The position numbers were made by a program, and so were the translations under genes. Source: an uncultured Enterobacteriaceae bacterium (GTDB lineage Bacteria; Myxococcota_A; UBA9042). Taken from it: a stretch of DNA of 64,000 nucleotides. The notes under the pieces were generated by a model, which saw only the letters and a list, made by a program, of their open reading frames with translations, made no database searches and was not told where the DNA came from. This document shows positions 1 through 64,000 of this stretch, one piece after another. Within the stretch, counting starts at the first letter, position 1; each line of letters begins with the position of its first letter. Location: the NCBI GenBank assembly GCA_964356325.1, contig CAYHHL010000001.1, forward strand, positions 57,246-121,245, read 5' to 3'.

Positions 1-96
1 CGTGACGGCGAACGAGCCAGGCCTCGCACCCGCGTTCGTTGCGAGCAGCGTCAACGGCAGGATCACGGCCAGCAGCAGGTCGGCGCGCGGGCTCAC
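1..96 (-). CDS. Partial CDS giving the N-terminal ~32 aa of a secreted or membrane protein (VSPRADLLLAVILPLTLLATNAGA...). It continues past the window start.
   Basis: On the minus strand, GGAGG (103-107 on the plus strand) lies 6 nt upstream of a GTG at 96..94. That GTG overlaps the TGA of the upstream amidohydrolase gene in a GTGA arrangement. The N-terminus is hydrophobic and signal-like. Confidence 0.3.
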   Translation of the reverse strand, partial: MSPRADLLLAVILPLTLLATNAGARPGSFAVT

Positions 97-1430
97 GGTC
101 GGCCTCCGGGGACGATCTGCTCGCCGTCGATGAAGACCCGCTCCGGTTCGACGCCCAGTTCCAACGGCGAGCGCGGCCACACCACGACGTCGGCGTCCTT
201 GCCCGCCTCGAGCGTGCCCAACCGGTCCGAGACGCCGATGAGCCTGGCAGGGTTGCGCGTCACGGCCTGGAGCGCTGCCTGCTCAGGAAGCCCGTAGTGG
301 TGCGCCTTTGCCGCCTCGAACATCAAGTAACGCGCGTCGATCACCGGGTGATCCGTCTTCAGTGCCAGCAGGACTCCAGCGTCGAACAGCAGTTTGGGCG
401 CGTGCACGCTGCCGTCGTACGCCTCCATCTTGAAGCCCCACAGGTCCGCGAAGGTCGCGACGCCGACGTGCTGGTCCACCAGCAACCGAGGGATCTTCCA
501 GGCTTCCAGCGCGTGATGGATCGCCGCGACGCGAAAGCCGAACTCGCCGGCGATGCGCAACAGCGTTTCGATGTCGTGGACTTCATAGCAATGCACTTGC
601 AGGTACACCTCCCCGCGCAACAGCGCTACGATCGGCTCCAGCTCAGGCTTGAACGGTTTGACGCCTGTATGCAGGGGGTTGCGTTCCCACGTATCCTGCT
701 GATCGCGCAGGTCGCGCGCCTCGAACAGCAGCTTGCGCAGGACCCAGCCGTGGCCCATGCGCGACATCGGCAATTGCGAGCGAGCCCCGTATACGCGCTT
801 GGGATTCTCGCCCATCGCCCACTTCATCGACCGCGGCGGCCTCGGCAAGGCCATCTCGGCGACGGTGTGGCCGCGCAGCTTGACGTAGAACGCCTGCCCG
901 CCGACCGCGTTGCCACTGCCCGGCAGGATGAGCGAGGTCGTGACGCCGCCCGCAACCGCTCGTGCAATCGCGGGATCTTCCGGATCGAAACCGTCCAGGG
1001 CGCGCACCGCGGGCGTAGTTGGCCCGGTCATCTCATTGCCGTCCGCGTGGGCCTTGGCGTTCGGCGCACCGTAGACGCCCAGGTGCGAATGCATGTCGAC
1101 CAGGCCCGGCGTCAAGATCCGGCCGCGCACGTCGATCTCCCGCGCTCCGTCCGGCAATGGAATGCCTTTCGCCACCGCGGTGATCTTGCCATTTTCCAAG
1201 AGGATATCGGTATCCGGCAGCACCGCGCCGGTCGCCGTCCACAGCGTGCCACCGCGCAACAACGTCGCCTGGGCGCGAACGGGCCGCGGCTTGGGGGCCG
1301 GCACCGGCGGCGGCAACTGGGCCAGCGCGGGCAGGGCGGCCAGCAAGGACAACGCCATGGCCATCAGGCAGCGGACAACGGCAAGACGCGTCTTGTGAAC
1401 GGGCCCATTCTGCAAGGGCGAACCGGACAT
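93..1430 (-). CDS. Amidohydrolase-family metal-dependent hydrolase, secreted.
   Basis: The motifs VDMHSHLGVYGAPN and HADGNE are typical of amidohydrolases. A signal peptide MAMALSLLAALPALAQ follows an internal ATG at 1430. Codon usage is GC3-rich in this frame. Confidence 0.75.
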   Translation of the reverse strand: MSGSPLQNGPVHKTRLAVVRCLMAMALSLLAALPALAQLPPPVPAPKPRPVRAQATLLRGGTLWTATGAVLPDTDILLENGKITAVAKGIPLPDGAREIDVRGRILTPGLVDMHSHLGVYGAPNAKAHADGNEMTGPTTPAVRALDGFDPEDPAIARAVAGGVTTSLILPGSGNAVGGQAFYVKLRGHTVAEMALPRPPRSMKWAMGENPKRVYGARSQLPMSRMGHGWVLRKLLFEARDLRDQQDTWERNPLHTGVKPFKPELEPIVALLRGEVYLQVHCYEVHDIETLLRIAGEFGFRVAAIHHALEAWKIPRLLVDQHVGVATFADLWGFKMEAYDGSVHAPKLLFDAGVLLALKTDHPVIDARYLMFEAAKAHHYGLPEQAALQAVTRNPARLIGVSDRLGTLEAGKDADVVVWPRSPLELGVEPERVFIDGEQIVPGGRP

Positions 1431-1608
1431 GTCGTGGGTGTTCCGAGGCCGGACTGACGGCGCGCGGCAGGGTAGAAGTCCCCCGGACAAACGGCAAGAG
1501 CGCGTCCGTTGGCGGCTACGGACCCGCGCTACGCCACCATGGACGAATGACCGCCACGCTTCTAGACTGCCCAGCCTAGCCATCGCCCTTCCCGGCTGCG
1601 CAGGTTCC

Positions 1609-4527
1609 ATGAGCCAACCCAAGACTTCTCGCTACCTAGGCCTCATCGGATTCCTCTGCCAGGGTCTCTGCCTCGCGGGGTGCGGCCTTGGCTCGGTCGG
1701 CGCGGATCTGGAAGCCTGGCGCGCCGCGAAGGACGCGTTCGGAGCCGATGCCACGGTCGCAGCCGATGCTGGCGCCGACGCCTCCACAGCCTGTTCACCC
1801 GCCAATTGTGACGATGACAACCCTTGCACGGCGGATACTTGCAAGGCAGGCGCCTGCCTGCACGCTACCCAGGACGGACCTTGCGACGACGGATCGGGCT
1901 GCACGGGTGCCGATACCTGCAAAGAAGGCAAATGCCAGGGAGCAGCGCGCACTTGGATGTTCGTCTCCGGCATCCCAGGTGCGTTCCAGACGGTCGCCGC
2001 TGTGCGCGAATTGCCAGACGGCGGGGTGTTGGCGGTCGGAGCCACGCAATTCGGCGACGGCGATGCAGTGCCGGCACGCGGGCATACCTTGCGCCTGGAT
2101 GCGGCTGGCAAATCCGTCGGCGAATGGCAAACCGATCCGGACACGCGCTGGACCGCCCTGGTGCCAGTGCCTGCCGCGACCCTTCTGCTCGGGTTTCGCC
2201 GTGACGGCGCGTCCGTAGCCCTGATTTCAGCACCTTTGCCACTCGACGCCGTGCAACCGCCGGCCTTGGTGACCCAGGATGCCTGGCCCGACCAACCCAT
2301 TGCCGCGGAGCCATCTGCAGACCAGACGGTGCTCGTGCTCGCCCAGTCCGGCACCGAGGCGAAGCGGCACGTCGTCCTCGATCGCCTCCATGCCGATGGT
2401 TCAGCGGTGGCGCGCACGCCTGTGCTAGGGACCGAAGGGCTGCAGGTCCAAGGTTGGACCCCGAACGCTGCGGGGCACCTGCTCGTCGGTTCGGCAAACG
2501 ACGGGCAATCCGCTTGGGCCGCCCAGGTTTCGCCCGCGGGAGTCCTGCAGGGCAAGCCGGCGATCTACACGTGTCCACAGGGTACGGACCATCACCTCGT
2601 GGGTGCCGTGCCCGCCGCGTTCGGTTTCGTGCTGGTGGGACACTGCCAGACGGCGGGAGCGGCCCACGTCTGGCTCGTCGGCGTCGATCGCAAGGCCAAG
2701 CCGCTGTGGACCAAGGTCTATCAGGATCAGGCGGATACCATCCTGGCCGTGCGTGCGCTCAGCGCGACGACGTGGCTGGCGGCGGGCTACACGCACGGCA
2801 ACGCCAATGCGCTGCTGCGACCGGCTTTGTGGCAATTCGACGTCACCGGCCAACAGTTGTGGAGTCGCACGATCGAAAAGGGCGCCCTGTTCGCGAGCCT
2901 GACCTTGGCCCAGGACGGCGGCATCTGGCTGGGCGGCGCGGCGACGCAAGGCATGACTTTGACGGCGGCCGATAGCTTCGTCGTGCGCGCCAACGCCTGG
3001 GGCCTGACGGACTGCAAGGGCGCCGGCAAGTGCGCGGGGCCCGGCAACAGCTGTGACGACGGCGACCCTTGCACTTCGGACGTCTGCGTCCTGGCCGGCG
3101 CATGCACGAACACGCAAAACACCTGGCCCTGCAACGACGGTGTCGCGTGCGCCATCGGCGAGACCTGCCAGGGCGGCGCATGCCAGGGCGGCAAGGCGGA
3201 CCTGTGCGACGACGAAAACGCCTGCACCACCGACTCGTGCTCGGACCCCGAGGGCTGCAAACACAAGCCGGCGAGCGGAAGTTGCAGCGACGGCAACGCT
3301 TGCACGACGGGCGACCTCTGTATCGACACGACTTGCACCCCGAACGGCGTGCTCGCGTGCGACGACGGCAACCCCTGCACGACCGACGTTTGCGATCCCG
3401 GCGTCGGCTGCAATGGCCTCAACGTGCCCGACGGCCTGCCCTGCGCCCAGGGCAAGGTGTGCGCCGCCGGCAAGTGTTCGATTCCTTGGGCCAGCGCCGT
3501 CGCTACGGGCGACGACTTCTCCTGCGCCATGCATGACGGCCACCTGCTGTGCTGGGGCGCCAACGATCGCGGCCAGTTGGGCAACGGTGTCGGTGCGGCG
3601 AGCGGCATCCCCGTCGACACTGGAGTCGTCCAGGCGGTGCAGGTAGGCGGCGGCGTCGGCTTCGCGTGCGCCCGCAAGGCCACCGGCAAGATCGCATGCT
3701 GGGGACGCAACGACGTCGGCCAGGCGGGCGTCGTCCCGGGCCCTGGCGCGGCGACTCCGACGGACGTGGCGTTGGCGGCCGTCGCGGTGGATCTCGCAGT
3801 CGGTGCGACCCATGCGTGCGCGAGAACCGTACAGCAGGACGTGTGGTGTTGGGGATCCAATATAGACAAGCAGTTGGACAAGGACGGTGCGGGAAGTTTC
3901 GCGCCCGTGCAGCCCGCGCACGTGACCAAGGCGACGCTGATCGCGGCGGGCGGCGCGCAGACCTGTGCCTTGAAGCCGAACGGTGAGACCGTGTGCTGGG
4001 GCCTGGCCAAACTCGGCGGCGCGTTGTTCGAGAAGACCACTTCGCAACCTCAACTCATCGACCTTCCTGCGTCTCCGGTCGCGCTGGCTGTGGGCGAGAC
4101 TTTCGCGTGCGCCCTCATGAACGACCACTCCGTTTGGTGCTGGGGCGAGAACAGCGTTGGCCAACTCGGCATGGGCAAAAGCGTTCCCGGGACATTCGCG
4201 CCGGTCGCCGTGCTGGGCCTCCAGGACGCCGAGAGCGTGACGGCGGGTTTCCAGCACGCCTGTGTCCTGCGCAAGGGCGGCGCGGTCTGGTGTTGGGGCG
4301 ATCACGTCTGGGGCGAACTCGGCGACAGCACCGCGCTCGCAGGCATCTCGGTGTTGGAGTCGCCGATCCTGGCCTCGATTCAGCCCATGACCCAGCTTGC
4401 CGCACGAAACACTCACACTTGCGGGTTGCTGCCCTCCGGCGCGGTGGCGTGCTGGGGCCACGGAGGCCTGCCGGGACTGGTGGGCCAAAGCAAGGCCTTG
4501 GTGTATCTTCAGGATTCGCTACCCTAG
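1609..4527 (+). CDS. Large lipoprotein combining Myxococcus-type cysteine-rich repeats (DDNPCTADTC, DGNPCTTDVCD) with C-terminal RCC1-like beta-propeller repeats (CWGANDRGQLGNG, five copies).
   Basis: The internal start MSQPK carries an L-A-G-C lipobox. The D-x-N-P-C-T-x-D-x-C motif repeats. There are five CWG-N-x-x-GQLG RCC1-like blades. Confidence 0.8.
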   Translation: MSQPKTSRYLGLIGFLCQGLCLAGCGLGSVGADLEAWRAAKDAFGADATVAADAGADASTACSPANCDDDNPCTADTCKAGACLHATQDGPCDDGSGCTGADTCKEGKCQGAARTWMFVSGIPGAFQTVAAVRELPDGGVLAVGATQFGDGDAVPARGHTLRLDAAGKSVGEWQTDPDTRWTALVPVPAATLLLGFRRDGASVALISAPLPLDAVQPPALVTQDAWPDQPIAAEPSADQTVLVLAQSGTEAKRHVVLDRLHADGSAVARTPVLGTEGLQVQGWTPNAAGHLLVGSANDGQSAWAAQVSPAGVLQGKPAIYTCPQGTDHHLVGAVPAAFGFVLVGHCQTAGAAHVWLVGVDRKAKPLWTKVYQDQADTILAVRALSATTWLAAGYTHGNANALLRPALWQFDVTGQQLWSRTIEKGALFASLTLAQDGGIWLGGAATQGMTLTAADSFVVRANAWGLTDCKGAGKCAGPGNSCDDGDPCTSDVCVLAGACTNTQNTWPCNDGVACAIGETCQGGACQGGKADLCDDENACTTDSCSDPEGCKHKPASGSCSDGNACTTGDLCIDTTCTPNGVLACDDGNPCTTDVCDPGVGCNGLNVPDGLPCAQGKVCAAGKCSIPWASAVATGDDFSCAMHDGHLLCWGANDRGQLGNGVGAASGIPVDTGVVQAVQVGGGVGFACARKATGKIACWGRNDVGQAGVVPGPGAATPTDVALAAVAVDLAVGATHACARTVQQDVWCWGSNIDKQLDKDGAGSFAPVQPAHVTKATLIAAGGAQTCALKPNGETVCWGLAKLGGALFEKTTSQPQLIDLPASPVALAVGETFACALMNDHSVWCWGENSVGQLGMGKSVPGTFAPVAVLGLQDAESVTAGFQHACVLRKGGAVWCWGDHVWGELGDSTALAGISVLESPILASIQPMTQLAARNTHTCGLLPSGAVACWGHGGLPGLVGQSKALVYLQDSLP

Positions 4528-4546
4528 AGTTCTCGCGGAGGTCCCG

Positions 4547-5755
4547 ATGCGTTCGAGCTGTTCCCTGGCCTGGACCCTGCGCTCGTGCCTCGTCGCGGCG
4601 CTGGTCGGCTGTGGAACGCCCGCTGCGCCATCCGTGCCCGCGGGCGCCGACACCGTGACCTTCGCGGGCGGCCTGGACGCCGGCAAGACTGACGCCAGCA
4701 AGGACTCCTCCGCGGGCGATGCGACAGTTGCCGACCACGGAATCGCTTCCCACGACACGCTGAAGTCGGACGCCCCCGCCAGCCCCGCGGACACGGTCGC
4801 GCCCACCGACAGCGTGGAGCCTGCCGAAGATATCGTGTCTTCCCCGGATGTTCCAACTGGACCTGTCTGTGGCAACGGCCAATGCGAGTCGCCCGAGTCC
4901 GCCCAGTCGTGCCCCGCCGATTGTCCTGCCGGCCCGCCGGTGTGCGGCGACGCTTGGTGCCAGATCGAGAGCGAGTCTCCCAGCTTGTGCCCGATCGACT
5001 GCGATGCCGGCGCCGTGGCTGTCCTGACCTGCCTCAAGGCGCCGTGCGCGGCCGAACTCGGTGTTTGCCTGGGCAGCAAGGCGTGCATCCTGGCGCTTGG
5101 CGAGGCGATGTCGTGTCTGTCCTCGTGCGGGGGAGGCTCCAACTGCGACGTGTGCGGCAAGATCGCGTCGGCCAAGCCAGGCGGCGACGCCGTGGTCGCG
5201 TGCGGCTTTGCCCAGTGCGGCAGCGCCAGCCCCGACGGCTTCTGCGGCGACGATGAGTGTGGCTCCAAGGAATCCGCGGTGACGTGCCTCGCGGACTGCC
5301 AGGGCGGCGGAGGGCCCGTGTGCGGCGACGGCACCTGCACGCCGCCCGAAAACGCCAGCCAGTGCCCCGCTGACTGCAAGGCCGCCAACGCGTGCGGCGA
5401 CGGCAAGTGCCAGGCCGGCGAGAGCAACGCTTCCTGCCCAGCCGACTGCAAGGGCCCTGCGCCCATGTGCGGCGACGCGGTGTGCCAGGCCAACGAGACC
5501 GTCTCGGCCTGCCCGTTCGACTGCGACCCGGCGATCCAGCCTTCGACCGCGTGCGGCAAGCTGAAGTGCGGCAAGCAAAGCGACGCCTGCTTCACCGACC
5601 CCGAGTGCGCCAAGATCCTGTCCGAGGCGCTGGCCTGCCTGAAGAAGTGTGGTGGCACGCAGGCTTGCACGAACAGTTGCGCCGGACCGGTGCTCGGCAA
5701 CGACCTGGCGTTGGCTCTCGCGTCGTGCGGCCAGCAAGAATGCCCGCCGCCGTGA
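4547..5755 (+). CDS. Secreted modular cysteine-rich lipoprotein with six ~21-aa repeats C-G-[DN]-G-x-C-x3-E-x4-C-P-x-D-C and a ~65-aa Cys-rich spacer module.
   Basis: The signal peptide MRSSCSLAWTLRSCLVAALVGCG has a lipobox. The repeats CGNGQCESPESAQSCPADC, CGDGTCTPPENASQCPADC and others are visible. It is paralogous to the ORF at 61941..63635. Confidence 0.7.
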   Translation: MRSSCSLAWTLRSCLVAALVGCGTPAAPSVPAGADTVTFAGGLDAGKTDASKDSSAGDATVADHGIASHDTLKSDAPASPADTVAPTDSVEPAEDIVSSPDVPTGPVCGNGQCESPESAQSCPADCPAGPPVCGDAWCQIESESPSLCPIDCDAGAVAVLTCLKAPCAAELGVCLGSKACILALGEAMSCLSSCGGGSNCDVCGKIASAKPGGDAVVACGFAQCGSASPDGFCGDDECGSKESAVTCLADCQGGGGPVCGDGTCTPPENASQCPADCKAANACGDGKCQAGESNASCPADCKGPAPMCGDAVCQANETVSACPFDCDPAIQPSTACGKLKCGKQSDACFTDPECAKILSEALACLKKCGGTQACTNSCAGPVLGNDLALALASCGQQECPPP

Positions 5756-5858
5756 CGCCGATCTCGCGGCTTCGAACGCGTTGATCCGCCCTCGAATACG
5801 GAACAGGTCTGCAGCACGCATTGCGCCAAAGGCCCGCAAGGGGCATCGTACGCGGCCC

Positions 5859-7018
5859 ATGACGGCCATCCTCGACTGCCCAGTGCTGCCCCTTCACCCT
5901 CTCCCGCGCGTCACCGGCGATCTGCCCGGTTGCGGCGGGCAGCTTCGCGTCCAGGTGGAAGACTTCGAAGTCGAGGAGTTGCCGCTGTACGAACCGTGCG
6001 GGCAGGGCGACCACCTCTACCTCTGGCTCGAGAAGATCGACGTGCCCGCGGAGACCTTGCGCCGTCACGTCGCGCGCAGCCTGGGTGTGCCGACGATGGA
6101 CGTGGGCATGGCCGGGCTCAAGGATCGCCGCGCCGTCACTCGCCAATGGGTCAGCGTGCCGCGTTCGGCCGAAGCGCGCGTGCCCCAGATCGACACCGAT
6201 CGCATCCACGTCCTGCGCGTCGTCGCCCACCGCAACAAGCTGCGCACCGCCCACCTGGCCGGCAACCGCTTCCGCATCCGCATCCGGGGCACGCAGCCCG
6301 AATCCGCCGAACTGGTCGCGCGCAAGTTGGAACGCTTGGCAGTGACCGGAGTTCCGGACTTCTTCGGCAGCCAGCGCATGGGCATCGGCGGGTCGACGTT
6401 CGCCGCCGGTTGGGCCTTGCTGCACGGCGCGGAACGCCTCACGCGGGTGCGCACGCCGGACGACACCGTGCACACGCTGCACCTCGAAGATCGACCGCTG
6501 CGTCGGCTGGCCGCTTCCGCGGTTCAGGCCGAGGTGTTCAACCGGACCGTCGCGTGTCGGCTGGAACGTGGCGTGTGGACACAGGTCTTGCCCGGCGACG
6601 TGTGCCGCAAGGTGCTGTCCGGCGGCACGTTCGTCACCGATGATCCAGAGCGCGAACAACTCCGGGCACTCGAAGGCGAACTGACCGTGACAGGACCGAT
6701 GTGGGGACCGAAGATGATCCGTGCCCAGGACCAAGCTGGTGAACTCGAACGGGAAGTCCTCGCTGGCATCGGCTTGACCGAGGCGCATTTCGCGACCTTG
6801 GGACACCTGGCCGAAGGGACGCGCCGGCCGGTGGTCGTGCGCCCGGGCGAATTGCAGGTCCAGGCCAACGACGATGGAGTGACGGTGGCTTTTACCCTGC
6901 CGGCGGGCGCATTTGCGACGGTGCTGCTGCATGAGCTGATGGGCCCGAACGAAGCGGAGGACTCGGCCGCGGCGCAAGAACTGGCCGGCGACGACGTGGT
7001 GAGCGAGGAGGGCCCGGC

Positions 7019-7028
<10 letters not shown>
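5859..7028 (+). CDS. truD: tRNA pseudouridine(13) synthase TruD.
   Basis: It carries the TruD signature GMAGLKDRRAVTRQW, and its length and N-terminus match TruD. The start was chosen at the internal ATG 5859. Confidence 0.8.
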
Positions 7029-10375
<3,347 letters not shown>

Positions 10376-10471
10376 GTTTTTTCGGAGCCCGGAGCCGGAG
10401 CCGGAGCCGGAGCCGGAACCGGGACCGAACCCGAACCCGAACCCGACCCCGACCCCGAACCCGAACCCGGG
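10376..10471. repeat. Hexanucleotide microsatellite: (GGAGCC)x5 followed by about 8 copies of (GAACCC)/(GACCCC).
   Basis: The repeat is read directly from the sequence. It sits in the 3' intergenic space between two convergent genes. Confidence 0.9.
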
Positions 10472-11803
10472 CTAAGGTTTGGCCGCTTCCTCGATCAGCC
10501 TGCTGACCACTTCGTCCAGCGCGTCGTTGACCCCCGACTCCTCGTCCAACAGCACCTCGCCATTGACCAACACCAGCACGCCTGCCTTCTTGTCCGCGAG
10601 CAGCCAGGCCTCGGCGTGCCAGCCGTAGTCGCCGGCAAACGCGGCGTACAGTTTGCCAATGGTGTCCAACTCATACTCGTACCAGGCGAAGCCTTGACCG
10701 CCGGCATTCTCGATGTCGCCGAACTGCTCCTTGAAGATCTCGACGACGCTCGCGGGCTTGAGCACGCTCACGCCGTCCACGCTGCCGCCGAGCGACATGA
10801 CCGCGATGATGCGCGTGAAATCCTTGACGTTGGTGTACAGCGTGCCGCTCGGGTAGTACGGATAGCCGACCTGATCCAGCGTCACGTAGTCGTCGTTTTC
10901 GTCGATGGCATGCGGGGTCGCGAGCTTCTTGGCGTCGATGTCCTTGAGATGCCAGCCAGTCGCAGTCATGCCCAGCGGTTTGAAGATCTTGTCCTGGCAG
11001 TACTGCTCGAATGTCTGCTTGGCCACGATCTCGACGACATGCGCGGCCAAGCCGATGCCGACCGAACTGTACTGCGAGGTCGTGCCCGGCGCCTCGTCGA
11101 GGAAATTGTCCTTCGAGTACAAGTTTCCACCTTCCTTGAGGTAGTTCGCGTCGAAATCGGCAAGGGCCAGGGTCGGATCGCCAGGCAGGTCGAATTGCGC
11201 GTACAAGCCGTCCCGATCGTTCAGGGAGGACGTGTACGTCAGCAATTGGCGAACCGTGATCTTGCCCGCGGCTTTCGGGTTCTTGACCGGGAACGGCAGG
11301 TACTTGCTCACGTCCTCGTCCAGGCTCAGCTTGCCGGCTTCGACCTGTTGCATCACCGCGATCGCCACGACCGTCTCGGACACGCCCGAGATGCGCATGA
11401 GGTGTTCGAGCGTCAGCGGCGTGCCCTCGTCGACGTCGGCTTCGCCATAAGCCTTGCTCCACGTCAGCTTGCCGTTCTTGACCACGCCCGCGGCCAAGCC
11501 GGGTACACCGATGAAGTCCAGACGGTTGGTGATGAAATCATCCAAGGACTCAACAGGCTCTACATCGGCCTTGGCATCGGCGCCGGTCTGGCCCGCGTCC
11601 TTGCCGACCGCGCCGTCCTTGCTGGCGTCTGCACCGGCGTCTGCGCTGGCATCGGTGGGGGCCTGGGCGTCCGCGCCTGCGTCCTGTGCTGTGACGACGT
11701 CTTTGGCGGCCGCTGCGGTCGTGGCTTGCGATCCGGAAGTGCCGCAGCCGAAAGCGAAGGCTGCGCAAACGACGAACGTGAAACGAATGGGCAACCGGGA
11801 CAT
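10472..11803 (-). CDS. Beta-lactamase-fold (PF00144-like) serine-hydrolase-family lipoprotein, possibly catalytically atypical.
   Basis: The segment RISGVSETVVAIAVMQQVEAGKLSLDEDVSKYLP aligns to the class-C/PBP4* S-x-x-K region. The signal is MSRLPIRFTFVVCAAFAFGCG. A long Ala/Asp/Lys-rich linker follows. Confidence 0.7.
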   Translation of the reverse strand: MSRLPIRFTFVVCAAFAFGCGTSGSQATTAAAAKDVVTAQDAGADAQAPTDASADAGADASKDGAVGKDAGQTGADAKADVEPVESLDDFITNRLDFIGVPGLAAGVVKNGKLTWSKAYGEADVDEGTPLTLEHLMRISGVSETVVAIAVMQQVEAGKLSLDEDVSKYLPFPVKNPKAAGKITVRQLLTYTSSLNDRDGLYAQFDLPGDPTLALADFDANYLKEGGNLYSKDNFLDEAPGTTSQYSSVGIGLAAHVVEIVAKQTFEQYCQDKIFKPLGMTATGWHLKDIDAKKLATPHAIDENDDYVTLDQVGYPYYPSGTLYTNVKDFTRIIAVMSLGGSVDGVSVLKPASVVEIFKEQFGDIENAGGQGFAWYEYELDTIGKLYAAFAGDYGWHAEAWLLADKKAGVLVLVNGEVLLDEESGVNDALDEVVSRLIEEAAKP

Positions 11804-11865
11804 AGATCTACCTCGGTGGTGGACGGAAATCGCTGTGTCGGCAGAAATCACATTGTCGGCAGAAA

Positions 11866-13380
11866 TCAGCGTGTCGGCGGATACGGCGGCGGCGGCGGAA
11901 TGCCCGGCGAGTCCATGGTCACCTGATGCGCCTGGAACAGGTTGACACCACGCAACTTGTGCAACTTGTCCGCGGCGTCCTGCAGGATGCGCTGGACCTC
12001 GGCTCGACGGTTTGGTACGTAGGTCAGCGAGATCGAGGACATTTCTAGCGTTTCAGCGGTCACGCCTTCGACGCCACGTTTCAAGAAGTCCGCGGCCTCC
12101 TGGCAGTTCGCGAACCGATCCTCGCGTCGCTTCTGCGTGCTGATATGGATGAACTGCGCGATGTCTTCAGGAATTTCTGGATCGAGGAGGCGCGGATCCG
12201 GCATGGCCTCGGTCATGTGCATGCCGAACAGGGCTTGGACGTCATCGGCGACGAACGGCAACTCTTGCGTGCTCAGCTCGTACGCCATGATGCCCAGCGA
12301 ATACAGGTCACTACGCCCGTCCAGCTGCTGCGCCATGATCTGTTCGGGGCTCATGTAGTAAGGCGTGCCGATGACCTTGCCGTCGCCCTCGGTCGCACTG
12401 CCCACCTGCACTGCGATGCCAAAGTCCAACAACTTCACGCGCTTTTCGGCGGTCAGGAACGCGTTCGAGGGCTTGATGTCGCGGTGGATGAGGCCGCGCT
12501 CGTGCGAGTAGGCCAGCGCCGTCGCGATCTCGATCAGGATGCGCCGCACCAGCGACCACTCCAGGCGCTCGCCCCGATCGACGACGTCCTCCAACAGGGT
12601 GCCGCTCAACTTCTCCATGACGATGAAGTGCGTGCCGTACGCCTTTTCCGTGTCCAGAACCCGAACGATGTTCTCGTGGTTCAACTGGGCGACCATGCGC
12701 CCTTCACGGCCGAAATTCTCCGCGAACGCCGGGTCGAACACCATCGCGTGTGACAGCATCTTGAGGGCGACCGGAATGCCCAGGGTCGGGTGCATCGCTT
12801 CGAACACCGTCGCCATGCCGCCCGAGCCAAGTCGGCCCAACACCTCGTATTTGCCGACCTTGCGGATGCCTTTCGCTTCCAACAACCGTTCGCCGACCAG
12901 CGTCGTCAGGAAGCGCGCGGCCTGGGGATTCCTCGCGCACAGTTCATCCAGCGTCTTCTGGCCCACCCGCAGCGCGCGCACTTCGGTGACCGCGAGCACC
13001 GTGGCATTGCGCAACTCCTGCGTAACCAAGGACATTTCGCCGAGGATGGCCGGCGATCGGATGAGTCGCTCGAACGTGACCTCGCCCTCGTCGTTGCGCA
13101 CCACGACGTTGACCGTGCCCTCGTCGAGCACGAACATCTCGTGGCCCATCGCGCCTTGCCGCATCAGTTCGAAGCCGGGCTTGAACGTGACCGGTTCCAT
13201 GGCTTCGCGCAGAAGCGCCGTGCTCTCCTGGCCCAAGCTCGAGAAGATCGGCAGTGAAGCCCAGGAACGCCCGGCCTGCGGGACGACGGGCGGCGTGAAC
13301 CCTGCAGACTTGCGCAGGATTTGCGTTGCGGCGTTATCCGTTTGCGAAGATGCGCCGGGCTGGGGATTCGAGGAAGTCAT
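11866..13380 (-). CDS. Ser/Thr protein kinase with an N-terminal cyclic-nucleotide-binding domain.
   Basis: The cNMP-binding segment ...GEMSL...RNATVLA... is followed by the kinase motifs VALKML, HRDIKPSN, DFGIA and GTPYYMSPEQ. Confidence 0.85.
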   Translation of the reverse strand: MTSSNPQPGASSQTDNAATQILRKSAGFTPPVVPQAGRSWASLPIFSSLGQESTALLREAMEPVTFKPGFELMRQGAMGHEMFVLDEGTVNVVVRNDEGEVTFERLIRSPAILGEMSLVTQELRNATVLAVTEVRALRVGQKTLDELCARNPQAARFLTTLVGERLLEAKGIRKVGKYEVLGRLGSGGMATVFEAMHPTLGIPVALKMLSHAMVFDPAFAENFGREGRMVAQLNHENIVRVLDTEKAYGTHFIVMEKLSGTLLEDVVDRGERLEWSLVRRILIEIATALAYSHERGLIHRDIKPSNAFLTAEKRVKLLDFGIAVQVGSATEGDGKVIGTPYYMSPEQIMAQQLDGRSDLYSLGIMAYELSTQELPFVADDVQALFGMHMTEAMPDPRLLDPEIPEDIAQFIHISTQKRREDRFANCQEAADFLKRGVEGVTAETLEMSSISLTYVPNRRAEVQRILQDAADKLHKLRGVNLFQAHQVTMDSPGIPPPPPYPPTR

Positions 13381-13470
13381 CGGGCGCCCACGCGAAGAGA
13401 CCGGCGGCGTGCCAGTGGGCGGACTTGTAGCGCGGCCGACCCGCAGCGGCAAGCGCGAAGGCCTGCCTTG

Positions 13471-14922
13471 TCAAGCCCCGAACGCCAGACCGCCGTCGCA
13501 ACGCAGCGTCTGCCCGGTGACCCCGCGGGAATCGGGGCCGGCCAGGAAGCACGCCAGTTCCGCGACGTCGCGCGGTTCGCCCGGCTGCAGCAACGCCGTC
13601 AATTGCCTGGCCATTTCGCGATTGAACATCGGTAGGTGCGCAGTCATGTCGGTCAGGATGAAGCCCGGCGCGATCGCGTTGGCCCGCACGCCGCGCTCCA
13701 CGCCCGCCTTGGCCCACCGCCGCGACAGGGCGAGGACCGCCGCCTTGGCCGCCGTGTAGTTGGCCTGGCCGAAGTTGCCGGCGATGCCCATGACCGAACT
13801 CATCAGCACGAGCGACGCGCCCGGTTGCAGCAAGGGATCCAGTGCCGCCTGCACCCGCACCATCGCGCCGAAGTCGACCTGCAGCACCAGACGCCACTGT
13901 GCGAGACTCATCTTGCGTAGGGTCTTGTCCCGTGTGATTCCAGCGTTATGGACCACGATGTCGACCTTGCCCACGCTCATCGCGTCGGCGATCGCCTGGG
14001 CTCCCGCCTGCGTGCCGATGTCCGCGCCGACGAAATGCGCCGAACCGCCGGCCGCACGAATCGCCGCGACCACCGGATCCGCCACCGACGCTGCGGCGGA
14101 CAGGTCATTGATCCACACTTCCGCGCCATCTGCAGCCAAACGCTGGGCAATCGCCGCGCCAATGCCGCGCGCACCGCCCGTCACCAGTGCGACCTTGCCC
14201 GCCAGCTTCAGCGGACCCGACACTGGGCTCGGCGGCCCCACGCTCAAGTGCAAGGTCAGGTCCAAAGCGGTCAGGAACGCTGCGCGCGGGCCCGCCAGCC
14301 AGGCCGCCACCGCTGCCAGGGATTCCGGCTCGGTGCCGCCTTGACGCAGCAGGTGTACGGTAATCGCCTGTCGTCCCAGTTCCTTGTGCGCTGAACGGAT
14401 GGCGCCCGTCGCCACCGCCTGCAGCAAAGGTCCCTGTCCCTCGTGCAGATCGTCGCCCAGCACCAGCAGCACCCGACTGTTGCGCGGCAGGTGCGCTGCC
14501 GTGTGCAAGGCCGCGAACAAACGATCCGTTTCGCCGTTGCGCCCCGGATCGGCGTCGTCGATCGGCAACAGCCGGTGCACCAGCAGCACGGGGCCCGTCC
14601 GCGCCGCCGCATCCTGGCTTTTGACCGCGGCCAGCAGCGTGTCCGGCAGTTCACCCTGCCAGGGCTCGTGCCGCGCGCCTTCGGGTAACTGCCTGCAGGG
14701 ATGGGGATCACAAACGGTCAGTTGCGCGCCCGCTGCCTGCAAGCGCACCGCCACCGCCAGGTCGAGATCGTCGTGCAGACGCGTCAGCACCGCGCGCATG
14801 CCGGCCAGCTCCCGATCGTGGCTCGGACCGTCGCCTCGCTTCAGCGGTGTCGGCAGCGCGATCGGCAGGGGCAACAGCGATAGCACCGCGCGCACGCGGG
14901 GATCCAGGCTCCAGTCAGGCAT
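13471..14922 (-). CDS. Two-domain short-chain dehydrogenase/reductase: a FabG-like catalytic domain preceded by a KR-like N-terminal subdomain.
   Basis: The C-terminal half carries TGGARGIGAAIA, NAG, the S...YTAAK triad and PG. The N-terminal ~220 aa has no clear motif. Confidence 0.75.
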   Translation of the reverse strand: MPDWSLDPRVRAVLSLLPLPIALPTPLKRGDGPSHDRELAGMRAVLTRLHDDLDLAVAVRLQAAGAQLTVCDPHPCRQLPEGARHEPWQGELPDTLLAAVKSQDAAARTGPVLLVHRLLPIDDADPGRNGETDRLFAALHTAAHLPRNSRVLLVLGDDLHEGQGPLLQAVATGAIRSAHKELGRQAITVHLLRQGGTEPESLAAVAAWLAGPRAAFLTALDLTLHLSVGPPSPVSGPLKLAGKVALVTGGARGIGAAIAQRLAADGAEVWINDLSAAASVADPVVAAIRAAGGSAHFVGADIGTQAGAQAIADAMSVGKVDIVVHNAGITRDKTLRKMSLAQWRLVLQVDFGAMVRVQAALDPLLQPGASLVLMSSVMGIAGNFGQANYTAAKAAVLALSRRWAKAGVERGVRANAIAPGFILTDMTAHLPMFNREMARQLTALLQPGEPRDVAELACFLAGPDSRGVTGQTLRCDGGLAFGA

Positions 14923-15086
14923 CGCGGTCTCCAGCTTGAGGCGGCCATCGAAGTGCGGTCGCGGAATGCGGCGAGTCTGCGCCACCGTAGCCGCGGTCGA
15001 CAAGCCGGGCTCTCGAAACGCTGCCGCAAGCTCCGCTTGACGAGCCGCGCTGCCGGGTCCACGGTTCCAATCCATCTGGCCGAGCC

Positions 15087-16931
15087 GTGGCCGCCGAGCC
15101 GTACCCCATGCCTGATCGCAAAGTTGCGCCACTGCCGCTCCAGCCAGCCCTGCCGACCTCTGGGGCAGTTGCCTCGTCCGATCCAGGGGATGGCGCGACG
15201 CGGCCCCTGGTTCGTGGCGCCGCTCCACCGGCCGCCGTGCCCCACGCCAAGGCGCCTGCGCTCGCGGCCTTGGAGATGCCGGTGCCGACGATTCCGATGC
15301 GGCCGATCGCCCAGGAAACGCGTGGCGTTTCGCGAATCGACTTCGTGTCGGGCCGGACGCTCTCGGGGCGCTACGTCATGGTCGAGAAGTTGGGCGAGGG
15401 CGGCATGGGCACCGTCTACCTGGCGGAAGATCTGCTGCTTCGGCGCCGGGTTGCGCTCAAGACTCTGTGGACCGACGACGCCTACGATCCCGGCGACATC
15501 GAACGCTTCCGCAAGGAGGTCTCGCTCGCCCACGCGGTGAATCACGCCAACGTCGCGCGAACTTACGATCTCGGCGAAGCGGACGGCGTGCAGTACATCG
15601 CCATGGAGCACCTGAAGGGCCAAACGCTGATGGCGCGCATCAAGAAAGGGCCGCCGCTGACCAGCCAGGAGGTGCGCGATCTGGCGGTGCCCTTGTGTCG
15701 CGGACTTCGGGCGGCGCACGAGGTCGGCGTGGTGCACCGAGATCTGAAACCGGCCAACGTGATGCTGGTGGAGGACGAAAGACGCGTCGTGATCATGGAC
15801 TTCGGCATCGGTCGATCGATTGGCGACGCGGACGAGCCCAAGGCGACCGAAGGCGCTGCTCGCGATCGACCAACCGGAGCGTGGGACGTGACTTCCGCGG
15901 GGCTGGGCACGCCGGCGTACATGGCGCCCGAGCAGTGGGATGAACAGAGCGGCGACCAACGTACTGATATCTATGCGTTGGGCGTGATACTGTACGTGGC
16001 ATTGACCAACCAGGCGCCCTATTCGGCGGACACGGCGGCAGCCCTGGCCGAACAGCACCGCAGCGCGCCGATTCCAGACGTGGGTGCGATCGCCAAAGGC
16101 GTGCCCAAGGACCTGGCTTTGCTGATCCGCGACTGCCTGGCGAAGAAGCCCGCCGATCGGCCGCAGACGATGGAGGAGGTGCTGGAACGGCTGGAGCGCC
16201 CGTCGCTGCGCCGCAAGTACTTGGGAGATCTGCTGATTGCCGCGCTGGGGACGGCGATCGCGGCGTTCGTGCTGGCCTCGGCGATCTACACTGTGGCGGA
16301 ACGGGCGCTGTTGCGCGAGATGCGGCCGGCGCTCGTGCGCTTGGCCCAACTGCTGGCGCACGACATCGATGTGAACGATCTGGACCAGGTGCACACGCCG
16401 CAAGACGTGAAGGGGCCGGCGTTCGCCCGCGTGCACGATGCCATGGCGCGGTGGTACAGCCCTGATATCAGCGATCTGTATACGATGCAGAAGACCGCCA
16501 AGCCCGGGCACTTCACCGTGGCGGTCGATTGGCGGCCGGGCGATTTCGATACGGACGGTGACGGCGAAATCTCTCTGAGCGAGAAGGGGTTTCCGCCTGG
16601 TTCGCCCTACGACGGCACGATGTTCCCAGCGATGGTGCAAACGAGTGTGAGCGGCAAGCCGCAGGCGGACGAGAACTTCGCGCAGGACCAGTTCGCGGTC
16701 TCGCTGTCGGCTTACGCGCCCGTGCTGCGACAGGGCAAGGCTTCGGAGTACTTCGTGGGGGTGGACATGCCAAACGTGCAGTTGTCCGAGCTCAAGCTGC
16801 GCCTGGTGATCGTCCTGTGCGGCGCGTGGCTGGGTGGCCTGGCGGTGCTGGCCTTCGTGCTCGATCCGCAGCGGCGGCGCCGGCATGCGCTCAAGACCAT
16901 GGTGAAGGCCAAGGAACGGGCGGTGCTGTGA
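15087..16931 (+). CDS. Membrane-anchored Ser/Thr protein kinase with a Pro-rich N-terminus. An alternative start lies at 15276.
   Basis: Kinase motifs present are GEGGMGTVY, VALKTL, HRDLKPANVML, DFGIGRS and GTPAYMAPEQ. There are two predicted TM helices after the kinase domain. Confidence 0.8.
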   Translation: MAAEPYPMPDRKVAPLPLQPALPTSGAVASSDPGDGATRPLVRGAAPPAAVPHAKAPALAALEMPVPTIPMRPIAQETRGVSRIDFVSGRTLSGRYVMVEKLGEGGMGTVYLAEDLLLRRRVALKTLWTDDAYDPGDIERFRKEVSLAHAVNHANVARTYDLGEADGVQYIAMEHLKGQTLMARIKKGPPLTSQEVRDLAVPLCRGLRAAHEVGVVHRDLKPANVMLVEDERRVVIMDFGIGRSIGDADEPKATEGAARDRPTGAWDVTSAGLGTPAYMAPEQWDEQSGDQRTDIYALGVILYVALTNQAPYSADTAAALAEQHRSAPIPDVGAIAKGVPKDLALLIRDCLAKKPADRPQTMEEVLERLERPSLRRKYLGDLLIAALGTAIAAFVLASAIYTVAERALLREMRPALVRLAQLLAHDIDVNDLDQVHTPQDVKGPAFARVHDAMARWYSPDISDLYTMQKTAKPGHFTVAVDWRPGDFDTDGDGEISLSEKGFPPGSPYDGTMFPAMVQTSVSGKPQADENFAQDQFAVSLSAYAPVLRQGKASEYFVGVDMPNVQLSELKLRLVIVLCGAWLGGLAVLAFVLDPQRRRRHALKTMVKAKERAVL

Positions 16932-17114
16932 AGCAAGCTTCGTGTGAACGACCGTCCCGGCCCGGCGCCGATCGGACGTGCCTGGTGAATAGATGGGCCC
17001 GCTTGGGCGCTTCTGTATTTGACCGTCGCCCACGCCGCAGCCACAATCCAGGGCGGCTTTGACGGCTCGGCGCCCTCAAACGGCTTTTTCCCCAGCCTTT
17101 CCAAGGAGTTCTCG

Positions 17115-17411
17115 ATGAAGATGACGACGATGCTCAAGACGCTGGGCGTAGCTGTCCTCGGCCTTGCAGTCGGCGCGACCGCGGCAAGTGCCACCCCTGA
17201 CCACAGCGCCGAGGCCGGCAAGGCCGGTTGCGGTGGCAAGGGCGGCTGCGGCGGTTCCGGCGGGTGCGGCGGCAAGGACGCAAAGGCCGGCGACAAGGCC
17301 AAGGCCGACAAGGGCGCCAAGAAGGCCGACGACAAGAAGGCCGACGACAAGAAGCCCGAGGCCGACAAGAAGCCCGAGGCCGACAAGACGCCGGAAGCCC
17401 CGAAGAAGTAA
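17115..17411 (+). CDS. Small secreted protein of 98 aa with a G-C-G-G repeat block and a Lys/Asp/Glu-rich tail.
   Basis: AAGGAG lies 7 nt upstream of the ATG. The signal peptide is MKMTTMLKTLGVAVLGLAVGATAASA. The repeat block reads GCGGKGGCGGSGGCGGK, and the tail contains KADDKK and KKPEADK repeats. A hairpin terminator follows. Confidence 0.6.
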   Translation: MKMTTMLKTLGVAVLGLAVGATAASATPDHSAEAGKAGCGGKGGCGGSGGCGGKDAKAGDKAKADKGAKKADDKKADDKKPEADKKPEADKTPEAPKK

Positions 17412-17440
17412 GTCTTCTTTCCTGGCATTCAAAAAACATG

Positions 17441-17487
17441 GACCGGGGTCGCCGTGGTGACATGGCGGCCCCGGTCGTCGTTTTGCG
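17441..17487 (+). terminator. Putative rho-independent terminator after the small secreted protein gene.
   Basis: The stem is GACCGGGGTCGCC...GGCGGCCCCGGTC (13 bp with one mismatch). It is followed by GTCGTTTTGCG and preceded by an A-run. Confidence 0.5.
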
Positions 17488-17546
17488 CGCTGCGGCAAAC
17501 TAATCGAATTGACCCGGTGTTCGCCCTGCCGCATCCTCCCTGGCCC

Positions 17547-18827
17547 ATGACGCAAACCTCGCCCGCCCCCAAGCCCTTGCCCGATCTCGGACCGTTGCCC
17601 GCGATGCTCGAAGCCCACGTGCGCGCGCGCTACACGCCCAACCGCATGACGCACAGCCGCGCGCCCCTGGCGGACATCCACCGGGAGGCGCTGCTCGAAC
17701 TCTCCGAGATGTTCACCAGTGATCGCGAGGCCTTGCCTGCAGGCTACCTGACCAAGCCGCGGTTCCGGGGCGCGTACCTGCTGTACTTCGTGCCGACGGG
17801 CGTGGCGACGACGCTTGCGGTGCTGCGATCCGCCCGCCTGCTCGATCGTCCGTTCGAACCGGGTTCGACGCTGCGTGTGCTCGACCTCGGCGCGGGGCCC
17901 CTGACCGCGAGTCTGGCCGTCGCCCTCGCACTGCCGCCGGACGTGCGCCTGGAAGTGGTCGCCATCGACGGTGCGTTGCCGATTCTCGAGGACGGCAGGG
18001 CGCTGATGCAGGCGGTGCGGCCGGGCACGACGGTGCGGCTCATCGACGGCAATCTTCGCGACGGCCGGACCTTGAACGCCGCGGGTGTCGGCTTCGATCT
18101 GATCCTGATGGCCAACATCCTGAACGAATGGGCGGTAGGCGGTCGCAAGCAGCAGTCACCGGGTGAATTCGCCGGCAAGGTCATAGCCGAACGGTTGGCG
18201 TCGGGCGGCGCGGCGGTGTTGATCGAGCCGGGTACCCGCAGCGGTTCGCACCATCTGATCGAAGTGCGTGAACAGATTCTGGAAGTGGGTCCCGAAGTGG
18301 CGATCCTGGCACCGTGCATGGGTCGCGCGCCGTGCCCGATGGCCGGCTCGATGCGCGATTGGTGTCACAGCGAGCAAGCCTGGACGCGGCCGACGTTGGT
18401 GACCGAACTGGACGAGGCGATCGGCCACCGGCGCAGCACGCTGAAGTTCAGCTACCTGGTGGTCGGCGACCGGCCACAGCCCAAGGTGAACCCCGCGAAA
18501 TTCCGCGTGATTGGTGGGCCGATGCGCGCCGACGGGCTGTTTCGCCGCTACCTGTGCGGGCCGAACGGCCGTCTGGTCGCGACATGGCCCGACAACCAAA
18601 CGCCGACGGCCCTTCGCGATGCGTGGCGCGGGGATACCGTGATCGTCGAGGGGCAGGTGCGCGACGAGGCGCGGGGCCGGCGGACCGAGCGGATGCTGGT
18701 CCCGTTGGGCGGACAGAAGCCACCGAGTCCACGCCAGAATCGTCCGCAGGGTGAACGACCGGAGCCGCGATCGCCCATGCCGCCTCCGCCCCGGGGCAAG
18801 CCTCGCCCGCCACGGCGAACTCCTTGA
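17547..18827 (+). CDS. SAM-dependent methyltransferase, Rsm22-like, with a Pro/Arg-rich C-terminal tail.
   Basis: Methyltransferase motif I reads VLDLGAGPLTASLA. A Cys cluster LAPCMGRAPCPMAGSMRDWCH sits downstream as in Rsm22-family proteins. Confidence 0.5.
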   Translation: MTQTSPAPKPLPDLGPLPAMLEAHVRARYTPNRMTHSRAPLADIHREALLELSEMFTSDREALPAGYLTKPRFRGAYLLYFVPTGVATTLAVLRSARLLDRPFEPGSTLRVLDLGAGPLTASLAVALALPPDVRLEVVAIDGALPILEDGRALMQAVRPGTTVRLIDGNLRDGRTLNAAGVGFDLILMANILNEWAVGGRKQQSPGEFAGKVIAERLASGGAAVLIEPGTRSGSHHLIEVREQILEVGPEVAILAPCMGRAPCPMAGSMRDWCHSEQAWTRPTLVTELDEAIGHRRSTLKFSYLVVGDRPQPKVNPAKFRVIGGPMRADGLFRRYLCGPNGRLVATWPDNQTPTALRDAWRGDTVIVEGQVRDEARGRRTERMLVPLGGQKPPSPRQNRPQGERPEPRSPMPPPPRGKPRPPRRTP

Positions 18828-18939
18828 CTCTGCGCGCGACCTGAGCGGGTTGGCATCCCGCGCCCGGCCAAGGTATCCTGCCGCCGGCGTTCGATCGGGC
18901 GCCACGCCTCCTTCCCTGGGAGCCACGTTCAGGAGTTCC

Positions 18940-21882
18940 ATGCGCCATCCAGTCGTGGTCTTCGCCGTTTCCTGCGTTTTTGCAGGCGCTTGCGGCACCG
19001 TCACCGTCACGCCCGAAGATGCGGCAGGCGATGCGCCCCAGGCCGATAGCGCCGACATCGCGGTCGTGTCGGACGTCGGATCGGATGCGACGCCCGGGCA
19101 GGACACTTCCGGTCTAGCCTGCCAGATCGACACCGACTGCCTCGCGATGAAGGGCAAGACGCCGTGCAACCTGCCGGTTTGCGAGGCCAAGGTCTGCAAG
19201 CTCTCGTTGCGCAAGGAAAAGGAGAAGTGCATCAATCCGCTGGATCCCGCGGGCGACTGCGAGGAAGCGACGTGCAGCGCGGACGGCAAGTGCAACAAGG
19301 CGCCGCTGAAGGACTTGAGCAAGTGCATCGGCTCCGTGGTCAACTGCGGCAAGCTGTGCAAGCAAGGCCAGTGCGTGGTTGCCACGACCGAGGACTACGA
19401 CGACAAGAACCCGTGCACCAACGACTTCTGCGATCAGGGCCAGGCCGTCCTGCACACGCCTATCACCGACTTGGGCAAGCTTTGCGACGACGGCGATTCC
19501 TGTACCACTGGCGACGCTTGCGTGACCGGCAAGTGCCAGGGCCAGGTGCAGTCCTGCGACGACAACATCCCGTGTACGACTGATACCTGTGACAAAGCAA
19601 AGGGTTGCGTGCACACCGGAGTCGCCGCCAAGTGCAACGACAGCAACGTTTGCACCAAGGACGCCTGCGATCTCGCGGTGGGCTGCACTGTGGCCGGCTT
19701 CGAACTCGCGAAAGCTTGCGACGATGGCAACTCCTGCACCAAGAATGACTTTTGTGCCGCGGGCGCGTGCGTCAGCAAGGAACTCACTTGCAACTGCAGC
19801 AACGACGCCGACTGCGTGCAGTTCAACCCGACTATCTCGGCCTGCCTGGGCAAGTTCAAGTGCACGATCGGCGACCCCAAGGTGCCCGGCAAGTGCACGC
19901 TGGACCCCGCGAGCGCCGTCAAGTGCGTCACGACCAGCGATACTGCTTGCGTAAAGAATACTTGCGATGCGACTTCGGGCCAATGCTCGCCCCAGCCGGT
20001 CAAGGATGGCCTGGAGTGCGACGACGACAACAAGTGCACCAGCAAGTCCACCTGTCAGAAAGGCGGCTGCGCGGGAACTCCGGACCAGGCTTGCGACGAC
20101 AAGAACCCTTGTACGACAGATGTTTGTGACGCAGAGATCGGCTGCACGTCCACTGCCAACGCCAGCCCGTGCAACGACGCGAACGCGTGCACCGAGAAGG
20201 ACACCTGCGGATCGGGCGTGTGCAGCGGCGTGGCCAAGCAACCGCCGTGCGCGGACGAAATCCCTTGCACCATCGACAAGTGCGACCCGGCCAGCGGCGA
20301 CTGCTCGCACAAGCTGGACAACACGGCATGCGATGACGGCAACCCCTGCACGCTGGACTCGTGCAAGCTGGGCAGCGGGTGCGCGCAGGCTGCCAACGAT
20401 ACGGGCGCTTGCACCGACGGCAACGAATGCACCAAGGACGCGTGCCTGGAAGGCAAGTGCGTCTCGACCGTGACCTGCAAGTGCCAGGGCGACCAGGAAT
20501 GCAACGACAACAACCCTTGCACCGCGGATACTTGCCAGAACGGCCAGTGCGTCGCCAAGGCCACGGACGGAGGGGCGTGCGACACCGGCGACAAGTGCAT
20601 CCAGGCCGGAACGAGCCTCTGCCAGGCCGGCACCTGCAAAGGCGGCACGTTCATCCAATGCAGCGGCACTGGCGACGCTTGCAATGCGGCCGCCTGCAAC
20701 TCCTTGAGTGGAAAGTGCGAAACCGTTTCGAAGGGCGATGGCACTGCCTGCGACGCGGACAACAGCGGCTGCACGACCTCGGATGCCTGCCAAGGCGGCA
20801 AGTGCGTGCCGGGGCCGAAGGTGACGTGCGCTACAGTGGATCCATGCATGATCTCCACGTGCAAGTCGACGGGCGGGAGCGAGCACACCTGCGTCACCGC
20901 GACCAAACCGGTCAACACGCCGTGCGAGGATGGCAAGGTCTGCAGCCAGAACGACTTCTGCGATTCCGCGGGCAAATGCCAACCGGGCGCACCGATGCCT
21001 TGCCCGGGCAGCACTTGCCTCACGGGCGCGTGCTCCGAAACGACCAAGGGCTGCACCATGCAAGCGAAACTGAACGGCACCAAGTGTGATGACGGCCTGT
21101 TCTGCACCACGCAGGATACCTGCGACGGCACGGGCAAGTGCCTGAGCGGCCTGAAGTTGAAGTGCGAGGGCGCGCCGCCTTGCGGTCAGGGCACGTGCGA
21201 CGAGGCGGTCGACCAGTGCGTCGTGGTCTACCCGCCGCAATGCTGTGTCACCACCAGCATCAATTGCGACGACGGCATCAGTTGCAGCAAGGACTACTGC
21301 TCGGCTTCGACGGCGGGCACCCCCGGCCAGTGCATGCACGACCTGCAGACTACGTGCTGCAACCCATTGGCGTACACGTCCGCGTTCGACAAGGGCCTGC
21401 TGAACGGCTTGGAGATCGTCAACTCGACGGGAAGTACGTTGTGGGGCTGGCAGTTGCGCAACCAGTCGCCCATCGCCAACACCCCGCCCGGAGCGCTGTA
21501 CTACGGCGACGCGAAGGCCAACAACTTCGCGTTCAGCGGCGTGGCCAGCAAGGGCACCGCGACGACGCCGCCGATGAACCTGCCGGCCGGGACCGTGGTC
21601 ACGTTCAGCGTGTTCTTCGATACTGAGGCGGGCAATGGCTACGACAAGTTCCAGGTCTCCGCGGTGACCCAGGAAGGCAAGAAGTACCTGATCTGGGAGA
21701 AGACCGGCGGCACCGATCAGCTCAACGTCTGGCTGAAGATCAAGGCGCCCATCGAGACCGTGGCCGGCACCTTGCGCATCGAGTTCCTGTTCGACACCAC
21801 CGACAACGTCAACAACGCCACCAAGGGCGTCTTCCTCGACGACATCACGGTCAACGTCAAATGCGGGCCACCTGCCGGATGA
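18940..21882 (+). CDS. Giant lipoprotein of 980 aa built from many Myxococcus-type cysteine-rich repeats, with a C-terminal ~230-aa non-Cys domain.
   Basis: The signal MRHPVVVFAVSCVFAGACG is preceded by CAGGAG. More than 20 repeats of D-x-N-[PS]-C-T-x-D-x-C-D...G-C are present. The tail LNGLEIVNSTGSTLWGWQL... is beta-rich. Confidence 0.8.
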   Translation: MRHPVVVFAVSCVFAGACGTVTVTPEDAAGDAPQADSADIAVVSDVGSDATPGQDTSGLACQIDTDCLAMKGKTPCNLPVCEAKVCKLSLRKEKEKCINPLDPAGDCEEATCSADGKCNKAPLKDLSKCIGSVVNCGKLCKQGQCVVATTEDYDDKNPCTNDFCDQGQAVLHTPITDLGKLCDDGDSCTTGDACVTGKCQGQVQSCDDNIPCTTDTCDKAKGCVHTGVAAKCNDSNVCTKDACDLAVGCTVAGFELAKACDDGNSCTKNDFCAAGACVSKELTCNCSNDADCVQFNPTISACLGKFKCTIGDPKVPGKCTLDPASAVKCVTTSDTACVKNTCDATSGQCSPQPVKDGLECDDDNKCTSKSTCQKGGCAGTPDQACDDKNPCTTDVCDAEIGCTSTANASPCNDANACTEKDTCGSGVCSGVAKQPPCADEIPCTIDKCDPASGDCSHKLDNTACDDGNPCTLDSCKLGSGCAQAANDTGACTDGNECTKDACLEGKCVSTVTCKCQGDQECNDNNPCTADTCQNGQCVAKATDGGACDTGDKCIQAGTSLCQAGTCKGGTFIQCSGTGDACNAAACNSLSGKCETVSKGDGTACDADNSGCTTSDACQGGKCVPGPKVTCATVDPCMISTCKSTGGSEHTCVTATKPVNTPCEDGKVCSQNDFCDSAGKCQPGAPMPCPGSTCLTGACSETTKGCTMQAKLNGTKCDDGLFCTTQDTCDGTGKCLSGLKLKCEGAPPCGQGTCDEAVDQCVVVYPPQCCVTTSINCDDGISCSKDYCSASTAGTPGQCMHDLQTTCCNPLAYTSAFDKGLLNGLEIVNSTGSTLWGWQLRNQSPIANTPPGALYYGDAKANNFAFSGVASKGTATTPPMNLPAGTVVTFSVFFDTEAGNGYDKFQVSAVTQEGKKYLIWEKTGGTDQLNVWLKIKAPIETVAGTLRIEFLFDTTDNVNNATKGVFLDDITVNVKCGPPAG

Positions 21883-22487
21883 AAACTAAGCATTCCGATG
21901 ATTTTCGCTGGGATCTCGGGCAACCGCTGCATGGCGACCGCACGTTGGAGCCGACCTCTGCGCTGCTGGCCGGGCGGACGGTCGCGCTGCTGATCTCGGG
22001 AGGTATCGCGGCCTTCCGGACGCCCGGGCTGGTGCGCGAACTGCGTCGGGCCGGTGCCGACGTGCAGGTGTTCGTGACGCCGACGGCGCTGCAGTTCGTG
22101 ACCCAGGACGCCTTGGAGTGGACCAGCCTGCATCCGCTGGTTTCGGCCCTGGACGGTCGCGCCCAGCACGTCGAACGGCCCGCGGACGTGTACCTGCTCG
22201 CGCCCGCGACCTACTCCACGATCAACAAGTTGGCGGCCGGGATCGCGGACAATGCCGTGACGACCACTTTGGCGAGCGCTCTCGGGCATCTCGAAGCGGG
22301 CAGGGCGCAAGTGCTGATTGCGCCTACGATGCACGGGTCGATGGTCAATGCCATCCTGCGCGATAGCCTGGCGCGGTTGGCCCAATTAGGCTGTCGGATC
22401 GTGCCGCCCCTGGGTCGCGACGGCAAGGCGCTGTTGCCGGACGACGCGACGCTGGTGCAGGCGATCGTGGCGTCGCTCAGCGCCTAG
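21879..22487 (+). CDS. HFCD-family flavoprotein (CoaC/EpiD-like flavin-dependent Cys decarboxylase fold).
   Basis: LLISGGIAAFRTPGLVRELRRAGADVQVFVTPTALQFVT matches the CoaC FMN-binding N-terminus, and YLLAPATYSTINKLAAG also matches. The ATG overlaps the upstream stop in an ATGA arrangement. Confidence 0.8.
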   Translation: MKTKHSDDFRWDLGQPLHGDRTLEPTSALLAGRTVALLISGGIAAFRTPGLVRELRRAGADVQVFVTPTALQFVTQDALEWTSLHPLVSALDGRAQHVERPADVYLLAPATYSTINKLAAGIADNAVTTTLASALGHLEAGRAQVLIAPTMHGSMVNAILRDSLARLAQLGCRIVPPLGRDGKALLPDDATLVQAIVASLSA

Positions 22488-22698
22488 TCGGTTCGCGCAG
22501 ACAAGACCGCCAGCTCAATCTACGTGCTTGTCCACTTAGAGCAGACTTGAGCCTTGCAATGGCCAAAAAAGCGGTGCAGTGTCCGGGACCGGCACGCGGC
22601 GCTCCAGTGGATACGGAGCGCGTTTGAACGCTCGCTCCTGACCGGCGGCGGCACTGCTCGCGCGCCCACGCCGCCGGTGGATGCCTGTTTGGCCGCCC

Positions 22699-23928
22699 AT
22701 GACGATGCGCTTTTCGTGGAATCGCTTCCTGTCCTCGGACCAGCCCCAGTCTGCAGCAAAGGGCGGCAACGTCTCGCCTCCCGCCGATACCGAAGCCTTG
22801 CGCTTTCACCAAGCGTTGCCGGGCTATGCGCCGACCCCCCTGGTCGCCTTGCCGGCCTTGGCGGGTGAACTCGGCCTGGCCTCACTGCACATCAAGGACG
22901 AATCGGCCCGCTTCGGCTTGGGCGCGTTCAAGGCGCTGGGCGCGTCCTATGCGGTTTATCGTTTCGTTTCCCGAGCGTTGCAGCAGCAGCACGGCGTCAC
23001 CCTGGATCCAGCGGCGTTCCTGGCTGGCGGGACTGCTGCCTTGCCGGCGATGACGTTCTGCACGGCGACCGATGGCAACCACGGTCGCGCGGTGGCGTGG
23101 ACCGCCCGTCAACTCGGCCAGAAAGCAGTGATTTTTGTTCCCGGCAACACCGTGTCGGCGCGGATCGAGGCGATTCGCGGCGAAAACGCCGAGGTCGTGG
23201 TCGTGGACGGCAACTATGACGCCACCGTGCGCCGGGCCGCCGCCGATGCCGCGCAATACGGCTGGCAAGTCATTTCGGACACCGCCTATCCCGGCTACAT
23301 GGAAATTCCCACTTGGATCATGCAGGGGTACACGACACTGTTCCACGAGGCCGACGCGCAGTTGCTGGCCGCCGGCGCTCCGGCGCCGGACGTAGTGCTG
23401 CTGCAGGCCGGCGTAGGCGGTTTGCTGTGTGCCGGCGCGATGCATCTGCAGTCGCGGCACCAACCGCGGCCGGTCATCGTCTCGGTGGAGCCCACCGACG
23501 CGGACTGCCTGCTGGAGTCCATCGAGAGCGTGGACGGTTCGCCGCAGGAGGCGCTCGGCGCGCAGAATTCCATCATGGCAGGGCTGAATTGCGGCCTGCC
23601 GTCGCTCGTGGCCTGGCCGATCATCCGCGCCACGGTGGCGGCGTTCCTGGCCGTCGATGACACCTGGGCTGAACTGGCGATGCGACGGTTGTACGCCGCG
23701 CGCTCGGGCGACGCTCGCGTCATCTCGGGCGAATCCGGCGCCGCGGGCCTCGCCGGTCTGATGGCGATCTGCACCGACCCTGCTTTGGCCGAAGTGCGCG
23801 GGCGCCTGGGGCTGCTCGGCAGGCGCGCCCACGTCCTGCTCGTCAGCACCGAAGGCGCCACCGATCCGGCCGGTTACGCCCGCATCGTGCCAGCCAGCGT
23901 CGCGCGCGCCAAAGGGGTCACCGCATGA
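22699..23928 (+). CDS. dpaL: Diaminopropionate ammonia-lyase (PLP-dependent, YgeX/DpaL-like).
   Basis: FHQALPGYAPTPL..LHIKDESARFGLGAFKALG matches the DpaL family, as do TDGNHGRAVAW and IPTWIMQGYTTL. Confidence 0.8.
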   Translation: MTMRFSWNRFLSSDQPQSAAKGGNVSPPADTEALRFHQALPGYAPTPLVALPALAGELGLASLHIKDESARFGLGAFKALGASYAVYRFVSRALQQQHGVTLDPAAFLAGGTAALPAMTFCTATDGNHGRAVAWTARQLGQKAVIFVPGNTVSARIEAIRGENAEVVVVDGNYDATVRRAAADAAQYGWQVISDTAYPGYMEIPTWIMQGYTTLFHEADAQLLAAGAPAPDVVLLQAGVGGLLCAGAMHLQSRHQPRPVIVSVEPTDADCLLESIESVDGSPQEALGAQNSIMAGLNCGLPSLVAWPIIRATVAAFLAVDDTWAELAMRRLYAARSGDARVISGESGAAGLAGLMAICTDPALAEVRGRLGLLGRRAHVLLVSTEGATDPAGYARIVPASVARAKGVTA

Positions 23929-26582
23929 GGTACCGGGTCAACGGCCGCGAAGTCGAGTACCTGGGCGATCCGGCGCGCTCCCTGCTGGACGTGTTGCGCG
24001 AGGATCTCGATCTGACGTCAGCGAAGAACGGCTGCGCACCTCAGGCGGCGTGCGGGTGCTGCACCGTGTTGCTGGCGGGAAAACCTGTGATGTCGTGCGC
24101 GGTGGAAATGCGCCGCGTCGAGAACGCCGAAGTGGTGACGCTGGAAGGACTCGACGCTTTCGAGCGCGACGTGCTGGCCGGCGCGTTCGCGGGGCACGGC
24201 GGCGTGCAGTGCGGATTTTGCGCGCCGGGCATCGTGATGCGCAGCCATGCGTTGCTGCAGGCAAATCCCGAACCGACGCGCGAGCAGATCACCCGGGCTC
24301 TGGATCTGCACCTGTGCCGTTGTACTGGCTGGGTCAAGATCGTCACCTCGATCGAAGCCGCTGCCGTGGCGTTGCGCACCCGGACCCTGCCGGCCATGCC
24401 GCGGTCGGACGGCAGACTGGGCAGTCGCCTGATCAAGGTCGGCGCGCGGGAACTGGCGTTGGGACAGGTCAAATTTGCCGCCGACATCAAGCGACCTGGA
24501 CTGCTCCACGGTGCCTTGCGCCTCGCCGGTGTACCGCGGGCCCGAGTGCTGTCCATCGATCCAACGGCTGCCTTGGCATTGCCCGGCGTCGAGCGTGTCA
24601 TCCTGGCTGGCGATGTCCCTGGGCACCGCTACCACGGCCTGCTGCATGAGGATTGGCCGCTGTACCTCGCGCCGGGCGAAGAGGTCCACTACGCCGGCGA
24701 CACCATCGCCGCGGTCGTGGCGCAAACGGCCGCCATCGCCCGCCAGGCCGCTGCGCTCATCGACGTGCGGTTGGAACTGTTGACACCGGTGACCGACATG
24801 GATGCCGCGCTGCTGCCGGGCGCGCCGATGGTGCATCCCGACGGCAACCTGCTCGGCCGCGTGGCGCTGCGCAAGGGCGAGGGCGCGCAGGCCTTGCTGG
24901 ATTGCGCCTTCGTAGTCCGCGGTGTGTGGCACACGCAACGTATAGAACACGCCTACCTGGAGCCCGAATGCGCGCTGGCGGAGCCCTTGGCTCCGGGACG
25001 GGCAGGTACGCCCGGCGGGGTGCGCGTCACCTCGGAAGGCCAGGGCATCTATGAAGACCGGCGTCAGATCGCGCGCTTGCTGGGTCTGCCTGAAACCGCC
25101 GTGGAGGTCGTGCTGACGCCGAGCGGAGGCGCGTTCGGCGGCAAAGAGGACTTGACCACGCAGGGCCACGCGGCGGTGGCGGCCTTCCTGCTGCAACGGC
25201 CGGTGCGTTTCGAGTTCAGTCGGCCCGAGTCGATTCTGGTCCACCCCAAGCGCCACCCGATGCGCATGGAACTGGCGGTCGGCTGCACGTCGCAAGGCGA
25301 GTTGCACGCGCTGGATTGCCGGATAGTCGGCGACAATGGCTGCTACTCGTCGGTGGGCGCCAAGGTCCTGGAACGCGCCGCGGGACACGCAACCGGCGCC
25401 TACCACGTGCCGCACGTCGACGTCGAAGCGTTGGCGATTGCCACCAACCACTCGCCTTCCGGGGCGATGCGCGGCTTCGGCGCCAACCAGGCCACGTTTG
25501 CGCTGGAATGCGCGATCGACCAGTTGTGTGAGCTAGGAGGCTTTGACCGCTGGCAATTTCGCTGGAACAACGCGCTGATCGAGGGACGTAGCACCGCTAC
25601 GGGCCAGGTCCTCGAGGGCGGCGTCGGCGTGCGCCCGTGCCTGGAAGCGGTGCGGGACCGCTTCCGTGAGGCGCGCTTTGCCGGCTTGGCGTGTGCGCTG
25701 AAGAACACCGGCATCGGCAACGGTGTCCCGGACATCGGTCGCGCCATGGTGCGCGTATTGCCCGGTCCCCGCGTAGAAATCCATCACGGTTGGTCCGAAA
25801 TGGGCCAAGGCGTCGACACCGTCGCCGTGCAGATGCTGTGCGAAACCACGGGTATCGACCCAGCGCTGGTGTCAGTCGTGGTCGACACGCACTTCGAAGT
25901 GCCCGCCGGCATGACCACTGCCTCGCGCGGCACCAGCCTGGTCGGTCACGGCGTTCGCGCGGCAGGACTGAAGCTGGCGGCGGACTTGCAGACCGTGGCA
26001 CTGGCGGCCCTGATCGGTCGCGACTACCGCGGCGAATGGGTCTGCGACTGGACCACGGGTCCGGGCGGCGTCGACGGCAAGCCGCCGGTGACCCACTATT
26101 CCTACAGTTATGCCGCGCAGGTGGCGATCCTGGACGACGCCGGCAAGGTCGAAGAGATCATCGCCGCGCACGACGTCGGCCGCATCGTCAACCCGACCTT
26201 GTTCGAGGGCCAGGTCGAAGGCTCGGTGCACATGGGCCTGGGCTACGCGATGACCGAGGACCTGCCGATGGCGGGCGGTCTGCCCGTGTCGTTGAAACTG
26301 CGTGATTGCGGGGTGTTGCGAGCTAGCGAAATGCCGCGCGTCACCGTCATCGGCCTGGAGATTCCTTGTCCCAATGGGCCTTACGGAGCCAAGGGCGTCG
26401 GTGAAATCGGCCTGGTGCCCACGGCGCCCGCTGTGGCCAACGCGTTGTACATGTTCGACGGCGTGCGCCGCTTCCGGCTGCCGATGGCCAGGCGCAGGCG
26501 CAAGAAGGAGTTGGCGGCGACGGCCCTGCAGGTGGACACCCCTGGCAACACAATCCTTCCGCAAACCGGCAGCGAGGTCTGA
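23925..26582 (+). CDS. Xanthine-dehydrogenase-family molybdoenzyme with a fused [2Fe-2S] domain and molybdopterin-binding subunit (XdhD-like). No FAD domain is present.
   Basis: The N-terminus carries CGCCTV and GFCAPG ferredoxin motifs. The remaining ~750 aa are an aldehyde-oxidase/xanthine-dehydrogenase Moco domain. The start is ATGA-coupled to dpaL. Confidence 0.85.
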   Translation: MRYRVNGREVEYLGDPARSLLDVLREDLDLTSAKNGCAPQAACGCCTVLLAGKPVMSCAVEMRRVENAEVVTLEGLDAFERDVLAGAFAGHGGVQCGFCAPGIVMRSHALLQANPEPTREQITRALDLHLCRCTGWVKIVTSIEAAAVALRTRTLPAMPRSDGRLGSRLIKVGARELALGQVKFAADIKRPGLLHGALRLAGVPRARVLSIDPTAALALPGVERVILAGDVPGHRYHGLLHEDWPLYLAPGEEVHYAGDTIAAVVAQTAAIARQAAALIDVRLELLTPVTDMDAALLPGAPMVHPDGNLLGRVALRKGEGAQALLDCAFVVRGVWHTQRIEHAYLEPECALAEPLAPGRAGTPGGVRVTSEGQGIYEDRRQIARLLGLPETAVEVVLTPSGGAFGGKEDLTTQGHAAVAAFLLQRPVRFEFSRPESILVHPKRHPMRMELAVGCTSQGELHALDCRIVGDNGCYSSVGAKVLERAAGHATGAYHVPHVDVEALAIATNHSPSGAMRGFGANQATFALECAIDQLCELGGFDRWQFRWNNALIEGRSTATGQVLEGGVGVRPCLEAVRDRFREARFAGLACALKNTGIGNGVPDIGRAMVRVLPGPRVEIHHGWSEMGQGVDTVAVQMLCETTGIDPALVSVVVDTHFEVPAGMTTASRGTSLVGHGVRAAGLKLAADLQTVALAALIGRDYRGEWVCDWTTGPGGVDGKPPVTHYSYSYAAQVAILDDAGKVEEIIAAHDVGRIVNPTLFEGQVEGSVHMGLGYAMTEDLPMAGGLPVSLKLRDCGVLRASEMPRVTVIGLEIPCPNGPYGAKGVGEIGLVPTAPAVANALYMFDGVRRFRLPMARRRRKKELAATALQVDTPGNTILPQTGSEV

Positions 26583-26587
26583 TCGCG

Positions 26588-27856
26588 ATGGCCGAGCCCG
26601 CGCCCCTGCTGCACTTGCGCGACGCGATCTGGGTGGATGCGCGGACATCGGAGTTTTTGCACGGCAACTTCGTCGTGGAGTCCGGTCCCGGCTGCGGTCT
26701 GCGTCGCGTCGAATCGGTGCCGGCGACCGCGCCGGTGCTGGACTGCCGCGGCGCTTTCGTGACCCGCAGCTTCGTCGTCGCGCACCAGCACATCTACTCG
26801 GCGCTGGCCCGCGGCATGCCGCCCGCGACACCGGCGCCGCAGACGTTCCGGCAGATCCTCGAGCGCGTCTGGTGGCGCCTCGACCGCCAGTTGGATGCCG
26901 AGATGATTCGCGCCTCGGCAGCTTCCAGCGCCCTGGATGCGCTCAAGGCAGGCGCGACCTTCGTCATCGACCACCACAGTTCGCCACAAGCTGTGCCGGG
27001 TTGCCTCGACCTCCTCGCGGAACGGCTGGACGCTGCCGGCGTCGGCCACCTGCTTTGCCTGGAGCTTTCGGATCGCGACGGCGCCGCGGCTCGTCGGCAA
27101 GGGCTGGCGGAAACCGATCGCTACCTGACGAAGCGGCGCGGACTGGTCGGCCTGCACGCGTCGTTCACGGTTTCCGACGACTTGCTGCGCGAGGCGGTGG
27201 CGCTGGCCCGCAAGCATCAGACTGGCGTGCATGTGCATGTCGCGGAAGCACTTTCTGATCAGGAAGAGACGATTGCCAAGCATGGGCAACGCGTGGTGCA
27301 CCGACTGGCCGCGGCCGGCGCACTGGAACTGAACGGCAGCCTGCTGGCACACGCGCTGCATCTGGACGCCAGCGAGCGCACCACGGTGGCAGCGAGCCGT
27401 GCGTGGGTCGTGCAGAACCCGGAAAGCAATCGCCATAACGCAGTCGGCACGTTCCAGCCGGCCGGTCTGGGCGAAAGGATCTTGCTGGGCACCGACGGCA
27501 TGCACGCAGACATGCTGGCCAGCCTGCGCGCCGCGTACTTGGATGGTCAGACTATGGGCGGACTTGCGCCCAGCGCCGCGTGGCAGCGGTTGCAGCGCGC
27601 CGACGACTACCTGGCGGTTTGCGGCGTGCAGCGCGGCGACAACGATCTGGTGGTGCTGGCCTATGATCCGCCGACGCCGGTGACGCCGGAAAACTTCGCC
27701 GCCCACGTGGTCTACGCGCTGGGCCAGAGCCACGTGCGTCATGTGGTCGCGCAGGGACGTGTGGTGGTGCGCGACGGTCGCGTGCTGACCCTGGATGAAG
27801 CTGCGGTTCGCGCGGAGGCGCGGCGTCAGGCCCAACGACTTTGGCAACGGCTATAG
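26588..27856 (+). CDS. ssnA: SsnA-like amidohydrolase (putative aminohydrolase of the ygf purine cluster).
   Basis: HQHIYSALARGMP...WWRLDRQLD...VIDHHSSP matches the E. coli SsnA N-terminal region. Confidence 0.75.
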   Translation: MAEPAPLLHLRDAIWVDARTSEFLHGNFVVESGPGCGLRRVESVPATAPVLDCRGAFVTRSFVVAHQHIYSALARGMPPATPAPQTFRQILERVWWRLDRQLDAEMIRASAASSALDALKAGATFVIDHHSSPQAVPGCLDLLAERLDAAGVGHLLCLELSDRDGAAARRQGLAETDRYLTKRRGLVGLHASFTVSDDLLREAVALARKHQTGVHVHVAEALSDQEETIAKHGQRVVHRLAAAGALELNGSLLAHALHLDASERTTVAASRAWVVQNPESNRHNAVGTFQPAGLGERILLGTDGMHADMLASLRAAYLDGQTMGGLAPSAAWQRLQRADDYLAVCGVQRGDNDLVVLAYDPPTPVTPENFAAHVVYALGQSHVRHVVAQGRVVVRDGRVLTLDEAAVRAEARRQAQRLWQRL

Positions 27857-27877
27857 TCATGAATCTTTGAGGTTACG

Positions 27878-28849
27878 ATGCTCAATTCGTCAATTACCAA
27901 ACCGGCCACGACAGCATGCCTGGTCGCCATGGGCGGCAATTCCCTCTTGGATCCGAAGCAGAATCCCACGGTCTCCAGCCAGTTCGAGGTCACCGCGCGC
28001 GCGGTCGGGCCGATCGCCGAGCTCATCGCCAGCGGCCAGCGCGTGGTCTTGACCCACGGCAACGGTCCGCAGGTCGGCTTCATGCTCATGCGGTCGGAAC
28101 TGTCCCGCGAGGCGTTGCACGAAGTGCCATTGGATTCGCTGGTTGCCAATTCGCAGGGCAGCATCGGCTACATGATCCAGCACGAATTGCGCGAGCAGTT
28201 GCGCCGGCGTGGCCTCGATCATCCAGTGGCGTCGGTGGTGACCGAGGTCGAGGTCGATCCGACGGACAGCGCCTTTGCCAAGCCGACCAAGCCCGTGGGC
28301 AAGTTCTACAGCGCCGCCCAGGCCGAGGTGCTGCAGCGCGAGCAAGGCTGGAACATGGTAGAGGATTCCAACCGAGGCTACCGGCGCGTCGTCGCCTCGC
28401 CATTGCCGCTGCGCATCGTGGAACTGGCGGCGATTCGCACGCTGGTGGACGGAGGCGCCACGGTCATTGCCTGCGGCGGCGGTGGCATTCCGATCGCGCG
28501 CCAAAGCGACGGTTCCATGCACGGCATCGAGGCGGTCATCGACAAGGACCGGGCCAGTGCGCTGCTGGCGGTACAACTCGGCGTCGAACGTCTGTTCATC
28601 ACCACCGGTGTGGACGCCATCTACGTGGATTACTTGACGCCGCAACGTCGCGCCTTGCCCGAGATCCGGGCCAGCGAACTGCGCGCCCTGACCGACGCCG
28701 GCCAGTTTCCCGCCGGCAGCATGGGCCCCAAGGTCGATGCCGCGCTGTACTTCCTCGACCACGGTGGCAAGGAATGCACGATTTGCACCCCGGAAAGTCT
28801 GGTCGATGCCTTTGCCGGAAACGCTGGCACCCGCGTAGTCCGCGGTTGA
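27878..28849 (+). CDS. Carbamate kinase.
   Basis: VAMGGNSLL and VLTHGNGPQVG are present and the length is 323 aa. The family is ArcC/YqeA. Confidence 0.85.
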   Translation: MLNSSITKPATTACLVAMGGNSLLDPKQNPTVSSQFEVTARAVGPIAELIASGQRVVLTHGNGPQVGFMLMRSELSREALHEVPLDSLVANSQGSIGYMIQHELREQLRRRGLDHPVASVVTEVEVDPTDSAFAKPTKPVGKFYSAAQAEVLQREQGWNMVEDSNRGYRRVVASPLPLRIVELAAIRTLVDGGATVIACGGGGIPIARQSDGSMHGIEAVIDKDRASALLAVQLGVERLFITTGVDAIYVDYLTPQRRALPEIRASELRALTDAGQFPAGSMGPKVDAALYFLDHGGKECTICTPESLVDAFAGNAGTRVVRG

Positions 28850-28887
28850 TTTTCCCTCGCAGTTGAACCCCGAAACAGAGGACCCCC

Positions 28888-30024
28888 ATGTCTACCAAGA
28901 ATCTTCTCGACCCCCAAGCCATTGCCCGCCTGTACGGCCGCAGCGTGATGCTGACCCAGGACTGGCCGACCGACGACCTGGAAGCCCTGCTCGCGGTGGC
29001 CAAGCGCCTGGAAGCGCTGGATCTCGCACGCACGCTGCCGGCGTTGCTGCCCAATGAACTGGCGTACGCGATGTTCTTCGACAATTCCACGCGCACCAAG
29101 TCGGCTTGGGCGGGTGCAGCGGCGCGGTTGGGCATGCAGCCGGTCATCGTCGACGGCTCCTCGACCCAGGTGTCGCATGGTGAAACGGCCGCGGAAACCG
29201 GCGCGATGCTGGGCATGAACGCCCACGCGTTGGGCATCCGTCACGACCTCATCCTCGGCGAAGGCAACACCTTCATGCGCGACGTCAAGCAAGGCATCGA
29301 CGACTACCTGACGGCTACGAACAACCCGCGCAAAGTCCCGATCGTCAACCTGCAATGCGACATCGACCATCCGACCCAGACCCTGGCCGACCTGCTGTGG
29401 CTGCGCGAGCACTTCGGTGGGCCGGAAAGCCTGCGCGGCAAGAAGATCGCGGTATCGTGGGCGTATTCGCCCAGCTATGCCAAGCCGCTGTCGGTGCCGC
29501 AGGGTCTCATCATGCTGCTGACGCGCTACGGCGCCGACGTCACGCTGGCGCATCCCGCCGGCTACGACCTGCTCGACCTGCCGGTGGCGAGCGCGCGGCA
29601 GAATTCGCTGGCTTCGGGCGGTGCCTTTCACGTCACGCACGACATGGACGTGGCGTTCAAGGGCGCCCATGCCGTGTACCCGAAGAGTTGGGGACCCCAA
29701 GCGCTGATGCTGGCACGCGTCCAGGCCAACAAGAACCGGGATGCCGCGGCGATGAAGGAAATCGAGCGCAAGGCCCTCGAACTCAACGCGCGCCACACCG
29801 ATTGGATCTGCGACGAGCGGCGCATGGCCCTGACCGACGCTGGCAAAGCGCTGTATTTGCACTGCTTGCCGGCAGATATCGGCGCCGAGGTCAGCCCTGG
29901 CGTGATGGATCTGCACAAGGTCAACGTCGCGCGCGAGGCCCAGAAGAAGGTCTACGTCGTGATGGCCATGCTCGCGGTGGCCAAGGTGACGGATCTGGCG
30001 GCGCGCTTGAACGGCATTTCCTGA
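28888..30024 (+). CDS. ygeW: YgeW-type carbamoyltransferase (knotted OTC/ATC-fold).
   Basis: FFDNSTRTKSA, VNLQCDIDHPTQTLADLLWLREHFG and KKIAVSWAYSPSYAKPLSVPQG are near-identical to E. coli YgeW motifs. Confidence 0.85.
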   Translation: MSTKNLLDPQAIARLYGRSVMLTQDWPTDDLEALLAVAKRLEALDLARTLPALLPNELAYAMFFDNSTRTKSAWAGAAARLGMQPVIVDGSSTQVSHGETAAETGAMLGMNAHALGIRHDLILGEGNTFMRDVKQGIDDYLTATNNPRKVPIVNLQCDIDHPTQTLADLLWLREHFGGPESLRGKKIAVSWAYSPSYAKPLSVPQGLIMLLTRYGADVTLAHPAGYDLLDLPVASARQNSLASGGAFHVTHDMDVAFKGAHAVYPKSWGPQALMLARVQANKNRDAAAMKEIERKALELNARHTDWICDERRMALTDAGKALYLHCLPADIGAEVSPGVMDLHKVNVAREAQKKVYVVMAMLAVAKVTDLAARLNGIS

Positions 30025-30077
30025 GCCTGCGTAATGTATTGAACTGTATCCCTCTCGAACTGGATTGAGGTCGAACC

Positions 30078-31619
30078 ATGAGCACACTTGACGCCCGCAT
30101 CGCTGAACTGGCAGCCCGCTACCGGCCGCTGGCCCGCGAGATCCTGGCCGAAGTCATTCGCATCCCCGCGGACTTCGTGGACAAGGCGTTGGAGCAGGGC
30201 GGCGATGCACGCTGCGGGCTGTCCAACCACGAAGGGCCGCGCTTGGAGTACCTGAAGCGCAAGATCCGCGAGATCGGCGCGGTGCGCAGGCCTGAGGACG
30301 TGGACTTCGATGCGTTCGGCAACCTGGTTTGGACCGTCGAGGATCCGGATGATGGCATCGCGCGTGCCGACAAGAAGGTCATCTACTTCGACGGCCATTC
30401 CGACACCGTGCGTGCGTTGCGACCGCAGTGGCTGGACAAGATCGGCGGCGGCATCGATGCCTACTTGGGGCTGACCGACGCCAAGCAGGTCGATCAGGCG
30501 TTCCTGCAGCGCGAACTGGGCTGGATTCCGCCGGATGCGGAGTGGCAGCACGTGCTGTTCGGCCGCGGTTCCGCCGACCAACTGGGCGGCGTGGTGGCCG
30601 AAGTCGTGGCGACCAAGATCCTGCTCGAGCTCGCGGGCGAAGGGGCCTTGCGCGGCGCCATCGTGCGCGCCTACGCGACCGCGGCCGAGGAGGACAACGA
30701 CGGCGGTGGGCCGATGTTCGTCACCAGCCAGGTCTGGCCGGGCGCGGGACCAGAACTGATTCCGGACGTGGTCATCCTGACCGAAGGCACGGGCGACTCG
30801 CGCAAGGGCGCCCTGGGCATCTACCGCGGCCAGCGCGGCCGCATGCAGATCGAGGTGACGGTCACCGGGCGGTCCTGCCACGGCTCGATGCCCTGGGAAG
30901 GTCGCAATCCCCTGGAGTTCGGTGGCGCCATCCTCGCCGAAGCTGCGAAGCGCTACGACGCCCGCGACGGTTTCCTGGATCACCCGTTCCTGGGCCACGG
31001 CACCCGCACCGCGTCATGGGCGCACCTGGAAACGCCGTCGGATTGCGCGGTTCCGGATCGGTTCGTGTTCCGCTTCGACCGCCGCCTGACCGTGGGCGAA
31101 ACGCCGGCGCAGGCCGTGCGCGATGTCGAAGCCTTGGACGCAGTCGCGGTCGCGCGCGAGGCCGGGCTGCAAGTGGAGGTCGCGGTGCCGCGCTACCAGG
31201 AGCCCACGTGGCGCGGCTACCATCCCGACAACCCCCAGATCTACATGGGTTGGCTGACACCGGAGGAGCATCCGGCCATCCAGGCGGCGGTGCAGACCTA
31301 TGAACGCGTGGTGGCGCCGCACGTGCCCGACGGTCCGGCCAGCGGCGGCAACTTGCGCAAGGCGGCACGCGTCGACCGGTGGATCTTCTCGACCGACGGC
31401 GTCGGCTTCCCGATTCCCGTTCAGGACACCACGGTTGCGGTGCCGGCCGGCAAGAGCTGGGTGACGTCGGGGACGGTCAAGCATCCGGCGATGTTCGGCT
31501 TTGGTCCCGGCATCGAGCAGAACACCCACAAGATCGGCGAGTGCGTCGACTTGCGCGAGCTGCAGCACGTGGTGGCGTTCCTGGCTCGGTTCGTGGGTGT
31601 GTTCGCGGCGCGACCGTAG
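30078..31619 (+). CDS. ygeY: YgeY-type M20 family peptidase/deacylase.
   Basis: YRGQRGRMQIEVTVTGRSCHGSMP and SDCAVPDRFVFRFDRRLTVGET match YgeY. It is longer than the E. coli protein and carries insertions. Confidence 0.8.
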   Translation: MSTLDARIAELAARYRPLAREILAEVIRIPADFVDKALEQGGDARCGLSNHEGPRLEYLKRKIREIGAVRRPEDVDFDAFGNLVWTVEDPDDGIARADKKVIYFDGHSDTVRALRPQWLDKIGGGIDAYLGLTDAKQVDQAFLQRELGWIPPDAEWQHVLFGRGSADQLGGVVAEVVATKILLELAGEGALRGAIVRAYATAAEEDNDGGGPMFVTSQVWPGAGPELIPDVVILTEGTGDSRKGALGIYRGQRGRMQIEVTVTGRSCHGSMPWEGRNPLEFGGAILAEAAKRYDARDGFLDHPFLGHGTRTASWAHLETPSDCAVPDRFVFRFDRRLTVGETPAQAVRDVEALDAVAVAREAGLQVEVAVPRYQEPTWRGYHPDNPQIYMGWLTPEEHPAIQAAVQTYERVVAPHVPDGPASGGNLRKAARVDRWIFSTDGVGFPIPVQDTTVAVPAGKSWVTSGTVKHPAMFGFGPGIEQNTHKIGECVDLRELQHVVAFLARFVGVFAARP

Positions 31620-31750
31620 TAGTTCGTCAGAGTTGGCGGCGCCGGGGAAAGTGCCGGCGGATGAATCCGCGCCTATGTTTGCGAAGCCCCGCCGTCGCGG
31701 GGCTGGGAGGGCCTCGACTCGTCGCGGGGCCTATCGCAATCACGTGACCC

Positions 31751-31774
31751 AGCCCGGCGAAGGCCGGGCTTTGC
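31751..31774 (+). terminator. Weak candidate hairpin terminator downstream of ygeY.
   Basis: The structure is AGCCCGGC-GAAG-GCCGGGCT followed by TTGC. The T-tract is short. Confidence 0.3.
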
Positions 31775-31856
31775 AAGGGTAGGCGCGGCTTCAGCCGCCG
31801 GCCCCCCACCACCTAGGTTCCAGAGATCTGACCAATCTTCAGGTTTCAACCCCGGC

Positions 31857-33917
31857 TCAAAACCTGCCGAAATGCACAGCGCGCGTGTCGGCCAACCCCT
31901 TGGCCAGCCAGCCCATCACCACCAGCCAGCGCAGGTCCACGGTGCCGTCGGCGTGCCCGGCGATGCGCTGCGGCTTGGTGCCGCCCAGGCACTCGGGCTC
32001 CAGGGTGACGGCAAAGCCTGGGCCCCTGTACAGCAAACGCCCGTCGATGAACGCGTAGCTGTACTGGGCGCCGTGGAATTGGCCGTGCACGGTCGGCTCC
32101 CCTGGCCGCGCCTGGATGCACACGCCGTCGCGCTCCGGCCGCGCTTTCATCGCCGCCACCGAAGCGAACACCGCCGGCTTGACCCGCTGCGGCCCGCCGT
32201 CCTCCGGGCAGAACGTGTCGCAGTTGCCGCACTCGTTGCAGGCATCGGCGAAGTTGGCGATCTGATGTTTGCCGGCGATGTGCAGGATTTCGCCCTCTTG
32301 CGCCGCCCAGCCGCCTGCGCCGACCGTGAGCTGGTAGGTCTGCACCGTTGCGGCGTCCAGTGGAAAAGCGAAGTTGGCGTCGTTGGGGCAGACCGGCACG
32401 CAAATGTCGCAGGCCAGGCAGTCGAACAGATCCAGGTGCTTGTCCACCTTCTTCGGCGTACCGCGGTGGTTGACAGCGGCATAGCGCGCATCGCCGGCCA
32501 GGCCCGCCGCATAGACCTGCGTGTTGCGCAACACCGCGGCATCGCGCCACTTCGCCAGGGTCACCGCACCGGCCGCCGCGCCCAGATCGGTGCGATCGGC
32601 CAGCGCCTGTCGGCACAGACCAGCCTGGGCCGCGTCGATGCCGCCGGCTTGGACGAGGTCGTCCAGCGCCGCCCCCGCCTGGCCCAAGCCCAGGATGACC
32701 CAGGTATCCAGATCCGCCGCGCCGACTTCCGCCATCGCCCGCGTCAACCCCTGCAAGTACGCCTGCGCGCGGCCATAACCGCCCGGTTTCAGGAGATCCG
32801 TGCACATCGTCACCGGCCGCAGACCCAACGTCACCACCTGCGCCGCGTTGGCCTTGTCGATGCCCGCCGAGAAGGAAATCGGCAGACCTGCACCGAATTG
32901 CCCACGAAACCTCTGCACCAGTTCCACCGCCAGCACGTGCAGTGGCGGCCCCGAAAGGTACATCTCGGCCTGGTCGGCGAAGGCATCGCGGTGATTTTCC
33001 ACCAGAAGCGTGTTCGAAAGCTTGACGCCGAAACCGCGTCCCAACTGCCGTGCCGTGGCCGCCAACCGCGTGCAGAAGCCGACAGCCTGCGTCCAGGTCG
33101 TGTCGTGCAGGAACGCCGCCTCGGGCACGTGCAAGTCCGTGTAGCCCAAGCGGTCGTGCAGGATGCCGTGCAGCTTCTCGGCGCCCAGAAGCGTCGGGTT
33201 GAGCTTGACCACGGTGTGCAACTCGCGTTCACGCAACAAGAAGTCCGCGATGGCCTCGATCTCTTCGGGCGGACAGCCGTGGAACGTGCTCAAGGTCACC
33301 GTGTCCGACAGCTGTGCGGTAAACGGCAGATCGCGCAGATTGCCGTACTCTTTGGGGATTTTCGCGCGCAACCGGTCGATGATCGGCGTCGCGTCGCGCA
33401 TGCCGTCGAAGAACCGAGCCAGCTTGGCGCTGCGGATGCCCGCCAGGTCATAGCCGACGCTGGTGTCCAGCAGCACGCCGCCAAACCCAGGCTGCACCGC
33501 GAGTTTGCCGCTGGCCTCGAGCAGTTCGATGAGCATCGCGCCCTTGACGTACTCCTCCAGCGATTGTTCCAGCCGCAGCTCCTGCGACCATTCGACGTTG
33601 AAGCCGACGTTGCGCATGTCGATGCACGGCCGCGGAACCTCCAGATCATCGCGCACTTGCACGGTCTTGAGCTCCATCACCCGCAGCCCGCCCAGCCACG
33701 CCAGCACCAGATTCTGCGCCAGTTGCGTGTGGGGCCCCGCCGCCGGGCCGAACGGGCTCGCCGCGCGCTTGCCGAACAGGTCCACGCTCAAGTCGCGCTG
33801 CGGATCGCCCAGGAAGAAGCGTCGCTCCGGCAGGTCGAAGATCGCCCGTTTCGCAGCGAGTTCCATGAACATGCGACGGATCAGCTGATCGAACGGAATC
33901 GGCTGGAACTCGGCCAT
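31857..33917 (-). CDS. YgfK-like protein: the N-terminal domain of the putative selenate-reductase/oxidoreductase YgfK plus a 2x[4Fe-4S] ferredoxin domain. It lacks the FAD/NAD(P) domain.
   Basis: PIPFDQLIRRMFMELAAKRAIFDLPERRFF matches the YgfK N-terminus. The Fe-S motifs are CLACDICVPVCP and CNECGNCDTFCP. Confidence 0.7.
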   Translation of the reverse strand: MAEFQPIPFDQLIRRMFMELAAKRAIFDLPERRFFLGDPQRDLSVDLFGKRAASPFGPAAGPHTQLAQNLVLAWLGGLRVMELKTVQVRDDLEVPRPCIDMRNVGFNVEWSQELRLEQSLEEYVKGAMLIELLEASGKLAVQPGFGGVLLDTSVGYDLAGIRSAKLARFFDGMRDATPIIDRLRAKIPKEYGNLRDLPFTAQLSDTVTLSTFHGCPPEEIEAIADFLLRERELHTVVKLNPTLLGAEKLHGILHDRLGYTDLHVPEAAFLHDTTWTQAVGFCTRLAATARQLGRGFGVKLSNTLLVENHRDAFADQAEMYLSGPPLHVLAVELVQRFRGQFGAGLPISFSAGIDKANAAQVVTLGLRPVTMCTDLLKPGGYGRAQAYLQGLTRAMAEVGAADLDTWVILGLGQAGAALDDLVQAGGIDAAQAGLCRQALADRTDLGAAAGAVTLAKWRDAAVLRNTQVYAAGLAGDARYAAVNHRGTPKKVDKHLDLFDCLACDICVPVCPNDANFAFPLDAATVQTYQLTVGAGGWAAQEGEILHIAGKHQIANFADACNECGNCDTFCPEDGGPQRVKPAVFASVAAMKARPERDGVCIQARPGEPTVHGQFHGAQYSYAFIDGRLLYRGPGFAVTLEPECLGGTKPQRIAGHADGTVDLRWLVVMGWLAKGLADTRAVHFGRF

Positions 33918-34016
33918 GGCGCACACCGACACGCCGCGGGGCTTGCGGCTTCGGCAGCATAACTTCAACCGATACGCAGGTCGATTGTTAGTCCGCAGCA
34001 CGGCGAGAAGCTGAGC

Positions 34017-36392
<2,376 letters not shown>

Positions 36393-36441
36393 GGCGTCCC
36401 CGCTGGTAGGCCGCGCGCCGGCCCGATCTCGCTGTAGCTCA

Positions 36442-36756
36442 TCATACCGGCTCCGCCGTCAGCTTGAGAGGCGCACCGTGAGTCCGTGCATAATCCGTGA
36501 CTTGCGCGACCTTGGATTCCGCGATGTCCCGGTTGTAGGTCCCCGCTACCCCTTGGCCCTTGTGATGCACGGTCAGCATGATGTGCCTCGCCTCGGTCTC
36601 GGTCTTGTGGAAGAAGTTGCGCAGGACTTCGACCACCAGCTCCTGCGTCGTGTAATCGTCGTTGTGTACCAAGACGTTGTACAGGTGCGGCCGCTTCAGC
36701 TTCGTTGCCAGTAGCACGCCTTCTTGGTCTTGGTCCTGATTCTGGTTCTTTGACAT
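36442..36756 (-). CDS. clpS: Clp protease adaptor ClpS.
   Basis: YNVLVHNDDYTTQELVVEVLRNFFHKTETEARHIMLTVHHKGQGV matches ClpS. It lies directly upstream of clpA. Confidence 0.85.
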   Translation of the reverse strand: MSKNQNQDQDQEGVLLATKLKRPHLYNVLVHNDDYTTQELVVEVLRNFFHKTETEARHIMLTVHHKGQGVAGTYNRDIAESKVAQVTDYARTHGAPLKLTAEPV

Positions 36757-37076
36757 GGCCCCTGTTTGCGAGTTGCAGCGAATGGAAAAGAGACGATCAA
36801 CCGGCAACTCGCGGCCAGCCAGCCCGGGAGGTCGCCACGAAGGGCGTCCTTGCCCTCCGCTGTCGTGTTCCAACCCTCATGGTAGGACAACCGCGACCGG
36901 AGGCAAGGTTCACCGGTCTGCGGCCACGGCGGGAAACGGGTATTCCCGGGCAGTTGCGTGATCGGCGGCGCGGGCACGGGTTGGCCACGCGAGGACCGGC
37001 GCGGTCCGATTTTCACCCCTTGCGAGAAGTGCTGCCGGGCATCACGCTGGCTCAACCCACCGTGAAGGAGTTGCAG

Positions 37077-37403
37077 ATGGCCGCGATCGATACCGCCCGG
37101 ACCGAGAAGCTGCGCCGAGATCTGGCGCGCAAAGGCATGGAAGTCAACGAGAAGCTGACCAGGATGTTGGCCGCCCAGAACGCGACGCTGACGACGATGA
37201 AGTTGCCGAGCGAGGAGGAGCCGGGCCTGAAACCGCACGAGAAGTTGCGGCGCTATCTCGACCAGATCGTGCGCGCCCAGAAGCGGCTCGGCACCGGTGC
37301 GTGGGGGGCTTGCATGCATTGCGCGGCGGAACTGGCCGAGGCGGCGTTGGACGATGCGCCGTGGCTCGAACTGTGCGCGAAGTGTGCGGCCGACGAGAGC
37401 TGA
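37077..37403 (+). CDS. DksA/TraR-family C4 zinc-finger protein.
   Basis: GAAGGAG lies 6 nt upstream of the ATG. The C-terminus carries CMHCAAEL...CAKC. A coiled-coil-like N-terminus precedes it. Confidence 0.65.
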   Translation: MAAIDTARTEKLRRDLARKGMEVNEKLTRMLAAQNATLTTMKLPSEEEPGLKPHEKLRRYLDQIVRAQKRLGTGAWGACMHCAAELAEAALDDAPWLELCAKCAADES

Positions 37404-37601
37404 CCGCGGCTTGATCGCGGAGCCTGGTCGAATCCGAAACTATTGGCAGATGGCCGGCTTGGCGCACTTCTGGTCGGTGGCGCCGCAGTCCAGGCCCTGG
37501 GCGCACTGGCTGTTGGCGCAGGCTTCGCCTTCCTTGGCCAACGCCTTGCCCACGGAATCGCGCTGTAGCCAAGCTTGGAACGCCCGCAAGCCCGCCCATC
37601 G

Positions 37602-38714
37602 TCAGCGCGAGGACTCGCGTCCCAACACCGCTTGGCCTATCGGGTCCAGCGCGCGTTCGAGCACCACGGTCCGCGTCGGAAAGGCCATCGCTAGCCCCGC
37701 CGCCTGGAATCCAGCGTGGATCGCCAGGTTCACCGCGTGGTGCACTTCGCCGGCCAGATTGGCGTCCGGCACCTTGTAGAGCACGCGTACGCCCAACGCC
37801 GAATCGCCGAAGTTCACGAACATCACGGAGAATTCAGGGTGGATACCCGGTTGCGCCGCCAACACCGCCCGCACCAGATCCACTGCCTGCAGCACCTGCG
37901 CCGGTGTCGAACCATAGGTCAGCGATAGCAGGAAGTCGCGCACCAAGCCATCAGGATGACTGTGGTTTTCAATAGTCGCCTCGGCCAGCTTCTTGTTCGG
38001 GATGACGGTGCAGATGCCGTTGCCCTGCAGCAGCCGGGTCGAACGCAGGCCAATCGCCGTCACCTTACCGAAGTGGCCATCCACCTTGATCCAGTCGCCG
38101 ATGCTGAACGGCCGATCCGTCATGATCTGCAGGCTGCCCAACAGGTTGCCGAGCGTCTCCTGCGCCGCCAGCGCCACTGCCAGACCGCCGATGCCCAGAC
38201 CCGTGACCACCGAGATCACATCGAAACCCGCGCGTTGCAGCACGGTGACCGCAAGCAGCAGGGCGAACACGATCTTGGCGGTGACCCGGGCGAAATTCAG
38301 CACCGCGACGCTGACCGGCGGGGCCTGACGCGCCGCCCAGGGCACCATCAGTTCCTCGTACACCACGTCGACCGCGCGCAGGAGCATGGCGCCGATCGTC
38401 ACCGCCACAGCGATGGCCAGGGCATCGACGCCAAACCGGTGCGTGCTTTCCGGCATCGTCAGGATTTGCAGGGAGATGTGAACCGAGCCGAAGAACACCA
38501 GCACGGCGGTGGGCCGGGCCAGGCGTTGCACCAGGCGGTCGTCCAACGTCGTGGCGGTACGCGCCGTCAGCTTGGTCACGAAGCGCGTCATCAGGAACGC
38601 GCCCAACCGGCCGAGCAGCCAACCCAGCATCAGCACCAGCGCGACGACAAGCCAAGTCCGCGCCGGATTGCCTGCGAATTCACGGGCGAACCATTGATTC
38701 ATCGGCATCGTCAT
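37602..38714 (-). CDS. MscS-family mechanosensitive channel.
   Basis: There are TM helices and the MscS beta-domain motif DGHFGKVTAIGLRSTRLLQGNGICTVIPNKKLAEATIEN. The ATG overlaps the stop of the radical-SAM gene in an ATGA arrangement. Confidence 0.85.
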   Translation of the reverse strand: MTMPMNQWFAREFAGNPARTWLVVALVLMLGWLLGRLGAFLMTRFVTKLTARTATTLDDRLVQRLARPTAVLVFFGSVHISLQILTMPESTHRFGVDALAIAVAVTIGAMLLRAVDVVYEELMVPWAARQAPPVSVAVLNFARVTAKIVFALLLAVTVLQRAGFDVISVVTGLGIGGLAVALAAQETLGNLLGSLQIMTDRPFSIGDWIKVDGHFGKVTAIGLRSTRLLQGNGICTVIPNKKLAEATIENHSHPDGLVRDFLLSLTYGSTPAQVLQAVDLVRAVLAAQPGIHPEFSVMFVNFGDSALGVRVLYKVPDANLAGEVHHAVNLAIHAGFQAAGLAMAFPTRTVVLERALDPIGQAVLGRESSR

Positions 38715-40210
38715 GCGGCACGCTCGCGGGTGGGAGCGAGATCTTGGCGCACGGCGAGCTCGAGGGCGGCGATGCGCAGGATCCGGGGTAGAACCGCTCG
38801 GAATACTTCACAGTACGGCGAGCGACCGTCGACGTGGCCTTCGCGGCGGTACAGCAGCAGGGGACAACCGCCCGCGCAACTCGGCTTCCAGCGGCAGGCG
38901 TTGCAGGTAGAGTTGCCGGATTCGCGGCGAAACTGCGTGAATTGGCTCTGGGATCGCGCCATCGTCAGCAGGCTTTCCGGTCGGATCGGCTGCGTGCCGG
39001 GGTGATGCAAGGCAGCTTGGCAAGGGCTGATTTCGCCCGATTCAGCGATCGCGACGTACGAGTCGCCCGCGCCACAGGCCTTGGCGATCGGGCGCCACGG
39101 CTCCAGGTCGCAGAACTTGTGGCTGGCGCGAAAACCGCTGACTTCACCGCGACCTACCGCCTGTTCAATCAGATCGTAGCAAAGGCCGAACACCCGCTGC
39201 ACGCGCTGCAAGGCTTCACCCGACAGGATACCATTGGAATCGTTCGTTTGGATCTCTGCCAGTTGCGCGCCGTGGCGATCGTCCAGCACGCCCTGACCCC
39301 ACTCGAGGTCGCGCACTAGGCTGTAGCGAAACCACAACTTGCGTTCGAGCAGCCAGGCCGTCAGCGCGGGCAGACCGTCGAGGTTGCTGTCGCCCACCGT
39401 GATGAGGATGTACGGCCGGATGCCCGCGTCGAGATAGGTCTGCAAGCCCGCCTGAAGTCTGGCGAAAGACGATCCACCTCCCTTGACCGGGCGCATCACG
39501 TCCTGCACGCCGTCCAGCCCGTCGATCGAGACCGAGACGTGCACGCCGTGCGCCAGGATCCACTCGGTTGCCCCCGGGGGCACCACCGTGCCGTTGGTCA
39601 GGATCGCCGCCGAGAATTTCACCCCGTGACTTTGGCAACTTGCGGTCGCATCGGTGAAGAACTGCTGGATGTTGGCAAAGCGCAGCATCGGCTCGCCGCC
39701 TGCGAAACGGACGTTGATGCGATCCACTGCCCCTGAAGCCGCGGTCGCCTCGATCGATTGCAGCACCCGGGCCGCGACGTTGACGTCCATGTGCGTGGCA
39801 GACTTGTGGATATAGCAGTACGGACAAGCGAGGTTGCAGGCGTTGGTCACATGCAGCCAGGCGTTGAACACCCGCTCCTGCTTGCCGTCCGGCCGCCACG
39901 GCCGCACGCCCGGCGACAGCACGAAGCCGTTGCGCCAGAGCAGAGGCAGTTCAGCCAGCAATCGTATGATTTCTTGGGGATCGTCGCTCGCCAGTTCGGC
40001 TGCGATGTCGGCGGCTGAGCGTCCGTCCGCCGCGTGCAACAGCCGCAACGCGCGCGGCGTGAGCAAGGCCAAGGCGTCGTGACCGTTGGGATTATGCGCG
40101 AACGATCGACCGCGCGCGACGCCTTGGTACAAGCCCGGCGCCCGCTGGATCGGCAGATCCGCCCACGTGTCTTGCGCGGGCGCCTGCCACGGCCGCTTCA
40201 CCGTCGCCAC
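38711..40210 (-). CDS. Radical SAM/SPASM-domain enzyme with an N-terminal PqqD-like RiPP recognition element.
   Basis: The CxxxCxxC motif reads HVTNACNLACPYCY. The C-terminal SPASM cysteines are CDLEPW...CGAGD...PCQ...CNACRWKPSCAGGCP...YCEVF. The N-terminal ~90 aa (SFAHNPNGHDALALLTPRALRLLHAADGRSAADIAAELASDDPQEIIRLLAELPLLWRNGFV) have a PqqD/RRE-like pattern. The start is a GTG at 40210 or 40201, or an ATG at 40264. Confidence 0.8.
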   Translation of the reverse strand: MATVKRPWQAPAQDTWADLPIQRAPGLYQGVARGRSFAHNPNGHDALALLTPRALRLLHAADGRSAADIAAELASDDPQEIIRLLAELPLLWRNGFVLSPGVRPWRPDGKQERVFNAWLHVTNACNLACPYCYIHKSATHMDVNVAARVLQSIEATAASGAVDRINVRFAGGEPMLRFANIQQFFTDATASCQSHGVKFSAAILTNGTVVPPGATEWILAHGVHVSVSIDGLDGVQDVMRPVKGGGSSFARLQAGLQTYLDAGIRPYILITVGDSNLDGLPALTAWLLERKLWFRYSLVRDLEWGQGVLDDRHGAQLAEIQTNDSNGILSGEALQRVQRVFGLCYDLIEQAVGRGEVSGFRASHKFCDLEPWRPIAKACGAGDSYVAIAESGEISPCQAALHHPGTQPIRPESLLTMARSQSQFTQFRRESGNSTCNACRWKPSCAGGCPLLLYRREGHVDGRSPYCEVFRAVLPRILRIAALELAVRQDLAPTRERAA

Positions 40211-41478
40211 TAGTTGTTGCAGTCCCAGGAACAGTCGCTGCTGCAATCGCTCGAGCAGTCCCATGAGCAGTCGCTGCTGCAGTCGGCGGAACAGTCGCTG
40301 CTGGCGCAATCTGTTGCCGCAGCGCAGTCCCAACCACTCGAATCACCAGAACTTTCACCGGACGAACTGTCGCCGGCCGCGCAGTCGAAGTTGCCAGCGG
40401 CCGTGCTGCCGCCCGTGTCGTACTGGTCCCAACTGCTGTTGCCCGCGTCGTAACCAGCCATCGCGTTGTCGTCCCAGCTCGCGGTCGAGAAGTCGCGGTC
40501 CATCACATCGCTGACGCCGCCCAACTGGTGTGAATAGCTGCCGATGTCGTCCGCGTTGCCGATGGGCGCGCCGTTGTAGTTGATGACCGTGACCGGGGCG
40601 CCGTAGCTGGACCAATGGCTGCCCAGGTAGCCAGCGCCGTATCCCCAGTGATGTCGCGGGCTGATGAGCGCATCCAGCACCATCAAGTTCACGAACGTGT
40701 CCATAGGATCCCGATAATACACGCTCCAAGGGTCGTAGTAGGGACTCGCCCAGCCACTGCGGGCGTAGACCGGGGCATTGCGCAGGTGGGCGTCGCGGTC
40801 GCACTGGCTCTGGCCCAGGTCGCGCACGTCCTCGCCGCTCGGGCGCACCACCTGCACGTCGGCGGGGTCGGACTCCAGGAGCGCGGTCGGAAACGCCCTC
40901 TGCAGGCCGCCTTGCACCTTGGCCGCCACCTCGCTCAGCACGTTGCGGTACATCGGCACGAGTTGCGCGTCAGCCAGGGCCTTGCCGATGCGATCCTTGG
41001 CTTTTTCGATGTCCTCGCCCTCGCGCGGTCGCAACTCGTCGATGCGCGCGCCGAACGACACCACCGCGTGCGGCTCGGTCTTCTTGGCCTTGGCACGCAC
41101 GGTCACTTCCAGCAGGCTGTGCAGGCCTTGGCCCTGGTACTCGAACACCGCGCGCAACATCTTGAATCCACCGGTGAACCGGGATGCGGATCGACGCATG
41201 GCCGCCACCAGCAGGTCGGCGTCGTGGTCGCGATCCTCGAGATCCTGGAAGACCACCTCGTCGTCGACCACGAGCGTCACGGCGTTGGTGATCCCGGCGA
41301 TCTGCAAGGCTTTCTGCACCTGTTCGGTCAGCGCTAGCACGTTCTGGGTAATCAGCAATTCACCCGTGCGCAAGTCGACGTCCGAGCCGAACGCGGTCTT
41401 GACCTTGTCCCAGAAGCTCGGCTGGCGAAACACTTCCTCGCCTTGGATGTAGAGACGGACCTGTGCTGTGAGGCGCAT
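40210..41478 (-). CDS. Protein of 422 aa with an unknown N-terminal domain, a Tyr/Trp/Gly-rich middle region and a C-terminal (D-C-S-x)n / W-D-C repeat tail. Candidate substrate of the adjacent radical SAM enzyme.
   Basis: AAGGAG lies 8 nt upstream of the ATG at 41478. The tail reads ...NFDCAAGDSSSGESSGDSSGWDCAAATDCASSDCSADCSSDCSWDCSSDCSSDCSWDCNN*. The stop TAG overlaps the GTG of the rSAM gene by 1 nt. Confidence 0.65.
   Translation of the reverse strand: MRLTAQVRLYIQGEEVFRQPSFWDKVKTAFGSDVDLRTGELLITQNVLALTEQVQKALQIAGITNAVTLVVDDEVVFQDLEDRDHDADLLVAAMRRSASRFTGGFKMLRAVFEYQGQGLHSLLEVTVRAKAKKTEPHAVVSFGARIDELRPREGEDIEKAKDRIGKALADAQLVPMYRNVLSEVAAKVQGGLQRAFPTALLESDPADVQVVRPSGEDVRDLGQSQCDRDAHLRNAPVYARSGWASPYYDPWSVYYRDPMDTFVNLMVLDALISPRHHWGYGAGYLGSHWSSYGAPVTVINYNGAPIGNADDIGSYSHQLGGVSDVMDRDFSTASWDDNAMAGYDAGNSSWDQYDTGGSTAAGNFDCAAGDSSSGESSGDSSGWDCAAATDCASSDCSADCSSDCSWDCSSDCSSDCSWDCNN
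40213..40400. repeat. 12-nt periodic tandem DNA repeats encoding the DCSx tail. The plus-strand unit is approximately GCAGTCGCTGCT.
   Basis: The units are read directly, for example gcagtcgctgctgcaatcgct / gcagtcgctgctgcagtcggc / gaacagtcgctgctg. Confidence 0.7.
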
Positions 41479-41502
41479 CGGCAGGACTCCTTGACCGTTG
41501 GC

Positions 41503-42505
41503 TTATTTGCGATCGACGGCGATGCGCAGTTGCTGGGCTCGTTCGGTCAGGGACCGCACCCGGGCGATGCTCTCGCGCGTCGGTGCCTGGCTCTTGATTT
41601 CCTTGAGGCTGGTGTCCACGGCGCTGGCCTGATCGACCAGAGTCGTGTAATTCGGATGGCTTTCGTCCAGACCCATCCAGACGTCGGCCATCGTCGCTTC
41701 CGGGCCGGCCAGCACCTTCTTCAGTTCCTCGCCCAGCCCGGTGTCGCGCTGCTTGCGCCGCCAGAATACCCAGCCGGCGACGCCCAAGGCCGCGATGATC
41801 ATGAAGTAGAGCAAGCCATTGCCACCGGAGGACTGTGCGGGCGGCAGGGCCTGGGGTACTTGCACCGAAGTCGTCGTGGCCAGCGCGCCGTCGTTGCCGC
41901 GAGCCGGGGCAGTGTTCTCGTACGGTTGCCCGGACTTGTAGCGCGCGTAGGCTGCGGACATCTGGCCGGACGCCCTTGTTGGCGTTGGCGTGCTGGAATT
42001 CGTTCCATGACATCTTGCCAACCACGTTCTGGCCGACGACGTTTTTCGTACGAGTCAGCGCGGTTGCCACTTCATTGGTCAAGGAGCGCATGCGATCGAG
42101 CGGCTGGCCCCCTTGCGACATCACGCGATTCAGCACCGCCTGCTTGTCCGCCGAGGTCAGGGCATTGCTGCGCAGGTCCCACTTCGGCCCGTTGGTCGAG
42201 ATGAGCACGTCCTTGCCCGACATGCCCAGGTCACCGTACATCGCCGCGAAATCGTTCGGATCGTCAGACTCCTTCATGACCACGAGATAGACCTTGGCGC
42301 CTGTGCGCTGGGCCGTCTCCTTGGCCAGCGTGTCGAGCTGAGCCTTGACGTTGGCGTCGAACGAGCTGGGCTGCACCGCGCCGGCCTGGCCCTTTTGCCG
42401 CAGGATGTCCGCGACCTGGCGGGGATATGCCCAAGCGGGCAGGGCGGACAACCACACAAGCAGGGCCAGGCAGCGCACCAGGAAAACGGGCAATCGGCGG
42501 GTCAT
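41503..42505 (-). pseudogene. TPM-domain (YgcG/TLP18.3-like) protein gene with an apparent frameshift between the TPM domain and the TM plus C-terminal region.
   Basis: Frame A (42505..~41975) has GGAGG 5 nt upstream of the ATG, a signal peptide and the TPM segment AKVYLVVMKE...DVLISTNGPKWDLR. Frame B (42021..41503) holds the TM helix GLLYFMIIAALGVAGWVFW and a coiled C-terminus. No stop separates the two frames. Confidence 0.5.
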
Positions 42506-42558
42506 CGGGCCTCCAGCATCAACTGGGCCGGCAGGGTACGGCCGCGCGTCGTCCGGCG

Positions 42559-43998
42559 TCAATTCAGGCGCAGGCTGGGACTGCGCCGGACCACCAGCGC
42601 CTGGTCGGGGCTGACGATCGAGCCCTTGGGGCTCCAGAACATCAGGAACTTCGACTGGCTCTGGCACGCCTCGGGGGTCAGCTTGCCGGACTTCGCGCAC
42701 GGGGTCGTGTCGTCCACGAGGTCATGCAGCTTGCCGTCGGCCTCGTCGGTGTGCCATAGGCCCAGGAAGTGCCCGAGTTCATGGGCCAATACCACACCCC
42801 AGACGTCGCCTGCGGTCGTCGAGGTCGGCCCTAGCTTGACCACCTGCTGCCATTGCTCCGGATCGATGACGATGGCCATGCCGGTCATGCGCGACCCCGC
42901 CAACCCGGGCACGCCGCCGAGCTGTGACAACCCCGCGGCAATAGGCGCTTTGTTGTCCGTCAGCGCCGCAGTGATGACCAGCGTGGCCGCCGTCGACTTC
43001 GGGTTCAGCTTGCCGGTCGCCTGATACACCTGGGCCAGCTCGTTGCTGGCGTCGCCCGCCAACACATTGTCGATGAAGTGGAATTTCTTGCCGTCGTCGC
43101 CCGTGATGTCATAGACGTGCACTGTGCCCAGCTTGAGGTTCGCCGGCTTCCAGATCTGCTCGACACGGGCGCGCATCTGCAACCATTGCGGCGACACGGC
43201 AAACGTCGCGGCGGTCGCGGGCACGCCGTCGGCCAGGTAGACGTCCAGGTCGAGCGTGACCGGTTGCTGGCCCGGCACCTCACCGCGCGCGAGCACGCCG
43301 AAGTGCAGCCAGGAGGGCGACGTCTTGCCGGCGTAGAGCGAAGGTTGCTGATCCGTGCGCAGAAAGCCGAAAGTCCACGGCCCCGCGACCACGCTGACCA
43401 ATGGCGACATGCCGATGAGCGCCGTCGCCCCGCCGATGCCCGGATACGCACGGTTGTACGAGTGCTCCCAATCCAATGAACTGAGGATCTGCAGCTTGTT
43501 CGGCGAGATCAGCGTGTCGGCCCAGACGTAGTGATCGAACGGCGTGGGACCGATGTCGCGCGCGACCAGCAGCACGCCGGTGTTCTTGTTCGGGATGTTG
43601 AAGACCTTGGTCGGCGCACCGTTGGAACCCACCTGCACCAGGCCGAGATCGAGCCACTGCTGGTCCGCGCGCAGGTTGGGCCCGGGATGGCAGCCTTCGT
43701 CGATGCGGCTGTCGCCATTATCGTCAGTCTGGTTGCCGCACGATTCCGGCAGGATGGGGCCCGTGTCCGCGTTCTTGACGTCCGTCTTGGCGCCGGTGTC
43801 GGTCTTGGTGTCCGTCGCGGCATCGGTCTTGGCACCGGTCTGGGCGTCCAGCTTGGCGTCGGTCGCGGCGTCGGCAGCCCGAGCCAGCCCGGCGTCCAGG
43901 CCACCCACAGCCTCGCTGGCCGGACCGCAGGCCAGCGCCGACAGCGCCACCAGGGCGGCAGCGAGCAAGGCGTGTGGTTGGACAAGACCTGGAAACAT
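42559..43998 (-). CDS. Zinc metalloprotease lipoprotein, metzincin (M43 pappalysin/cytophagalysin-like).
   Basis: HELGHFLGLWH gives HExxHxxGxxH, and a Met-turn region lies downstream. The lipoprotein signal is LVALSALACGP. Confidence 0.8.
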   Translation of the reverse strand: MFPGLVQPHALLAAALVALSALACGPASEAVGGLDAGLARAADAATDAKLDAQTGAKTDAATDTKTDTGAKTDVKNADTGPILPESCGNQTDDNGDSRIDEGCHPGPNLRADQQWLDLGLVQVGSNGAPTKVFNIPNKNTGVLLVARDIGPTPFDHYVWADTLISPNKLQILSSLDWEHSYNRAYPGIGGATALIGMSPLVSVVAGPWTFGFLRTDQQPSLYAGKTSPSWLHFGVLARGEVPGQQPVTLDLDVYLADGVPATAATFAVSPQWLQMRARVEQIWKPANLKLGTVHVYDITGDDGKKFHFIDNVLAGDASNELAQVYQATGKLNPKSTAATLVITAALTDNKAPIAAGLSQLGGVPGLAGSRMTGMAIVIDPEQWQQVVKLGPTSTTAGDVWGVVLAHELGHFLGLWHTDEADGKLHDLVDDTTPCAKSGKLTPEACQSQSKFLMFWSPKGSIVSPDQALVVRRSPSLRLN

Positions 43999-44066
43999 CG
44001 GCTCTCCGGTGGGCGGGGCAGCGCCAGCATCATAGTCGAACGGCGCGGTTTCGCCACGGCTCGCCA

Positions 44067-45116
44067 TCAACCCGTGGCTTCCCCTGCCAGATCCTCTGCC
44101 ATCCAGCCCGCCAGCGAGCGCTCCGGCCGAGCCAGCGCCCACATGGTCTTGACCACGGTCGCCTCGAAGGTCATGTCGCGCGCCTCGACCGCCCCTGCCT
44201 CCAGCAGCGCCCGTCCGCCCGCGTACATCGCCAGATCCGTGCGCCCGCGGTGGCATTGGCTCGTGACGACCACCCCGATGTTCGCCGCCGCCAGATCCTG
44301 GACCAGCGGCAACAGGCTGCCCTCACCGCGCACCGGCACGTTGCCCACGCCGAAACCGCGGATGATCACAGCGCGAAGCCGATCTCGTACCTCGGCGGTC
44401 AGCAGGTCGCGCATCGCCCTCGGATCGAATCCCGGGAACATCGTCAGGGCCAGCACGCGCCGATCCAGCGCAGTCTCCAGTCGGAACGGTCCCTTCGGTT
44501 GACGGATGCGCGGCCGGTCGAGTTGCAGGTCCACCCCGATGCGGCCGAGCGGAGGCTCTGCGGGCGACTCGAAGGCCTGGTAGTCGTTGGCATCCGCCTT
44601 GGTCGACCGGCAACCGCGCAGGATCGCGTCGCCGAACACGATCAGCACTTCGGGCACGTCGCCGGTCGCCGTTTCCACCGCCGAGGTCAGGTTGGCGCGC
44701 GCATCGGTCCGCCACGCCTCCAGGGGCCGTTGGGAACCCGTGAACACCACTGGGCGATCGAGGTTGCGCAGCATGAAGGCGAGCGCAGAGGCCGCGTACG
44801 CCAGCGTGTCGGTGCCGTGGATGATGACCACGCCGTGGAAGCCCTCGCCGGCACGACCGATTCCGGCGCGATCGACGACCATCTGGGCCAGGGCCTGCCA
44901 GTGCTCGGGCGTGACGTCCGAGGAATCCAGGTTCCAGGGCGCCACCAACTCGATATCCGCAATTTCATTGAGTTCAGGCACGCGGGCGAGCAGGCGCTGC
45001 AGGTGCGCTTCCGGGGCGAGATCCAGCCGGCGGTGATCGGGAACCGCCATGCCCAGGGTGCCACCGGTGTGGATCACCAGCACCCGCCGCGCCTTGCCTT
45101 GCATGGCCACACTCAT
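44067..45116 (-). CDS. L-asparaginase, type I-like.
   Basis: VLVIHTGGTLGM contains the threonine nucleophile motif. GVVIIHGTDTLAYAASAL is also present. Confidence 0.85.
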   Translation of the reverse strand: MSVAMQGKARRVLVIHTGGTLGMAVPDHRRLDLAPEAHLQRLLARVPELNEIADIELVAPWNLDSSDVTPEHWQALAQMVVDRAGIGRAGEGFHGVVIIHGTDTLAYAASALAFMLRNLDRPVVFTGSQRPLEAWRTDARANLTSAVETATGDVPEVLIVFGDAILRGCRSTKADANDYQAFESPAEPPLGRIGVDLQLDRPRIRQPKGPFRLETALDRRVLALTMFPGFDPRAMRDLLTAEVRDRLRAVIIRGFGVGNVPVRGEGSLLPLVQDLAAANIGVVVTSQCHRGRTDLAMYAGGRALLEAGAVEARDMTFEATVVKTMWALARPERSLAGWMAEDLAGEATG

Positions 45117-45123
45117 CCGGCGG

Positions 45124-46095
45124 TCAGAAATGCCAGCCGAACATCAGGCGGGGCTCGAACCGGAACGTCGTTTCGGGCGTAGTCAGCTTGGAGGCGATGT
45201 CCTTGTCGTTGTTGTAGATCCACTTGTCGTAGCTGGCCTGAACGAAGCGGAGGTCGACGCCCATCGCGAACACGCCCTCGTCGTCGAAGCGGTACTCGGT
45301 CGAAAGGCCGAACGGAATCGCGGTGCCGGTCCAGGCCTTGCCCGTCGCTTCGGACTGGAACACGGTCTCGTAGTAGTACAACAGGTCGAAGAAGCCGTAG
45401 CCGCCGTAAAGCTTCACATCCACAGGCAAATCGTCGCGGGCGAACCGGAGCGGGTGCAGGCCGAGCAGGACCGCGGCGGTGCCGGCGCCCGCGTTGTCGG
45501 CCTTGGCGCCGAAACTGCCGTGCCAGCTGAAGTCGGCGGCGAGCGACACGAAGCCCTTGATGTTGTAGCCGATCTGGATGGCGGCTGCCGGGCCCTTGCC
45601 GCGGTTGGTCGTGATCGCCTTGTCGTATTCAGCCGGCGCACTCTGGTGCAATGCCGCCAGGCCGCCGGCGTTTTCCGGCTCGGGGATGACCGGGCCGTCC
45701 TTGCCGCCCGCCGTCGCATAGCCGAGGTTCAGGTTCATGAAGAACCCTTCCCACAGCGCGTGCTTGCGCTTGGGCTTGACCGGCTTGGGCTCCTCGATCG
45801 CCGGACCGCCGGGCGCTTCAGGCTTCGGGCCGGGCGCGTCCAACTTCGGGCTTGGAACAGGCAATTCCTCCCTCGGCGGCGCGGGCGGCGCGGGCGCAGG
45901 TTGAATCGCTGGCGCGGGTTCGGGCTTTGGCGGCTTCGCGGCAGGAGGACGGGCCGCGGGCGTGTCTTCCGGTGCCGTGACGGGCGCGGGAACCGGCTGC
46001 GGCGCAGGCTTCTTCTTCTTGGCCGCCTGGGCCACACCTGGACTGACCGAGGCCACCGCGAGGGCGAGCAGCGCCATGGCGAGCTTAGTTCGCAT
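45124..46095 (-). CDS. Outer-membrane beta-barrel protein with a Pro/Ala-rich linker.
   Basis: It has a signal peptide and a long PAPxP linker. Alternating amphipathic strands end in C-terminal ...MFGWHF. Confidence 0.55.
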   Translation of the reverse strand: MRTKLAMALLALAVASVSPGVAQAAKKKKPAPQPVPAPVTAPEDTPAARPPAAKPPKPEPAPAIQPAPAPPAPPREELPVPSPKLDAPGPKPEAPGGPAIEEPKPVKPKRKHALWEGFFMNLNLGYATAGGKDGPVIPEPENAGGLAALHQSAPAEYDKAITTNRGKGPAAAIQIGYNIKGFVSLAADFSWHGSFGAKADNAGAGTAAVLLGLHPLRFARDDLPVDVKLYGGYGFFDLLYYYETVFQSEATGKAWTGTAIPFGLSTEYRFDDEGVFAMGVDLRFVQASYDKWIYNNDKDIASKLTTPETTFRFEPRLMFGWHF

Positions 46096-46189
46096 CGTAA
46101 CCCCGATCGCCGCCATGGTTTACGGGAGCGGCAGCAACGAATTATCGCCTAGCGATCTGCTAACTAACGCAGCGATCTGCTAGTAAACG

Positions 46190-46480
46190 TTACGCGCGCT
46201 CACGGGCAACGCGCACAGCCTTCTTGCGGCGACGCTCAGCCTCGCGCTCACGGCGCTTCTTCTCTTCCGAAGGCTTCTCGAAGAAGCGACGCTTGCGCAA
46301 CTCCTTGTAGATCCCTTCGGCGGCCATCTTGCGCTTGAGCATGGAAAGCGCGCGGTTGACGTTGCCGTCCTGTACCACGACCTCGATCGGGCGGAATTCC
46401 ACCGAGCGGGCGGAGGCGCGATGCGGCCTGTCGATACGCTTGGCGGCATCTGTGTTCTGGTCGTTCATCATGTCGGTCAT
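46190..46480 (-). CDS. rpsU: 30S ribosomal protein S21 with a ~30-aa N-terminal extension.
   Basis: LKRKMAAEGIYKELRKRRFFEKPSEEKKRREREAERRRKK is the S21 signature. Confidence 0.8.
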   Translation of the reverse strand: MTDMMNDQNTDAAKRIDRPHRASARSVEFRPIEVVVQDGNVNRALSMLKRKMAAEGIYKELRKRRFFEKPSEEKKRREREAERRRKKAVRVARERA

Positions 46481-46811
46481 CGCGCTTGCTGCTCCTGGTC
46501 GATTTCGGGCCTGCTGGCTCCGTATTGCCTGTGTCGTTCCAAAGTCGGTCGATGTGAATCGCCCGGCATGCTGGGTCGTGGCATTGCGTTCGCCCGAAGC
46601 GTCGCCGCAAGGCCCGGAATGAATTCGCCTCCTCCGCGGTTGCTACACCGACCGCCTGGCCGGATTTCGTTTCCGGTGCAGGAGGTGCGCGCAGCCGGAC
46701 GGGTCCGAACTGGCGGCGAAGGGGCAAAATCGTGCCACAACAACGCGGCTCTGACAAGCAGCGGACGTGGTGATGAGTGGCCGGCAGCGAAATTAGCGCC
46801 TGGTGCTGTGC

Positions 46812-47384
46812 TTACGACTGCACGTCGGCCGCAGCTTTCTGACTGCCCGTGAGGCTGAGATGCGCCTGGCTCTGCACCGGTTGACCGATTGCCCCCGGCC
46901 CTGGGCGCGAACCCAGCGAAATCAGGGCATGCGCCTGGCCTCGCGCCGGGGCCACGTGCGCCGAGCTCAGCGGAGCGAGACCCGGCGCCAGGAACTTGTC
47001 CATCGTCAGGCCTTCGATCTGGCGCATGACGAAACCGTTCAGAACGGCCATCGGGTCGCGCAAATGGCACTGCGGTTCCCGGTCGCAATTGGTGTCGTGC
47101 TCCTGGCAGGCGACCACCGCCAATTGTTCCTCGAAAGGCCGAATCACGTCCAGGAAGCGAAGTTTCTCCAGTGGCCGCGCGAGCTTGTAACCTCCGCCCG
47201 AACCCTTCGCGGCCTCGAGCACGCCTGCGCGCTTGAGGCCTTGCAGCACCTTGGCCAACACCTCAGGCGGAATCGACGCCGCGACAGCCAGGTCGGCCAC
47301 CGAAGCGAGTGCGGCTGGCGGTCTGCGGGCCAGTTCTTGCACCGCCAGCAACGCGTATTCGGATTTCCGGTTCAACTTGAACAT
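46812..47384 (-). CDS. Rrf2-family transcriptional regulator (IscR/NsrR-like), with three clustered Cys.
   Basis: MFKLNRKSEYALLAVQEL is a wHTH. The cluster CQEHDTNCDREPQC places the Cys ligands at IscR-like positions. Confidence 0.75.
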   Translation of the reverse strand: MFKLNRKSEYALLAVQELARRPPAALASVADLAVAASIPPEVLAKVLQGLKRAGVLEAAKGSGGGYKLARPLEKLRFLDVIRPFEEQLAVVACQEHDTNCDREPQCHLRDPMAVLNGFVMRQIEGLTMDKFLAPGLAPLSSAHVAPARGQAHALISLGSRPGPGAIGQPVQSQAHLSLTGSQKAAADVQS

Positions 47385-47574
47385 GCGGCAGCTCCGGGTG
47401 TCGACTGGCGTGCACCTCCGTCCTGGGCCGACGCTTCGGGTGAGGCGCGGCGTTTGGAGCAGATTGCCGCCACCGTAGTGCCGGCCGAACCCGCTGGCAA
47501 GGCGTGGGCAACCTTCCACCAAGAACCTCTGAAGTTCCGAGGCAGTTCAAAATCCCCTGGCCGATTGCAACGGC

Positions 47575-47603
47575 TTGACCCAGGTTCCTGTGATCCGTAT
47601 AGA
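47575..47603 (+). promoter_or_regulatory. Candidate sigma-70-type promoter: TTGACC, a 17-nt spacer, then TATAGA.
   Basis: The hexamers and spacing are read directly. The element lies about 70 nt upstream of the small ORF at 47675 and is divergent from the Rrf2 gene. Confidence 0.35.
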
Positions 47604-47674
47604 TTGAACAGGACCAAGGCTGTCCGGCTCGCGGTGCTCGATGTGGAGTACCTGCGGCCGGGTGAGGTGCCCCT

Positions 47675-47890
47675 ATGACATTGACGGAGCTCCAGCGTAT
47701 CCGCCGCGAGCGGGCTGAACGCATTGTTCTTGAAGATGAATTCTACTGCCGCCCACGCAGGCGCCGACTGAGCATAGAACGATGTCTGGAGGATTACATG
47801 AATGCCAACGCTTTCAGCGACAAACGGAGCGCCTGTTGGCGATGCCCACAAGGCTGCGGCAACAGACAAGAGTTTGCCGAGGCGAAATAG
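47675..47890 (+). CDS. Small Cys-containing protein of 71 aa, function unknown.
   Basis: GGTGAGGTG lies 7 nt upstream of the ATG. The sequence carries C-x10-C...C-x2-C-x3-C, the promoter sits upstream and a terminator sits downstream. Confidence 0.35.
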   Translation: MTLTELQRIRRERAERIVLEDEFYCRPRRRRLSIERCLEDYMNANAFSDKRSACWRCPQGCGNRQEFAEAK

Positions 47891-47950
47891 ATAGATGAGC
47901 GCGAGAGAGAGGGAAAGAGAGCGAGACAAGGGCCTGAAGAGACGAGTGAA

Positions 47951-48010
47951 TGCAAAAACGACCGCCCCCGGCGCACGCCTACGAATCGCGCGCCGGGGCG
48001 GTCGTTTCGC
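47951..48010 (-). terminator. Rho-independent terminator for the FG-GAP gene on the minus strand, possibly bidirectional.
   Basis: A 16-bp GC stem CGACCGCCCCCGGCGC/GCGCCGGGGCGGTCG surrounds a 13-nt loop. The stem is followed on the minus strand by TTTTTGCA. A GA-rich tract sits adjacent at 47895-47935. Confidence 0.55.
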
Positions 48011-48025
48011 TCCAAGTTCAGGCAT

Positions 48026-50077
48026 CTACCAGCGCAGGACCGGCCGCACCAGCCACGCCTTGCCCGCCACGGCCACCACGACCGGCGCCTGGCCGGACAG
48101 CGGCCCTTTCGCGAGCCAGGTGCGCGTACAAGCGCCGTCCTCTGCACAGGTTTGCGGGCCTGCCCACAGCCCTTGCGCAGCCGCCGACAGTTCGATGGTC
48201 ACCGCCTTGCCGTCGGGCTGACCGTCGGTGCCGAAGCTGCGCGCCGTCACCGTTACCTGCCCGCCCGCCTTCACGTGGCGCGCCGACAGCTCGACCAGGG
48301 GCGGTTCTTCGACCAGCACGGAAGTGTCGGCCTCGACCTTGACTATGCGATCGTAGCCGCTCGGCCAGCGCACCGTCAGGGCCTGCGGTACCTCGCCGTC
48401 GGGCAGGGCGAACACGATTTCCGGCAGTTCTCCCGTATGTGCAGGCGCAATCCCCGTCATCGGCTGCAGCCGCGTGCCCAGGTTGGTTTGCAGCGCCAGC
48501 ACCGCGCCCAACCCCTGTCGATTGCTCAGCCTGCCGCGCAACCGCACCTTCAGCCAGTGGCCGCCGTGCTTGATTTCGTTGCGCATCAGCAGCGGTTGCA
48601 CGCTCTCGCCGCCCAGCAACAGGTCCTGATCGCCGTCGCCGTCCAGATCCGCCGTCGCCACCGCCCGCCCCAGTTGCTTGGCTGGGATGCCAAACTGCGC
48701 GCTCAGGTCGGCGAACGTGCCATTACCCTGATTCCTGAACAAGACCGGGCGCATGCCGCCATCGTCGGCCAGCAGGAACGCGCCCCAGTCGTAGCCGTGC
48801 GTCACCAGCATGTCCAGGCGCCCGTCGAAGTCGAAGTCCAGCGGGCGCACCGTCCAACTGACCATGGTCTGCCCCGTTTCGCTCAGGGGCCGCGCGATGC
48901 CGGCCTGCACGCCCTCGCTGCGGTAGGTGCCGTCCGGATTCTGCAGCAGCAGTTGCGTCGCCGAACTCGCGTTGTTCAACAGTTGCGCCTCGTTCGCCTT
49001 GCCGATGTCCACGCCGCCCATGCGCAGATCGCGAAAACCGATGCCGGACAGCACCAGGTCCAGCCGCCCGTCGCCATCGAAGTCCGCCTGCGCGCCGCCC
49101 ATCGGTGAACTTTCCGCCATACCTTCGGGCAGGAACGCAGGGGCCAGCGTCAGGCGCTCGTACTTGCCGGCCGCGGTCGCGTGCAGGTAGGCGTTGCCAC
49201 TTTGCGGATCGCAGCCCTCGACCATCGTCAGCAGGTCGGGCCGGCGGTCGCCATCGACGTCGACGGGCAACACGTTCCAAAGCGTCGCGTTCTGGTCCAC
49301 GCCCAGGCTGGGCCCCTGCGAAGCGAAGTGACCGTCGCCCTGGTTCACGAACGCCAGGAGCCGGCTCTGCGGACCACAGGAAAACCGCGTCACCAGCAGG
49401 TCTTGCAGCCCATCGGCGTCGATGTCGGCAACCACCAGGCCCTGCAGCATCTGCTTGACCGGATCGACCAACCCACGCGCCACGGCTTCGTCCTGCCACG
49501 AGCCATCGGTCTGGCGCACCAGCAGGTGCAGGAGCGCGCCCGAGACCGCGATGGCCAGCTTGCCGTTTCCATCGATGTCGATCGCGGCGAGTGTCGTGAT
49601 CCCGCGCTGTTCGCCCTGTTGCAGCACCGTCGTGAACGCCCACTGCCAAGGCCCGGTGGCGAGACCGACGTAGACGCGACTGACTCCGTCCGCCAGCACG
49701 ATGTCCAACAACCCGTCGCCATCGAGATCCGCAAACAATCCGGCACTGTCGCGCGGCGTCGACTTGTTCTTCACCCCGGCGTCGGTTTCGAGCAGGGGCA
49801 GCACGTTGGCCAGTGTCTTGAACTGTCCCGTCGCGGTCAGCGGCGCGGGCGCAACCGAGTCCGCGGCGACGGCGTCCGCCTTGCTGGGGGCAATATCCTG
49901 TGTCGCATCCGTGGGTTGTGGCACGACGTCGGCGCTGTCGGCCGCGTTCGCGCCATCGTGGGCTGGGGCGGCGTCGAGCGGCTGCGTGCAGGCGTGCGAC
50001 TGCTTGACGTGTACGGGCGGCAACGGCGAGCAGGCGCCCAGCCACGCGATCCCCAGACTGGCAACAACCCTGCGCAT
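48026..50077 (-). CDS. CRTAC1-family lipoprotein with FG-GAP/VCBS repeats and an ASPIC/UnbV-like C-terminus.
   Basis: Seven D-x-D-G-D-G-x-x-D repeats are present, such as DLDGDGLLDIVLADG and DFDGDGRLDLVLSG. The signal MRRVVASLGIAWLGAC is a lipobox. Its TGATG start overlaps the stop of the upstream small ORF. Confidence 0.8.
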   Translation of the reverse strand: MRRVVASLGIAWLGACSPLPPVHVKQSHACTQPLDAAPAHDGANAADSADVVPQPTDATQDIAPSKADAVAADSVAPAPLTATGQFKTLANVLPLLETDAGVKNKSTPRDSAGLFADLDGDGLLDIVLADGVSRVYVGLATGPWQWAFTTVLQQGEQRGITTLAAIDIDGNGKLAIAVSGALLHLLVRQTDGSWQDEAVARGLVDPVKQMLQGLVVADIDADGLQDLLVTRFSCGPQSRLLAFVNQGDGHFASQGPSLGVDQNATLWNVLPVDVDGDRRPDLLTMVEGCDPQSGNAYLHATAAGKYERLTLAPAFLPEGMAESSPMGGAQADFDGDGRLDLVLSGIGFRDLRMGGVDIGKANEAQLLNNASSATQLLLQNPDGTYRSEGVQAGIARPLSETGQTMVSWTVRPLDFDFDGRLDMLVTHGYDWGAFLLADDGGMRPVLFRNQGNGTFADLSAQFGIPAKQLGRAVATADLDGDGDQDLLLGGESVQPLLMRNEIKHGGHWLKVRLRGRLSNRQGLGAVLALQTNLGTRLQPMTGIAPAHTGELPEIVFALPDGEVPQALTVRWPSGYDRIVKVEADTSVLVEEPPLVELSARHVKAGGQVTVTARSFGTDGQPDGKAVTIELSAAAQGLWAGPQTCAEDGACTRTWLAKGPLSGQAPVVVAVAGKAWLVRPVLRW

Positions 50078-50346
50078 CAGGCCAGGGTACGCGACCGGCG
50101 CCGCTGCAGCCACAGCAAGCCGACGCCCACCGCCGCAAGACCGCCGACCGCCGGCAGCACCACGTCCAGCAGGCCGGGCACGAACCCCGGTTCCCAACTG
50201 GTCTTTTCGACCATGTCGCCGAAATCGTCCTTCACGGTCTCGACCTTCATGACTTTGGTCAGCATCCAGTACGGCCGGCTGGTCGTCGCCCACCACCCCA
50301 CCACGCCGAGCGCGAGAACGAAGCACACGATCGCAAGTTTTTTCAT
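50077..50346 (-). CDS. Small membrane protein of 89 aa with two TM segments.
   Basis: GGAGAA lies upstream of an ATG at 50346. The TM helices are MKKLAIVCFVLALGVVGWW and LPAVGGLAAVGVGLLWL. Confidence 0.5.
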   Translation of the reverse strand: MKKLAIVCFVLALGVVGWWATTSRPYWMLTKVMKVETVKDDFGDMVEKTSWEPGFVPGLLDVVLPAVGGLAAVGVGLLWLQRRRSRTLA

Positions 50347-50386
50347 GGTGTTCTCCGAACCGGACAGGTGGTGATCTCTGCGCGTC

Positions 50387-51022
50387 CTAGCGAGCGGTGG
50401 CATACAGCGTGGCGTCGACATCGATGACCTCGCCCACCTTGCTGCCGACGAGGCCCGCCTTGCCCTTGATGTTGTAGTCCTTGAGCGAGACCTTGAACTT
50501 GGTCGTCACCTTGAGCGCGCCCGACGCCGTGAGGTAGCTGATCTGTACGGGAAAGCTCAGCTTCTTGGCCACGCCGTTCAACGTGAAGCTGCCGTGCGCC
50601 GTGCCCTCCGCCGTGCCCTTGTCGCCCTCGGCCTTGGCGCTGCGGATGTCGACCTTGTCGATGTCGAACGAGACGTTGGGGTTGACCTTGGTGTTCAGCC
50701 AATCCGGGCCCTGCAGGTGGCCGTCGCGGATCGGGTTGCCGGTCTGCATCTTGGCCACGGGCACGGTGATCTGCCCGGACGTGGTTTCTGGCTTGGTGGC
50801 GTCTGCGACCGTGAAACCGCCGGAGATGCCCTTGGCTGTGCCGCGGATGCGCTCGGCGGGGGCATCCGACGCGAACTTGAACTCGCTCTTCTCGGCATTG
50901 ACCGCGAACGTCAGCTTGCCGGTCTTGCCGACGAACGGCGTGTCGGCCCAGGCGGGCGCGGCAATCGAGGTCAGGCCGGCGACGAAGGCGAGGCTGCGCA
51001 GGTAGGTACGGGTCGTGAACAT
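50387..51022 (-). CDS. YceI-family periplasmic protein (polyisoprenoid-binding fold).
   Basis: AGGAG lies 7 nt upstream of the ATG and a signal peptide follows. The YceI-like core reads NPIRDGHLQGPDWLNTKVNPNVSF. Confidence 0.75.
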   Translation of the reverse strand: MFTTRTYLRSLAFVAGLTSIAAPAWADTPFVGKTGKLTFAVNAEKSEFKFASDAPAERIRGTAKGISGGFTVADATKPETTSGQITVPVAKMQTGNPIRDGHLQGPDWLNTKVNPNVSFDIDKVDIRSAKAEGDKGTAEGTAHGSFTLNGVAKKLSFPVQISYLTASGALKVTTKFKVSLKDYNIKGKAGLVGSKVGEVIDVDATLYATAR

Positions 51023-51058
51023 GGCGAAACTCCTGAGGCTAATGTGGGCCAATCCTGT

Positions 51059-52252
51059 CTAGAAGAACAGGTGCAACTGTACCGTGTACTGGGCCGCGGT
51101 GTAGTCGATTGTGCGTACGTAGCGGTATTCCGGGCGTAATTCCACGAACGGAATCGGCATGAACTGAACGCCGGCCACCAACGCGTCAGTCTGAGCGCGT
51201 TTGTCGAGCTGGCGGGCGATGCTCCGTTCGATCCGGCCTTCCAGCGTCAACCACTCGCGGAATGGGTAGGCCGCGATCAGCGTGCCGGTGAAGGTGCGTC
51301 GCCTTGCCAGGTCGGTGCCGGCGCTCGAATGGCTGAATTCGCCAATCACCGAGCCCCAGTAGCTCTTGCCGATGCCCAGGAATACGTCCTCCATGCGGAA
51401 GTCGCCGGCACCGAGCACCGAGCCGCCGAGCAAGCCGTTGACCTGGAAGTCCTCGAGTTGATGCGACAGAGTCAGGCGACCGGACCAGCCGAGCGCGTCG
51501 TCCTTGATGAAGGCGTTACCTACTGAATCCGCAAGATTACGTGGACGAAATGCCGAAATCTCGGCGCTGAGCCAGTGCGTGCCTTCGAAGCCGATCTCCG
51601 CGCCCAGCTCGTTCCAGTAGGGCGCGAGCAACGGCTGCTTGGGCGCCATCGCATTGCTGCGACTCAGGATCGTATGATCGTCGTGGCGCAGTCCCACCGA
51701 GGGCTGCAAAATTCCCGCGCGAACATAGGGCCAACGAATGTCCGGCGCCCAACGCAGCCACGCATCCCAGTGGGTCTGGCCCTGGTAGTGGAAGCGCTGC
51801 TCCGTCAGGTGTTCGCCATACAAGCCGGCGACGTTGAGCTGGGCCTGGGCCGTCACGCTCGGTACCGGCGTGATCGCGATGCCGGGCGAAAGCTGCATCG
51901 GAATCAGCACATGGTCGGGCAGGGCGACCTTGCCGTCCGGTTGGGTGAGGTCGGGCGACTTGCGGGCGAGTTGCAGGCGGGTGTCCGAACCGACCGTGAT
52001 CTTGCCGTCCCAGAAGGTGTTGCTCTCCAACTCGTGCACGGCCTTGAGCCCCAGTTGGTCCCACGTCACGGCGCCCACCGTGTTCATCGAGTACCAGCCG
52101 AGATCGGTGCGCAGCCCGGAACCTTGTGGATTGACGTGGCAATTGGAGCAGCGCGAGCCCGCGGACAAGCTGAACCGGGGCAGCGCGCTCGCCGGCAACG
52201 CCAGGATGCACGACGCCAGAAGTGTAAGCGCCGCGATGGTTTGGCGCCTCAT
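51059..52252 (-). CDS. Cyc2-like fused monoheme cytochrome c / outer-membrane porin.
   Basis: The signal peptide is followed by a single CxxCH (SRCSNCHVNP) about 15 aa after the cleavage site. About 370 aa of alternating beta-strand-like sequence ends in ...QLHLFF. Its start is ATGA-coupled to the Rieske gene. Confidence 0.6.
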   Translation of the reverse strand: MRRQTIAALTLLASCILALPASALPRFSLSAGSRCSNCHVNPQGSGLRTDLGWYSMNTVGAVTWDQLGLKAVHELESNTFWDGKITVGSDTRLQLARKSPDLTQPDGKVALPDHVLIPMQLSPGIAITPVPSVTAQAQLNVAGLYGEHLTEQRFHYQGQTHWDAWLRWAPDIRWPYVRAGILQPSVGLRHDDHTILSRSNAMAPKQPLLAPYWNELGAEIGFEGTHWLSAEISAFRPRNLADSVGNAFIKDDALGWSGRLTLSHQLEDFQVNGLLGGSVLGAGDFRMEDVFLGIGKSYWGSVIGEFSHSSAGTDLARRRTFTGTLIAAYPFREWLTLEGRIERSIARQLDKRAQTDALVAGVQFMPIPFVELRPEYRYVRTIDYTAAQYTVQLHLFF

Positions 52253-52737
52253 GTCTGCACCGACCCCTTGCCCGTCGCCGCGTCGAACGTGACGGCGTAG
52301 GCCTTGAGAGGTTTGTTTTTGGGCGCGGGGCCGTGCTTGACCGAACCGTCCGCGCCGTATTCCGAGAAGTGGCAACCACACACGAGCACGTTCGCGGTCA
52401 GGTCCCACGAGCCTACGCCGCCGTCCAGCTCGGGCGCGAGGTTGCCGCAAGCCGGATCGTGGCTACACGTACTGCTCAACGCCACGATCTGTTTGTCGGA
52501 AACGCGGATGATCACGAACTTGGAGCCACCCGCTTCGGCGCCGACCATGCCGCCAGCCACCTTCAGCGGCGCGAATCTGGCTTGGGCGAGGTCGAATTCG
52601 AACAGCGCGGCGAATACCGGGCCTTGGTGGACTTCGGCGGTTTCGCAGCCCTGCAATGCGGGAGCGAGCGCGACGGCACAGCCCGCGGCACCAAGGCTGC
52701 ACAGGAACTGACGACGGGAAGGTTCGGTTCGGGTCAT
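52249..52737 (-). CDS. Tat-exported Rieske [2Fe-2S] protein.
   Basis: The twin-arginine motif is SRRQFL. The Rieske boxes are CSHDPAC and CGCHFSEY. Confidence 0.75.
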   Translation of the reverse strand: MTRTEPSRRQFLCSLGAAGCAVALAPALQGCETAEVHQGPVFAALFEFDLAQARFAPLKVAGGMVGAEAGGSKFVIIRVSDKQIVALSSTCSHDPACGNLAPELDGGVGSWDLTANVLVCGCHFSEYGADGSVKHGPAPKNKPLKAYAVTFDAATGKGSVQT

Positions 52738-52914
52738 GGCCTTTTCTGGTCGCCGCGACAGGCGGGCACGGCGAAGCTTTGCAGAAGGTTGCGGACGACA
52801 CAAGCCTTGGCGGTATTGGCAATCCGCGACGCAAAACCGCTGTCCGCACAGGGCTTGCCGCTCCGGGCGAGCGCGACTACGCTGCAAGCTCGGCAAAATC
52901 TCAAGGAGGTCCGC

Positions 52915-54927
52915 GTGCTCACCCTACGACTACTGCTCCGGAGTTGGCCCAGCAAATGCCTCGGAATTCTGGTCGCCTCCGCGTCCCTGCTCGCCGCCGT
53001 GCCCGGCCAAGCCGCGGTGCCGAACAGCCTGGCCGTGCAGGGCGCGTTCCAGGCGCAAAGCGGTGGCCCGGCGTCGGACGGTCAGTACGACGTCACCTTT
53101 CGCTTTTTCAAGGCCGAGCAATTCGGCGATCCGCTTTGGACCGAAGGCCCGGTGCAAATCACCGTGAAGAACGGTCTGTTCAGCTATGCACTGGGCACCA
53201 AGACGCCGATCGCGCCGACGACGTTGGCTGGCCTGCCGCAGGTCTGGCTGGGCGTCCAGATTGCCAGCGAGCCGGAAATGCAGCGCAAAGTCCTGCAGTC
53301 CGTGCCATTCACCCTGCGCGCCGGTCTCGCCGAGGGCCTGGACTGCTCGGGTTGCGTGCAGTTGGCGCAGTTGGCCCCAGATGTGCTGGCCGCGTTCGCC
53401 AAGACCGCGGACTTGTCCAAGGCCGCGGTCACCGGTAGTTACAGCGACTTGAAGAACACACCCGACTTGTCGCAATTCGCCAAGGTCAGCAGCCTCGCCA
53501 ATGTCGCCTTCACCGGCAACTGGGCGGATCTCTCCGGCAAACCCTCGTCGGTCAAGGTCGGCTCGGCGTGCGGCAGCGGTTTGGTCGTGGCGGGCATCGC
53601 GGCGGACGGCAGCCTGCAGTGCGTGGCCAACGGTTCGGTCTTGCCGATCGACGGCCTGGACACGATCTCGAACAATCTCCTGACCGTACACTTCGACGAG
53701 ACCGCGGCGGGCAAGGCCTTCCCGATTCCGGACAACGCGCCCAACGGCTTCAGCGACACCCTGGACTTCCCGGACGTCGGCCTGGCGCAGGCGGTCACGG
53801 TCAGCGTCGACTTGACAAATAGCGACTTGTCATCCATCAAGGTGATGCTGACCGACCCGAATGGCGGCACCTACGTTCTGTTCGACAAGGGCCAGAAAGG
53901 CATCGCGCTCAAGGGCTCTTGGCCCGCGCCCAACGCTACGTTGAGCGGCGACCTGGGCATTTGGATCGGCAAAAGCCTCGCTGGCAAATGGAAACTGAAC
54001 GTCACCGACACCGGCTTCCTGAACAACGGCGTCGACGGCCAGTTGAACGCGTGGTCGATCACCATCCGCACGGTTTCTTCGCAAAAGGTCGCTGCCAACG
54101 CGGGGTTCCAGTTCAAGAGCTACGCCAAGCACCCCGTGGTCTGCAACGCCAGCCAGTTGGGTTTCACCTACATCAGCACGACCGACAAGTCCCTGTACAT
54201 CTGCAATGGTACGGACTTCTACCCGCTCGCGTTGGCGGTGGTCGGCAGCCAGAACAGCCCTGGGCTCTCGTGCAAGGACATTCTCGCCAAGGTGCCAGGC
54301 TCCAAGGACGGCGCGTACTGGCTCAATCCCACGGGATCCGGCGCGTTCCAGACTTGGTGCGACATGACCACGGACGGCGGCGGCTGGACCTTGCTGGCCA
54401 AGGTCGACGGCGCCAAGAACACGTTTGCGTTCGACGCGGGGCTGTGGACCGACACCAACCTGCTCAATGCCGACAAGGTCGCGATGGATACGGCCGAGGC
54501 CAAGTACGCAAGCTTCTTTACCTTGCCGTTCACGCAGATGCGCGTCGGCATGGCTGTGGGGCCGACGACCAAGTACGTGGTGATCAACCAGAAGGCGGAT
54601 TCGCTGCGGGCGCTGATGCAGGGCGCCTACGTGGCCACAGGAGTGGGTCGCAACGCATGGAAGTCCTTGATCGGAGGCTCTTCCTTGCAGGCGAACTGCA
54701 ACCTCGAAGGCTTCAATCCGGACTGCGGCGGCCGCAAGGTGCGCATCGGCATCGTCACCAACCAGGAGGGCGACTGCAATTCCTGTGATTCCTACCTGGG
54801 CTTCGGTCACACCGGCCAGGGCGGTTGCGGCGGCGTCGGCGCGGGCTACACCGGCAACATGGCGAGTTGCACCGCGGACAACGGCGACCTGAACATCAAC
54901 AGCGTCGGCTACTTGTTCGCGCGCTGA
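52915..54927 (+). CDS. Secreted protein with a proprotein-convertase P-domain and a C-terminal fibrinogen-related domain.
   Basis: AAGGAGG lies 5 nt upstream of a GTG start and a signal peptide follows. The P-domain-like segment is VSVDLTNSDLSSIKVMLTDPNGGTYVLF...GKWKLNVTDTG...LNAWSITI. The fibrinogen-domain-like segment is CKDILAKVPGSKDGAYWLNPTGSGAFQTWCDMTTDGGGWTLLAKVDG. Confidence 0.65.
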   Translation: MLTLRLLLRSWPSKCLGILVASASLLAAVPGQAAVPNSLAVQGAFQAQSGGPASDGQYDVTFRFFKAEQFGDPLWTEGPVQITVKNGLFSYALGTKTPIAPTTLAGLPQVWLGVQIASEPEMQRKVLQSVPFTLRAGLAEGLDCSGCVQLAQLAPDVLAAFAKTADLSKAAVTGSYSDLKNTPDLSQFAKVSSLANVAFTGNWADLSGKPSSVKVGSACGSGLVVAGIAADGSLQCVANGSVLPIDGLDTISNNLLTVHFDETAAGKAFPIPDNAPNGFSDTLDFPDVGLAQAVTVSVDLTNSDLSSIKVMLTDPNGGTYVLFDKGQKGIALKGSWPAPNATLSGDLGIWIGKSLAGKWKLNVTDTGFLNNGVDGQLNAWSITIRTVSSQKVAANAGFQFKSYAKHPVVCNASQLGFTYISTTDKSLYICNGTDFYPLALAVVGSQNSPGLSCKDILAKVPGSKDGAYWLNPTGSGAFQTWCDMTTDGGGWTLLAKVDGAKNTFAFDAGLWTDTNLLNADKVAMDTAEAKYASFFTLPFTQMRVGMAVGPTTKYVVINQKADSLRALMQGAYVATGVGRNAWKSLIGGSSLQANCNLEGFNPDCGGRKVRIGIVTNQEGDCNSCDSYLGFGHTGQGGCGGVGAGYTGNMASCTADNGDLNINSVGYLFAR

Positions 54928-54955
54928 CGTCCCCAGATCCTCCGGCGCGGCAGGG

Positions 54956-55909
54956 CTACGGCCAGGGTCCGAGCCAGAGGATGTCGTACCAGCCAGGCGC
55001 ATCCTCGTCTTCAGGTGCCTTGCGGTAGTTGGCGAGGATGAAGGCCTTGGCTTGCACGGGCATCACGCACTGTGCGGTGTAGACGTGCCCCCAAGTGACG
55101 ATCGCGATGGCCGACGGCAACTTGGGGTAGGGCGTCAGGACATAGCGAAACGGACCGCTGTCGTCGGGGGCAATGGACTTGGCCAATGCCCGCAGCGCAT
55201 CCACCGTGGTTTTCGGCGCGCAAGGGTTGTACAGGAAGGCTTCAGCGCCGTGCTCGAGGTTGTGCAACCAACGCTGTTGCGGCAGGAAGCTGAACTCGCC
55301 GAATTTCCCCCACATCGGCCGGTGCGGTCCCGACGACGGCGGCAGATCCGCGTAGGTGATCGCCGTCGGCAGGTCGATGTGCTGACCCGGCAGCTGGACC
55401 GGCGCCGTCGTCACGCCATCTACGCAACTGCTTGGTATCCACCCTGGATCCGTGCACGACCAATCGACGCCGATCAGGTCCACGTTGGTCGCTCCGCCGG
55501 GTACGTCCAGCGCTGAAACGTCCGCGTCGCCGACTGCGTCCACCGAACCCGAGCTGTCCGTGCCGCTGCCGGCATCGGGTGCCACTTCGGCCACGTCGCT
55601 GACGTCAGCCACCGCGCCCACGTCCTGCACGACATCCGGGACTGCGCTGATGTCCAGAACGACATCAGGGACTTCCGAAACATCGCTGACCGAGGCTACG
55701 TCTGGCAGGGTCGCCGCGTCGCCGGTGTCGCCATCCGCTGACGAATCCAGGCCAGCCGAGTCCGCCCCGGGCACCACGGCATCACCTGCTGTTTCAGCGA
55801 GTTGCCCATCACCGCTGGCGTCCGCTGAGGGCGCGGCTGCGACGTCCGGAACCTCGCGGGTCGGCGTGCAGGCGGCGAGTGTGAGGAAAGCTAATGACAT
55901 GATACGCAT
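54956..55909 (-). CDS. DUF3105-family lipoprotein with an acidic low-complexity linker.
   Basis: The signal is MRIMSLAFLTLAAC. The linker is rich in D/V/S/A repeats. The conserved C-terminus reads GPHRPMWGKFGEF...NLEHGAEAFLYNPCA...VTWGHVY. Confidence 0.55.
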   Translation of the reverse strand: MRIMSLAFLTLAACTPTREVPDVAAAPSADASGDGQLAETAGDAVVPGADSAGLDSSADGDTGDAATLPDVASVSDVSEVPDVVLDISAVPDVVQDVGAVADVSDVAEVAPDAGSGTDSSGSVDAVGDADVSALDVPGGATNVDLIGVDWSCTDPGWIPSSCVDGVTTAPVQLPGQHIDLPTAITYADLPPSSGPHRPMWGKFGEFSFLPQQRWLHNLEHGAEAFLYNPCAPKTTVDALRALAKSIAPDDSGPFRYVLTPYPKLPSAIAIVTWGHVYTAQCVMPVQAKAFILANYRKAPEDEDAPGWYDILWLGPWP

Positions 55910-55956
55910 GGGTAATTCCACGGGAGAAGAGAAGAAATCCAGGCGAAGCGGCCAGG

Positions 55957-57804
55957 TCACGCCGCCGACCGCTCGTCGGCCTCGGCCACGACCTGATGCT
56001 CGACCAGTCGCCGGTACACGCCGCCCTTGGCCATCAGTTCCTCGTGGCGACCTTGCTCGACCAGCTTGCCGTGCTCCATGACCGCGATCATGTCGGCATC
56101 CCGCACGGTCGAAAGCCGGTGGGCGATGATCAGCGTCGTGCGGTTCTTCATGAGGCGTTGCAAGGCCTTCTGGACCAGGGACTCGCTCTCGGCGTCCAGG
56201 TTCGAAGTCGCCTCGTCCAGGATCAGCACGCGCGGATCCGCCAACACTGCCCGGGCAATCGCGATGCGCTGGCGCTGTCCGCCCGAAAGCTGCACGCCGC
56301 GTTCACCGACCAAGGTGTCGTAACCGCTGGAGAAGCCGGTGATGAACTCGTGGGCGTGGGCGTCACGCGCGGCCGATTCGACCTGCTCCTGGGTGGCATC
56401 GTGCTGTCCGAATGCGATGTTGTCCCGGATCGTTCCCGAGAACAGCACCGGCTCCTGCGCCACGATGGCGATGCGTTTGCGCAAGTCCGACAGCTTGACC
56501 GTGCGCACGTCTACGCCGTCGAACAGGACACGACCACCCGTGACATCCTGGAAACGCTGCAGAAGTGCCGTCAACGTGGTCTTGCCCGCGCCAGACTGGC
56601 CGACCAGCGCCACGGATTGGCCCGGTTGCACGTCCAGAGTAATGCCTTGCAGCACGGGCTGATCCGGCCGGGTCGGGTAGTCAAACCGCACGTCTTCGAA
56701 GCGCACCGCCGGCTGACCGGGATGCAACTGCCGGGCATCGGCCAGGGCCACGGGGTGCTCCGGATCGCGGATCGCCGGTTCCGTCCTGAGGATTTCGAAG
56801 ATCCGGTCGGTCGCGCCCGACGCCCGCTGCAGCGCACCGCCCAGACTGGCCAGCGCGCCCACCGAAGCTGCGACCATGACGGTATACAGCAGGAAGGACA
56901 GCAACTTGCCGCCGGTGATGTGGCCTGCGACGACCTCCTTGCCGCCTATCCACAGGATCGCCGACATCGCCACGGAAACTGCCAGCGTCACGATGGAAAA
57001 CAGCGACGCCCGCCAACGGATGAGATGCACCGACTGGGTGAATGCCGCGCCGATGTTGCCCCGGTAGGTCTCGCCTTCACGCTTCTCGCGCACGAAGGAC
57101 TGCACGGTTTGCATCGCCGAAACCACTTCCTCCACCCGTGTCGAAGTCAGGGCGTGGCGATCCTGAACCGCGCGCGACAACACCCGGACTTTACGGCCGA
57201 ACCACACCATGAACAGCACCAGCGGTGGCACGATGCTGAGCATGATGAAGGTCAGCTTCGGGTTTTCGATGAACAGCATCACCACGCCGCCGACCAGGGT
57301 CAGGGTGTGGCGCAAAGCCATGGAAAGTTCCGTACCTACCAGGCCATCGATGACCGTGACGTCGCTCGACAGCCGCGACATGATCTCGCCGGTGTGGCGC
57401 TGGTGGTACCAGGTCGGCGGCAGGGTCAGCAGCTTGTCGAAGACGCGAACCCGCAGATCCGCGACGATCTTCTCGCCCAGCCAACTCATCAGGTAGTGGC
57501 GGATCCAGATGAACAAGGCCTGGACGAGCGCCACGACGATGAGTATTTCCGCAATGAGATTCAACTGGTGCCCGGTCTTGTCAGCCAGCGCCCGGTCCAC
57601 CGCCTCGCGCGCCGCCTGCGGGTACACGAGCCCGAGTCCGGCCGACACCAGCAGCGAAAGGGTCGCCAGCCAGAATCGTGACTTGTACGGCGTCATCATC
57701 TGCAGGAGCTGCATGAGCGGGCCGAGACTCTTGGACGGCGGCGCTTCGGCCCCTGTTTTCGCGAACACGTGCTTGGCCATGACGGACTCCGGGAACTGCA
57801 GCAA
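55957..57804 (-). CDS. ABC transporter fused permease/ATPase (MsbA-like exporter).
   Basis: Six TM helices are followed by Walker A GQSGAGKTT, the signature LSGGQRQRIAIARA and Walker B ILILDEATS. Confidence 0.85.
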   Translation of the reverse strand: MLQFPESVMAKHVFAKTGAEAPPSKSLGPLMQLLQMMTPYKSRFWLATLSLLVSAGLGLVYPQAAREAVDRALADKTGHQLNLIAEILIVVALVQALFIWIRHYLMSWLGEKIVADLRVRVFDKLLTLPPTWYHQRHTGEIMSRLSSDVTVIDGLVGTELSMALRHTLTLVGGVVMLFIENPKLTFIMLSIVPPLVLFMVWFGRKVRVLSRAVQDRHALTSTRVEEVVSAMQTVQSFVREKREGETYRGNIGAAFTQSVHLIRWRASLFSIVTLAVSVAMSAILWIGGKEVVAGHITGGKLLSFLLYTVMVAASVGALASLGGALQRASGATDRIFEILRTEPAIRDPEHPVALADARQLHPGQPAVRFEDVRFDYPTRPDQPVLQGITLDVQPGQSVALVGQSGAGKTTLTALLQRFQDVTGGRVLFDGVDVRTVKLSDLRKRIAIVAQEPVLFSGTIRDNIAFGQHDATQEQVESAARDAHAHEFITGFSSGYDTLVGERGVQLSGGQRQRIAIARAVLADPRVLILDEATSNLDAESESLVQKALQRLMKNRTTLIIAHRLSTVRDADMIAVMEHGKLVEQGRHEELMAKGGVYRRLVEHQVVAEADERSAA

Positions 57805-57907
57805 GAACGGGCAATAGGCGGGCGCCGGGATCGATGGGCGCCACGGCCTGCACAGGTTAGGACGTCATGCGATCAGCACAAGGCTTCACGGCCGGCGGCA
57901 CAGGGCT

Positions 57908-59584
57908 TCAGGGCCGGCGCACGACCAAGGCCTGGAATTCAGAAGGCACCAGCCCCATGACGCGCTCGCCGACCGGCCGGAACTGCAGGCCTTCGATGCG
58001 ATCCGGCCGCAGCTTGCCGGCGCAGGCCAGGGCCAACTGGTCGGGCGTCAAGGCGCGCTTTTGCAGATCGGCACCGACGGAACGCAGCAGATACCTGAGG
58101 TTGCGAAACTGTGTGCGCGTCGACGATAAGACCCACACGTCGGGTTGCAGACCGAGCAGGAGCGGCAACGGTTCGAGCGTCGCCTCCAGCCCCAAAGCGC
58201 GGGCGACTTGCATGAGGTGGCCGAAATGCACGGACCATTCAGCATGATCCAGGTGGGTGGACTCGATCGGGAACTGGTTTTCGCCGCCGAACTCCGTCAG
58301 CACCGCGCGGCCGCCGGGCTTCAGCGCCAGGGCCAGCCGCTCGATCAGCCGAGTCGCGCCCACCTGGATCGGCACGGGTTCCGGAGCCTTGTGCGTGTCC
58401 AGCGCGTACTTGCGCACCAGTTCCAGCGCCTCGGCGTCGGTTTGCTCGTCCGGTGTTCCCGACGCGAGCGCGGGCCGGGTCACGAAGCCGATGCGGAAGT
58501 CCGCGATCACTTCGTTGCTGACGAGCAGATCTACTGACGCATCAGGCAGTTCCAGGTGTTCTGCGTGACCCGTGACCGCCTGCGCGTGAGCCGCGAACGG
58601 AGCCAGGCGCGCGACCTGGGCGGCATGCAACGCCGGCGAAACGTCGACCACGGTGTAGTGCAGGTCGGGGATGTGCGGCAGCAGCGCCTCGACCACGCCC
58701 GCGGCGAAACGGCCTGTACCTCCACCTACTTCGACGATGCGACCGCGCCCCGGCCCGATCCAGTCGCGCAGCAGCAGCTTGTGCGCGAAAGCCTGAGCAA
58801 AGGTGTGACCTTCCAGCGCGGGGTGCGGATCGCTGAACAGGTGGGAAAGCGTCGTCTCCAACTCCTCGAACTGCGCTTCCGAATCGGCGATCGTCTCCGC
58901 GTGGTAGCCAGTCAGATCGCGCTGCTTGGCATCGTCGTGCACCTCCTCACCGAACGGTGGGTAAGGCATCGTACTGGTGACATAAGGCGGTAGGCGCGTG
59001 TACTTGCTGCGCGGCTGGGTCAGCACGCGCGTCAACTGCCGGGAGGCGTGCGTCCAGGCGGCGATCGAAACCACCGCGCGCCCCAGGTCCGAGTTGGTTT
59101 CGCCGTCGAACAGTTCCGTCAGCGATGCCGCGATTTGCCGCGTGGTCCTCTCGCCATCGATGCTGCGCCACAACTCGGACTGCCACGGATCCAAGGCCAG
59201 CATCTGCGGTTGCGCGTAGGGCTCGGGACCGAAACCGCGGCTGGTCACTGCGGTCACGTTGCCGTCATCCGCACGATAAGCGAGGATCCACGGGCCCTTG
59301 ACCGGCACCGCCTCGACCAGCGCATCGAGTTCCTGGTCGCCGGGCGGCACGAGCACGCGCTGTTGCACGAACACGCCGACGAACTGGCCGATCTGCTCGC
59401 GGGCAAACGTCCCGGTGAAGTGCGTGACCGCCTCCTCGGCGGTGTGCGGCTCGGCGAAGAAGTCGAGGAATGCCTTGAGGTCCGCGGACATCTCGAGCAG
59501 GTAGCCGAACAGGTCGTGGTAGAGGAACACGGCCTCGCCACGCTGGAACCAGGAGAGATGCTGCGATCGGATGAACGGGTCCAC
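57908..59584 (-). CDS. Class I SAM-dependent methyltransferase with an N-terminal extension of unknown function, possibly a PqqD-like fold.
   Basis: Motif I reads IVEVGGGTGRFAAGV and a post-I acidic loop DLLVSNEVIADF follows. The N-terminal ~110 aa are LSWFQRGEAVFLYHDLFGYLLEMSADLKAFLDFF... Confidence 0.6.
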   Translation of the reverse strand: MDPFIRSQHLSWFQRGEAVFLYHDLFGYLLEMSADLKAFLDFFAEPHTAEEAVTHFTGTFAREQIGQFVGVFVQQRVLVPPGDQELDALVEAVPVKGPWILAYRADDGNVTAVTSRGFGPEPYAQPQMLALDPWQSELWRSIDGERTTRQIAASLTELFDGETNSDLGRAVVSIAAWTHASRQLTRVLTQPRSKYTRLPPYVTSTMPYPPFGEEVHDDAKQRDLTGYHAETIADSEAQFEELETTLSHLFSDPHPALEGHTFAQAFAHKLLLRDWIGPGRGRIVEVGGGTGRFAAGVVEALLPHIPDLHYTVVDVSPALHAAQVARLAPFAAHAQAVTGHAEHLELPDASVDLLVSNEVIADFRIGFVTRPALASGTPDEQTDAEALELVRKYALDTHKAPEPVPIQVGATRLIERLALALKPGGRAVLTEFGGENQFPIESTHLDHAEWSVHFGHLMQVARALGLEATLEPLPLLLGLQPDVWVLSSTRTQFRNLRYLLRSVGADLQKRALTPDQLALACAGKLRPDRIEGLQFRPVGERVMGLVPSEFQALVVRRP

Positions 59585-59623
59585 AGGTGTCCTCGCCGAA
59601 GAAGGCCTTGCGATATATCAGGT

Positions 59624-60682
59624 TTAGGCTGACGCGGGAACTTGCTGCGTAACACAATGGATATTTCCGTACTGAGTCACCAGGGCACGGCCATCGATGC
59701 CGATGACCTGCCGATCCGGCATCAGGTCGCGCAGGATCGCCAGCGCCTCGGCGTCGGTCGGTTGCTCGAACACCGGCACCAGCACCTTGCCATTCGCGAT
59801 GTAGAAGTTCGCATAGCTCGCCGGAAGATGCTCCCCGGCAAAGGAAATCGGCTCAGGCACCGGCAACGTCTCGATCCGGAAGGGCTGCCCAGCGACGCCG
59901 CGCATCGCCTGCAGTCGCGCCAGGTTGTCCGCCATCGCCGCGCAGTCCGGATGCCCTGGCACCGGCCGCACCGCCACGATGGTATCCGCCGTCACGAACC
60001 GCGCGATGTCGTCGATGTGCCCGTCGGTGTCGTCGCCTTCCAACCCCGCGCCCAGCCAATGCAATCGCTCCACGCCCAGGTGCAGACGCAGGCTCGCTTC
60101 GACCTCTTGCCGGGTCAGGTGCGGATTGCGGTTGGTATGGAGCAGGACGGCCTCGGTCGTCAGCAAGTCCCCGCAACCGTTCACTTCCAGCGATCCGCCT
60201 TCCATCACCAGGCCCGGTTGCACGCGCGGCAGGCCGAAGGACTCGTTCATCTGCCGCGGAATCAGGTTGTCCAGCCCCGAGGCGAACTTGCCGCCCCAGG
60301 CGTTGAACTCCCAGTCCAGCATCGCGACCGGCGGCGTCCCCGCGGGCGCATCCGGGCGCGCGGTCACGAAGATCGGCCCATGGTCGCGGGCCCAGACATC
60401 GTCGCTGTCGATCGCATGCCAAACGATCTGGCGCAGATCGCCACCTGCCGCGCGGATCGACGCCTCGGCGCGGTGCCGCCACTCCAGATCGGGCACGTTG
60501 ACGTGGACTTGTTCGACTTCGCTCAGTTCTGCGGCGAGCCGGGCAAAGGTGTCCTCGACGGCGCCGTGGACGCCCCGCCAGATTTCGGGCCGACGTGGCC
60601 AGGTGAGAATCGTACCTGAATGCGCAAACCACTCGGCAGGCATACGGAAGTGGCGAATGTCGAGAACGGCGTGCTGGACCAT
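59624..60682 (-). CDS. aguA: Agmatine deiminase.
   Basis: FRMPAEWFAHSGTILTWP matches the agmatine deiminase N-terminus. The C-terminal catalytic Cys lies in GNIHCVTQQ. Confidence 0.8.
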   Translation of the reverse strand: MVQHAVLDIRHFRMPAEWFAHSGTILTWPRRPEIWRGVHGAVEDTFARLAAELSEVEQVHVNVPDLEWRHRAEASIRAAGGDLRQIVWHAIDSDDVWARDHGPIFVTARPDAPAGTPPVAMLDWEFNAWGGKFASGLDNLIPRQMNESFGLPRVQPGLVMEGGSLEVNGCGDLLTTEAVLLHTNRNPHLTRQEVEASLRLHLGVERLHWLGAGLEGDDTDGHIDDIARFVTADTIVAVRPVPGHPDCAAMADNLARLQAMRGVAGQPFRIETLPVPEPISFAGEHLPASYANFYIANGKVLVPVFEQPTDAEALAILRDLMPDRQVIGIDGRALVTQYGNIHCVTQQVPASA

Positions 60683-60764
60683 GGGCGGATCCGGAAGCGT
60701 GCGCGTCGGATGTCGACGGCGAGCGTGATGGGGTAGCGGCGCGGCATGGCATCGTGCAAACGCT

Positions 60765-61721
60765 TCATCGCGAGGGCTCCCTTTCGTGTGGTAAAGGATC
60801 GTGATCTGAAGCAGAAGTGGCGGGGACAGAAGCGGTTTGGTGCGGCGTGGCTTGATCGGCGAGGAAGCGGTGACGCAGCCCACCGTACAGATCCGGGCGC
60901 CGATCGCGAAAGAACGGCCACCAGTTGCGCACGTCACGGGACCGGTCGCGATCGCAGCGGACGATCAAGGTTTCGGCTTCGTCGCGCCCCGCTTCGGCCA
61001 ACATTTCGCCCTGGGGACCGGCACAAAACGTGTGCCCCCAGAAGTTTATTCCGCCCTCGCGGCCGACCCGGTTGACCGCGGCGACGTACAAACCGTTGGC
61101 GATCGCGTGGCTGCGTTGGATCGTGCGCCAGGCGTCGAGTTGCCTGGCGTGCTCCTCGAGCGGTTCGCTGTCGATGCTGCCAATCGCGGTCGGGTAGACG
61201 AGCACTTCGGCGCCGCGCAGGGCAGTCTCGCGGGCCGCTTCTGGAAACCACTGGTCCCAGCAGATCAGCACGCCGACCTTGGCGAATTTCGTCTCGAAAA
61301 TGCGGAAACCCTCGTCGCCGGGGGTGAAGTAGAACTTCTCGGCGTACAAAGGGTCGTTGGGAATGTGCGACTTGCGGTAGCGGCCGAGATAGCTGCCATC
61401 GGCGTCCAACACCGCGGTAGTATTGTAGTACAGCCCGGGTGCCGCCTCTTCGAACAGCGAGGCCACGATGACCACGCCCAGTTCGCCCGCCAGATCGCCC
61501 AGCCTTTGTGTCGTCGGCCCCGGTACGGCTTCGGCAAGATCGAAGTGCGCGGGCTCCATGTCCTGGCAGAAGTACGCACTGCGGAACAATTCGGGCAAGA
61601 CCACGATCTGCGCACCCCGAGCGGCCGCTGCGCGCACTTCCGCAATCGCGCTGCCGAGTTGATCGGCTCCGCTGGCGTTGGCGCGCAACTGCAGAAGACC
61701 AAGGGTGAACGGCGGGCGCAT
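60765..61721 (-). CDS. aguB: N-carbamoylputrescine amidohydrolase (nitrilase/CN-hydrolase superfamily).
   Basis: The catalytic Cys lies in VVLPELF...RKSHIP...VGVLICWDQWFPE. The gene is adjacent to aguA. Confidence 0.8.
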   Translation of the reverse strand: MRPPFTLGLLQLRANASGADQLGSAIAEVRAAAARGAQIVVLPELFRSAYFCQDMEPAHFDLAEAVPGPTTQRLGDLAGELGVVIVASLFEEAAPGLYYNTTAVLDADGSYLGRYRKSHIPNDPLYAEKFYFTPGDEGFRIFETKFAKVGVLICWDQWFPEAARETALRGAEVLVYPTAIGSIDSEPLEEHARQLDAWRTIQRSHAIANGLYVAAVNRVGREGGINFWGHTFCAGPQGEMLAEAGRDEAETLIVRCDRDRSRDVRNWWPFFRDRRPDLYGGLRHRFLADQATPHQTASVPATSASDHDPLPHEREPSR

Positions 61722-61826
61722 CGCGTCTCCGGTCTGACGGTGGACCGCCAAGGTAGCGATTCCCGGCCAAGCGACATAGCCGCTCGCCGGGCCTGGGTCA
61801 AATACAGAGGAACCGGGAACAGAAAT

Positions 61827-61860
61827 GTGAAGAGAGTCGTGAAGAGAACTGTGAAGACCC
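61827..61860 (+). promoter_or_regulatory. Three tandem ~12-bp direct repeats (GTGAAGAGAGTC / GTGAAGAGAACT / GTGAAGACCC) in a divergent intergenic region.
   Basis: The repeats are read directly. They lie about 80 nt upstream of the Cys-rich lipoprotein gene and about 110 nt upstream of aguB on the opposite strand. Confidence 0.4.
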
Positions 61861-61940
61861 TAGCGCGTGCCCGGCGGGGCATGGCATCCTTTCGCGACCG
61901 ATCCAGCTCGAGGTTGGACGCGCGACCCATGGAGCTTGCC

Positions 61941-63635
61941 ATGTTCCGAATGCAGATTGCGGGTGTATTCACCTTCCTCGCCCTGGCCGGAGCCAGTGTG
62001 AGCGGATGCAGCAGCGACAACGCCGCCAGCGGTCCGTTCTTCGTAGGCACCGGCGCGGACGGCACCTCCGGCGACGGCGGCAACCTCGATGACGGCAACT
62101 CCGGCACTGACGGCGACGTGACGATCGTTTCCGGCCCCGACGCCAAGCATGGCGACGCGCACGCCAGTTTCGATATCGGCCCGAAACCCGACGCCATCAC
62201 GCCCGATCCCGACACCGCCACGCCAATGCCCGACGGCGGCCCGTTCCCCGGCGGTTCGTGTGCAGGCATCTGCGGCAAGTACGTGAAGGGCGCGCCGTGC
62301 CACTGCGACAACCAATGCGCGCAGTACGGTGATTGCTGTGGTGATTACAATGACTTGTGCGTTGGACCCAAGCCGACCAAGTGCGGCAACGGCCAGTGCG
62401 ACCCAGGCGAGACATCGGCCAACTGTGCCCAGGACTGCAAACCCGACTTGGGCGATGTCGTTGCCTGCCTCAAGCAGAAGTGCACGTACGAAATGGAGAT
62501 GTGCCTGTCGAACAAGACGTGCGCCCAGGTCATCGGCTGCGTCGCGGAGTGCAAGGACGAGGACTGCGCCGACGACTGCACAAAGGGCATGGACATGCAG
62601 GTCGCGCAGAAGTACCTGCAACCGCTCGGCGAATGCGGCGAGAAGGTCGGCTGCGTCCAGGGAGGAAACCAGTCCGTCTGCGGCGATGGCCAGTGCGAGC
62701 CGCCCGAGACCGACAACTCCTGCCCGCAGGATTGCAAGGGCCCGCCGCCGATGGCTTTCTGCGGCGACGGACTGTGCAACGGCGGCGAGACTTCGGCCAC
62801 GTGCGCCAAGGACTGCGGCACGGTCATTCCGCCTCCGGGCGTGATCGTCCAATGCCTGGCCGGCAAGTGCGGCGACTACTACAAGGCCTGCGCCAACAAC
62901 GCTGGCTGTCAGAAGGTGATCGAGTGCGCCTCCCAGTGCGCGGACTTCAGCTGCATGGCGAACTGCGCGCAGGTGACGGACATCGCCACGCAACAGAAGT
63001 TCGTGTTGCCGCTCGGTCAGTGTGGACAGAACGCGGGCTGCTTCGACACCAACCCGCCGACGAAATGCGGAAACGGCCTCTGTGAGTCCGGCGAGACCGG
63101 CGCTTCCTGCCCCCAGGACTGCAAGACCAGCAATCCGATTGAACAATGCCTCAAGGAAAAGTGCGGCAAGGTCTGGACGCCCTGCGCGGCGAACGCCGAG
63201 TGCTATGCCGCGGCGCAGTGCTTGTACAAGGGTGGTTCGCTCCTGCAGTGCGTCAAGAGCTGGCAGACCGGCCAGATGCTCAACAGCGTGGTGACGTGTG
63301 GCAACCAGAACAAGTGCTTGAACGTTGCCCCGCCAGTGTCGTCGTGCCAGGGCAAGTGCGGCGTGTACGACCCGAACGCCGCGTGCCAGTGCGACACCGT
63401 GTGCAAGCAGATGGGCAATTGCTGCGGCGACTACGCCACTTACTGCGGCACGACCCCGGCCAAATGCGGCGACGGCAAGTGCGATGTCGCGGCGGGCGAG
63501 CCCAAGACCTGCCCGACGGATTGCGGACCGCCGCCGCCCGCGAAGTGCGCTACCAAGAGCGATTGCGCTGCCGACGAGGTCTGCTGCGCCAAGCCGGACG
63601 GGCAACTGTGCGTGAAGCTGGGGCAATGTAACTAG
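61941..63635 (+). CDS. Modular cysteine-rich lipoprotein with a Gly/Asp-rich N-terminus, two somatomedin-B-like 8-Cys domains, CGDG-x-C 21-aa repeats and ~65-aa Cys modules. It is a paralogue of the ORF at 4547..5755.
   Basis: GGAG lies 6 nt upstream of an ATG and the lipobox is VSGC. The SMB-like spacing C-x3-C-x8-C-x-C-x3-C-x5-CC-x6-C occurs twice, in CAGICGKYVKGAPCHCDNQCAQYGDCCGDYNDLC and CQGKCGVYDPNAACQCDTVCKQMGNCCGDYATYC. Repeats include CGNGQCDPGETSANCAQDC and CGDGKCDVAAGEPKTCPTDC. Confidence 0.75.
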   Translation: MFRMQIAGVFTFLALAGASVSGCSSDNAASGPFFVGTGADGTSGDGGNLDDGNSGTDGDVTIVSGPDAKHGDAHASFDIGPKPDAITPDPDTATPMPDGGPFPGGSCAGICGKYVKGAPCHCDNQCAQYGDCCGDYNDLCVGPKPTKCGNGQCDPGETSANCAQDCKPDLGDVVACLKQKCTYEMEMCLSNKTCAQVIGCVAECKDEDCADDCTKGMDMQVAQKYLQPLGECGEKVGCVQGGNQSVCGDGQCEPPETDNSCPQDCKGPPPMAFCGDGLCNGGETSATCAKDCGTVIPPPGVIVQCLAGKCGDYYKACANNAGCQKVIECASQCADFSCMANCAQVTDIATQQKFVLPLGQCGQNAGCFDTNPPTKCGNGLCESGETGASCPQDCKTSNPIEQCLKEKCGKVWTPCAANAECYAAAQCLYKGGSLLQCVKSWQTGQMLNSVVTCGNQNKCLNVAPPVSSCQGKCGVYDPNAACQCDTVCKQMGNCCGDYATYCGTTPAKCGDGKCDVAAGEPKTCPTDCGPPPPAKCATKSDCAADEVCCAKPDGQLCVKLGQCN

Positions 63636-63637
63636 TG

Positions 63638-64000
63638 GTGTCTGCCTTTCCGTCCCTGCGCATCGAACGCGACGCTTTGGTGCCGCGCGGTTCGTTCGCC
63701 GAGGCCCAAGCCACGTTCCTGCATCCCGACGCGCAGGCCGTCGCCCGCCTGGACGCCCTGGTGCGCGAGAAGAACGCTGGCATCGTCGCGCACTTCTATA
63801 TGGACGCCGAACTCCAGGGCGTGCTCGCCGCCTGCCACTGGCCACACATCCACATCTCGGACTCGCTGCAGATGGCCGATCGCGCGGTCGACATGGCCAA
63901 GCTCGGCGTGCGCACAATCCTGGTCGCCGGCGTGGACTTCATGACCGAGAACGTGCGCGCGGTGCTCGATGGCGCGGGCTTCCAGCTCGGCGGGCCCCAA
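63638..64000 (+). CDS. nadA: Quinolinate synthase NadA, 5' partial, continuing beyond the window.
   Basis: AGIVAHFYMDAELQ...ISDSLQMADRAV...ILVAGVDFMTENVRAVL matches the NadA N-terminal region. The GTG start at 63635 or 63638 overlaps the TAG of the upstream gene. Confidence 0.75.
   Translation, partial: MSAFPSLRIERDALVPRGSFAEAQATFLHPDAQAVARLDALVREKNAGIVAHFYMDAELQGVLAACHWPHIHISDSLQMADRAVDMAKLGVRTILVAGVDFMTENVRAVLDGAGFQLGGPQ

Follow-up and report, generated by a model that had tools for sequence, protein, structure and literature searches.

The N-terminal Cys-rich domain of violaxanthin de-epoxidase (VDE), a plant photoprotection enzyme whose stability falls by 15 °C with DTT, is essential for the xanthophyll cycle and is without a solved structure. 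Its ten Cys are held in disulfides (1-4, 2-3, 5-8, 6-7, and 9-10, where 6-7 is C37-C46), and it contains less than 1 mol% metal (Hallin 2015, PMC4412432). For 12 of the 13 Cys of VDE, mutating any one removes more than 99.9% of the activity (PMC4412432). VDE-like Cys-rich proteins have also been described in protists (Acanthamoeba, Phytophthora, Entamoeba, and others), where they are stand-alone or multi-domain proteins (Coesel et al. 2008, PMC2483416). A BLAST survey of 915 microbial genomes found no homologue of the domain in 2008, and it was proposed that the domain arose in a protist host (PMC2483416). This origin hypothesis, the only one in the literature searched (PMC2483416), relies on the absence of a microbial homologue. 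Eukaryote-style extracellular proteins, such as those with EGF, LDLR-A, TSP, and Dicty_CTDC repeats, are built from tandem, disulfide-locked units of 20 to 40 amino acids, often with conserved acidic residues, which form extended stalks.

The window, that is, the whole stretch of 64,000 nucleotides analyzed here, encodes two proteins with VDE-type modules. Gene A (4547..5755, + strand) encodes a product of 402 amino acids with 47 Cys, and gene B (61941..63635, + strand) encodes 564 amino acids with 71 Cys; Cys makes up 12% of the residues in these proteins. Both open reading frames are present as the first-pass annotation had given them. A GGAGG Shine-Dalgarno sequence lies 6 nt 5′ of the ATG of gene A at 4547, the ATG of gene B at 61941 has GGAG on its 5′ side, and the database protein P0001 has a start identical to that of gene A. 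The features of gene A are as follows:

4547..4612 (+): lipoprotein signal peptide, aa 1-22, with lipobox L-V-G-C22 (sequence reading)
4613..4861 (+): acidic low-complexity tether rich in Ala, Ser, Thr, Pro, and Asp, aa 23-105, without Cys (translation)
4868..4924 (+): short unit 1, CGNGQCESPESAQSCPADC, aa 108-126 (HMM i-E 1.3e-12)
4943..5002 (+): short unit 2, CGDAWCQIESESPSLCPIDC, aa 133-152, with a one-residue insertion (HMM i-E 1e-3 and regex)
5018..5233 (+): VDE-type ten-Cys module 1, the most diverged, Cys at aa 162-224 (module HMM i-E 7e-8)
5243..5299 (+): short unit 3, CGDDECGSKESAVTCLADC, aa 233-251 (HMM i-E 2e-3 and regex)
5321..5377 (+): short unit 4, CGDGTCTPPENASQCPADC, aa 259-277 (HMM i-E 7e-11)
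5393..5449 (+): short unit 5, CGDGKCQAGESNASCPADC, aa 283-301 (HMM i-E 8e-11)
5468..5524 (+): short unit 6, CGDAVCQANETVSACPFDC, aa 308-326 (HMM i-E 4e-6)
5540..5752 (+): VDE-type ten-Cys module 2, Cys at aa 336-399 (module HMM i-E 1.3e-14)

Gene B has the same plan with additional modules:

61941..62009 (+): lipoprotein signal peptide, aa 1-23, with lipobox V-S-G-C23 (sequence reading)
62010..62255 (+): Gly/Asp-rich low-complexity tether, aa 24-105 (translation)
62256..62363 (+): Somatomedin-B (SMB) domain 1, aa 106-141, 8 Cys (PF01033; autotaxin SMB domains in the PDB)
62382..62438 (+): short unit 1, CGNGQCDPGETSANCAQDC, aa 148-166 (HMM i-E 4e-11)
62454..62666 (+): VDE-type ten-Cys module 1, Cys at aa 176-238 (module HMM i-E 2e-16)
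62679..62735 (+): short unit 2, CGDGQCEPPETDNSCPQDC, aa 247-265 (HMM i-E 1e-10)
62760..62816 (+): short unit 3, CGDGLCNGGETSATCAKDC, aa 274-292 (HMM i-E 2.6e-10)
62844..63056 (+): VDE-type ten-Cys module 2, Cys at aa 305-367 (module HMM i-E 1.7e-16)
63066..63122 (+): short unit 4, CGNGLCESGETGASCPQDC, aa 376-394 (HMM i-E 4e-11)
63138..63332 (+): VDE-type module 3, a reduced eight-Cys form without Cys6 and Cys7 (module HMM i-E 1e-10)
63345..63446 (+): SMB domain 2, aa 469-502, 8 Cys (second stretch of PF01033)
63465..63524 (+): short unit 5, diverged, CGDGKCDVAAGEPKTCPTDC, aa 509-528 (HMM i-E 8e-3 and regex)
63546..63629 (+): C-terminal six-Cys domain, C-x5-C-x5-CC-x7-C-x5-C (sequence reading)

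Both signal peptides have an Arg-containing n-region and a hydrophobic h-region before a lipobox of the form [LVI][ASTVI][GAS]C (LVGC22 for A, VSGC23 for B). Together with a pairwise alignment of the two proteins (28% identity, E 4e-19), the lipoboxes bear out the earlier description of A and B as related modular Cys-rich lipoproteins. The term "paralogous" is appropriate only in a broad sense, as A is closer to P0002, a protein from another sample (48% identity), and B is closer to P0003 (33% identity, with an identical C-terminal architecture) than the two are to each other; they are two old subfamilies with shared modules. The repeats are old at the protein level, since no tandem repeats at the unit period were found in the DNA. 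In the tether of gene B, imperfect 9/18-nt DNA repeats occupy 62050..62123. All mature Cys are accounted for by the modules, with zero left over: 44 in A (6 x 4 + 2 x 10) and 70 in B (2 x 8 + 5 x 4 + 10 + 10 + 8 + 6).

The larger module had been described as an eight-Cys element of about 65 amino acids. Its alignment has ten conserved Cys columns (two copies in A and three in B) with the framework C-x4-C-x6-C-x5-C-x5-C-x3-C-xn-C-x3-C-xn-C-x5/6-C, and profile comparisons indicate that it is a bacterial homologue of the VDE N-terminal Cys-rich domain, falling within positions 2-70 of PF07137, the sole Pfam family that the ten-Cys modules of the window match. Comparison of the module alignment with real VDE N-termini in hhalign gave a probability of 93.2% (E 2.9e-7, 67 columns) with ten of the ten Cys aligned, and an HMM built from the bacterial modules only matched VDE end to end at 29-34 bits (30.8 bits for pea VDE). 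B module 1 and spinach VDE (C9..C72) space their first six Cys identically (x4, x6, x5, x5, and x3), and [DN]-[PA]-x-C follows Cys3 in VDE and the bacterial modules alike. When scanned directly, the modules of the window fall below the curated cutoff of PF07137 (best 20.8 versus 25.7 bits), and relatives lie above it (30.1 bits in P0027, 43 in P0173, and 32.7 in P0156). The best match is B module 1 (PF07137 positions 2-58, E 3e-4), followed by B module 2 (E 0.037) and A module 2 (positions 4-47, E 0.11); A module 1 had no direct Pfam match. AlphaFold2 predicts a bundle of five helices for B module 1 (pLDDT 90.4), and in a model of A (pLDDT 87.5) the module is again helical, with a block pLDDT of 86-95 for A module 2. 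The reduced form of B module 3 is not isolated, as joint absence of Cys6 and Cys7, found in 23 of 596 module instances, is the variant that the family shows most often. Such a paired loss matches the C37-C46 disulfide of VDE.

The bacterial modules differ from VDE in the lengths of the Cys6-Cys7 and Cys8-Cys9 loops and in their setting. VDE is a thylakoid-lumen enzyme that adds a lipocalin domain and a Glu-rich tail, whereas the bacterial modules are repeated and interleaved with the short unit in lipoproteins. The PF07137 matches end near position 60-70 of 242, and scans of A and B found no lipocalin, which implies that these proteins are not de-epoxidases; there is no enzyme domain in either of them. 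They share with the protist VDE-like proteins the occurrence of the domain outside VDE, without a lipocalin, in a multi-domain or tandem arrangement, but here the carrier is a bacterial lipoprotein and the domain is abundant in Myxococcota MAGs. Two other candidates for the larger module were rejected. LDLR class A (E 0.09-0.5 over 24 columns) matches the Cys pattern only and was attributed to chance, and GDNF/GAS1, also ten-Cys and helical, gave one weak match in one relative (E 0.0064) without Foldseek support. With Foldseek, neither AlphaFold2 model had a PDB match and the module had no BFVD match at an E value of <0.4, and sequence and fold searches of the PDB found no solved structure for the ten-Cys module.

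An exhaustive profile search for the ten-Cys module retrieved 2098 representative proteins (clusters). Members of the family are apparently mostly lipoproteins, many of them carrying lipoboxes similar to those of A and B, and the number of modules per protein rises from 2-3 in A and B to as many as 12 in relatives. Loci with taxonomy belong to Myxococcota-type MAGs. The 47 loci covered all come from MAGs, with no culturable Myxococcota species among them. The matches also include eukaryote-looking proteins with tandem modules, two of them from a marine eukaryote transcript catalogue, and these putative eukaryotic proteins are without the short unit.

The short unit has the consensus C-G-[DN]-G-x-C-x3-E-x4-C-P-x-D-C in A and B. 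HMM and regex searches counted six copies in A and five in B (four canonical and one diverged), in agreement with the earlier estimates, and single-unit i-E-values span 1e-12 to 8e-3. The length of about 21 amino acids given previously needs refinement, as the Cys-to-Cys core is 19 amino acids and the tandem period is 24-25 amino acids. When the whole window was scanned in six frames, the unit was located in A and B only, and the motif was absent both from 100 dinucleotide-Markov simulated windows and from 1000 residue shuffles each of A and B. Across relatives, the consensus extends to C-G-[ND]-G-x-C-[ED]-x-G-E-[TSN]-x-x-[SNT]-C-P-x-D-C on the framework C-x4-C-x8-C-x3-C, and 1074 unique units conserve G2 (97%), N/D3 (98%), E10 (99%), and D18 (98%). 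All four Cys are retained in 1738 of 1744 units; because they are practically invariant, a co-loss analysis of the kind applied to the larger module is uninformative here. The unit had been called previously unnamed, and this holds in the libraries used, since a scan of A and B with Pfam-A and NCBIfam models, TIGR02232 included, gave no match to it at E≤10. It is also absent from the PDB chains searched, no paper with the literal motif (CGDGxC and similar) was found in the literature searched, and a match of its profile to Evasin-1 (E 0.11) was rejected. It follows the design of EGF, LDLR-A, TSP, and Dicty_CTDC repeats in being a tandem disulfide-locked unit, but no sequence or fold match links it to them, and it is shorter than all of these.

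Judged from its distribution, the short unit is a widespread mini-domain that is not private to A and B. The consensus is present in 120 of the 120 homologues among those listed, 69 of which have it without the larger module, and in relatives it is fused to trypsin-like proteases, DUF11, SMB, TSP3_bac, and DUF6209. It thus behaves as an independent module, as it occurs without the larger module and in varied fusions. The precomputed Pfam annotation of the 120 listed homologues contains no family common to all; most entries are blank, including some proteins with up to 13 short units. Loci with the consensus come from many Myxococcota MAGs, low-GC Patescibacteria, and DPANN archaea, include genomes at 36-43% GC, and have up to 34 units each.

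The two SMB domains and the C-terminal six-Cys domain of B were overlooked in the first-pass annotation. PF01033 matches B in two stretches (57.5 bits over the full protein, where the cutoff is 23.1; E 1.7e-15), with eight Cys each in aa 107-140 and 469-502. In the PDB, SMB domain 2 matches its counterparts in EndoU (E 4.9e-9) and vitronectin. These are therefore two bona fide copies of the domain known from vitronectin, ENPP/autotaxin, and EndoU. SMB recurs in many of the listed homologues, but of the two proteins only B has it, as an accessory module unrelated to the short unit and the ten-Cys module. The six-Cys domain has no Pfam match and is conserved at the C terminus of P0003. Literature searches that combined somatomedin-B or VDE with myxobacteria found nothing relevant.

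We infer from these sequences that A and B are probably lipid-anchored, fully disulfide-bonded binding proteins of the envelope or surface with a beads-on-a-string layout, encoded by a genome that is probably myxobacterial. After Sec export, Cys22 of A and Cys23 of B would be lipidated. Sorting to the outer membrane or the cell surface is probable because the +2 residues (Gly in A and Ser in B) are not retention residues, although sorting rules may differ in this uncultured lineage. The acidic, Cys-free tether of about 85 residues would then present a string of small modules that fold independently, each presumably locked by its own disulfides. The 19-residue unit, which is without regular secondary structure, could act as a rigid spacer, possibly stabilized by Ca2+ through the near-invariant N/D3, E10, and D18, a guess prompted by these conserved acidic residues. 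The ten-Cys domain (about 70 residues and five helices) is the putative ligand- or partner-binding element, and it probably has the disulfide map of VDE, of which only the 6-7 pair is supported, by the joint loss described above. A and B would thus serve a Myxococcota-like bacterium as structural or binding parts of its envelope or extracellular matrix, and related organisms seem to attach the same module kit to secreted proteases and other surface proteins.

Several alternative explanations were weighed. The region is rich in GC and contains many long spurious open reading frames on all frames, as would be expected if the genes were unreal and the repeats an artefact of composition or ORF calling in a genome of 66% GC. 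This explanation is already refuted and retains practically no probability: the exact protein A was found in NCBI and ENA data, including an independent ENA contig with the same neighbors, homologues number in the hundreds, the unit also occurs in the 36-43% GC genomes and not in simulated sequence, and the AlphaFold2 models are confident. It is also improbable that the short unit is merely a diverged Myxococcus cysteine-rich repeat (TIGR02232/DUF4215) and nothing unnamed. That repeat opens with CGNGxxExGE, which the CGNGxCExGE opening of the short unit resembles, and secreted Myxococcota proteins carry each of the two as a short repeat with four Cys. However, its framework spans roughly 27-38 amino acids, unlike the 19-residue C-x4-C-x8-C-x3-C; the scans of A and B found neither TIGR02232 nor DUF4215; and PF13948, which we take to be the accession of DUF4215, does not appear in the precomputed Pfam annotation of the 120 listed homologues, even those with 10-13 units.

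Small disulfide-rich domains often serve as inhibitors, and A and B might instead be secreted protease inhibitors, toxins, or anti-prey effectors with the modules as active warheads. The organism is apparently of a predatory phylum, and relatives often have the short unit joined to trypsin-like proteases, yet we regard this possibility as unlikely. Neither Pfam nor sequence and fold searches of the PDB gave a match to an inhibitor family, a lipid anchor with a long tether favors a cell-attached over a diffusible protein, and the very different architectures, with their long arrays of units, suit a spacer better than a warhead. A metallothionein-like periplasmic or extracellular metal-binding protein or redox buffer, with Cys as free thiol or thiolate ligands, would be in keeping with the high Cys content and with the conserved acidic residues beside Cys in each unit. 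It is nevertheless a very improbable reading: the homologous VDE domain is nearly metal free with all ten Cys disulfide bonded (PMC4412432), the Cys count of each module in A and B is even, the SMB domains of B are classical disulfide knots, paired loss of Cys6 and Cys7 is the expectation for a disulfide, and the Cys of exported proteins meet an oxidizing compartment.

For genes A and B themselves, the reading as anchored binding proteins is an ordinary result, adding two more modular surface or envelope lipoproteins. The 2098-cluster family reopens the question of the origin of the VDE Cys-rich domain. We advance only tentatively, as a possibility we would not call probable, a linked proposal for the two modules. 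The 19-residue unit would be an undescribed and very widespread prokaryotic extracellular two-disulfide knot stabilized by Ca2+ (in Myxococcota, Patescibacteria, and DPANN archaea), and the VDE Cys-rich domain would belong to a large bacterial (Myxococcota) family of surface modules that was acquired by, or exchanged with, early eukaryotes and was not born in a protist host. If this is true, the bacterial stand-alone modules would make the structure and function of the VDE N-terminal domain tractable. The family also supplies many small stand-alone versions on which structure and binding can be studied. As a candidate for a new domain-family entry, the 19-residue unit would, once named, annotate a great many secreted proteins that are now called "hypothetical" in Myxococcota, CPR bacteria, and DPANN archaea.

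As first described, truD (5859..7028) lies beside A, and a NadA-like fragment (63638..64000, + strand) lies beside B. The genes at 1429 and 18751, which had been assigned Myxococcus-type repeats, carry Dicty_CTDC (PF00526) and not TIGR02232. No conserved gene neighborhood was found among relatives. Within the window, A sits 20 nt after the gene of an RCC1/Dicty_CTDC protein, and in another sample an A-like gene also ends a same-strand row of genes for large secreted Cys-rich proteins (SMB, Dicty_CTDC, and P_proprotein).

The proteins encoded by genes A and B are related modular lipoproteins, and their open reading frames have the coordinates reported in the first-pass annotation.

4547..5755, forward strand: gene A, lipoprotein of 402 amino acids with 47 cysteines
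61941..63635, forward strand: gene B, lipoprotein of 564 amino acids with 71 cysteines
63546..63629, forward strand: six-cysteine domain CATKSDCAADEVCCAKPDGQLCVKLGQC at the C-terminus of protein B (C-x5-C-x5-CC-x7-C-x5-C), with knottin-like spacing

A suitably spaced Shine-Dalgarno sequence precedes each gene, and both products open with a lipoprotein signal peptide (LVGC22 in A and VSGC23 in B) followed by an acidic, cysteine-free, low-complexity tether of ∼85 residues. The pairwise alignment proposed in the first-pass annotation matched the two proteins at 28% identity (E = 4e-19). All cysteines of the mature proteins could be assigned to modules, 44 in A (6 × 4 + 2 × 10) and 70 in B (2 × 8 + 5 × 4 + 10 + 10 + 8 + 6), and every module holds an even number, as predicted for independently folding, internally disulfide-bonded modules. 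Protein B also carries two somatomedin-B (SMB) domains (PF01033, 57.5 bits), whose PDB matches are the SMB domains of EndoU, autotaxin, and vitronectin. The C-terminal domain of B has neither a Pfam nor a PDB match; P0003, the nearest relative of B, has a conserved copy at its own C-terminus.

The large module, previously described as containing eight cysteines, has ten conserved cysteines in our alignment. It occurs twice in A and three times in B, where the third copy is a reduced eight-cysteine form. [quoted passage not shown] The window's own modules all fall below the threshold in a direct scan, while relatives found with the module profile exceed it.

PF07137 matches of the large modules and of database relatives (cutoff, 25.7 bits)
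B module 1: E = 3e-4, 20.8 bits (below the cutoff)
B module 2: E = 0.037
A module 2: E = 0.11
B module 3: E = 1
A module 1: no match
P0027, relative: 30.1 bits
P0156, relative: 32.7 bits
P0173, relative: 43 bits

Genuine VDE fragments from pea and from potato (the latter named "Violaxanthin de-epoxidase") served as the reference. Profile-profile comparison of a 61-sequence bacterial alignment with these fragments gave a probability of 93.2% (E = 2.9e-7, 67 columns) with all ten cysteines aligned, and a hidden Markov model (HMM) of the bacterial modules alone scored the pea and potato N-termini end to end at 29 to 34 bits. The spacing of the first six cysteines (x4, x6, x5, x5, x3) is identical to that of VDE (cysteines C9..C72 in spinach numbering), in which the mapped disulfides are C9-C27, C14-C21, C33-C50, C37-C46, and C65-C72 (PMC4412432); in module numbering these are 1-4, 2-3, 5-8, 6-7, and 9-10. 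All ten cysteines are kept in 553 of 596 unique bacterial-family modules, and the commonest variant (23/596) lacks Cys6 and Cys7 jointly, the pattern expected if this pair forms a C37-C46-type bond. The third module of B is most readily interpreted as a case of this reduction. AlphaFold2 modeled the first module of B as a compact five-helix bundle (pLDDT 90.4, pTM 0.73), for which Foldseek found no relative in PDB or BFVD, in agreement with literature in which VDE is solved for its lipocalin part only. The sole PDB sequence match of the module, LDLR-A, was dismissed as a chance pattern. We conclude that the large module belongs to a known kind: it is the VDE cysteine-rich domain in a bacterial version, arranged in tandem and without the lipocalin. 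The lipocalin is what makes VDE an enzyme; A and B have neither this part nor any catalytic domain and are thus not de-epoxidases.

When 1.84 billion representatives were searched exhaustively with the profile of the module (HMMER), 2,098 proteins matched at E ≤ 1e-3, of which 383 also reached E ≤ 1e-10, and single proteins carried as many as 12 copies. Most of the matches listed have a lipoprotein signal at the start, and the short unit, the four-cysteine repeat of A and B, is missing from many of them. A minority look eukaryotic, with tandem modules only and no lipobox, and two of these (P0174 and P0175) were catalogued among marine eukaryote transcripts. The VDE-type domain forms an abundant family, and the proteins that carry it are apparently mostly bacterial lipoproteins. 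In the fetched loci it is found only in Myxococcota-type sequences (GC content, 55 to 72%; window, 66%) and in none of the Patescibacteria or DPANN loci. Uncultured Myxococcales, Myxococcota, and Polyangia MAGs, many of them of freshwater origin, hold the closest relatives of A, and the genome of the window is probably myxobacterial as well. With the VDE cysteine-rich domain as query, Coesel et al. (2008; PMC2483416) obtained no match in 915 microbial genomes and saw homologues only in protists, a distribution from which they proposed the protozoan host as the source of the domain; our literature search returned no paper linking VDE with myxobacteria. The bacterial module, a more interesting result than the short unit, bears on the origin of an essential domain of the plant photoprotection enzyme and provides simple models for studying that domain, which has no solved structure.

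Ten small relatives (P0156, P0173, P0201, P0243, P0255, P0219, P0147, P0164, P0174, and P0175), probably eukaryotic, consist of only 2 to 4 tandem VDE-type modules behind non-lipoprotein signal peptides, and the strongest N-terminal PF07137 matches (up to 43 bits) are theirs. The plant VDE scores against the bacterial-only HMM are slightly above those against an HMM of this eukaryotic-looking group (21 to 27 bits).

The short unit occurs six times in A and five times in B (four canonical copies and one diverged), matching the earlier counts; its length, given as ∼21 residues, is corrected to a 19-residue Cys-to-Cys core with a tandem period of 24 to 25 residues. Instances collected with the bare framework C-x4-C-x8-C-x3-C only (n = 1,074 unique) gave the consensus C-G(97%)-[ND](98%)-G(77%)-x-C-[ED]-x-G(63%)-E(99%)-[TSN]-x-x-[SNT](92%)-C-P(68%)-x-D(98%)-C, and all four cysteines are retained in 1,738 of 1,744 HMM-detected units. 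A reading of the unit as a diverged TIGR02232 repeat, the outcome named beforehand as counting against its novelty, has no HMM support: Pfam-A and NCBIfam scans of A and B matched no model except SMB. Nor do the repeats represent an artefact, which is excluded by the existence of homologues, the presence of the exact protein A in NCBI and ENA data, the structure models, and simulations (no unit in 100 simulated windows or in 1,000 residue shuffles per protein). A six-frame HMM scan found no unit in the 64-kb window outside A and B. At the DNA level, TRF detected no tandem repeats with the period of the unit, which means that the copies did not arise by recent DNA duplication. AlphaFold2 modeled three short units together with one large module (pLDDT 87.5) and gave the short units no regular secondary structure (block pLDDT, 74 to 89).

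All 120 listed homologues contain the short unit, 69 of them without the large module, and its fusion partners include trypsin-like proteases, DUF11/DUF7507, SMB, TSP3_bac, and DUF6209; it is a free-standing building block. Precomputed Pfam annotation shows no family common to these homologues, and most have none at all, even with up to 13 units. The unit was likewise absent from PDB sequences, and its literal motif from the literature searched. It reaches 34 copies per 10 kb in uncultured Myxococcota loci, and the identical consensus occurs in low-GC Dojkabacteria and other Patescibacteria and in Woesearchaeota, Micrarchaeota, and Nanoarchaeota contigs. The description "previously unnamed" therefore holds within the libraries searched, but the unit is common and not specific to this genome: a genuine, un-catalogued, very common mini-domain.

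Five loci on Myxococcota and "Pseudomonadota" MAG contigs (L014, L019, L020, L018, and L028) hold giant arrays of 25 to 34 units within ∼10 kb, some of an extra-cysteine variant (e.g., CGDGTCKANESCESCPADC), and none holds the VDE-type module. Two homologues, P0087 and P0102, are annotated with PF26780, which probably covers their C-terminal CDHDVC...CC...WD..C domain and not the short unit, since it is absent from other proteins rich in short units.

The best-supported reading is that A and B would form exposed, lipid-anchored, tethered chains of fully oxidized modules in the envelope or on the cell surface, in which the short unit may act as a rigid spacer, possibly Ca2+-stabilized, and the VDE-type bundle, together with the SMB domains in B, as binding elements. 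Localization, oxidation state, Ca2+ binding, and ligand are all what we infer. A and B could instead be metal or redox proteins, but this is contradicted by VDE biochemistry (metal content, <1 mol%; PMC4412432), the even cysteine counts per module, and the paired cysteine loss. Inhibitor or toxin warheads find neither a family nor a fold match, and the lipid anchor speaks against diffusible proteins. As genes, A and B are a further two modular lipoproteins, probably of the surface or envelope; the original observation stands with corrections, its interpretation only in part.

Gene context is compatible with this role but not informative. A 1,032-aa protein with RCC1 and Dicty_CTDC repeats is encoded 20 nt upstream of A on the same strand, and A has the same neighbours in an independent ENA contig. 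In another sample, an A-like gene is the last of a same-strand row with SMB-, Dicty_CTDC-, and P_proprotein-containing proteins; the gene neighbourhood of a third relative is unrelated. As noted earlier, truD (downstream of A) and nadA (by B) are unrelated housekeeping genes, as are aguB/aguA around B.

59624..61751, reverse strand: adjoining genes for agmatine deiminase and an N-carbamoylputrescine amidase-like CN-hydrolase, divergent from gene B
1429..4527, forward strand: Dicty_CTDC repeat gene (PF00526, E = 7e-9), also with an RCC1 beta-propeller
18751..21882, forward strand: Dicty_CTDC repeat gene (PF00526, E = 3e-18)
40210..41478, reverse strand: 422-aa product ending in a Cys-every-fourth tail, ...DCASSDCSADCSSDCSWDCSSDCSSDCSWDCNN
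38711..40333, reverse strand: radical SAM/SPASM peptide maturase, its annotated start overlapped by the 40210..41478 gene directly upstream

The agmatine deiminase (PAD_porph, E = 1e-109) and the CN-hydrolase (TIGR03381, 316 bits against a cutoff of 410) are a putative putrescine-from-agmatine pair. The D-x-N-P-C-T repeats belong to the Dictyostelium-type Dicty_CTDC family (PF00526) and not, as stated earlier, to the Myxococcus cysteine-rich repeats; neither protein carrying them has an NCBIfam/TIGR02232 match. The window holds several modules best known from eukaryotes (Dicty_CTDC, RCC1, SMB, and the VDE-type domain). The maturase is closest in NCBIfam to PapB, DynA, and Cys-every-fifth CefB-type models but reaches none of their cutoffs, and together with the upstream gene it looks like a RiPP-type precursor-maturase pair (38711..41478) with an unusually long precursor.

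Follow-up and report, generated by a model that had tools for sequence, protein, structure and literature searches.

A myxobacterial protein with a Cys/Asp repeat tail as the probable dedicated substrate of an adjacent radical SAM/SPASM enzyme

RiPP precursors of the NHLP and Nif11 types carry a domain-sized N-terminal region ahead of a short modified core, and their leaders, of roughly 70-100 residues, are removed. Closer to the locus described here are two radical SAM/SPASM enzymes that join cysteine to acidic residues. PapB, the freyrasin enzyme among the ranthipeptide maturases (NF047865), has a peptide-binding N-terminal domain, makes Cys-Asp/Glu thioethers and tolerates Cys-Xn-Asp with n = 0-6 (PMC9413430); its natural motif is C-x3-D, repeated on a short precursor. 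QhpD (TIGR03906) installs several thioethers between Cys and Asp/Glu in QhpC, the gamma subunit of quinohemoprotein amine dehydrogenase, whose gene shares an operon with that of the enzyme and whose chain is largely unstructured. QhpC is small (its tagged precursor is about 15 kDa), with a 28-residue N-terminal leader and three irregularly spaced links, and it stays part of a functional protein, not a free natural product (PMC7876137). A third enzyme, the thioether maturase CteB (PDB 5WGG/5WHY), belongs to the SCIFF system, whose substrates are, by the NCBIfam family name, six-Cys peptides. Full-size proteins with an unstructured, low-complexity Cys tail, tied genetically to a RiPP-type Cys-modifying enzyme, have been described next to MNIO enzymes (PMC12452194), and comprise TIGR04222 membrane proteins with Ser/Gly/Cys tails and long bufferin/oxazolin-type precursors. 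The known products of BufB/HvfB-like MNIOs are metal-binding heterocycles derived from Cys (PMC11626156). We found no paper describing the gene pair reported below.

The pair lies in a 64,000-nucleotide stretch of DNA (the window) from an uncultured myxobacterium, and both of its open reading frames are on the minus strand. The features of the region are as follows:

42559-44256, gene for a secreted HExxH metalloprotease, two genes upstream of the tail gene and syntenic in most close loci
41503..42505, minus strand, upstream neighbour of the tail gene, encoding a single-pass membrane protein (two overlapping ORFs in two frames in the window)
41487..41492, minus strand, AAGGAG ribosome-binding site, 8 nt 5' of the tail-gene ATG (direct sequence reading)
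40210..41478, stop codon included, minus strand, gene for the tail-bearing protein, 422 aa (ORF with ATG start; 48 homologues; 34 genome loci)
40444..41478, minus strand, folded body, residues 1-345 (alpha/beta fold, no solved relative)
40429..40497, minus strand, linker motif D-F-s-x-A-s-W-D-D-x-x-[LM]-x-x-Y-D-a-x-x-S-S-W at the body-tail junction, residues about 328-350 (homologue alignment)
40213..40389, minus strand, disordered C-terminal tail and proposed core (modified region), residues 364-422, ten D-C units mostly of period 4 (pLDDT about 30)
38711..40210, minus strand, radical SAM/SPASM enzyme, 499 aa from GTG 40210 (ORF, Pfam, NCBIfam, AlphaFold2)
39911..40156, minus strand, N-terminal RRE-like winged-helix domain, residues about 19-100 (predicted structure and CteB profile alignment)
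39815..39838, minus strand, CxxxCxxC of the radical SAM cluster, C125-x3-C129-x2-C132 (invariant in 105 aligned sequences)
38810..39076, minus strand, SPASM domain with seven invariant Cys: C379, C397, C436, C439, C445, C449 and C467 (alignment and Pfam PF13186)
37602..38714, minus strand, gene for an MscS-family mechanosensitive channel (Pfam MS_channel domains)

An earlier note on this sequence had proposed both reading frames, the strong ribosome-binding site before the 422-aa gene and the lack of a small precursor ORF, and all three were confirmed. The intergenic gaps in the operon measure 24, 0 and 0 nt, which leaves no space for such an ORF. The 1-nt stop/start overlap that the note described is indeed visible as TAGTG, but the GTG within it is a putative start codon, and the overlap is not conserved, the distance between the two genes ranging from -25 to +158 nt across loci. 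The public gene call for the enzyme (P0049) begins at an ATG at 40264, giving 517 aa and a 55 nt overlap with the tail ORF; the intergenic gap is zero with either start. At its other end, the enzyme stop codon overlaps the start of the channel gene as ATGA, again read from the sequence.

The 422-aa protein matched no family in Pfam or NCBIfam. Its AlphaFold model has a confident, two-lobed body of 345 residues, for which no solved structural relative was found, followed by a tail predicted to be disordered and thus accessible. In the homologue alignment the mean column identity is 55% over the whole protein, and the body holds many invariant positions. In the linker motif W335, D337 and Y343 are nearly invariant despite a low pLDDT, and we regard its WDD..L..YD part as a candidate recognition sequence for the enzyme's RRE-like domain.

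The protein ends in ...NFDCAAGDSSSGESSGDSSGWDCAAATDCASSDCSADCSSDCSWDCSSDCSSDCSWDCNN. This tail holds 10 DC dipeptides, 6 exact C-x2-D, 2 C-x3-D and 1 C-x4-D spacings, and 4 W-D-[CQ] units, so that the four W-D-[CQ] counted before stand while the estimate of about 8 C-x2-D was slightly too high. The final 80 residues were compared in 67 distinct homologues, which all come from metagenome genomes of Myxococcota: Asp precedes every Cys (643/643), and as Asp accounts for only 19% of the residues there, the pattern is not due to chance. Successive Cys are spaced by 4 in 399 cases and by 5 in 69, so that period 4 predominates, and the DNA of the tail contains diverged tandem repeats with periods of 12, 24 and 36. 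A further Asp follows the last Cys in 62 of the 67 proteins. At isolated D-C sites, the following Asp has no fixed position, which leaves room for registers other than C-x2-D. Judged from these alignments, the fixed unit of the tail is the D-C dipeptide and not C-x2-D.

The enzyme has the layout of a RiPP maturase. As had been noted, it carries a canonical CxxxCxxC and a seven-Cys SPASM C-terminus, the latter with canonical spacing (C379-x12-G-x4-C397, C436-x2-C439-x5-C445-x3-C449, C467). Pfam assigned Radical_SAM and SPASM domains, PF13186 scoring 21.5 bits, exactly at its cutoff. In the AlphaFold2 model (pLDDT 93.5), the N-terminal domain is predicted to consist of strands 20-23, 28-32, 35-39 and 47-50 and helices 52-60, 66-73 and 78-93. 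The PqqD/RRE-like character claimed for this segment was upheld by comparison with CteB but not by the Pfam PqqD model itself, which was matched by 2 of 26 family members without significance (best E 0.003). The family profile aligned with CteB over residues 14-265 (E 3e-42), with the CteB RRE included, and its RRE-like part aligned with CteB residues 14 to about 95. In a Foldseek search with the enzyme model, CteB also ranked first with a full-length alignment.

CteB is thus the closest solved structure by both profile and fold, and shares with the enzyme the RRE, the radical SAM core and the two-cluster SPASM layout. The two are nevertheless only about 18% identical, and the SCIFF model gives 85 bits where its cutoff is 425. 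SCIFF substrates are short (fewer than 50 residues) and bear a motif other than that of the D-C tail. None of the curated NCBIfam maturase thresholds was reached. The two best matches were PapB (120 bits, cutoff 340) and QhpD (107 bits, cutoff 453), and further sub-threshold matches were to DynA (106 bits) and the Nif11-type maturase (94 bits); the SbtM, cyclophane-former and SCIFF families all gave significant matches that stayed below threshold.

The expectation that the tail and the enzyme would vary together was borne out. Every full-length homologue of the 422-aa protein retains the tail, and at 27 of the 32 loci where the tail gene is complete the enzyme gene lies directly downstream on the same strand, with three more at a distance of 4.2-5.3 kb; among these loci the tail protein is not widespread without an adjacent enzyme, nor is the tail missing from orthologous neighbourhoods. 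Even in distant loci (L030-L033, L035), at 31% tail-protein identity and with changed surroundings, the pair is kept. There are exceptions: unrelated genes separate the pair in one clade, L009 has no radical SAM gene within 9.9 kb of its tail gene, and three enzyme orthologues of 46-51% identity (L037, L076, L040) lack a neighbouring tail gene, with none in the surrounding 5-8 kb. In L037 and L076 the enzyme gene stands in a GCS2-rSAM-rhodanese arrangement.

A profile search placed the body domain of the tail protein in a larger family that carries no name. One branch of this family, sister to that of the tail protein, has SSCGSSC tails, and in about 20 of 21 of its loci with enough upstream DNA a BufB/HvfB-like MNIO is encoded alongside, forming a conserved cassette with a different class of Cys-modifying maturase. 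A relative with a Cys-poor tail (L051) has a neighbourhood without a maturase, as has L078, with an acidic, Cys-free tail, the sole such relative with a readable neighbourhood. The good conservation of the body, together with the occurrence of the wide family without Cys tails or maturases, argues that the body has a function of its own.

On balance we favour the reading that the radical SAM/SPASM enzyme has its dedicated substrate in the neighbouring 422-aa protein. The RRE-like domain would dock on the protein, likeliest at the WDD..L..YD motif, and the tail would thread through the active site. At every turnover SAM would be reductively cleaved and a hydrogen atom abstracted, with the SPASM auxiliary clusters holding the cysteine thiolate, so as to form an intramolecular cross-link at each D-C unit. 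By analogy with PapB and QhpD, the links would most likely be thioethers from the Cys sulfur to the Asp beta-carbon; if every Cys were paired with the Asp at position +3, up to about ten small contiguous rings with the carboxylates retained may result. The body would serve as a very large 'leader' or carrier and probably remain joined to the tail. What the conserved pair suggests is the chemistry of antibiotic-type peptides, here directed at an entire protein, and as a guess the product might bind metals or other cations.

This reading draws on the adjacency of the genes and its persistence in distant loci, the invariant D-C unit in a disordered tail, the complete RRE, radical SAM and SPASM layout with a thioether-forming peptide maturase as best solved relative, the Cys-Asp/Glu chemistry of the two closest curated families, the MNIO pairing of the sister branch set beside the maturase-free L051 and L078, and the lack of space for another precursor gene. 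Against it stand the unreached family cutoffs, with families of other chemistries scoring little below PapB, the Asp-before-Cys unit with its unfixed register, the orthologues without a tail gene, the split pair and L009, and the insignificant PqqD match.

Among described systems, PapB shares a core of repeated Cys...Asp units and its range of n = 0-6 covers the spacing seen here, but the invariant unit here is D-C, at a period of 4, and it sits on a protein whose folded body has 345 residues. The qhp operon differs in that it also encodes a protease, a flavoprotein and dehydrogenase subunits, which have no counterpart here. The MNIO-associated precursors have the same architecture as the tail protein, whose sister branch is likewise paired with a BufB-like MNIO; however, MNIOs are oxygen-dependent multi-iron enzymes whereas the maturase here is a radical SAM enzyme, and TIGR04222 proteins are polytopic membrane proteins, while neither the window protein nor the MNIO-linked relative P0199 matched TIGR04222 or any other NCBIfam model. 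Compared with NHLP/Nif11-type precursors, the N-terminal part here is a two-lobed fold with relatives that lack any maturase.

The strongest competitor, a real but clearly lesser possibility, keeps the same substrate and changes the chemistry. Cys might become a thio-oxazole, as with the radical SAM enzyme SbtM and the MNIO BufB of the sister branch; sulfur might be joined to an alpha-carbon, as in sactionines; or the aromatic side chain often found ahead of D-C might be cross-linked. The sister-branch pairing with a BufB/HvfB-like MNIO, an enzyme type with heterocyclic products, and the significant SbtM, cyclophane-former and SCIFF matches speak for it, as does the aromatic residue preceding 68 of 81 isolated D-C sites. 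Within repeats, however, Ser is commoner than an aromatic residue at this position; aromatic cross-links cannot explain every unit, which weakens the cyclophane alternative. PapB and QhpD remain the top-scoring curated families, and an invariant Asp is most simply explained if it participates in the bond.

Somewhat less likely still is that the modified tail is cut off and released as a polycyclic peptide of roughly 40-60 residues, the body being only an oversized leader of the kind seen in NHLP and Nif11 precursors. The RiPP-maturase architecture, the leader-like conserved motif ahead of the core and the metalloprotease gene would suit this, but no transporter or leader peptidase is encoded in the operon, the metalloprotease seems to be extracytoplasmic and does not occur in L030-L033 despite the pair being retained there, and the conservation and wide family of the body, described above, speak against a mere leader.

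Low-complexity tails rich in Cys and Asp can bind metals, and the tail might instead be a metallothionein-like metal or Fe-S module on a partner protein supplying sulfur, iron or electrons, with the enzyme's real substrate elsewhere. The orthologues between a GCS2-family ligase and a rhodanese, and the split pair, lend themselves to this idea. We consider it improbable: the enzyme retains a peptide-binding RRE-like domain, no other candidate substrate is conserved beside it, and the strict D-C periodicity and the sister-family MNIO pairing are otherwise hard to explain. An anaerobic sulfatase-maturase (anSME)-type enzyme converting Cys to formylglycine, a grouping the earlier note had named as contrary to its proposal, is contradicted, although anSME is among the structural and sequence matches, by a score of 80.5 bits against a cutoff of 349, by the N-terminal RRE that anSMEs lack, by the absence of [CS]x[PA]xR from the window protein (it occurs in only 3 of 67 homologues) and by an operon without a sulfatase gene, and is most improbable.

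Of the other genes, the channel gene is a frequent but not universal operon member, lying downstream of the enzyme gene in most loci and absent in L008, L012, L016, L017 and L030-L033. The upstream membrane protein, which matched no Pfam family, has a signal peptide, an outer domain of about 190 aa, a TM helix and a cytoplasmic coiled coil, and its gene precedes the tail gene at almost every close locus. In the window its frame changes near 41965-41978, whereas its parts are in one frame in L001, L003 and L005, with a single ORF for a 333-aa protein in L001.

The gene for the 422-aa protein with the Asp/Cys repeat tail (the tail protein) lies directly upstream of the radical SAM/SPASM gene (rSAM), and all the relevant genes of the window (tail protein, enzyme, channel and membrane protein) are on the minus strand. 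The features of the region are as follows.

34017-36392: ClpA, downstream of the operon
about 36442-36873: ClpS, downstream of the operon
36705-37403, plus strand: DksA/TraR-like zinc-finger protein, divergent, downstream of the operon
37602..38714, minus strand: MscS-family channel gene (Pfam), its ATG overlapping the enzyme's TGA
38711..40210, minus strand: radical SAM/SPASM ORF, 499 aa from a GTG that shares its G with the TAG stop of the tail gene
40210..41478, minus strand: tail-protein gene, 422 aa, ATG start
41503-42505, minus strand: single-pass membrane-protein gene, split over two frames (ORFs 41360..42700 and 41503..42021)
42559-44256, minus strand: 565-aa protein with a HELGHxxGLxH zinc-metalloprotease motif (weak Reprolysin/M43/M10 matches)
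44067-45116: asparaginase, beside the metalloprotease gene

The strong AAGGAG reported before the tail gene was seen 8 nt upstream of its ATG. The TAGTG overlap between the two genes is also present as the earlier note described, but GTG is one of two candidate starts of the enzyme: in the public annotation the rSAM (P0049, 517 aa) opens with an ATG at 40264, which would make it overlap the tail ORF by 55 nt. The two genes touch with either start, and no obvious Shine-Dalgarno sequence precedes either candidate (window 40210-40264). The ORF map and gene junctions bear out the claim that a small precursor ORF is absent, there being no space for one in the operon. The membrane-protein gene, placed upstream at 24 nt from the tail gene, switches frame near 41965-41978; its halves share one frame in three related loci (L001, L003 and L005), and in L001 they form a single ORF of 333 aa. 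The split reflects a 1-nt error in the assembly or else a genuine frameshift or pseudogene. A TPM domain considered for this protein found no Pfam support, and promoter and terminator scans of the region were uninformative. The metalloprotease gene, the second one upstream from the tail gene, is syntenic together with asparaginase in most close loci and is missing from distant loci that retain the tail-rSAM pair. The ClpA, ClpS and DksA/TraR-like genes keep their synteny across many loci; they are probably housekeeping genes unrelated to the operon.

The tail protein matched no family in Pfam or NCBIfam. An AlphaFold2 model built with 46 homologues gave a confident two-lobed, soluble alpha/beta body (residues 1 to about 345) in which transmembrane helices are absent, followed by a disordered C-terminal tail (pLDDT about 30). 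The window protein ends in ...NFDCAAGDSSSGESSGDSSGWDCAAATDCASSDCSADCSSDCSWDCSSDCSSDCSWDCNN, which contains ten D-C dipeptides and the four W-D-[C/Q] units counted previously; the repeat tail thus stands as first described, but exact C-x2-D units number six and not the reported 'about 8'. Homologues are about 395-460 aa long and every full-length one carries the tail. In the last 80 residues of 67 distinct sequences, Asp precedes Cys at 643 of 643 tail cysteines, and successive Cys are spaced by 4 residues 399 times and by 5 residues 69 times. Since the preceding Asp is never lost, we take the conserved unit of these sequences to be D-C and not strictly C-x2-D. D-C is preceded by Ser, Trp, Phe or Tyr, with an aromatic residue there in a minority of repeat units only. 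An extra Asp follows the last Cys in 62 of the 67 homologues, and the C-terminal residue is mostly Trp (37) or Asp (25). Between body and tail, in an otherwise poorly ordered region, there is a short conserved motif of the form D-F/W ... W-D-D-x-x-L-x-x-Y-D ... S-S-W, of which the WDD..L..YD-type part is a candidate docking site for the enzyme. The named homologue records are metagenome-assembled genomes of Myxococcales, Myxococcota or 'Deltaproteobacteria', several of them from lakes or groundwater according to the record titles. Two loci of Myxococcota type, L004 and L026, carry the public titles Klebsiella pneumoniae and Enterobacteriaceae, and these organism labels are probably wrong.

In order to follow the co-variation of tail and enzyme proposed in the earlier note, we considered the 32 fetched loci with a complete tail gene. 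The rSAM was observed directly downstream on the same strand in 27 of them, with gaps of -25 to +158 nt, and 4.2-5.3 kb downstream in three more (L003, L005 and L007), which belong to one clade. Co-variation was supported, all full-length homologues being tailed. In the clade with insertions the operon is broken, and tail gene and rSAM still share a neighbourhood in L003, L005 and L007. The genes inserted between the two include those for a DEAD-box helicase and an old-yellow-enzyme-type reductase. The loci with inserted genes are these.

L003: 11240-15450
L005: 5513-10169
L007: 11231-16517
L009: 11219 onward

L009 shows no rSAM within 9.9 kb, and the contig of L006 is too short to show whether an rSAM is present. 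In distant members (31% identity; L030-L033 and L035) the pair is retained and the membrane protein, channel and other neighbours are lost. The reverse relation is looser: rSAM orthologues of 46-51% identity in L037, L076 and L040 have no tail gene nearby (none within 6-8 kb in L037 and L076). These enzymes nest within the clade holding tail-linked members and keep the RRE-like N-terminus (a putative winged-helix, PqqD-like peptide-recognition domain), and their substrate gene may lie elsewhere in the genome. In L037 (4874-7909) and L076 (6604-9955), where the rSAM is 46-48% identical, the order GCS2-family ligase, rSAM, rhodanese is conserved. This arrangement suggests that the substrate may differ or lie far away, and that sulfur or cysteine metabolism may be involved.

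The enzyme belongs to the radical SAM superfamily (PF04055, 51.8 bits vs a cutoff of 29.5), and both cysteine signatures ascribed to it were found. C125, C129 and C132 of the CxxxCxxC motif, and the seven SPASM cysteines (C379-x12-G-x4-C397, C436-x2-C439-x5-C445-x3-C449 and C467), do not vary in an alignment of 105 relatives. The latter fit the SPASM pattern for two auxiliary clusters, CX9-15GX4C ... CX2CX5CX3C ... C, and PF13186 scored 21.5 bits, precisely its cutoff. Membership of a known SPASM maturase family (anSME, PapB, cyclophane or SCIFF) was not borne out, since NCBIfam returned 74 matches, all below threshold: PapB (NF047865) 120.3 bits vs 340, its best stretch covering residues 119-291; QhpD (TIGR03906) 106.6 vs 453; DynA 106 vs 450; the SCIFF maturase (TIGR03974) 85.1 vs 425; YhhB (NF041707) 79.8 vs 445; FxsB (TIGR04269) 58 vs 370; and XyeB (TIGR04496) 53.7 vs 450. 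None of the qhp genes (QhpA, QhpB, QhpC, QhpE, QhpG) was found among the neighbours examined, and no six-Cys-in-forty-five peptide gene is next to the enzyme. From the sub-threshold scores (PapB, QhpD and DynA, with anSME at 80), the enzyme is placed by its sequence in the peptide-maturase part of the SPASM enzymes, as a member of no curated family.

The AlphaFold2 model of the enzyme was confident (pLDDT 93.5) and superposed on rSAM structures. In Foldseek the top match was CteB, the SCIFF thioether maturase of solved structure, aligned over almost the full length; anSME, TigE, ChlB and SuiB came next. The family profile aligned with CteB residues 14-265 (E 3e-42), covering its N-terminal RRE (14 to about 95), and in the model the order of predicted strands and helices in the enzyme's N-terminus fits an RRE. 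Of the 26 N-termini, Pfam PqqD matched only 2, with a best E of 0.003. A profile of the N-terminal domain alone gave chance-level matches to PDB sequences and no solved RRE; the RRE is therefore assigned from the full-length profile and the CteB fold match. Homology to CteB supports a candidate RRE-like domain with a predicted peptide-binding role.

Further evidence comes from the wider family of the body domain. A family profile of the tail protein searched against 1.84 billion cluster representatives gave 355 matches at E<=1e-3, mostly to the body alone. Four tail types were seen among the relatives: D-C repeats; Ser/Gly/Cys, for example ...SSCGSSCGGGCGGGGD; acidic Gly/Asp/Phe tails free of Cys, in which a D-W end is frequent; and none. 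MNIOs are multi-iron RiPP maturases that act on Cys. The cassette of P0199, a relative with a Ser/Gly/Cys tail, encodes in order a 193-aa unknown protein, an MNIO, a membrane/coiled-coil protein and the body-plus-tail protein. This MNIO belongs to PF05114, with BufB and HvfB as its top NCBIfam matches; the non-enzyme parts of the cassette matched no Pfam or NCBIfam family. A metagenome scan for such sister loci, built on 7 sequences because a 16-sequence alignment was too diverse, yielded 31 further loci, with an MNIO in about 20 of the 21 that have enough upstream DNA. The sister loci are L041-L074, an example cassette being L041 3794-7149. In the exception, L051, the tail holds one Cys. At L078, which has an acidic Cys-free tail, no maturase was found nearby. 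A Cys tail is thus present on the shared scaffold exactly where a neighbouring gene encodes a Cys-modifying maturase of either class, and this is the strongest indirect evidence for the tail as a substrate. As the upstream membrane proteins of the two branches show no significant BLASTP similarity, we claim a similar layout alone. A D-W C-terminus is common over the body-domain family despite differing tails (P0173, P0178, P0198, P0205, P0210, P0215, P0236 and most D-C tails); the window protein lacks it and finishes DCNN. The D-W-COOH end may be an ancestral, Cys-independent docking or sorting signal.

Taken together, we consider that the tail is probably the substrate of the rSAM enzyme. Cys-to-Asp thioether cross-linking is the leading candidate for the chemistry, to be held tentatively. 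It is suggested by the two unvarying residues of the D-C dyad, by the two best curated matches, PapB and QhpD, which make thioether-type bonds of this kind (PMC9413430; PMC7876137), and by the tolerance of PapB for spacers of n = 0-6 (PMC9413430). If each Cys i were joined to Asp i+3, four-residue rings would follow one another without a break, and the additional Asp that nearly all homologues have behind the last Cys fits this register. Asp at -1 is kept even at isolated sites, which leaves room for other registers or other Cys chemistries (thio-oxazole, sactionine or aromatic cross-links). A three-residue cyclophane former is at odds with scores below the cutoffs and with aromatic residues preceding D-C in a minority of repeats. 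The tail might instead serve as a module for metal or Fe-S and not as a substrate, a reading that must be set against its tracking of an adjacent maturase. It might also be released as a free peptide. A sulfatase-maturase reading was rejected: the enzyme does not cluster with that family (TIGR03942, 80.5 bits vs 349), and the window protein lacks the C/S-x-P/A-x-R motif, which only 3 of 67 homologues contain.

Systems of an rSAM/SPASM maturase with a Cys-repeat core are already known as a type. A ranthipeptide precursor is a short peptide of leader and Cys-rich core, whereas here the core belongs to a 422-aa protein whose folded body spans 345 residues. In ranthipeptides the thioether joins the Cys sulfur to a carbon of the partner residue other than the alpha carbon. 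A 2025 survey proposed that MNIOs modify large membrane proteins of TIGR04222 at their Ser/Gly/Cys tails (PMC12452194). Those proteins have several transmembrane segments, unlike the predicted soluble window protein, and neither it nor P0199 matched any NCBIfam model. What is new is the protein-sized folded carrier, its strict D-C periodicity and its sharing with an MNIO system. Full-text literature searches (tail repeat; SPASM in Myxococcota; myxobacterial rSAM RiPPs) returned no description of the system, and curated models cover neither tail protein nor enzyme. Genome mining that centres on precursor peptides misses both families, because their 'precursor' has about 400 residues.

A bolder reading, which we regard as rather doubtful, is RiPP-type maturation as a true protein modification. 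The Cys-repeat core would stay on an unnamed scaffold adopted independently by an oxygen-sensitive rSAM/SPASM enzyme (D-C) and an oxygen-dependent MNIO (S-S-C-G). In the D-C branch about ten Cys-Asp thioether rings would then follow one another as a contiguous ladder, attached to an intact cytoplasmic protein of 45 kDa. To our knowledge no such structure has been described. By analogy with bufferins, one may guess that the modified protein binds metal or cations. If the tail is modified, the system would stand as a clear example in nature of a radical SAM maturase of RiPP type acting on a full-size folded protein, adding to the few precedents, QhpC and sulfatases. The up to ten or more identical, strictly periodic sites of the tail would suit studies of processive cross-linking, and a function, possibly metal or cation handling, would be suggested for an unnamed domain family that comprises at least 355 clusters of sequences. 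The scaffold shared with the MNIO branch offers a natural comparison of two Cys-modification routes on one carrier.

The nearest non-orthologous rSAM/SPASM enzymes (30-34% identity; L038 2235-6518 and L039 2139-6458) directly follow TPR proteins of 205-944 aa. Cys repeats are absent from these TPR proteins, which give no pointer to a substrate, and the two loci may represent another pairing of a maturase with a large protein.

Follow-up and report, generated by a model that had tools for sequence, protein, structure and literature searches.

Our analysis covers a window of 64,000 nucleotides, by which we mean the whole stretch of DNA that was analysed, from an uncultured bacterium of the Myxococcota. 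The argument concerns a gene for a 422-residue protein, which we call the carrier, and the gene for a radical-SAM enzyme (rSAM) directly downstream of it. The features of the locus, with the evidence behind them, are these:

41503..42505, minus strand: upstream partner gene, encoding a signal peptide, a soluble domain, a TM helix and a cytoplasmic coiled helix
40210..41478, minus strand: carrier protein gene, 422 aa, stop codon TAG at 40210-40212 (ORF list and translation)
40444..41478, minus strand: conserved N-domain of the carrier, aa 1-345 (phmmer, AF2)
40314..40443, minus strand: linker rich in Gly, Ser and Asp, which holds two isolated aromatic-Asp-Cys motifs (codon table)
40216..40313, minus strand: periodic array, TDCAS and then seven in-register x-D-C-S units (repeat searches, translation)
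38711..40210, minus strand: radical SAM-SPASM maturase with a putative N-terminal RRE, 499 aa from a GTG start (Pfam Radical_SAM and SPASM)
37602..38714, minus strand: MscS-type mechanosensitive channel gene (Pfam MS_channel domains)

The AF2 model of the carrier consists of a folded N-domain (pLDDT about 90 for aa 1-340) and a disordered Cys/Asp tail (below 35 for aa 351-422), and the translation ends in ...FDCAAGDSSSGESSGDSSGWDCAAATDCASSDCSADCSSDCSWDCSSDCSSDCSWDCNN*. Ten of its 11 Cys lie within the last 58 residues, each of the ten directly preceded by Asp. The strict x-D-C-S register runs for seven units of 4 residues, or 12 nt, each (aa 394-421, window 40216-40299); the unit ahead of it is the 5-residue TDCAS, and N-terminal to the periodic part stand the isolated motifs F364-D-C366 and W383-D-C385. 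An earlier note on this DNA had described a 422-aa protein with a repeat-built Cys/Asp tail, and its 10 Asp-Cys dipeptides, seven of them in 12-nt register, are indeed there. It had placed the repeats at 40213-40400, however, and here only part of the claim holds, since we find periodicity at 40216-40313 and an irregular Gly/Ser/Asp linker at 40314-40400.

The N-domain resembles nothing that we could name. Neither Pfam nor NCBIfam has a family for the window carrier, for 46 family members (E<=1) or for a carrier of the sister clade discussed below; a PDB sequence search with the carrier returned a chance match only (E=0.53), and Foldseek with the confident N-domain model found nothing in the PDB below E=0.039, with TM<=0.30. 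The carrier has neither a signal peptide nor TM segments. In public collections the identical protein is P0001, with 48 related clusters, and the family is annotated as 'hypothetical protein' only. With phmmer against 1.84 billion representatives the N-domain has 157 matches at E<1e-3, and it is common to a wider superfamily whose tails vary.

How alike are the repeat units at the DNA level? The earlier note called the 12-nt units near-identical, which our measurements contradict: identity is about 57-65% and the longest exact repeat in the array is 16 nt. Tandem Repeats Finder reports a period of 12 at 40232-40301 (5.8 copies, 65% matches), a period of 24 with 80% matches, and a period of 36 at 40220-40296 (2.1 copies, 82%, score 105), and a repeat search gives 36-nt copies spaced 12 nt apart at 61-83% identity. 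Compared in pairs, the 12-nt blocks are on average 57% identical, and even units with the same four residues share 8-12 of 12 bases, their synonymous codons differing. The unit that the note quoted, GCAGTCGCTGCT, occurs in one exact and two one-mismatch copies (40231, 40267, 40291); across the whole window, at <=2 mismatches, it has 19 matches against 13.4 expected. The near-perfect DNA tandem copies by which a hypermutable repeat is recognised are lacking in this array. In DNA sequence it belongs with the most diverged arrays, and it is less prone to slippage than those of some relatives. Nor is it a product of how this record was assembled: the sequence of window 39210-41956 is 100% identical in L072, an independent Logan assembly.

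Among relatives the tail is a constant feature and its length is not. All 46 full-length relatives, down to 31% identity, have an Asp-Cys tail in which nearly all of their Cys sit, so that the case which the earlier note regarded as refuting, a tail missing from orthologues, did not turn up; the comparison of unit number that it proposed gives 7-15 Asp-Cys units with a mode of 9. Copy number changes without a frameshift, as had been suggested, and in related lineages exact 24-nt in-frame indels separate near-identical strains: L001 and L035 differ by one 24-nt indel with 0 mismatches over 3,402 nt, and L025 and L036 by one 24-nt indel within a perfect 3x24-nt array, with 9 mismatches over 3,333 nt. 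The proteins P0082 and P0085 differ by one DCASS unit (5 aa). Lake metagenomes are the source of the L001/L035 and L025/L036 pairs. Two of the three cases come from short-read metagenome assemblies, one of them on a contig that stops about 100 nt past the gene, and the cases belong to related lineages only, the window lineage being represented by one sequence in two assemblies of the same DNA. Like coding minisatellites and contingency repeats, the carrier tail is a tandem array in frame, and near-identical strains have different numbers of copies. It differs from them in that, with window units only about 57-65% identical, slippage should be infrequent, and in that changes in the tail never shift the frame, so that there is no on/off switching.

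Could the array simply be a recent, neutral expansion of a functionless coding microsatellite? Long perfect repeats of 38-60 nt in some relatives (60 nt in L015, 56 nt in L033) would suit such an origin, to which we nevertheless give hardly any credence. Every orthologue has the tail, even at 31% identity, and Asp and Cys are invariant amid abundant synonymous variation. In 321 Asp-Cys units GAC and GAT are used 220 and 101 times and TGC and TGT 278 and 43 times, and the Ser codons are drawn from both the TCN and the AGY boxes; this mixing of codons points to selection on the tail at the protein level. Moreover, 40 of the 46 relatives have 8-10 units, so the unit number is constrained rather than free, and neutral expansion is already contradicted. 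Across the 556 tail-region Cys of the family, position -1 is Asp in 96%, position -3 is Ser in 82%, and position -2 alternates among S, W, F and Y (W 24%, F 14%, Y 3%). In the first isolated motif D365 and C366 are invariant in the family, and in the second D384 and C385 are nearly so. Ahead of the tail, the segment with W335, D337 and Y343 is conserved.

The gene behind the carrier encodes an enzyme that looks intact, as far as its sequence tells. Its candidate GTG start overlaps the carrier stop (TAGTG), and the public gene call has it begin at an ATG at 40264, giving 517 aa. The Radical_SAM match in Pfam has E=1.4e-13, and the CX3CX2C motif, CNLACPYC at aa 125-132, is invariant in 31 of 31 orthologues. 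SPASM is matched in Pfam at gathering score (21.5); eight Cys of the SPASM region, CNACRWKPSCAGGC together with Cys 367, 379, 397 and 467, are likewise invariant in 31 of 31, and the enzyme shows the seven-Cys SPASM pattern (C-x(n)-G-x4-C ... C-x2-C-x5-C-x3-C ... C) that goes with two auxiliary clusters. In the AF2 model (pLDDT 91.5) the radical-SAM barrel is preceded by strands (19-49) and helices (51-92). The top Foldseek match of the model is CteB (E about 5e-21, TM 0.6-0.7), aligned over 470-479 of 498 columns, the N-terminus of CteB being an RRE; CteB (5wgg) is also the closest solved structure by sequence (E=1.7e-15), and anSME is the second-best fold class. In Pfam the candidate RRE region gave no PqqD match at E<0.01, and weak HTH matches appeared in the L042 orthologue only.

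The two best NCBIfam profiles of the window enzyme are PapB (120.3 bits) and QhpD (106.6 bits), and the same two lead for the L042 enzyme, which is 46% identical to it (PapB 105.9 bits). Neither enzyme reaches the equivalog cut-off of PapB (NF047865, 340 bits), nor does the window enzyme reach that of QhpD (TIGR03906, 453 bits); because it lies far below every NCBIfam equivalog cut-off, the reaction type is an extrapolation. Other repeat-directed systems were considered and set aside: for the 'Cys-every-fifth' system (CefB) the score is 78 bits where 600 are required, and the 25 best NCBIfam matches include no maturase of the 'CXXX repeat peptide' system; a literature search for a CXXX repeat with radical SAM found nothing. 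The nearest out-group rSAMs (30-34% identity) lie behind large TPR proteins without Cys tails and were uninformative as a clue to the substrate.

In 29 of the 31 loci with room for it, the gene immediately after the carrier is the rSAM, and the pair is kept in L030-L033 (31-34% carrier identity) and in L042, where all other synteny is lost. In a sister clade, carriers with (G/S)SSC tails have an MbnB-type MNIO and its partner upstream in 21 of the 22 loci with enough sequence, and among relatives with Cys-free tails neither rSAM nor MNIO was found in the three sampled, including the acidic tails with long flanks in L041 and L073 (the query of the metagenome scan was an alignment of 12 closer sequences). 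The sister-clade MNIO and its partner have no tblastn match in the whole window. The class of enzyme thus follows the tail motif, being MNIO where the tail is SSC and absent where Cys disappears. The earlier note left it conditional whether the tail is an rSAM substrate; the synteny and this co-variation of tail and enzyme back that condition strongly, and we infer that the tail is the substrate of the adjoining rSAM. A weaker reading, which the earlier note gave as its alternative, would leave the tail as an unmodified metal-binding or low-complexity Cys/Asp region, with the rSAM acting elsewhere. Cys and Asp are classical metal ligands, and maturase-less relatives with purely acidic Gly/Asp/aromatic tails suggest an ancestral acidic-tail role. 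Yet the carrier-rSAM pair outlasts all other synteny, the enzyme changes to MNIO exactly at SSC tails and vanishes with Cys, and the out-group rSAMs stand in unrelated contexts, all of which makes an unmodified tail very unlikely in our view.

What, then, would the enzyme do to the tail? In PapA/PapB (freyrasin), a ranthipeptide system of Paenibacillus polymyxa, the Cys sulfur of each of six C-X3-D motifs is joined to the carbon by the Asp carboxylate, and PapB requires a carboxylate C-terminal to the Cys, accepting C-Xn-D with n=0-6 as well as the C-terminal carboxylate (PMC9413430, PMC12373016). The tail-region Cys of the carriers follow this rule: Asp or Glu stands before the next Cys for 549 of the 556, and in 6 exceptions, each a last Cys, the C-terminus is only 1-3 residues away. 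Our best reading, which we hold with moderate confidence, is therefore a carrier protein whose tail is cross-linked by thioethers that the downstream rSAM makes, with the chemistry predicted by likeness. The rSAM, with its putative RRE module, its SPASM domain and two auxiliary Fe-S clusters, would bind the carrier and move along the tail, joining each Cys sulfur to the carbon beside the carboxylate of the following Asp (C-x-x-D) and the last Cys to the C-terminal residue. The product would carry about ten small thioether rings in a row, with chemistry as in PapB/freyrasin and QhpD/QhpC. The unit number would drift by in-frame gain or loss of 12 or 24 nt between short direct repeats, and selection would retain Asp, Cys and Ser and keep the count near 8-10. 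Since Asp also stands directly before every Cys, a different Cys-Asp pairing is possible, as is a role for Asp in recognition only.

The Trp, Phe and Tyr residues of alternate units could also be the real radical target. More generally, the rSAM may modify the tail by another chemistry, namely sactionine formation (S to C-alpha), cyclophane or Cys-Trp linkage through W/F/Y, or Cys oxidation. The aromatic residues at -2 are in keeping with this, as are the cyclophane maturases YhhB, AmcB, FxsB and XyeB and the sactisynthases among the sub-threshold NCBIfam matches, and the position of anSME as second fold class. We consider such a chemistry conceivable but rather improbable, since roughly half of the units have Ser in place of the aromatic residue, with Asp and Cys hardly ever replaced, and since the two top profiles, in two enzymes that are 46% identical, are both Cys-to-Asp/Glu thioether synthases. 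Formylglycine formation of the anSME type was rejected, its C/S-x-P/A-x-R motif being absent from the tail.

If thioether rings are made, would they stay on the protein? In a classical RiPP pathway the N-domain would be only a giant leader, and the cross-linked tail would be cleaved from it and leave the cell as a peptide of its own. Pathways that depend on a leader typically have a maturase with an RRE, as is predicted here, and the window, like many close loci, has a gene for a zincin-like metalloprotease two genes upstream. However, that gene is missing from many other loci, and in the distant loci (L030-L033, L042) the pair has no conserved transporter or peptidase beside it. Moreover, the N-domain, with about 340 residues, is confidently folded, is conserved to the same degree as the tail (column identity averages 55%, and many residues are invariant), and occurs also with Cys-free tails and without any maturase. 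We thus consider release of a free peptide unlikely; the equal conservation of N-domain and tail makes a modified protein the probable product, although both the type of cross-link and the continued attachment of the tail are what we infer.

The neighbourhood adds some context. In the close family the carrier is preceded by the partner gene, and a gene of the same architecture occurs in the MNIO sister clade. Its window copy is frameshifted between 41964 and 41981, tblastn placing it in frame -1 (42505-41981) and frame -2 (41964-41506), and the intact orthologue has 333 aa (L001, 6941-7942); the system could be decaying at this locus, or the frameshift could be an assembly error. The start of the MscS gene and the rSAM stop overlap by 4 nt. 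MscS follows rSAM in most close loci and is missing in distant ones, so that it is frequently syntenic, with an uncertain functional link to the carrier-rSAM pair. A search for promoters and terminators between 37400 and 42800 turned up no promoter-like site, nor any terminator on the minus strand, which is only weakly consistent with one transcription unit for the locus.

How does the system compare with known ones? With PapB it shares a radical SAM/SPASM maturase, the top NCBIfam profile, and tandem Cys...Asp motifs; its enzyme is not an equivalog, however, and PapA is a short leader-core precursor with native C-X3-D motifs in a Firmicutes host, whereas here, in Myxococcota, a folded 422-aa protein bears the candidate substrate as its tail, with C-X2-D and an Asp directly before each Cys as well. 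QhpD/QhpC (the gamma subunit of quinohemoprotein amine dehydrogenase, QHNDH), the second-best profile, is the precedent for a modified protein rather than a secreted peptide, since a radical SAM/SPASM enzyme there equips a polypeptide with several Cys-to-Asp/Glu thioethers, and the polypeptide remains in a functional protein. QhpC is small and non-repetitive, and no qhp dehydrogenase subunit genes are among the neighbours examined (carrier, TM/coiled-coil protein, MscS, metalloprotease-like). CteB/CteA (SCIFF, thermocellin) has the RRE-rSAM-SPASM architecture that is predicted for the window enzyme and places thioethers on a Cys-rich peptide, but CteB is only about 19% identical to the window enzyme, and SCIFF precursors are peptides of about 45 residues without Asp-Cys periodicity. 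In HxsA/HxsB-HxsC, radical SAM/SPASM maturases go together with a larger protein that bears short C-terminal tripeptide repeats, and HxsB is among the sub-threshold matches of the window enzyme (71 bits); the HxsA repeats are, however, His/Ser without Cys or Asp, two rSAM enzymes are paired, and the carriers are unrelated in sequence. Known RiPP precursors in general lack a folded 'leader' of 340 residues.

Tails rich in Ser, Gly and Cys also occur in MNIO (MbnB/BufB-type) substrates, namely in membrane proteins of TIGR04222 and in long precursors of the bufferin/oxazolin kind (PMC12452194). Here too a RiPP-type enzyme acts on Cys in the low-complexity C-terminal tail of a full-size protein, and the sister-clade carriers with (G/S)SSC tails have exactly such an MNIO and partner; the window locus differs in having an rSAM and no MNIO, and its carrier has no TIGR04222 match. 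Our literature search found this concept of protein substrates for MNIO but not the carrier family, which is not described in that MNIO survey either. As no Pfam or NCBIfam model and no publication matches it, we call the carrier-rSAM system an undescribed variation on ranthipeptide-type chemistry.

We further propose, tentatively and with less confidence than in the cross-linking itself, that the N-domain is a scaffold for protein-tethered cross-linked tails with interchangeable maturases (rSAM for Asp-Cys-Ser, MNIO for Ser-Ser-Cys, none for acidic tails without Cys) and a membrane-anchored partner, the tail serving as a protein-bound metallophore or as a redox or structural cofactor rather than as a secreted product. 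If true, this would be a new class, a 'ribosomally synthesised, post-translationally modified protein' whose repeat number is tunable, and the 24-nt indels between near-identical strains would form a natural 'ring number' variant series. Genome mining for RiPPs seeks short precursors, to which a 400-residue carrier with a substrate tail is invisible. Should the predicted chemistry hold, the family would supply a natural C-X2-D repeat substrate for a thioether-forming radical SAM enzyme, which would interest those who staple peptides enzymatically. It would show that one protein scaffold has recruited enzymes of two unrelated classes to modify Cys, and it would add to the still small set of proteins, not peptides, that are matured by RiPP-type enzymes.

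Our analysis of the carrier, the 422-aa protein with a folded N-domain and a Cys/Asp tail, starts from two features of the window.

40210..41478, minus strand: carrier ORF, 422 codons (ORF list and translation)
40216-40299, minus strand: seven units in strict x-D-C-S register, aa 394-421 (translation)

The final 58 residues, FDCAAGDSSSGESSGDSSGWDCAAATDCASSDCSADCSSDCSWDCSSDCSSDCSWDCNN, hold 10 of the carrier's 11 Cys, each with Asp before it; two isolated aromatic-Asp-Cys motifs and one 5-residue unit lie ahead of the seven-unit array. The earlier note had placed a repeat tail at 40213-40400, and a periodic tail is indeed there, but that interval is too wide: only 40216-40313 is periodic, the rest being an irregular Gly/Ser/Asp linker. 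Nor are the units near-identical, as had been claimed, since the 12-nt blocks share a mean pairwise identity of 57% and exact repeats reach 16 nt at most. Blocks coding for the same four residues have 8-12 of 12 bases in common and no more, and the unit quoted earlier, GCAGTCGCTGCT, has one exact copy and two copies with a single mismatch. Tandem Repeats Finder (TRF) reports periods of 12 (65% matches), 24 (80%) and 36 (82%, score 105) over 40220-40303, and a repeat search finds 36-nt copies spaced 12 nt apart at 61-83% identity. The array length is reproducible, since L072, an independent Logan assembly, is 100% identical to the window over 39210-41956. TRF also finds coding repeats at 43798-43874 (6.4 copies of a 12-nt period, in the low-complexity N-terminal stretch of a metalloprotease-like ORF), at 10383-10469 (a hexamer array of ~13 copies) and at 17217-17392 (overlapping 9-18-nt periods, AAG/GCC-rich).

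The carrier has 48 related clusters, mostly from uncultured Myxococcales MAGs and none with a name other than 'hypothetical', and a tail of this type terminates 46/46 full-length relatives, with 7-15 Asp-Cys units (mode 9; 8-10 in 40/46). Relative to 556 tail-region Cys from 58 proteins, position -1 is Asp in 96%, position -3 is Ser in 82%, and position -2 alternates between Ser (48%) and Trp/Phe/Tyr (41%). In a codon survey of 321 Asp-Cys units from 32 genes, GAC/GAT are used 220/101 times and TGC/TGT 278/43 times, tail Ser is drawn from both the TCN and AGY boxes, and 30 of the 32 genes mix synonymous codons inside their own tail. Codons thus vary freely around a constant residue pattern, so that it is the amino-acid pattern, not the DNA repeat, that is maintained. 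These comparisons indicate that the tail is ancient and under protein-level selection.

Within this constraint the number of units does change in frame, as the earlier note had suggested, with whole-unit differences documented between close strains of related lineages. Loci L001 (carrier of 433 aa) and L035 (425 aa, on a contig that stops ~100 nt past the gene) differ by one 24-nt tail indel and are otherwise identical across 3,402 nt; between L025 (410 aa) and L036 (402 aa) there are 9 substitutions in 3,333 nt plus one 24-nt indel, which sits within a perfect 3x24-nt array; one DCASS unit separates protein clusters P0082 and P0085. The assemblies compared are short-read metagenome assemblies, all from related lineages. 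The longest perfect tail repeat ranges among genomes from 10 to 60 nt, the window's 16 nt lying at the diverged end.

Next after the carrier comes the maturase gene.

38711-40210, minus strand: radical SAM (rSAM) gene, candidate GTG start overlapping the carrier stop (TAGTG)

Its start is ambiguous between GTG 40210 and ATG 40264: the public annotation (P0243, 517 aa) uses the latter, within the tail-coding region, and would overlap the array's last 55 nt in a different frame. Should this longer version be the true one, unit indels would alter the enzyme's N-terminus too. The enzyme matches Pfam Radical_SAM and SPASM, and 31/31 orthologues keep its CX3CX2C motif and eight Cys of the SPASM region unchanged. 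In the AF2 model (pLDDT 91.5) a strand-plus-three-helix module precedes the barrel; the best Foldseek match is CteB (E about 5e-21, 470-479 of 498 columns), also the nearest structure by sequence, followed by anSME, TigE, ChlB and SuiB. In an NCBIfam profile scan PapB (120 bits, cut-off 340) and QhpD (107, cut-off 453) are the best partial matches, but no equivalog cut-off is reached and the enzyme is an equivalog of neither; the same two profiles head the list for the 46% identical rSAM of the distant locus L042. The orthologous group comprises about 90 clusters at at least 41% identity, labelled 'radical SAM protein' only, beyond which identity falls sharply to 34%. Together these matches indicate a radical SAM enzyme that modifies peptides. 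Among out-group rSAM/SPASM enzymes the closest (30-34% identity; L070 990-5371, L071 1139-5458) each follow a ~900-aa TPR protein without Cys-rich ends, and neither locus holds an evident substrate.

That the tail may be a substrate of this enzyme, a condition that the earlier note considered, is supported by gene linkage and by the joint switching of tail and enzyme types. A genome scan gave 34 loci, and by tblastn the order upstream partner, carrier, rSAM is found in 29 of the 31 with room. The exceptions are L006, which belongs to a sub-clade (L003, L005, L007) where 4.4-5.4 kb of unrelated genes separate carrier and rSAM, and L009, which probably belongs there too; no rSAM was found within 8 kb downstream of the L009 carrier, and its insertion may be larger.

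L003 9386-13406, equivalent positions in L005/L007: inserted genes, which in L003 encode a DEAD-box helicase, an OYE-type flavin reductase and an MBL-fold protein

The pair is kept in L030-L033, at 31-34% identity, and in L042, with nothing else of the synteny left. An MscS-type channel gene, whose start (ATG) and the rSAM stop overlap by 4 nt (38711-38714), follows in most close loci and not in distant ones. In L001 the upstream partner gene is whole and encodes a 333-aa protein made up of a signal peptide, a soluble domain, a TM helix and a coiled helix. The window copy (41503-42505, minus strand) is broken across two reading frames at 41964-41981. An assembly error or population indel is as likely here as a true pseudogene, because the L072 contig terminates at 41956, 8 nt short of the frameshift zone. 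L004 and L026 show full Myxococcota-type synteny under the MAG labels 'Klebsiella pneumoniae' and 'uncultured Enterobacteriaceae', and are probably mislabelled or mis-binned.

With the N-domain alone as query, 157 representatives are found among 1.84 billion proteins, and the distant members keep the N-domain and carry different tails. A sister clade, mostly from soil and rhizosphere metagenomes (L037 2794-6149; also L043-L069), has (G/S)-S-S-C tails of period 4 and a fixed order of 193-aa partner, MNIO, TM/coiled-coil protein and carrier, the first three directly upstream in 21/22 such loci with enough sequence. Its MNIO falls in the MbnB/TglH/ChrH family (Pfam E=3e-47; nearest NCBIfam BufB/HvfB, below cut-off), and an MNIO is absent from the whole 64 kb of the window. 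L041 and L073, with Cys-free Gly/Asp/aromatic tails, have neither rSAM nor MNIO in 5-6 kb flanks. Cys-free relatives (P0108, P0112, P0124, P0137, P0120, P0138, P0140; loci L040, L041, L073, L074) carry GGFFGGGDD, GGDFDGG or YDDGGG repeats, W/D/S-rich or His-rich tails, many ending in -DW or -D. The L046 carrier (6001-7158) has a lone C-terminal Cys (…GDSSSC) and the TM/coiled-coil partner upstream; neither an MNIO nor an rSAM is found by tblastn within 6 kb. Cys motif and Cys-modifying enzyme thus switch together, and the enzyme is gone where Cys is, as expected if the tail is the substrate; this co-switching is the strongest argument that it may be one.

What would the chemistry be? PapB bonds the Cys sulfur to the carbon beside an Asp/Glu carboxylate, requires the acid C-terminal to Cys, and accepts C-Xn-D with n=0-6 as well as the peptide's own C-terminal carboxylate (PMC9413430; PMC12373016). 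An Asp/Glu precedes the next Cys for 549/556 tail-region Cys, and six last-Cys exceptions, the window's …DCNN among them, lie 1-3 residues from the C-terminus. We therefore favour a chain of C-x-x-D thioether rings as the probable product; what tempers this reading is the Asp that also precedes each Cys, the alternating aromatics and an enzyme that is not a PapB or QhpD equivalog. We infer the rSAM-tail mechanism as a whole.

It is possible that the tail is cut off as a cleaved RiPP. However, AF2 gives pLDDT of about 90 for aa 1-340 and <35 for the tail, the N-domain is as conserved as the tail and also occurs without any maturase, and distant loci hold no conserved protease or exporter beside the carrier-rSAM pair. 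We therefore think that the tail stays attached, by analogy with QhpC, a precedent for a modified polypeptide that remains within a working protein. The N-domain and carrier have no Pfam, NCBIfam or PDB relative, and a literature search turned up no rSAM system for Cys/Asp repeats and none in Myxococcota. A 2025 survey (PMC12452194) proposed Ser/Gly/Cys-rich tails as MNIO targets, both on TIGR04222 membrane proteins and on long bufferin-like precursors, and does not describe the cytoplasmic carrier family; the SSC-tail sister clade looks to be a so far undescribed family of MNIO protein substrates. The locus in the window is best described as putative ranthipeptide-type chemistry on a full-size carrier protein.

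Follow-up and report, generated by a model that had tools for sequence, protein, structure and literature searches.

A predicted heme-bearing outer membrane porin, distantly related to Cyc2, is encoded beside a Tat-Rieske protein in several phyla

Operon layout and accessory genes

In the 64,000-nucleotide stretch of DNA analyzed here (the window), gene calls agreed with the original prediction of five tightly coupled minus-strand genes at positions 48026 to 52737, encoding a Rieske protein, a cytochrome-porin, a YceI protein, a small transmembrane (TM) protein and an FG-GAP protein (Table 1). Both predicted overlaps were present: ATGA where the Rieske gene ends and the cytochrome-porin gene begins (...CAG ACA TGA), and TGATG where the TM gene ends and the FG-GAP gene begins. 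The remaining two junctions are gaps of ~36 and ~40 bp. The 4-bp ATGA overlap implies that the first two genes are co-translated. The strong terminator expected after the FG-GAP gene was recovered by folding as a hairpin of ~28 bp (minimum free energy of -48 kcal/mol; z = -5.14; 0 of 200 shuffles equally stable) that runs into UUUUU; its loop exceeds 8 nt, and it is hence invisible to a simple terminator scan. The FG-GAP gene and a 71-aa gene converge on the hairpin, which may therefore act bidirectionally. On its far side, the 71-aa gene is divergently paired with a gene for an Fe-S-type Rrf2 regulator, which is syntenic in Myxococcota.

Table 1. Genes, protein motifs and terminator of the operon (window coordinates)
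Feature	Residues	Coordinates	Strand	Remark
Rieske gene		52249-52737	-	162 aa
Twin-arginine motif SRRQFL, Rieske protein	7-12	52702-52719	-	sequence
Lipobox LQGC, Rieske protein	28-31	52645-52656	-	sequence
Cluster box CSHDPAC, Rieske protein	91-97	52447-52467	-	sequence
Cluster box CGCHFSEY, Rieske protein	120-127	52357-52380	-	sequence
Cytochrome-porin gene		51059-52252	-	397 aa
Signal peptide, Sec-type, cytochrome-porin	1-23		-	sequence; ...LPASA, then LPRF
ALPRFSLSAGSR-CSNCH, cytochrome-porin	23-39	52136-52186	-	heme motif CSNCH at aa 35-39
PMQ, cytochrome-porin	118-120	51893-51901	-	family-invariant
RHDDHT, cytochrome-porin	189-194	51671-51688	-	invariant columns (family RxDDHT)
ELRPEYR, cytochrome-porin	371-377	51122-51142	-	family-invariant
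QLHLFF, cytochrome-porin C terminus	392-397	51062-51079	-	invariant columns (family QxH)
YceI gene		50387-51022	-	211 aa
Small TM protein gene		50077-50346	-	89 aa
FG-GAP protein gene		48026-50077	-	683 aa
Intrinsic-terminator-like GC-rich hairpin (U run follows)		47947-48014	-	folding of 47945-48025

The last three genes differ in how widely they are retained. The YceI protein belongs to a secreted, lipocalin-type polyisoprenoid/lipid-binding family (PF04264; E = 1.1e-24) and, like YceI and TT1927b among the polyisoprenoid-binding periplasmic proteins, combines a clear match to this family with a signal peptide. In E. coli, yceI adjoins a cytochrome b561 gene; in contrast, the operon YceI sits after heme-porin and Rieske genes. 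A YceI gene follows the cytochrome-porin at 6/6 Myxococcota-type loci, and 22 of 49 metagenome loci (~45%) have a YceI-like ORF on the downstream side. The small TM protein matched no Pfam or NCBIfam family; it has two hydrophobic helices, a conserved loop motif (DFGD...K..W....PGLLD) and a basic C terminus (RRRSR). A gene of 89 to 105 aa occupies its position in the 5 Myxococcota-type loci reaching that far, and alignment with the orthologues from loci L003, L005 and L006 gave 19 invariant columns. The label of CRTAC1 FG-GAP lipoprotein given to the last product was partly backed: the FG-GAP_3 match (E = 1.7e-38) and a lipobox (LGAC, aa 13 to 16) stood, while UnbV_ASPIC scored 16.4 bits, under the cutoff of 23.4. 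Its membership in the unit did not hold, since the gene is present in L003, L004 and L006 but swapped for Toluene_X in GCA_041447075 and for a radical SAM gene in L005. By gene content, this FG-GAP/VCBS-repeat protein is an accessory, nonconserved operon member. The L005 locus also adjoins a TonB receptor and a FecCD-type iron ABC transporter, an arrangement seen at this locus only.

The cytochrome-porin and its relation to Cyc2

As predicted, the second gene encodes one CxxCH after the signal peptide (CSNCH, starting 11 residues past the predicted cleavage site) and ends in FF. Homologues numbered 143; nearly all come from metagenome assemblies or MAGs, and no cultured isolate could be linked to any of them. 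CxxCH was counted among the 120 homologues listed and was retained in 119, the sole exception being N-terminally truncated; this conservation is more than chance. Invariant positions near the heme motif include P25, G32, C35, C38, H39, G44 and R48. The AF2 model was a confident porin fold (pLDDT 89.3; pTM 0.83), in keeping with the expected barrel, with a small N-terminal domain of helices preceding 16 to 18 strands. Its best Foldseek matches in the PDB were 16-strand porins (E = 1e-10 to 1e-12 overall), including OprP (2o4v) and OprO (4rjw), each with E = 6e-10 and TMq of 0.55 to 0.58, and PorB (E = 8e-12). These are the same porins reported as structural matches of Cyc2 (PMC8406198, PMC10654088). 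Together, the sequence and model suggest an outer membrane pore protein with one covalently bound heme.

The architecture proposed for the protein was that of Cyc2, and in this respect the prediction was accurate: both are ~400 aa long, with a signal peptide, a single N-terminal CxxCH, an OprP/OprO/PorB-like barrel and an aromatic C-terminal residue, and both carry A-x-P-x-F with the Pro exactly 10 residues ahead of the first heme Cys. These likenesses would also be expected of a bona fide Cyc2 orthologue, that is, a lithotrophic Fe(II) oxidase of clusters 1 to 3. However, the motifs that define Cyc2 and serve as admission criteria for its tree, PxFAR[Q/K][T/Y] and PxL (PMC8406198), are missing from the cytochrome-porin, in which P-R-F-S-L-S-A and H-V-N-P-Q-G occupy the places of FAR[Q/K][T/Y] and PxL. 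HMMs of the Cyc2 subgroups scored it at 2 to 12 bits (noise), compared to 36 to 81 bits between the subgroups themselves, and BLASTP single linkage kept the two families separate. Cyc2 itself is the fused monoheme Fe(II) oxidase known from Acidithiobacillus ferrooxidans, Mariprofundus ferrooxydans PV-1 and Gallionellaceae, with Cyt572 of Leptospirillum as cluster 3.

The link between the families was visible by profile-profile comparison. Aligned with 91 Cyc2-motif proteins by hhalign, the cytochrome-porin family gave a probability of 97% (E = 1.2e-10) over 327 colinear columns, compared to E = 0.11 for the reversed control. A sister subfamily, F2, matched both the cytochrome-porin family (E = 5e-60) and Cyc2 (E = 2.9e-18), and its match to Cyc2 persisted after deletion of the CxxCH columns (E = 1.1e-13). 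A BLASTP match between L128 and P0253 (E = 2e-8 over 393 aa) also bridged the families. The claim of Cyc2 identity thus survives as full-length remote homology but not as membership in clusters 1 to 3.

The barrels also differ. Invariant M119, R189/D191/D192/H193/T194, E371 to R377 and Q392/H394 are found only in the cytochrome-porin family, whereas almost nothing in the Cyc2 barrel is conserved outside the cytochrome motif. These many invariant polar residues may indicate chemistry other than simple Fe2+ oxidation. In addition, genuine Cyc2-motif proteins were found separately in Myxococcales, Anaeromyxobacter, Kapabacteria and Ignavibacterium, which argues that the cytochrome-porin is a paralogous lineage. 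Given the missing motifs, the HMM scores and the differing barrel residues and conserved partner (below), we consider Cyc2 orthology distinctly unlikely. On profile evidence, the cytochrome-porin is instead a distant Cyc2 homologue in a separate, uncharacterized family, outside the Cyc2 family proper.

The Rieske protein and its recurrence beside the cytochrome-porin

The assignment of the first gene as a Tat-exported Rieske protein was confirmed by matches to PF00355 (E = 4.7e-12) and to the Tat signal model TIGR01409 (17.4; cutoff, 16.7). The protein is probably a lipoprotein anchored via Cys31. Among solved structures, its closest relatives are Rieske subunits of b6f/bc1 complexes (E ~2e-5), while matches to the PetC and Rieske_proteo models fell far under their cutoffs. 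Like bc1/b6f Rieske subunits and AioB of arsenite oxidase, it has a Tat signal and CxH...CxCH boxes. It also shares their additional pair of Cys residues and the Ser and Tyr that follow the second box, which together form the bc1/b6f-type high-potential signature. In contrast to these proteins, it is merely 162 aa long, has a post-Tat lipobox Cys in place of the retained TM anchor, and has neither cytochrome b nor AioA encoded nearby.

A neighborhood survey upheld the pairing of a Tat-Rieske protein, often with YceI, beside the cytochrome-porin as a conserved unit. Among assembly loci, the Rieske gene adjoins the cytochrome-porin gene in 9 of 10 (Myxococcota, Bacteroidota, Ignavibacteria and Latescibacter); among metagenome loci, 45 of the 49 evaluable have a Rieske gene on the same strand no more than 1.5 kb away (21 upstream, 24 downstream). 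The pairing recurs across phyla more than expected by chance, and its presence in Bacteroidota/Ignavibacteria and Latescibacter shows that the unit is not specific to myxobacteria. As a control, ~120 true Cyc2 loci were searched, and only 5 had any Rieske ORF: four code for bc-type subunits with a membrane anchor, and the other lacks an export signal. No adjacent Rieske gene was found at the two loci sampled from F2. Of the 61 unique Rieske partners, 58 have the RR motif, 45 the lipobox Cys, 59 CxH and 58 CxxH. The partners are heterogeneous, however: the bc-type extra (disulfide) Cys pair occurs in 38/58 and Tyr at H+4 in 10/58, and the L011 partner has both His ligands replaced. Because of this variety, a single conserved midpoint potential among the partners is unlikely.

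These data also bear on whether the protein is an ordinary diffusion porin, its heme structural or absent and its Rieske gene an unrelated neighbor. The barrel does resemble general and substrate-specific porins, and there is a weak BBP2 Pfam match (E = 0.003). However, the invariance of CxxCH and its flanking motif, the Rieske adjacency in two gene orders across several phyla, and the 4-bp translational coupling make this reading scarcely credible. Our literature search found no paper describing a unit of cytochrome-porin and Tat-Rieske protein. The new point, as read from gene neighborhoods, is the cytochrome-porin's Rieske partner, almost always encoded alongside it across several phyla.

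A candidate redox module at the outer membrane

On balance, we think it likely that the operon core encodes a two-protein heme-to-[2Fe-2S] redox module at the outer membrane. The cytochrome-porin would be a Sec-exported beta-barrel with heme c on CSNCH in its first ~50 mature residues. The Rieske protein would be exported folded by Tat and held by a lipid anchor at Cys31, its cluster acting in the periplasm as the porin heme's dedicated electron partner. Rusticyanin, a cupredoxin, serves Cyc2 as a partner, and the cytochrome Cyc1 has been proposed to do likewise; the Rieske protein may fill the same role here. A small redox-active solute would enter the pore and exchange electrons with the periplasm. 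Both the analogy with Cyc2 and the high-potential signature seen in the window's Rieske protein point to inward electron flow as the likeliest direction, a soluble reductant such as Fe2+ being oxidized. The YceI and two-TM proteins form part of the same unit in Myxococcota and may tie it to the inner membrane or to lipids/quinones; the operon itself encodes no inner membrane or quinone-linked component and lacks genes for cytochrome b, a quinol dehydrogenase, an oxidase and a soluble carrier. The complete extracellular-to-periplasm conduit originally suggested is something we infer, as is Fe(II) oxidation, which is put forward by analogy to Cyc2; Fe(II) as the physiological substrate is possible but doubtful.

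Electrons could instead run outward, from the quinol pool through the outer membrane Rieske protein and the porin heme to an extracellular or pore-entering acceptor (for example, Fe(III) chelates, Mn, humics or oxygen species), with YceI perhaps carrying quinol. Rieske centers in bc complexes are natural quinol oxidants, and the nearest solved relatives come from such complexes. YceI is present at all Myxococcota-type loci and ~45% of loci, and the hosts, judged by name, are mostly heterotrophs or facultative anaerobes and not known iron oxidizers. However, the operon encodes no cytochrome b or other Qo-site partner, we know of no precedent for a quinol shuttle across the periplasm, and the sequence carries no directional information. 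Moreover, a heme near +200 mV, as reported for the single heme of Cyc2 (PMC8406198), would reduce most extracellular acceptors poorly. We therefore regard outward flow as unlikely.

We give a similarly low probability to a role in iron or redox homeostasis and not energy conservation, such as surface oxidation of incoming Fe2+ (detoxification), reductive iron acquisition or sensing. Cyc2-type proteins are common in organisms that do not grow on iron (PMC8406198), and both the iron-uptake genes of L005 and the Rrf2 regulator would fit such a role. Nevertheless, those uptake genes neighbor a single locus, the Rrf2 gene pairs with the 71-aa gene past the terminator, and the mechanism overlaps with that of the redox module.

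The redox module, which we favor, differs from known systems in its parts. Compared to Cyc2, with Cyc1, rusticyanin or no partner, the cytochrome-porin family has a Tat-Rieske lipoprotein. An exported Rieske protein paired with a heme-porin suggests a novel type of gate for electrons in the outer membrane. Like MtrCAB, MtoAB and PioAB, the module pairs an outer membrane barrel with a redox protein on the periplasmic side, the two being encoded by adjacent genes and proposed to transfer electrons across the outer membrane. In those complexes, however, a 26-strand barrel sheathes a separate decaheme cytochrome (PMC8406198), whereas here a small predicted barrel (16 to 18 strands) carries its own fused heme and has a separate iron-sulfur protein as its partner.

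The five-gene operon and its surroundings

Five genes run head to tail on the minus strand from 48026 to 52737, and two of their junctions are overlaps: ATGA joins the Rieske stop codon to the cytochrome-porin start, and TGATG joins the stop of the small TM gene to the FG-GAP start. The remaining two are gaps of ~36 and ~40 bp. A simple consensus scan found no terminator 3' of the operon; direct folding of 47945-48025 gave a GC-rich hairpin (47947-48014; -48 kcal/mol; z = -5.1) followed by U5, so the strong terminator claimed after the last gene is real even though the scan had missed it. Gene calls, junctions, Pfam matches and the folded hairpin therefore confirm the operon of the original prediction, including its coordinates (see the table). 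Upstream of the Rieske gene, at 52771-52800, a segment (GGCTTGTGTC...TTCTGCAAAGCT) is also kept upstream of the 66%-identical orthologous operon in locus L003. Within it lies a small palindrome (GCAAAGCTTCGC, 52771-52782), and the segment could be a promoter or operator.

Genes of the redox operon and its neighbours, with positions in the window
Feature	Position	Strand	Details
330-aa secreted Pro/Ala/Lys-rich protein	45124-46116	minus	ends ...MFGWHF, like an outer-membrane beta-barrel signal
Rrf2-family regulator	46812-47399	minus	PF02082, E 2e-28; C-x6-C-x5-C Fe-S-type motif
71-aa basic Cys-rich ORF	47675-47890	plus	C25, C37, C54, C57, C61; ...SACWRCPQGC...
FG-GAP protein	48026-50077	minus	683 aa
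Small TM protein	50077-50346	minus	89 aa
YceI-like protein	50387-51022	minus	211 aa
Cytochrome-porin	51059-52252	minus	397 aa
Rieske protein	52249-52737	minus	162 aa
670-aa secreted protein	52915-54927	plus	proprotein-convertase P-domain; weak fibrinogen/COLFI-like C-terminal region

The third gene matches YceI (PF04264; 88 bits, cutoff 23.7; E = 1.1e-24), a family of lipid/polyisoprenoid-binding proteins. The small two-TM protein comes from a genuinely conserved gene and carries the loop motif DFGD..K..W....PGLLD, and a gene of 89 to 105 aa follows YceI in all five Myxococcota-type loci that reach so far. The last gene had been labeled a CRTAC1 FG-GAP lipoprotein. The FG-GAP part of that label is supported by FG-GAP_3 (131 bits; E = 1.7e-38), whereas the UnbV_ASPIC domain that would justify "CRTAC1" scored 16.4 bits against a cutoff of 23.4; among the orthologues, this match is marked as weak in loci L003 and L004 and carries no such mark in L006. 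Across Myxococcota-type loci, the fifth gene encodes an FG-GAP protein, a Toluene_X protein or a radical SAM protein. The proposed five-gene redox unit is best narrowed to a conserved Rieske and cytochrome-porin core, often with YceI, to which the FG-GAP gene is an accessory that is replaced in relatives.

Several neighbouring genes are also shared between loci. The 71-aa Cys-rich ORF, which matches no Pfam or NCBIfam family, shares 97% identity with the L003 counterpart and 72% with that of L006, against just 66% and about 42% for the neighbouring cytochrome-porins. It converges on the FG-GAP gene and forms a divergent pair with the Rrf2 gene, which is itself syntenic downstream of the operon in those Myxococcota-type loci read so far along, L005 excepted. 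The Rrf2 protein was considered as a regulator of the operon and downgraded: since its gene is placed past the terminator, facing the 71-aa gene, the latter is its more likely target. On the other side, the gene for the 670-aa P-domain protein diverges from the operon, and a similar gene is found in that place in L001, L003 and probably L004. The 330-aa secreted protein very weakly matches CglE, a protein of gliding motility, which would fit a Myxococcota origin.

The cytochrome-porin and its distance from Cyc2

The cytochrome-porin begins with a Sec-type signal peptide ending in ...PASA, which by inspection would be cleaved between MRRQTIAALTLLASCILALPASA and LPRF; homologues have the same h-region and A-x-A site. 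The mature protein starts LPRFSLSAGSR-CSNCH and ends ...QLHLFF, and CSNCH (aa 35-39) is its sole CxxCH. Searching 5.8 billion proteins returned 143 homologues from Myxococcales/Deltaproteobacteria, Bacteroidota, Ignavibacteria, Kapabacteria and Latescibacter metagenome-assembled genomes, the named ones all "hypothetical protein." The CxxCH is kept in 119 of the 120 homologues listed, and the remaining one is without its N-terminus; the single heme motif behind the signal peptide is thus conserved as anticipated. An exhaustive search of 1.84 billion representatives with the family profile yielded 155 clusters at E <= 1e-30, rising to 510 at E <= 1e-10 and to 1699 at E <= 1e-3. No curated family covers the protein in Pfam (a sub-threshold BBP2 porin match only) or NCBIfam, where no model matched even true Cyc2, and a PDB sequence search gave nothing meaningful. 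Unusually long family members contained no informative domain fusion; an apparent GH65 fusion in one relative (P0234) looks like an assembly chimera and was set aside. Elsewhere in the window, neither a second cytochrome of this type nor a Cyc2-motif protein was found.

In an alignment of 34 diverse members (32 to 67% identical to the window protein), the heme site has seven invariant residues (P25, G32, C35, C38, H39, G44 and R48). The barrel has polar invariants that are unusual for a porin (M119 in PMQ; R189, D191, D192, H193 and T194 in RxDDHT; E219; S278; R340; E371, R373, P374, E375, Y376 and R377 in ELRPEYR; Q392 and H394). Of these, M119, H193 and H394 are candidates for the sixth heme ligand. 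A confident AlphaFold2 model built from the family alignment (pLDDT 89.3; pTM 0.83) places a small helical domain at the N-terminus (about residues 25 to 73) and has the barrel begin at about residue 85. Foldseek matched this model to 261 PDB entries at E <= 1e-3, and almost all at the top of the list were porins. The best matches were 16-strand porins (PorB, E = 8e-12; Omp32; OmpU/OmpT), with OprP (2o4v; TMq 0.58) and OprO (4rjw; TMq 0.55) each at E = 6e-10; 18-strand Occ porins fit less well (TMq about 0.4), and the DSSP string of the model can be read as either 16 or 18 strands. Together, the model and its porin matches uphold the predicted beta-barrel, and the protein combines a barrel of outer-membrane type with a conserved attachment site for a c-type heme, fused to the periplasmic N-terminus of that barrel.

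This architecture led to the original identification with Cyc2, whose variant from PV-1 has been shown experimentally to oxidise Fe2+ (Em 208 mV; PMC8406198). In the definition of Keffer et al. (2021), Cyc2 is at least 365 aa long and has a signal peptide, a single CXXCH and, just upstream of the latter, the motif AXPXFAR[Q/K][T/Y], which is called unique to Cyc2 and was required for entry into their tree; the definition also includes PXL four residues past CXXCH and a 16-strand barrel like OprO/OprP (PMC8406198). The window protein has the signal peptide, the single N-terminal CxxCH, the length (397 aa) and, by AlphaFold2 and Foldseek, the OprO/OprP-like barrel. It also shares with Cyc2 the A-x-P-x-F pattern and an identical Pro-to-Cys spacing of 10 residues. 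Within A-L-P-R-F-S-L-S-A, however, only A, P and F agree with the published motif: S-L-S-A stands where Cyc2 has A-R-[QK]-[TY], and FAR[QK][TY] occurs in none of the family members. Past the heme site, the window protein has H-V-N-P-Q-G where Cyc2 has H-x(3-4)-P-x-L, so that Pro lies 2 past His and is followed by x-G instead of x-L; at the corresponding positions, 86 of 91 true Cyc2 proteins have P and 89 of 91 have L. Given these replacements, both defining Cyc2 motifs are absent.

The true Cyc2 set came from scanning one genome per species for back-translated PxFAR[QK][TY]xxxCxxCH, which gave at least 120 loci; 91 complete proteins were extracted from those retrieved. The loci include Mariprofundus and other Zetaproteobacteria, Sideroxydans, Gallionellaceae, Acidithiobacillus, Chlorobiaceae and Nitrospira defluvii, and also Myxococcales, Anaeromyxobacter, Kapabacteria and Ignavibacterium. 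Proteins with the true motif (PAFARKYGTSCLTCH, PSFARKYQTSCQTCH) occur at the Myxococcota loci L041, L077 and L102 (Myxococcales, Anaeromyxobacter and Myxococcota metagenome-assembled genomes), and Myxococcota therefore has both Cyc2 proper and the family. Both are present in Kapabacteria and Ignavibacteria as well (L023, L069 and L105).

We compared the family with Cyc2 by profile methods. HMMs that we derived from five subgroups of Cyc2 scored the family at a median of 2 to 12 bits versus 36 to 81 bits for other Cyc2 subgroups, and single linkage (BLASTP E < 1e-10 over more than 200 aa) placed 90 Cyc2 proteins in one component and the family with its sister subfamily F2 (LPRFAL..G..C..CH.NPTGG) in another. 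A second word-indexed search, with the alignment of the distant subfamily, returned only Ignavibacteria/Kapabacteria "hypothetical proteins" and no Cyc2. Aligning the family profile to that of Cyc2 with hhalign nevertheless revealed remote homology over 327 colinear columns (probability 97%; E = 1.2e-10; reversed control, E = 0.11). A 24-column heme region supplies most of this signal. We tested by deletion whether the likeness amounts to no more than CxxCH. For the family alone this is partly true, since deleting CxxCH leaves E = 0.006; for F2, which is close to the family (E = 5e-60), it is false, because the match to Cyc2 (E = 2.9e-18 over 336 columns) persists after the deletion (1.1e-13), as does that of the merged profile of the two subfamilies (1e-13; 6.5e-9 after deletion). 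For scale, matches between the Cyc2 subgroups themselves range from 1e-13 to 1e-28, and when only their barrels are compared, several pairs also fall short of significance. A BLASTP bridge connects L128 and P0253 (E = 2e-8 over 393 aa). Judged by these comparisons, the family and Fe2+-oxidising Cyc2 have a common ancestry, and the family is a separate, remote, full-length homologue that is Cyc2-like in design and descent. The identification with Cyc2 accordingly holds for architecture, heme site, barrel and kinship and fails for membership in clusters 1-3 as defined.

A near-obligate Rieske partner

The Rieske protein matches PF00355 (46.1 bits versus a cutoff of 20.3; E = 4.7e-12), with cluster boxes C91-S-H93 and C120-G-C122-H123 (CSHDPAC ... 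CGCHFSEY). Its twin-arginine sequence (SRRQFL) scores above the cutoff of the Tat-signal model TIGR01409, and a putative lipobox (LQG-C31) has an atypical Gln at -2. Among solved structures, its closest relatives are b6f and bc1 subunits (E about 2e-5), and it has the extra Cys pair typical of these Rieske proteins together with Ser at H+2 and Tyr at H+4. Across 61 unique partner Rieske proteins, we found a twin-arginine motif in 58, CxH in 59, CxxH in 58 and, within 45 residues, a lipobox-like [GAS]-C-[E/x], typically ...GC-E, in 45. The extra Cys pair is present in 38/58 partners, Ser at H+2 in 39/58 and Tyr at H+4 in 10/58.

We read the genes that surround ten further family members. All six Myxococcota-type loci have the order Rieske, cytochrome-porin, YceI; Bacteroidota/Ignavibacteria-type loci have Rieske genes directly before and/or after the cytochrome-porin, and in the Latescibacter locus (L011) the gene directly follows it. 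One locus, L008, has no Rieske gene, just an unrelated 110-aa gene upstream. We then scanned 80 metagenome loci bearing family relatives with HMMs from the partner proteins. In 45 of the 49 whose flanks were long enough, a Rieske gene lies on the same strand within 1.5 kb (21 upstream, often overlapping, and 24 downstream), and 22 of the 49 have a YceI-like ORF downstream; a few of the loci are duplicates of one another, and the picture is unchanged by them. As a control, only 5 among the ~120 true Cyc2 loci retrieved contain a Rieske ORF of any kind. Four of these encode membrane-anchored bc-complex subunits (CTHLGC...CPCHGS plus a TM helix) 0.2 to 2.5 kb from cyc2, the fifth is without an export signal, and no lipobox-type Rieske was found at any of the ~120 loci. 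An exported Rieske protein is therefore a near-obligate, translationally coupled partner of the cytochrome-porin. The original reading of these genes as a functional unit is right in this respect. The pairing is not particular to myxobacteria-like genomes, given the Bacteroidota, Ignavibacteria and Latescibacter loci.

Two further observations concern the relatives. At the Latescibacter locus, the "Rieske" partner (7263-7733) carries other residues in place of its two His ligands (CTFEGC ... CPCCGS), and from its sequence the site may be a four-Cys cluster or degenerate. For the sister subfamily F2, no Rieske neighbour was found in the two loci read (L132 and L133; Ignavibacteria/Kapabacteria type); in L132, the cytochrome-porin stop shares one base with a 159-aa Biotin_lipoyl-domain gene, and MlaD/MlaE/ABC genes adjoin the cytochrome-porin there, likewise in L007.

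A candidate route across the outer membrane

These data suggest a model in which heme and [2Fe-2S] cluster would exchange electrons at the periplasmic mouth of the barrel, with the Rieske protein held by a lipid anchor and a small solute inside the pore as the other redox partner. Electrons would move inward, from a Cyc2-like heme to the Rieske protein. In bc1 Rieske mutants, the disulfide Cys pair, Ser and Tyr were found to raise Em, and inward flow fits this high-potential signature in the window protein. Because the Rieske boxes are heterogeneous among partners, no single conserved midpoint potential is indicated. An outward, quinol-driven flow is a less likely alternative. Nothing encoded in the five-gene operon bridges the Rieske protein and the inner membrane; YceI and the two-TM protein are, speculatively, candidates for that link. 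By analogy with Cyc2, the substrate of the inward route could be Fe2+. The last strands of the barrel have an invariant charged ladder (E371/R373/E375/R377), one-sided by alternation, and neither it nor RxDDHT has a counterpart in Cyc2; the chemistry may therefore differ. A homeostatic role instead of energy conservation is another, also less likely, reading.

In full-text literature searches that combined Cyc2 or cytochrome-porin with Rieske, Myxococcota, Ignavibacteria or Kapabacteria, we found no description of the family or of the pairing, in agreement with the original impression that the unit was undescribed. The fused cytochrome-porin is a known kind of protein; it is the family, its barrel motifs and its Rieske (often also YceI) partner that appear undescribed. 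Cyc2 is the main genetic marker for inferring microbial iron oxidation from genomes and metagenomes. Motif screens for Cyc2 exclude the family, and HMMs that call Cyc2 probably miss it too, since the subgroup HMMs score it at noise level. Published Cyc2 trees leave out sequences without the FAR motif (PMC8406198). With 510 representative clusters at the intermediate threshold, the family is widespread and, if redox-active at the cell surface, would represent overlooked capacity for iron or extracellular electron transfer in common soil, sediment and freshwater lineages.

The heme-porin and putative Rieske lipoprotein form a compact two-gene candidate for a new trans-outer-membrane electron route, and a Rieske lipoprotein as periplasmic partner of an outer-membrane cytochrome would be a new wiring principle, no earlier example having been found in the literature. 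We tentatively raise the broader possibility, itself rather unlikely, that a heme-porin with an obligate Tat-exported, lipid-anchored periplasmic Rieske protein, often plus YceI, constitutes an unrecognised class of outer-membrane redox machine and a new route of Fe(II) oxidation or extracellular electron exchange for Myxococcota, Ignavibacteria/Bacteroidota and Latescibacterota, probably missed by FeGenie Cyc2 HMMs and motif screens. The partner role in such a machine would fall to a Rieske protein, often with YceI, rather than to a cytochrome or a cupredoxin.
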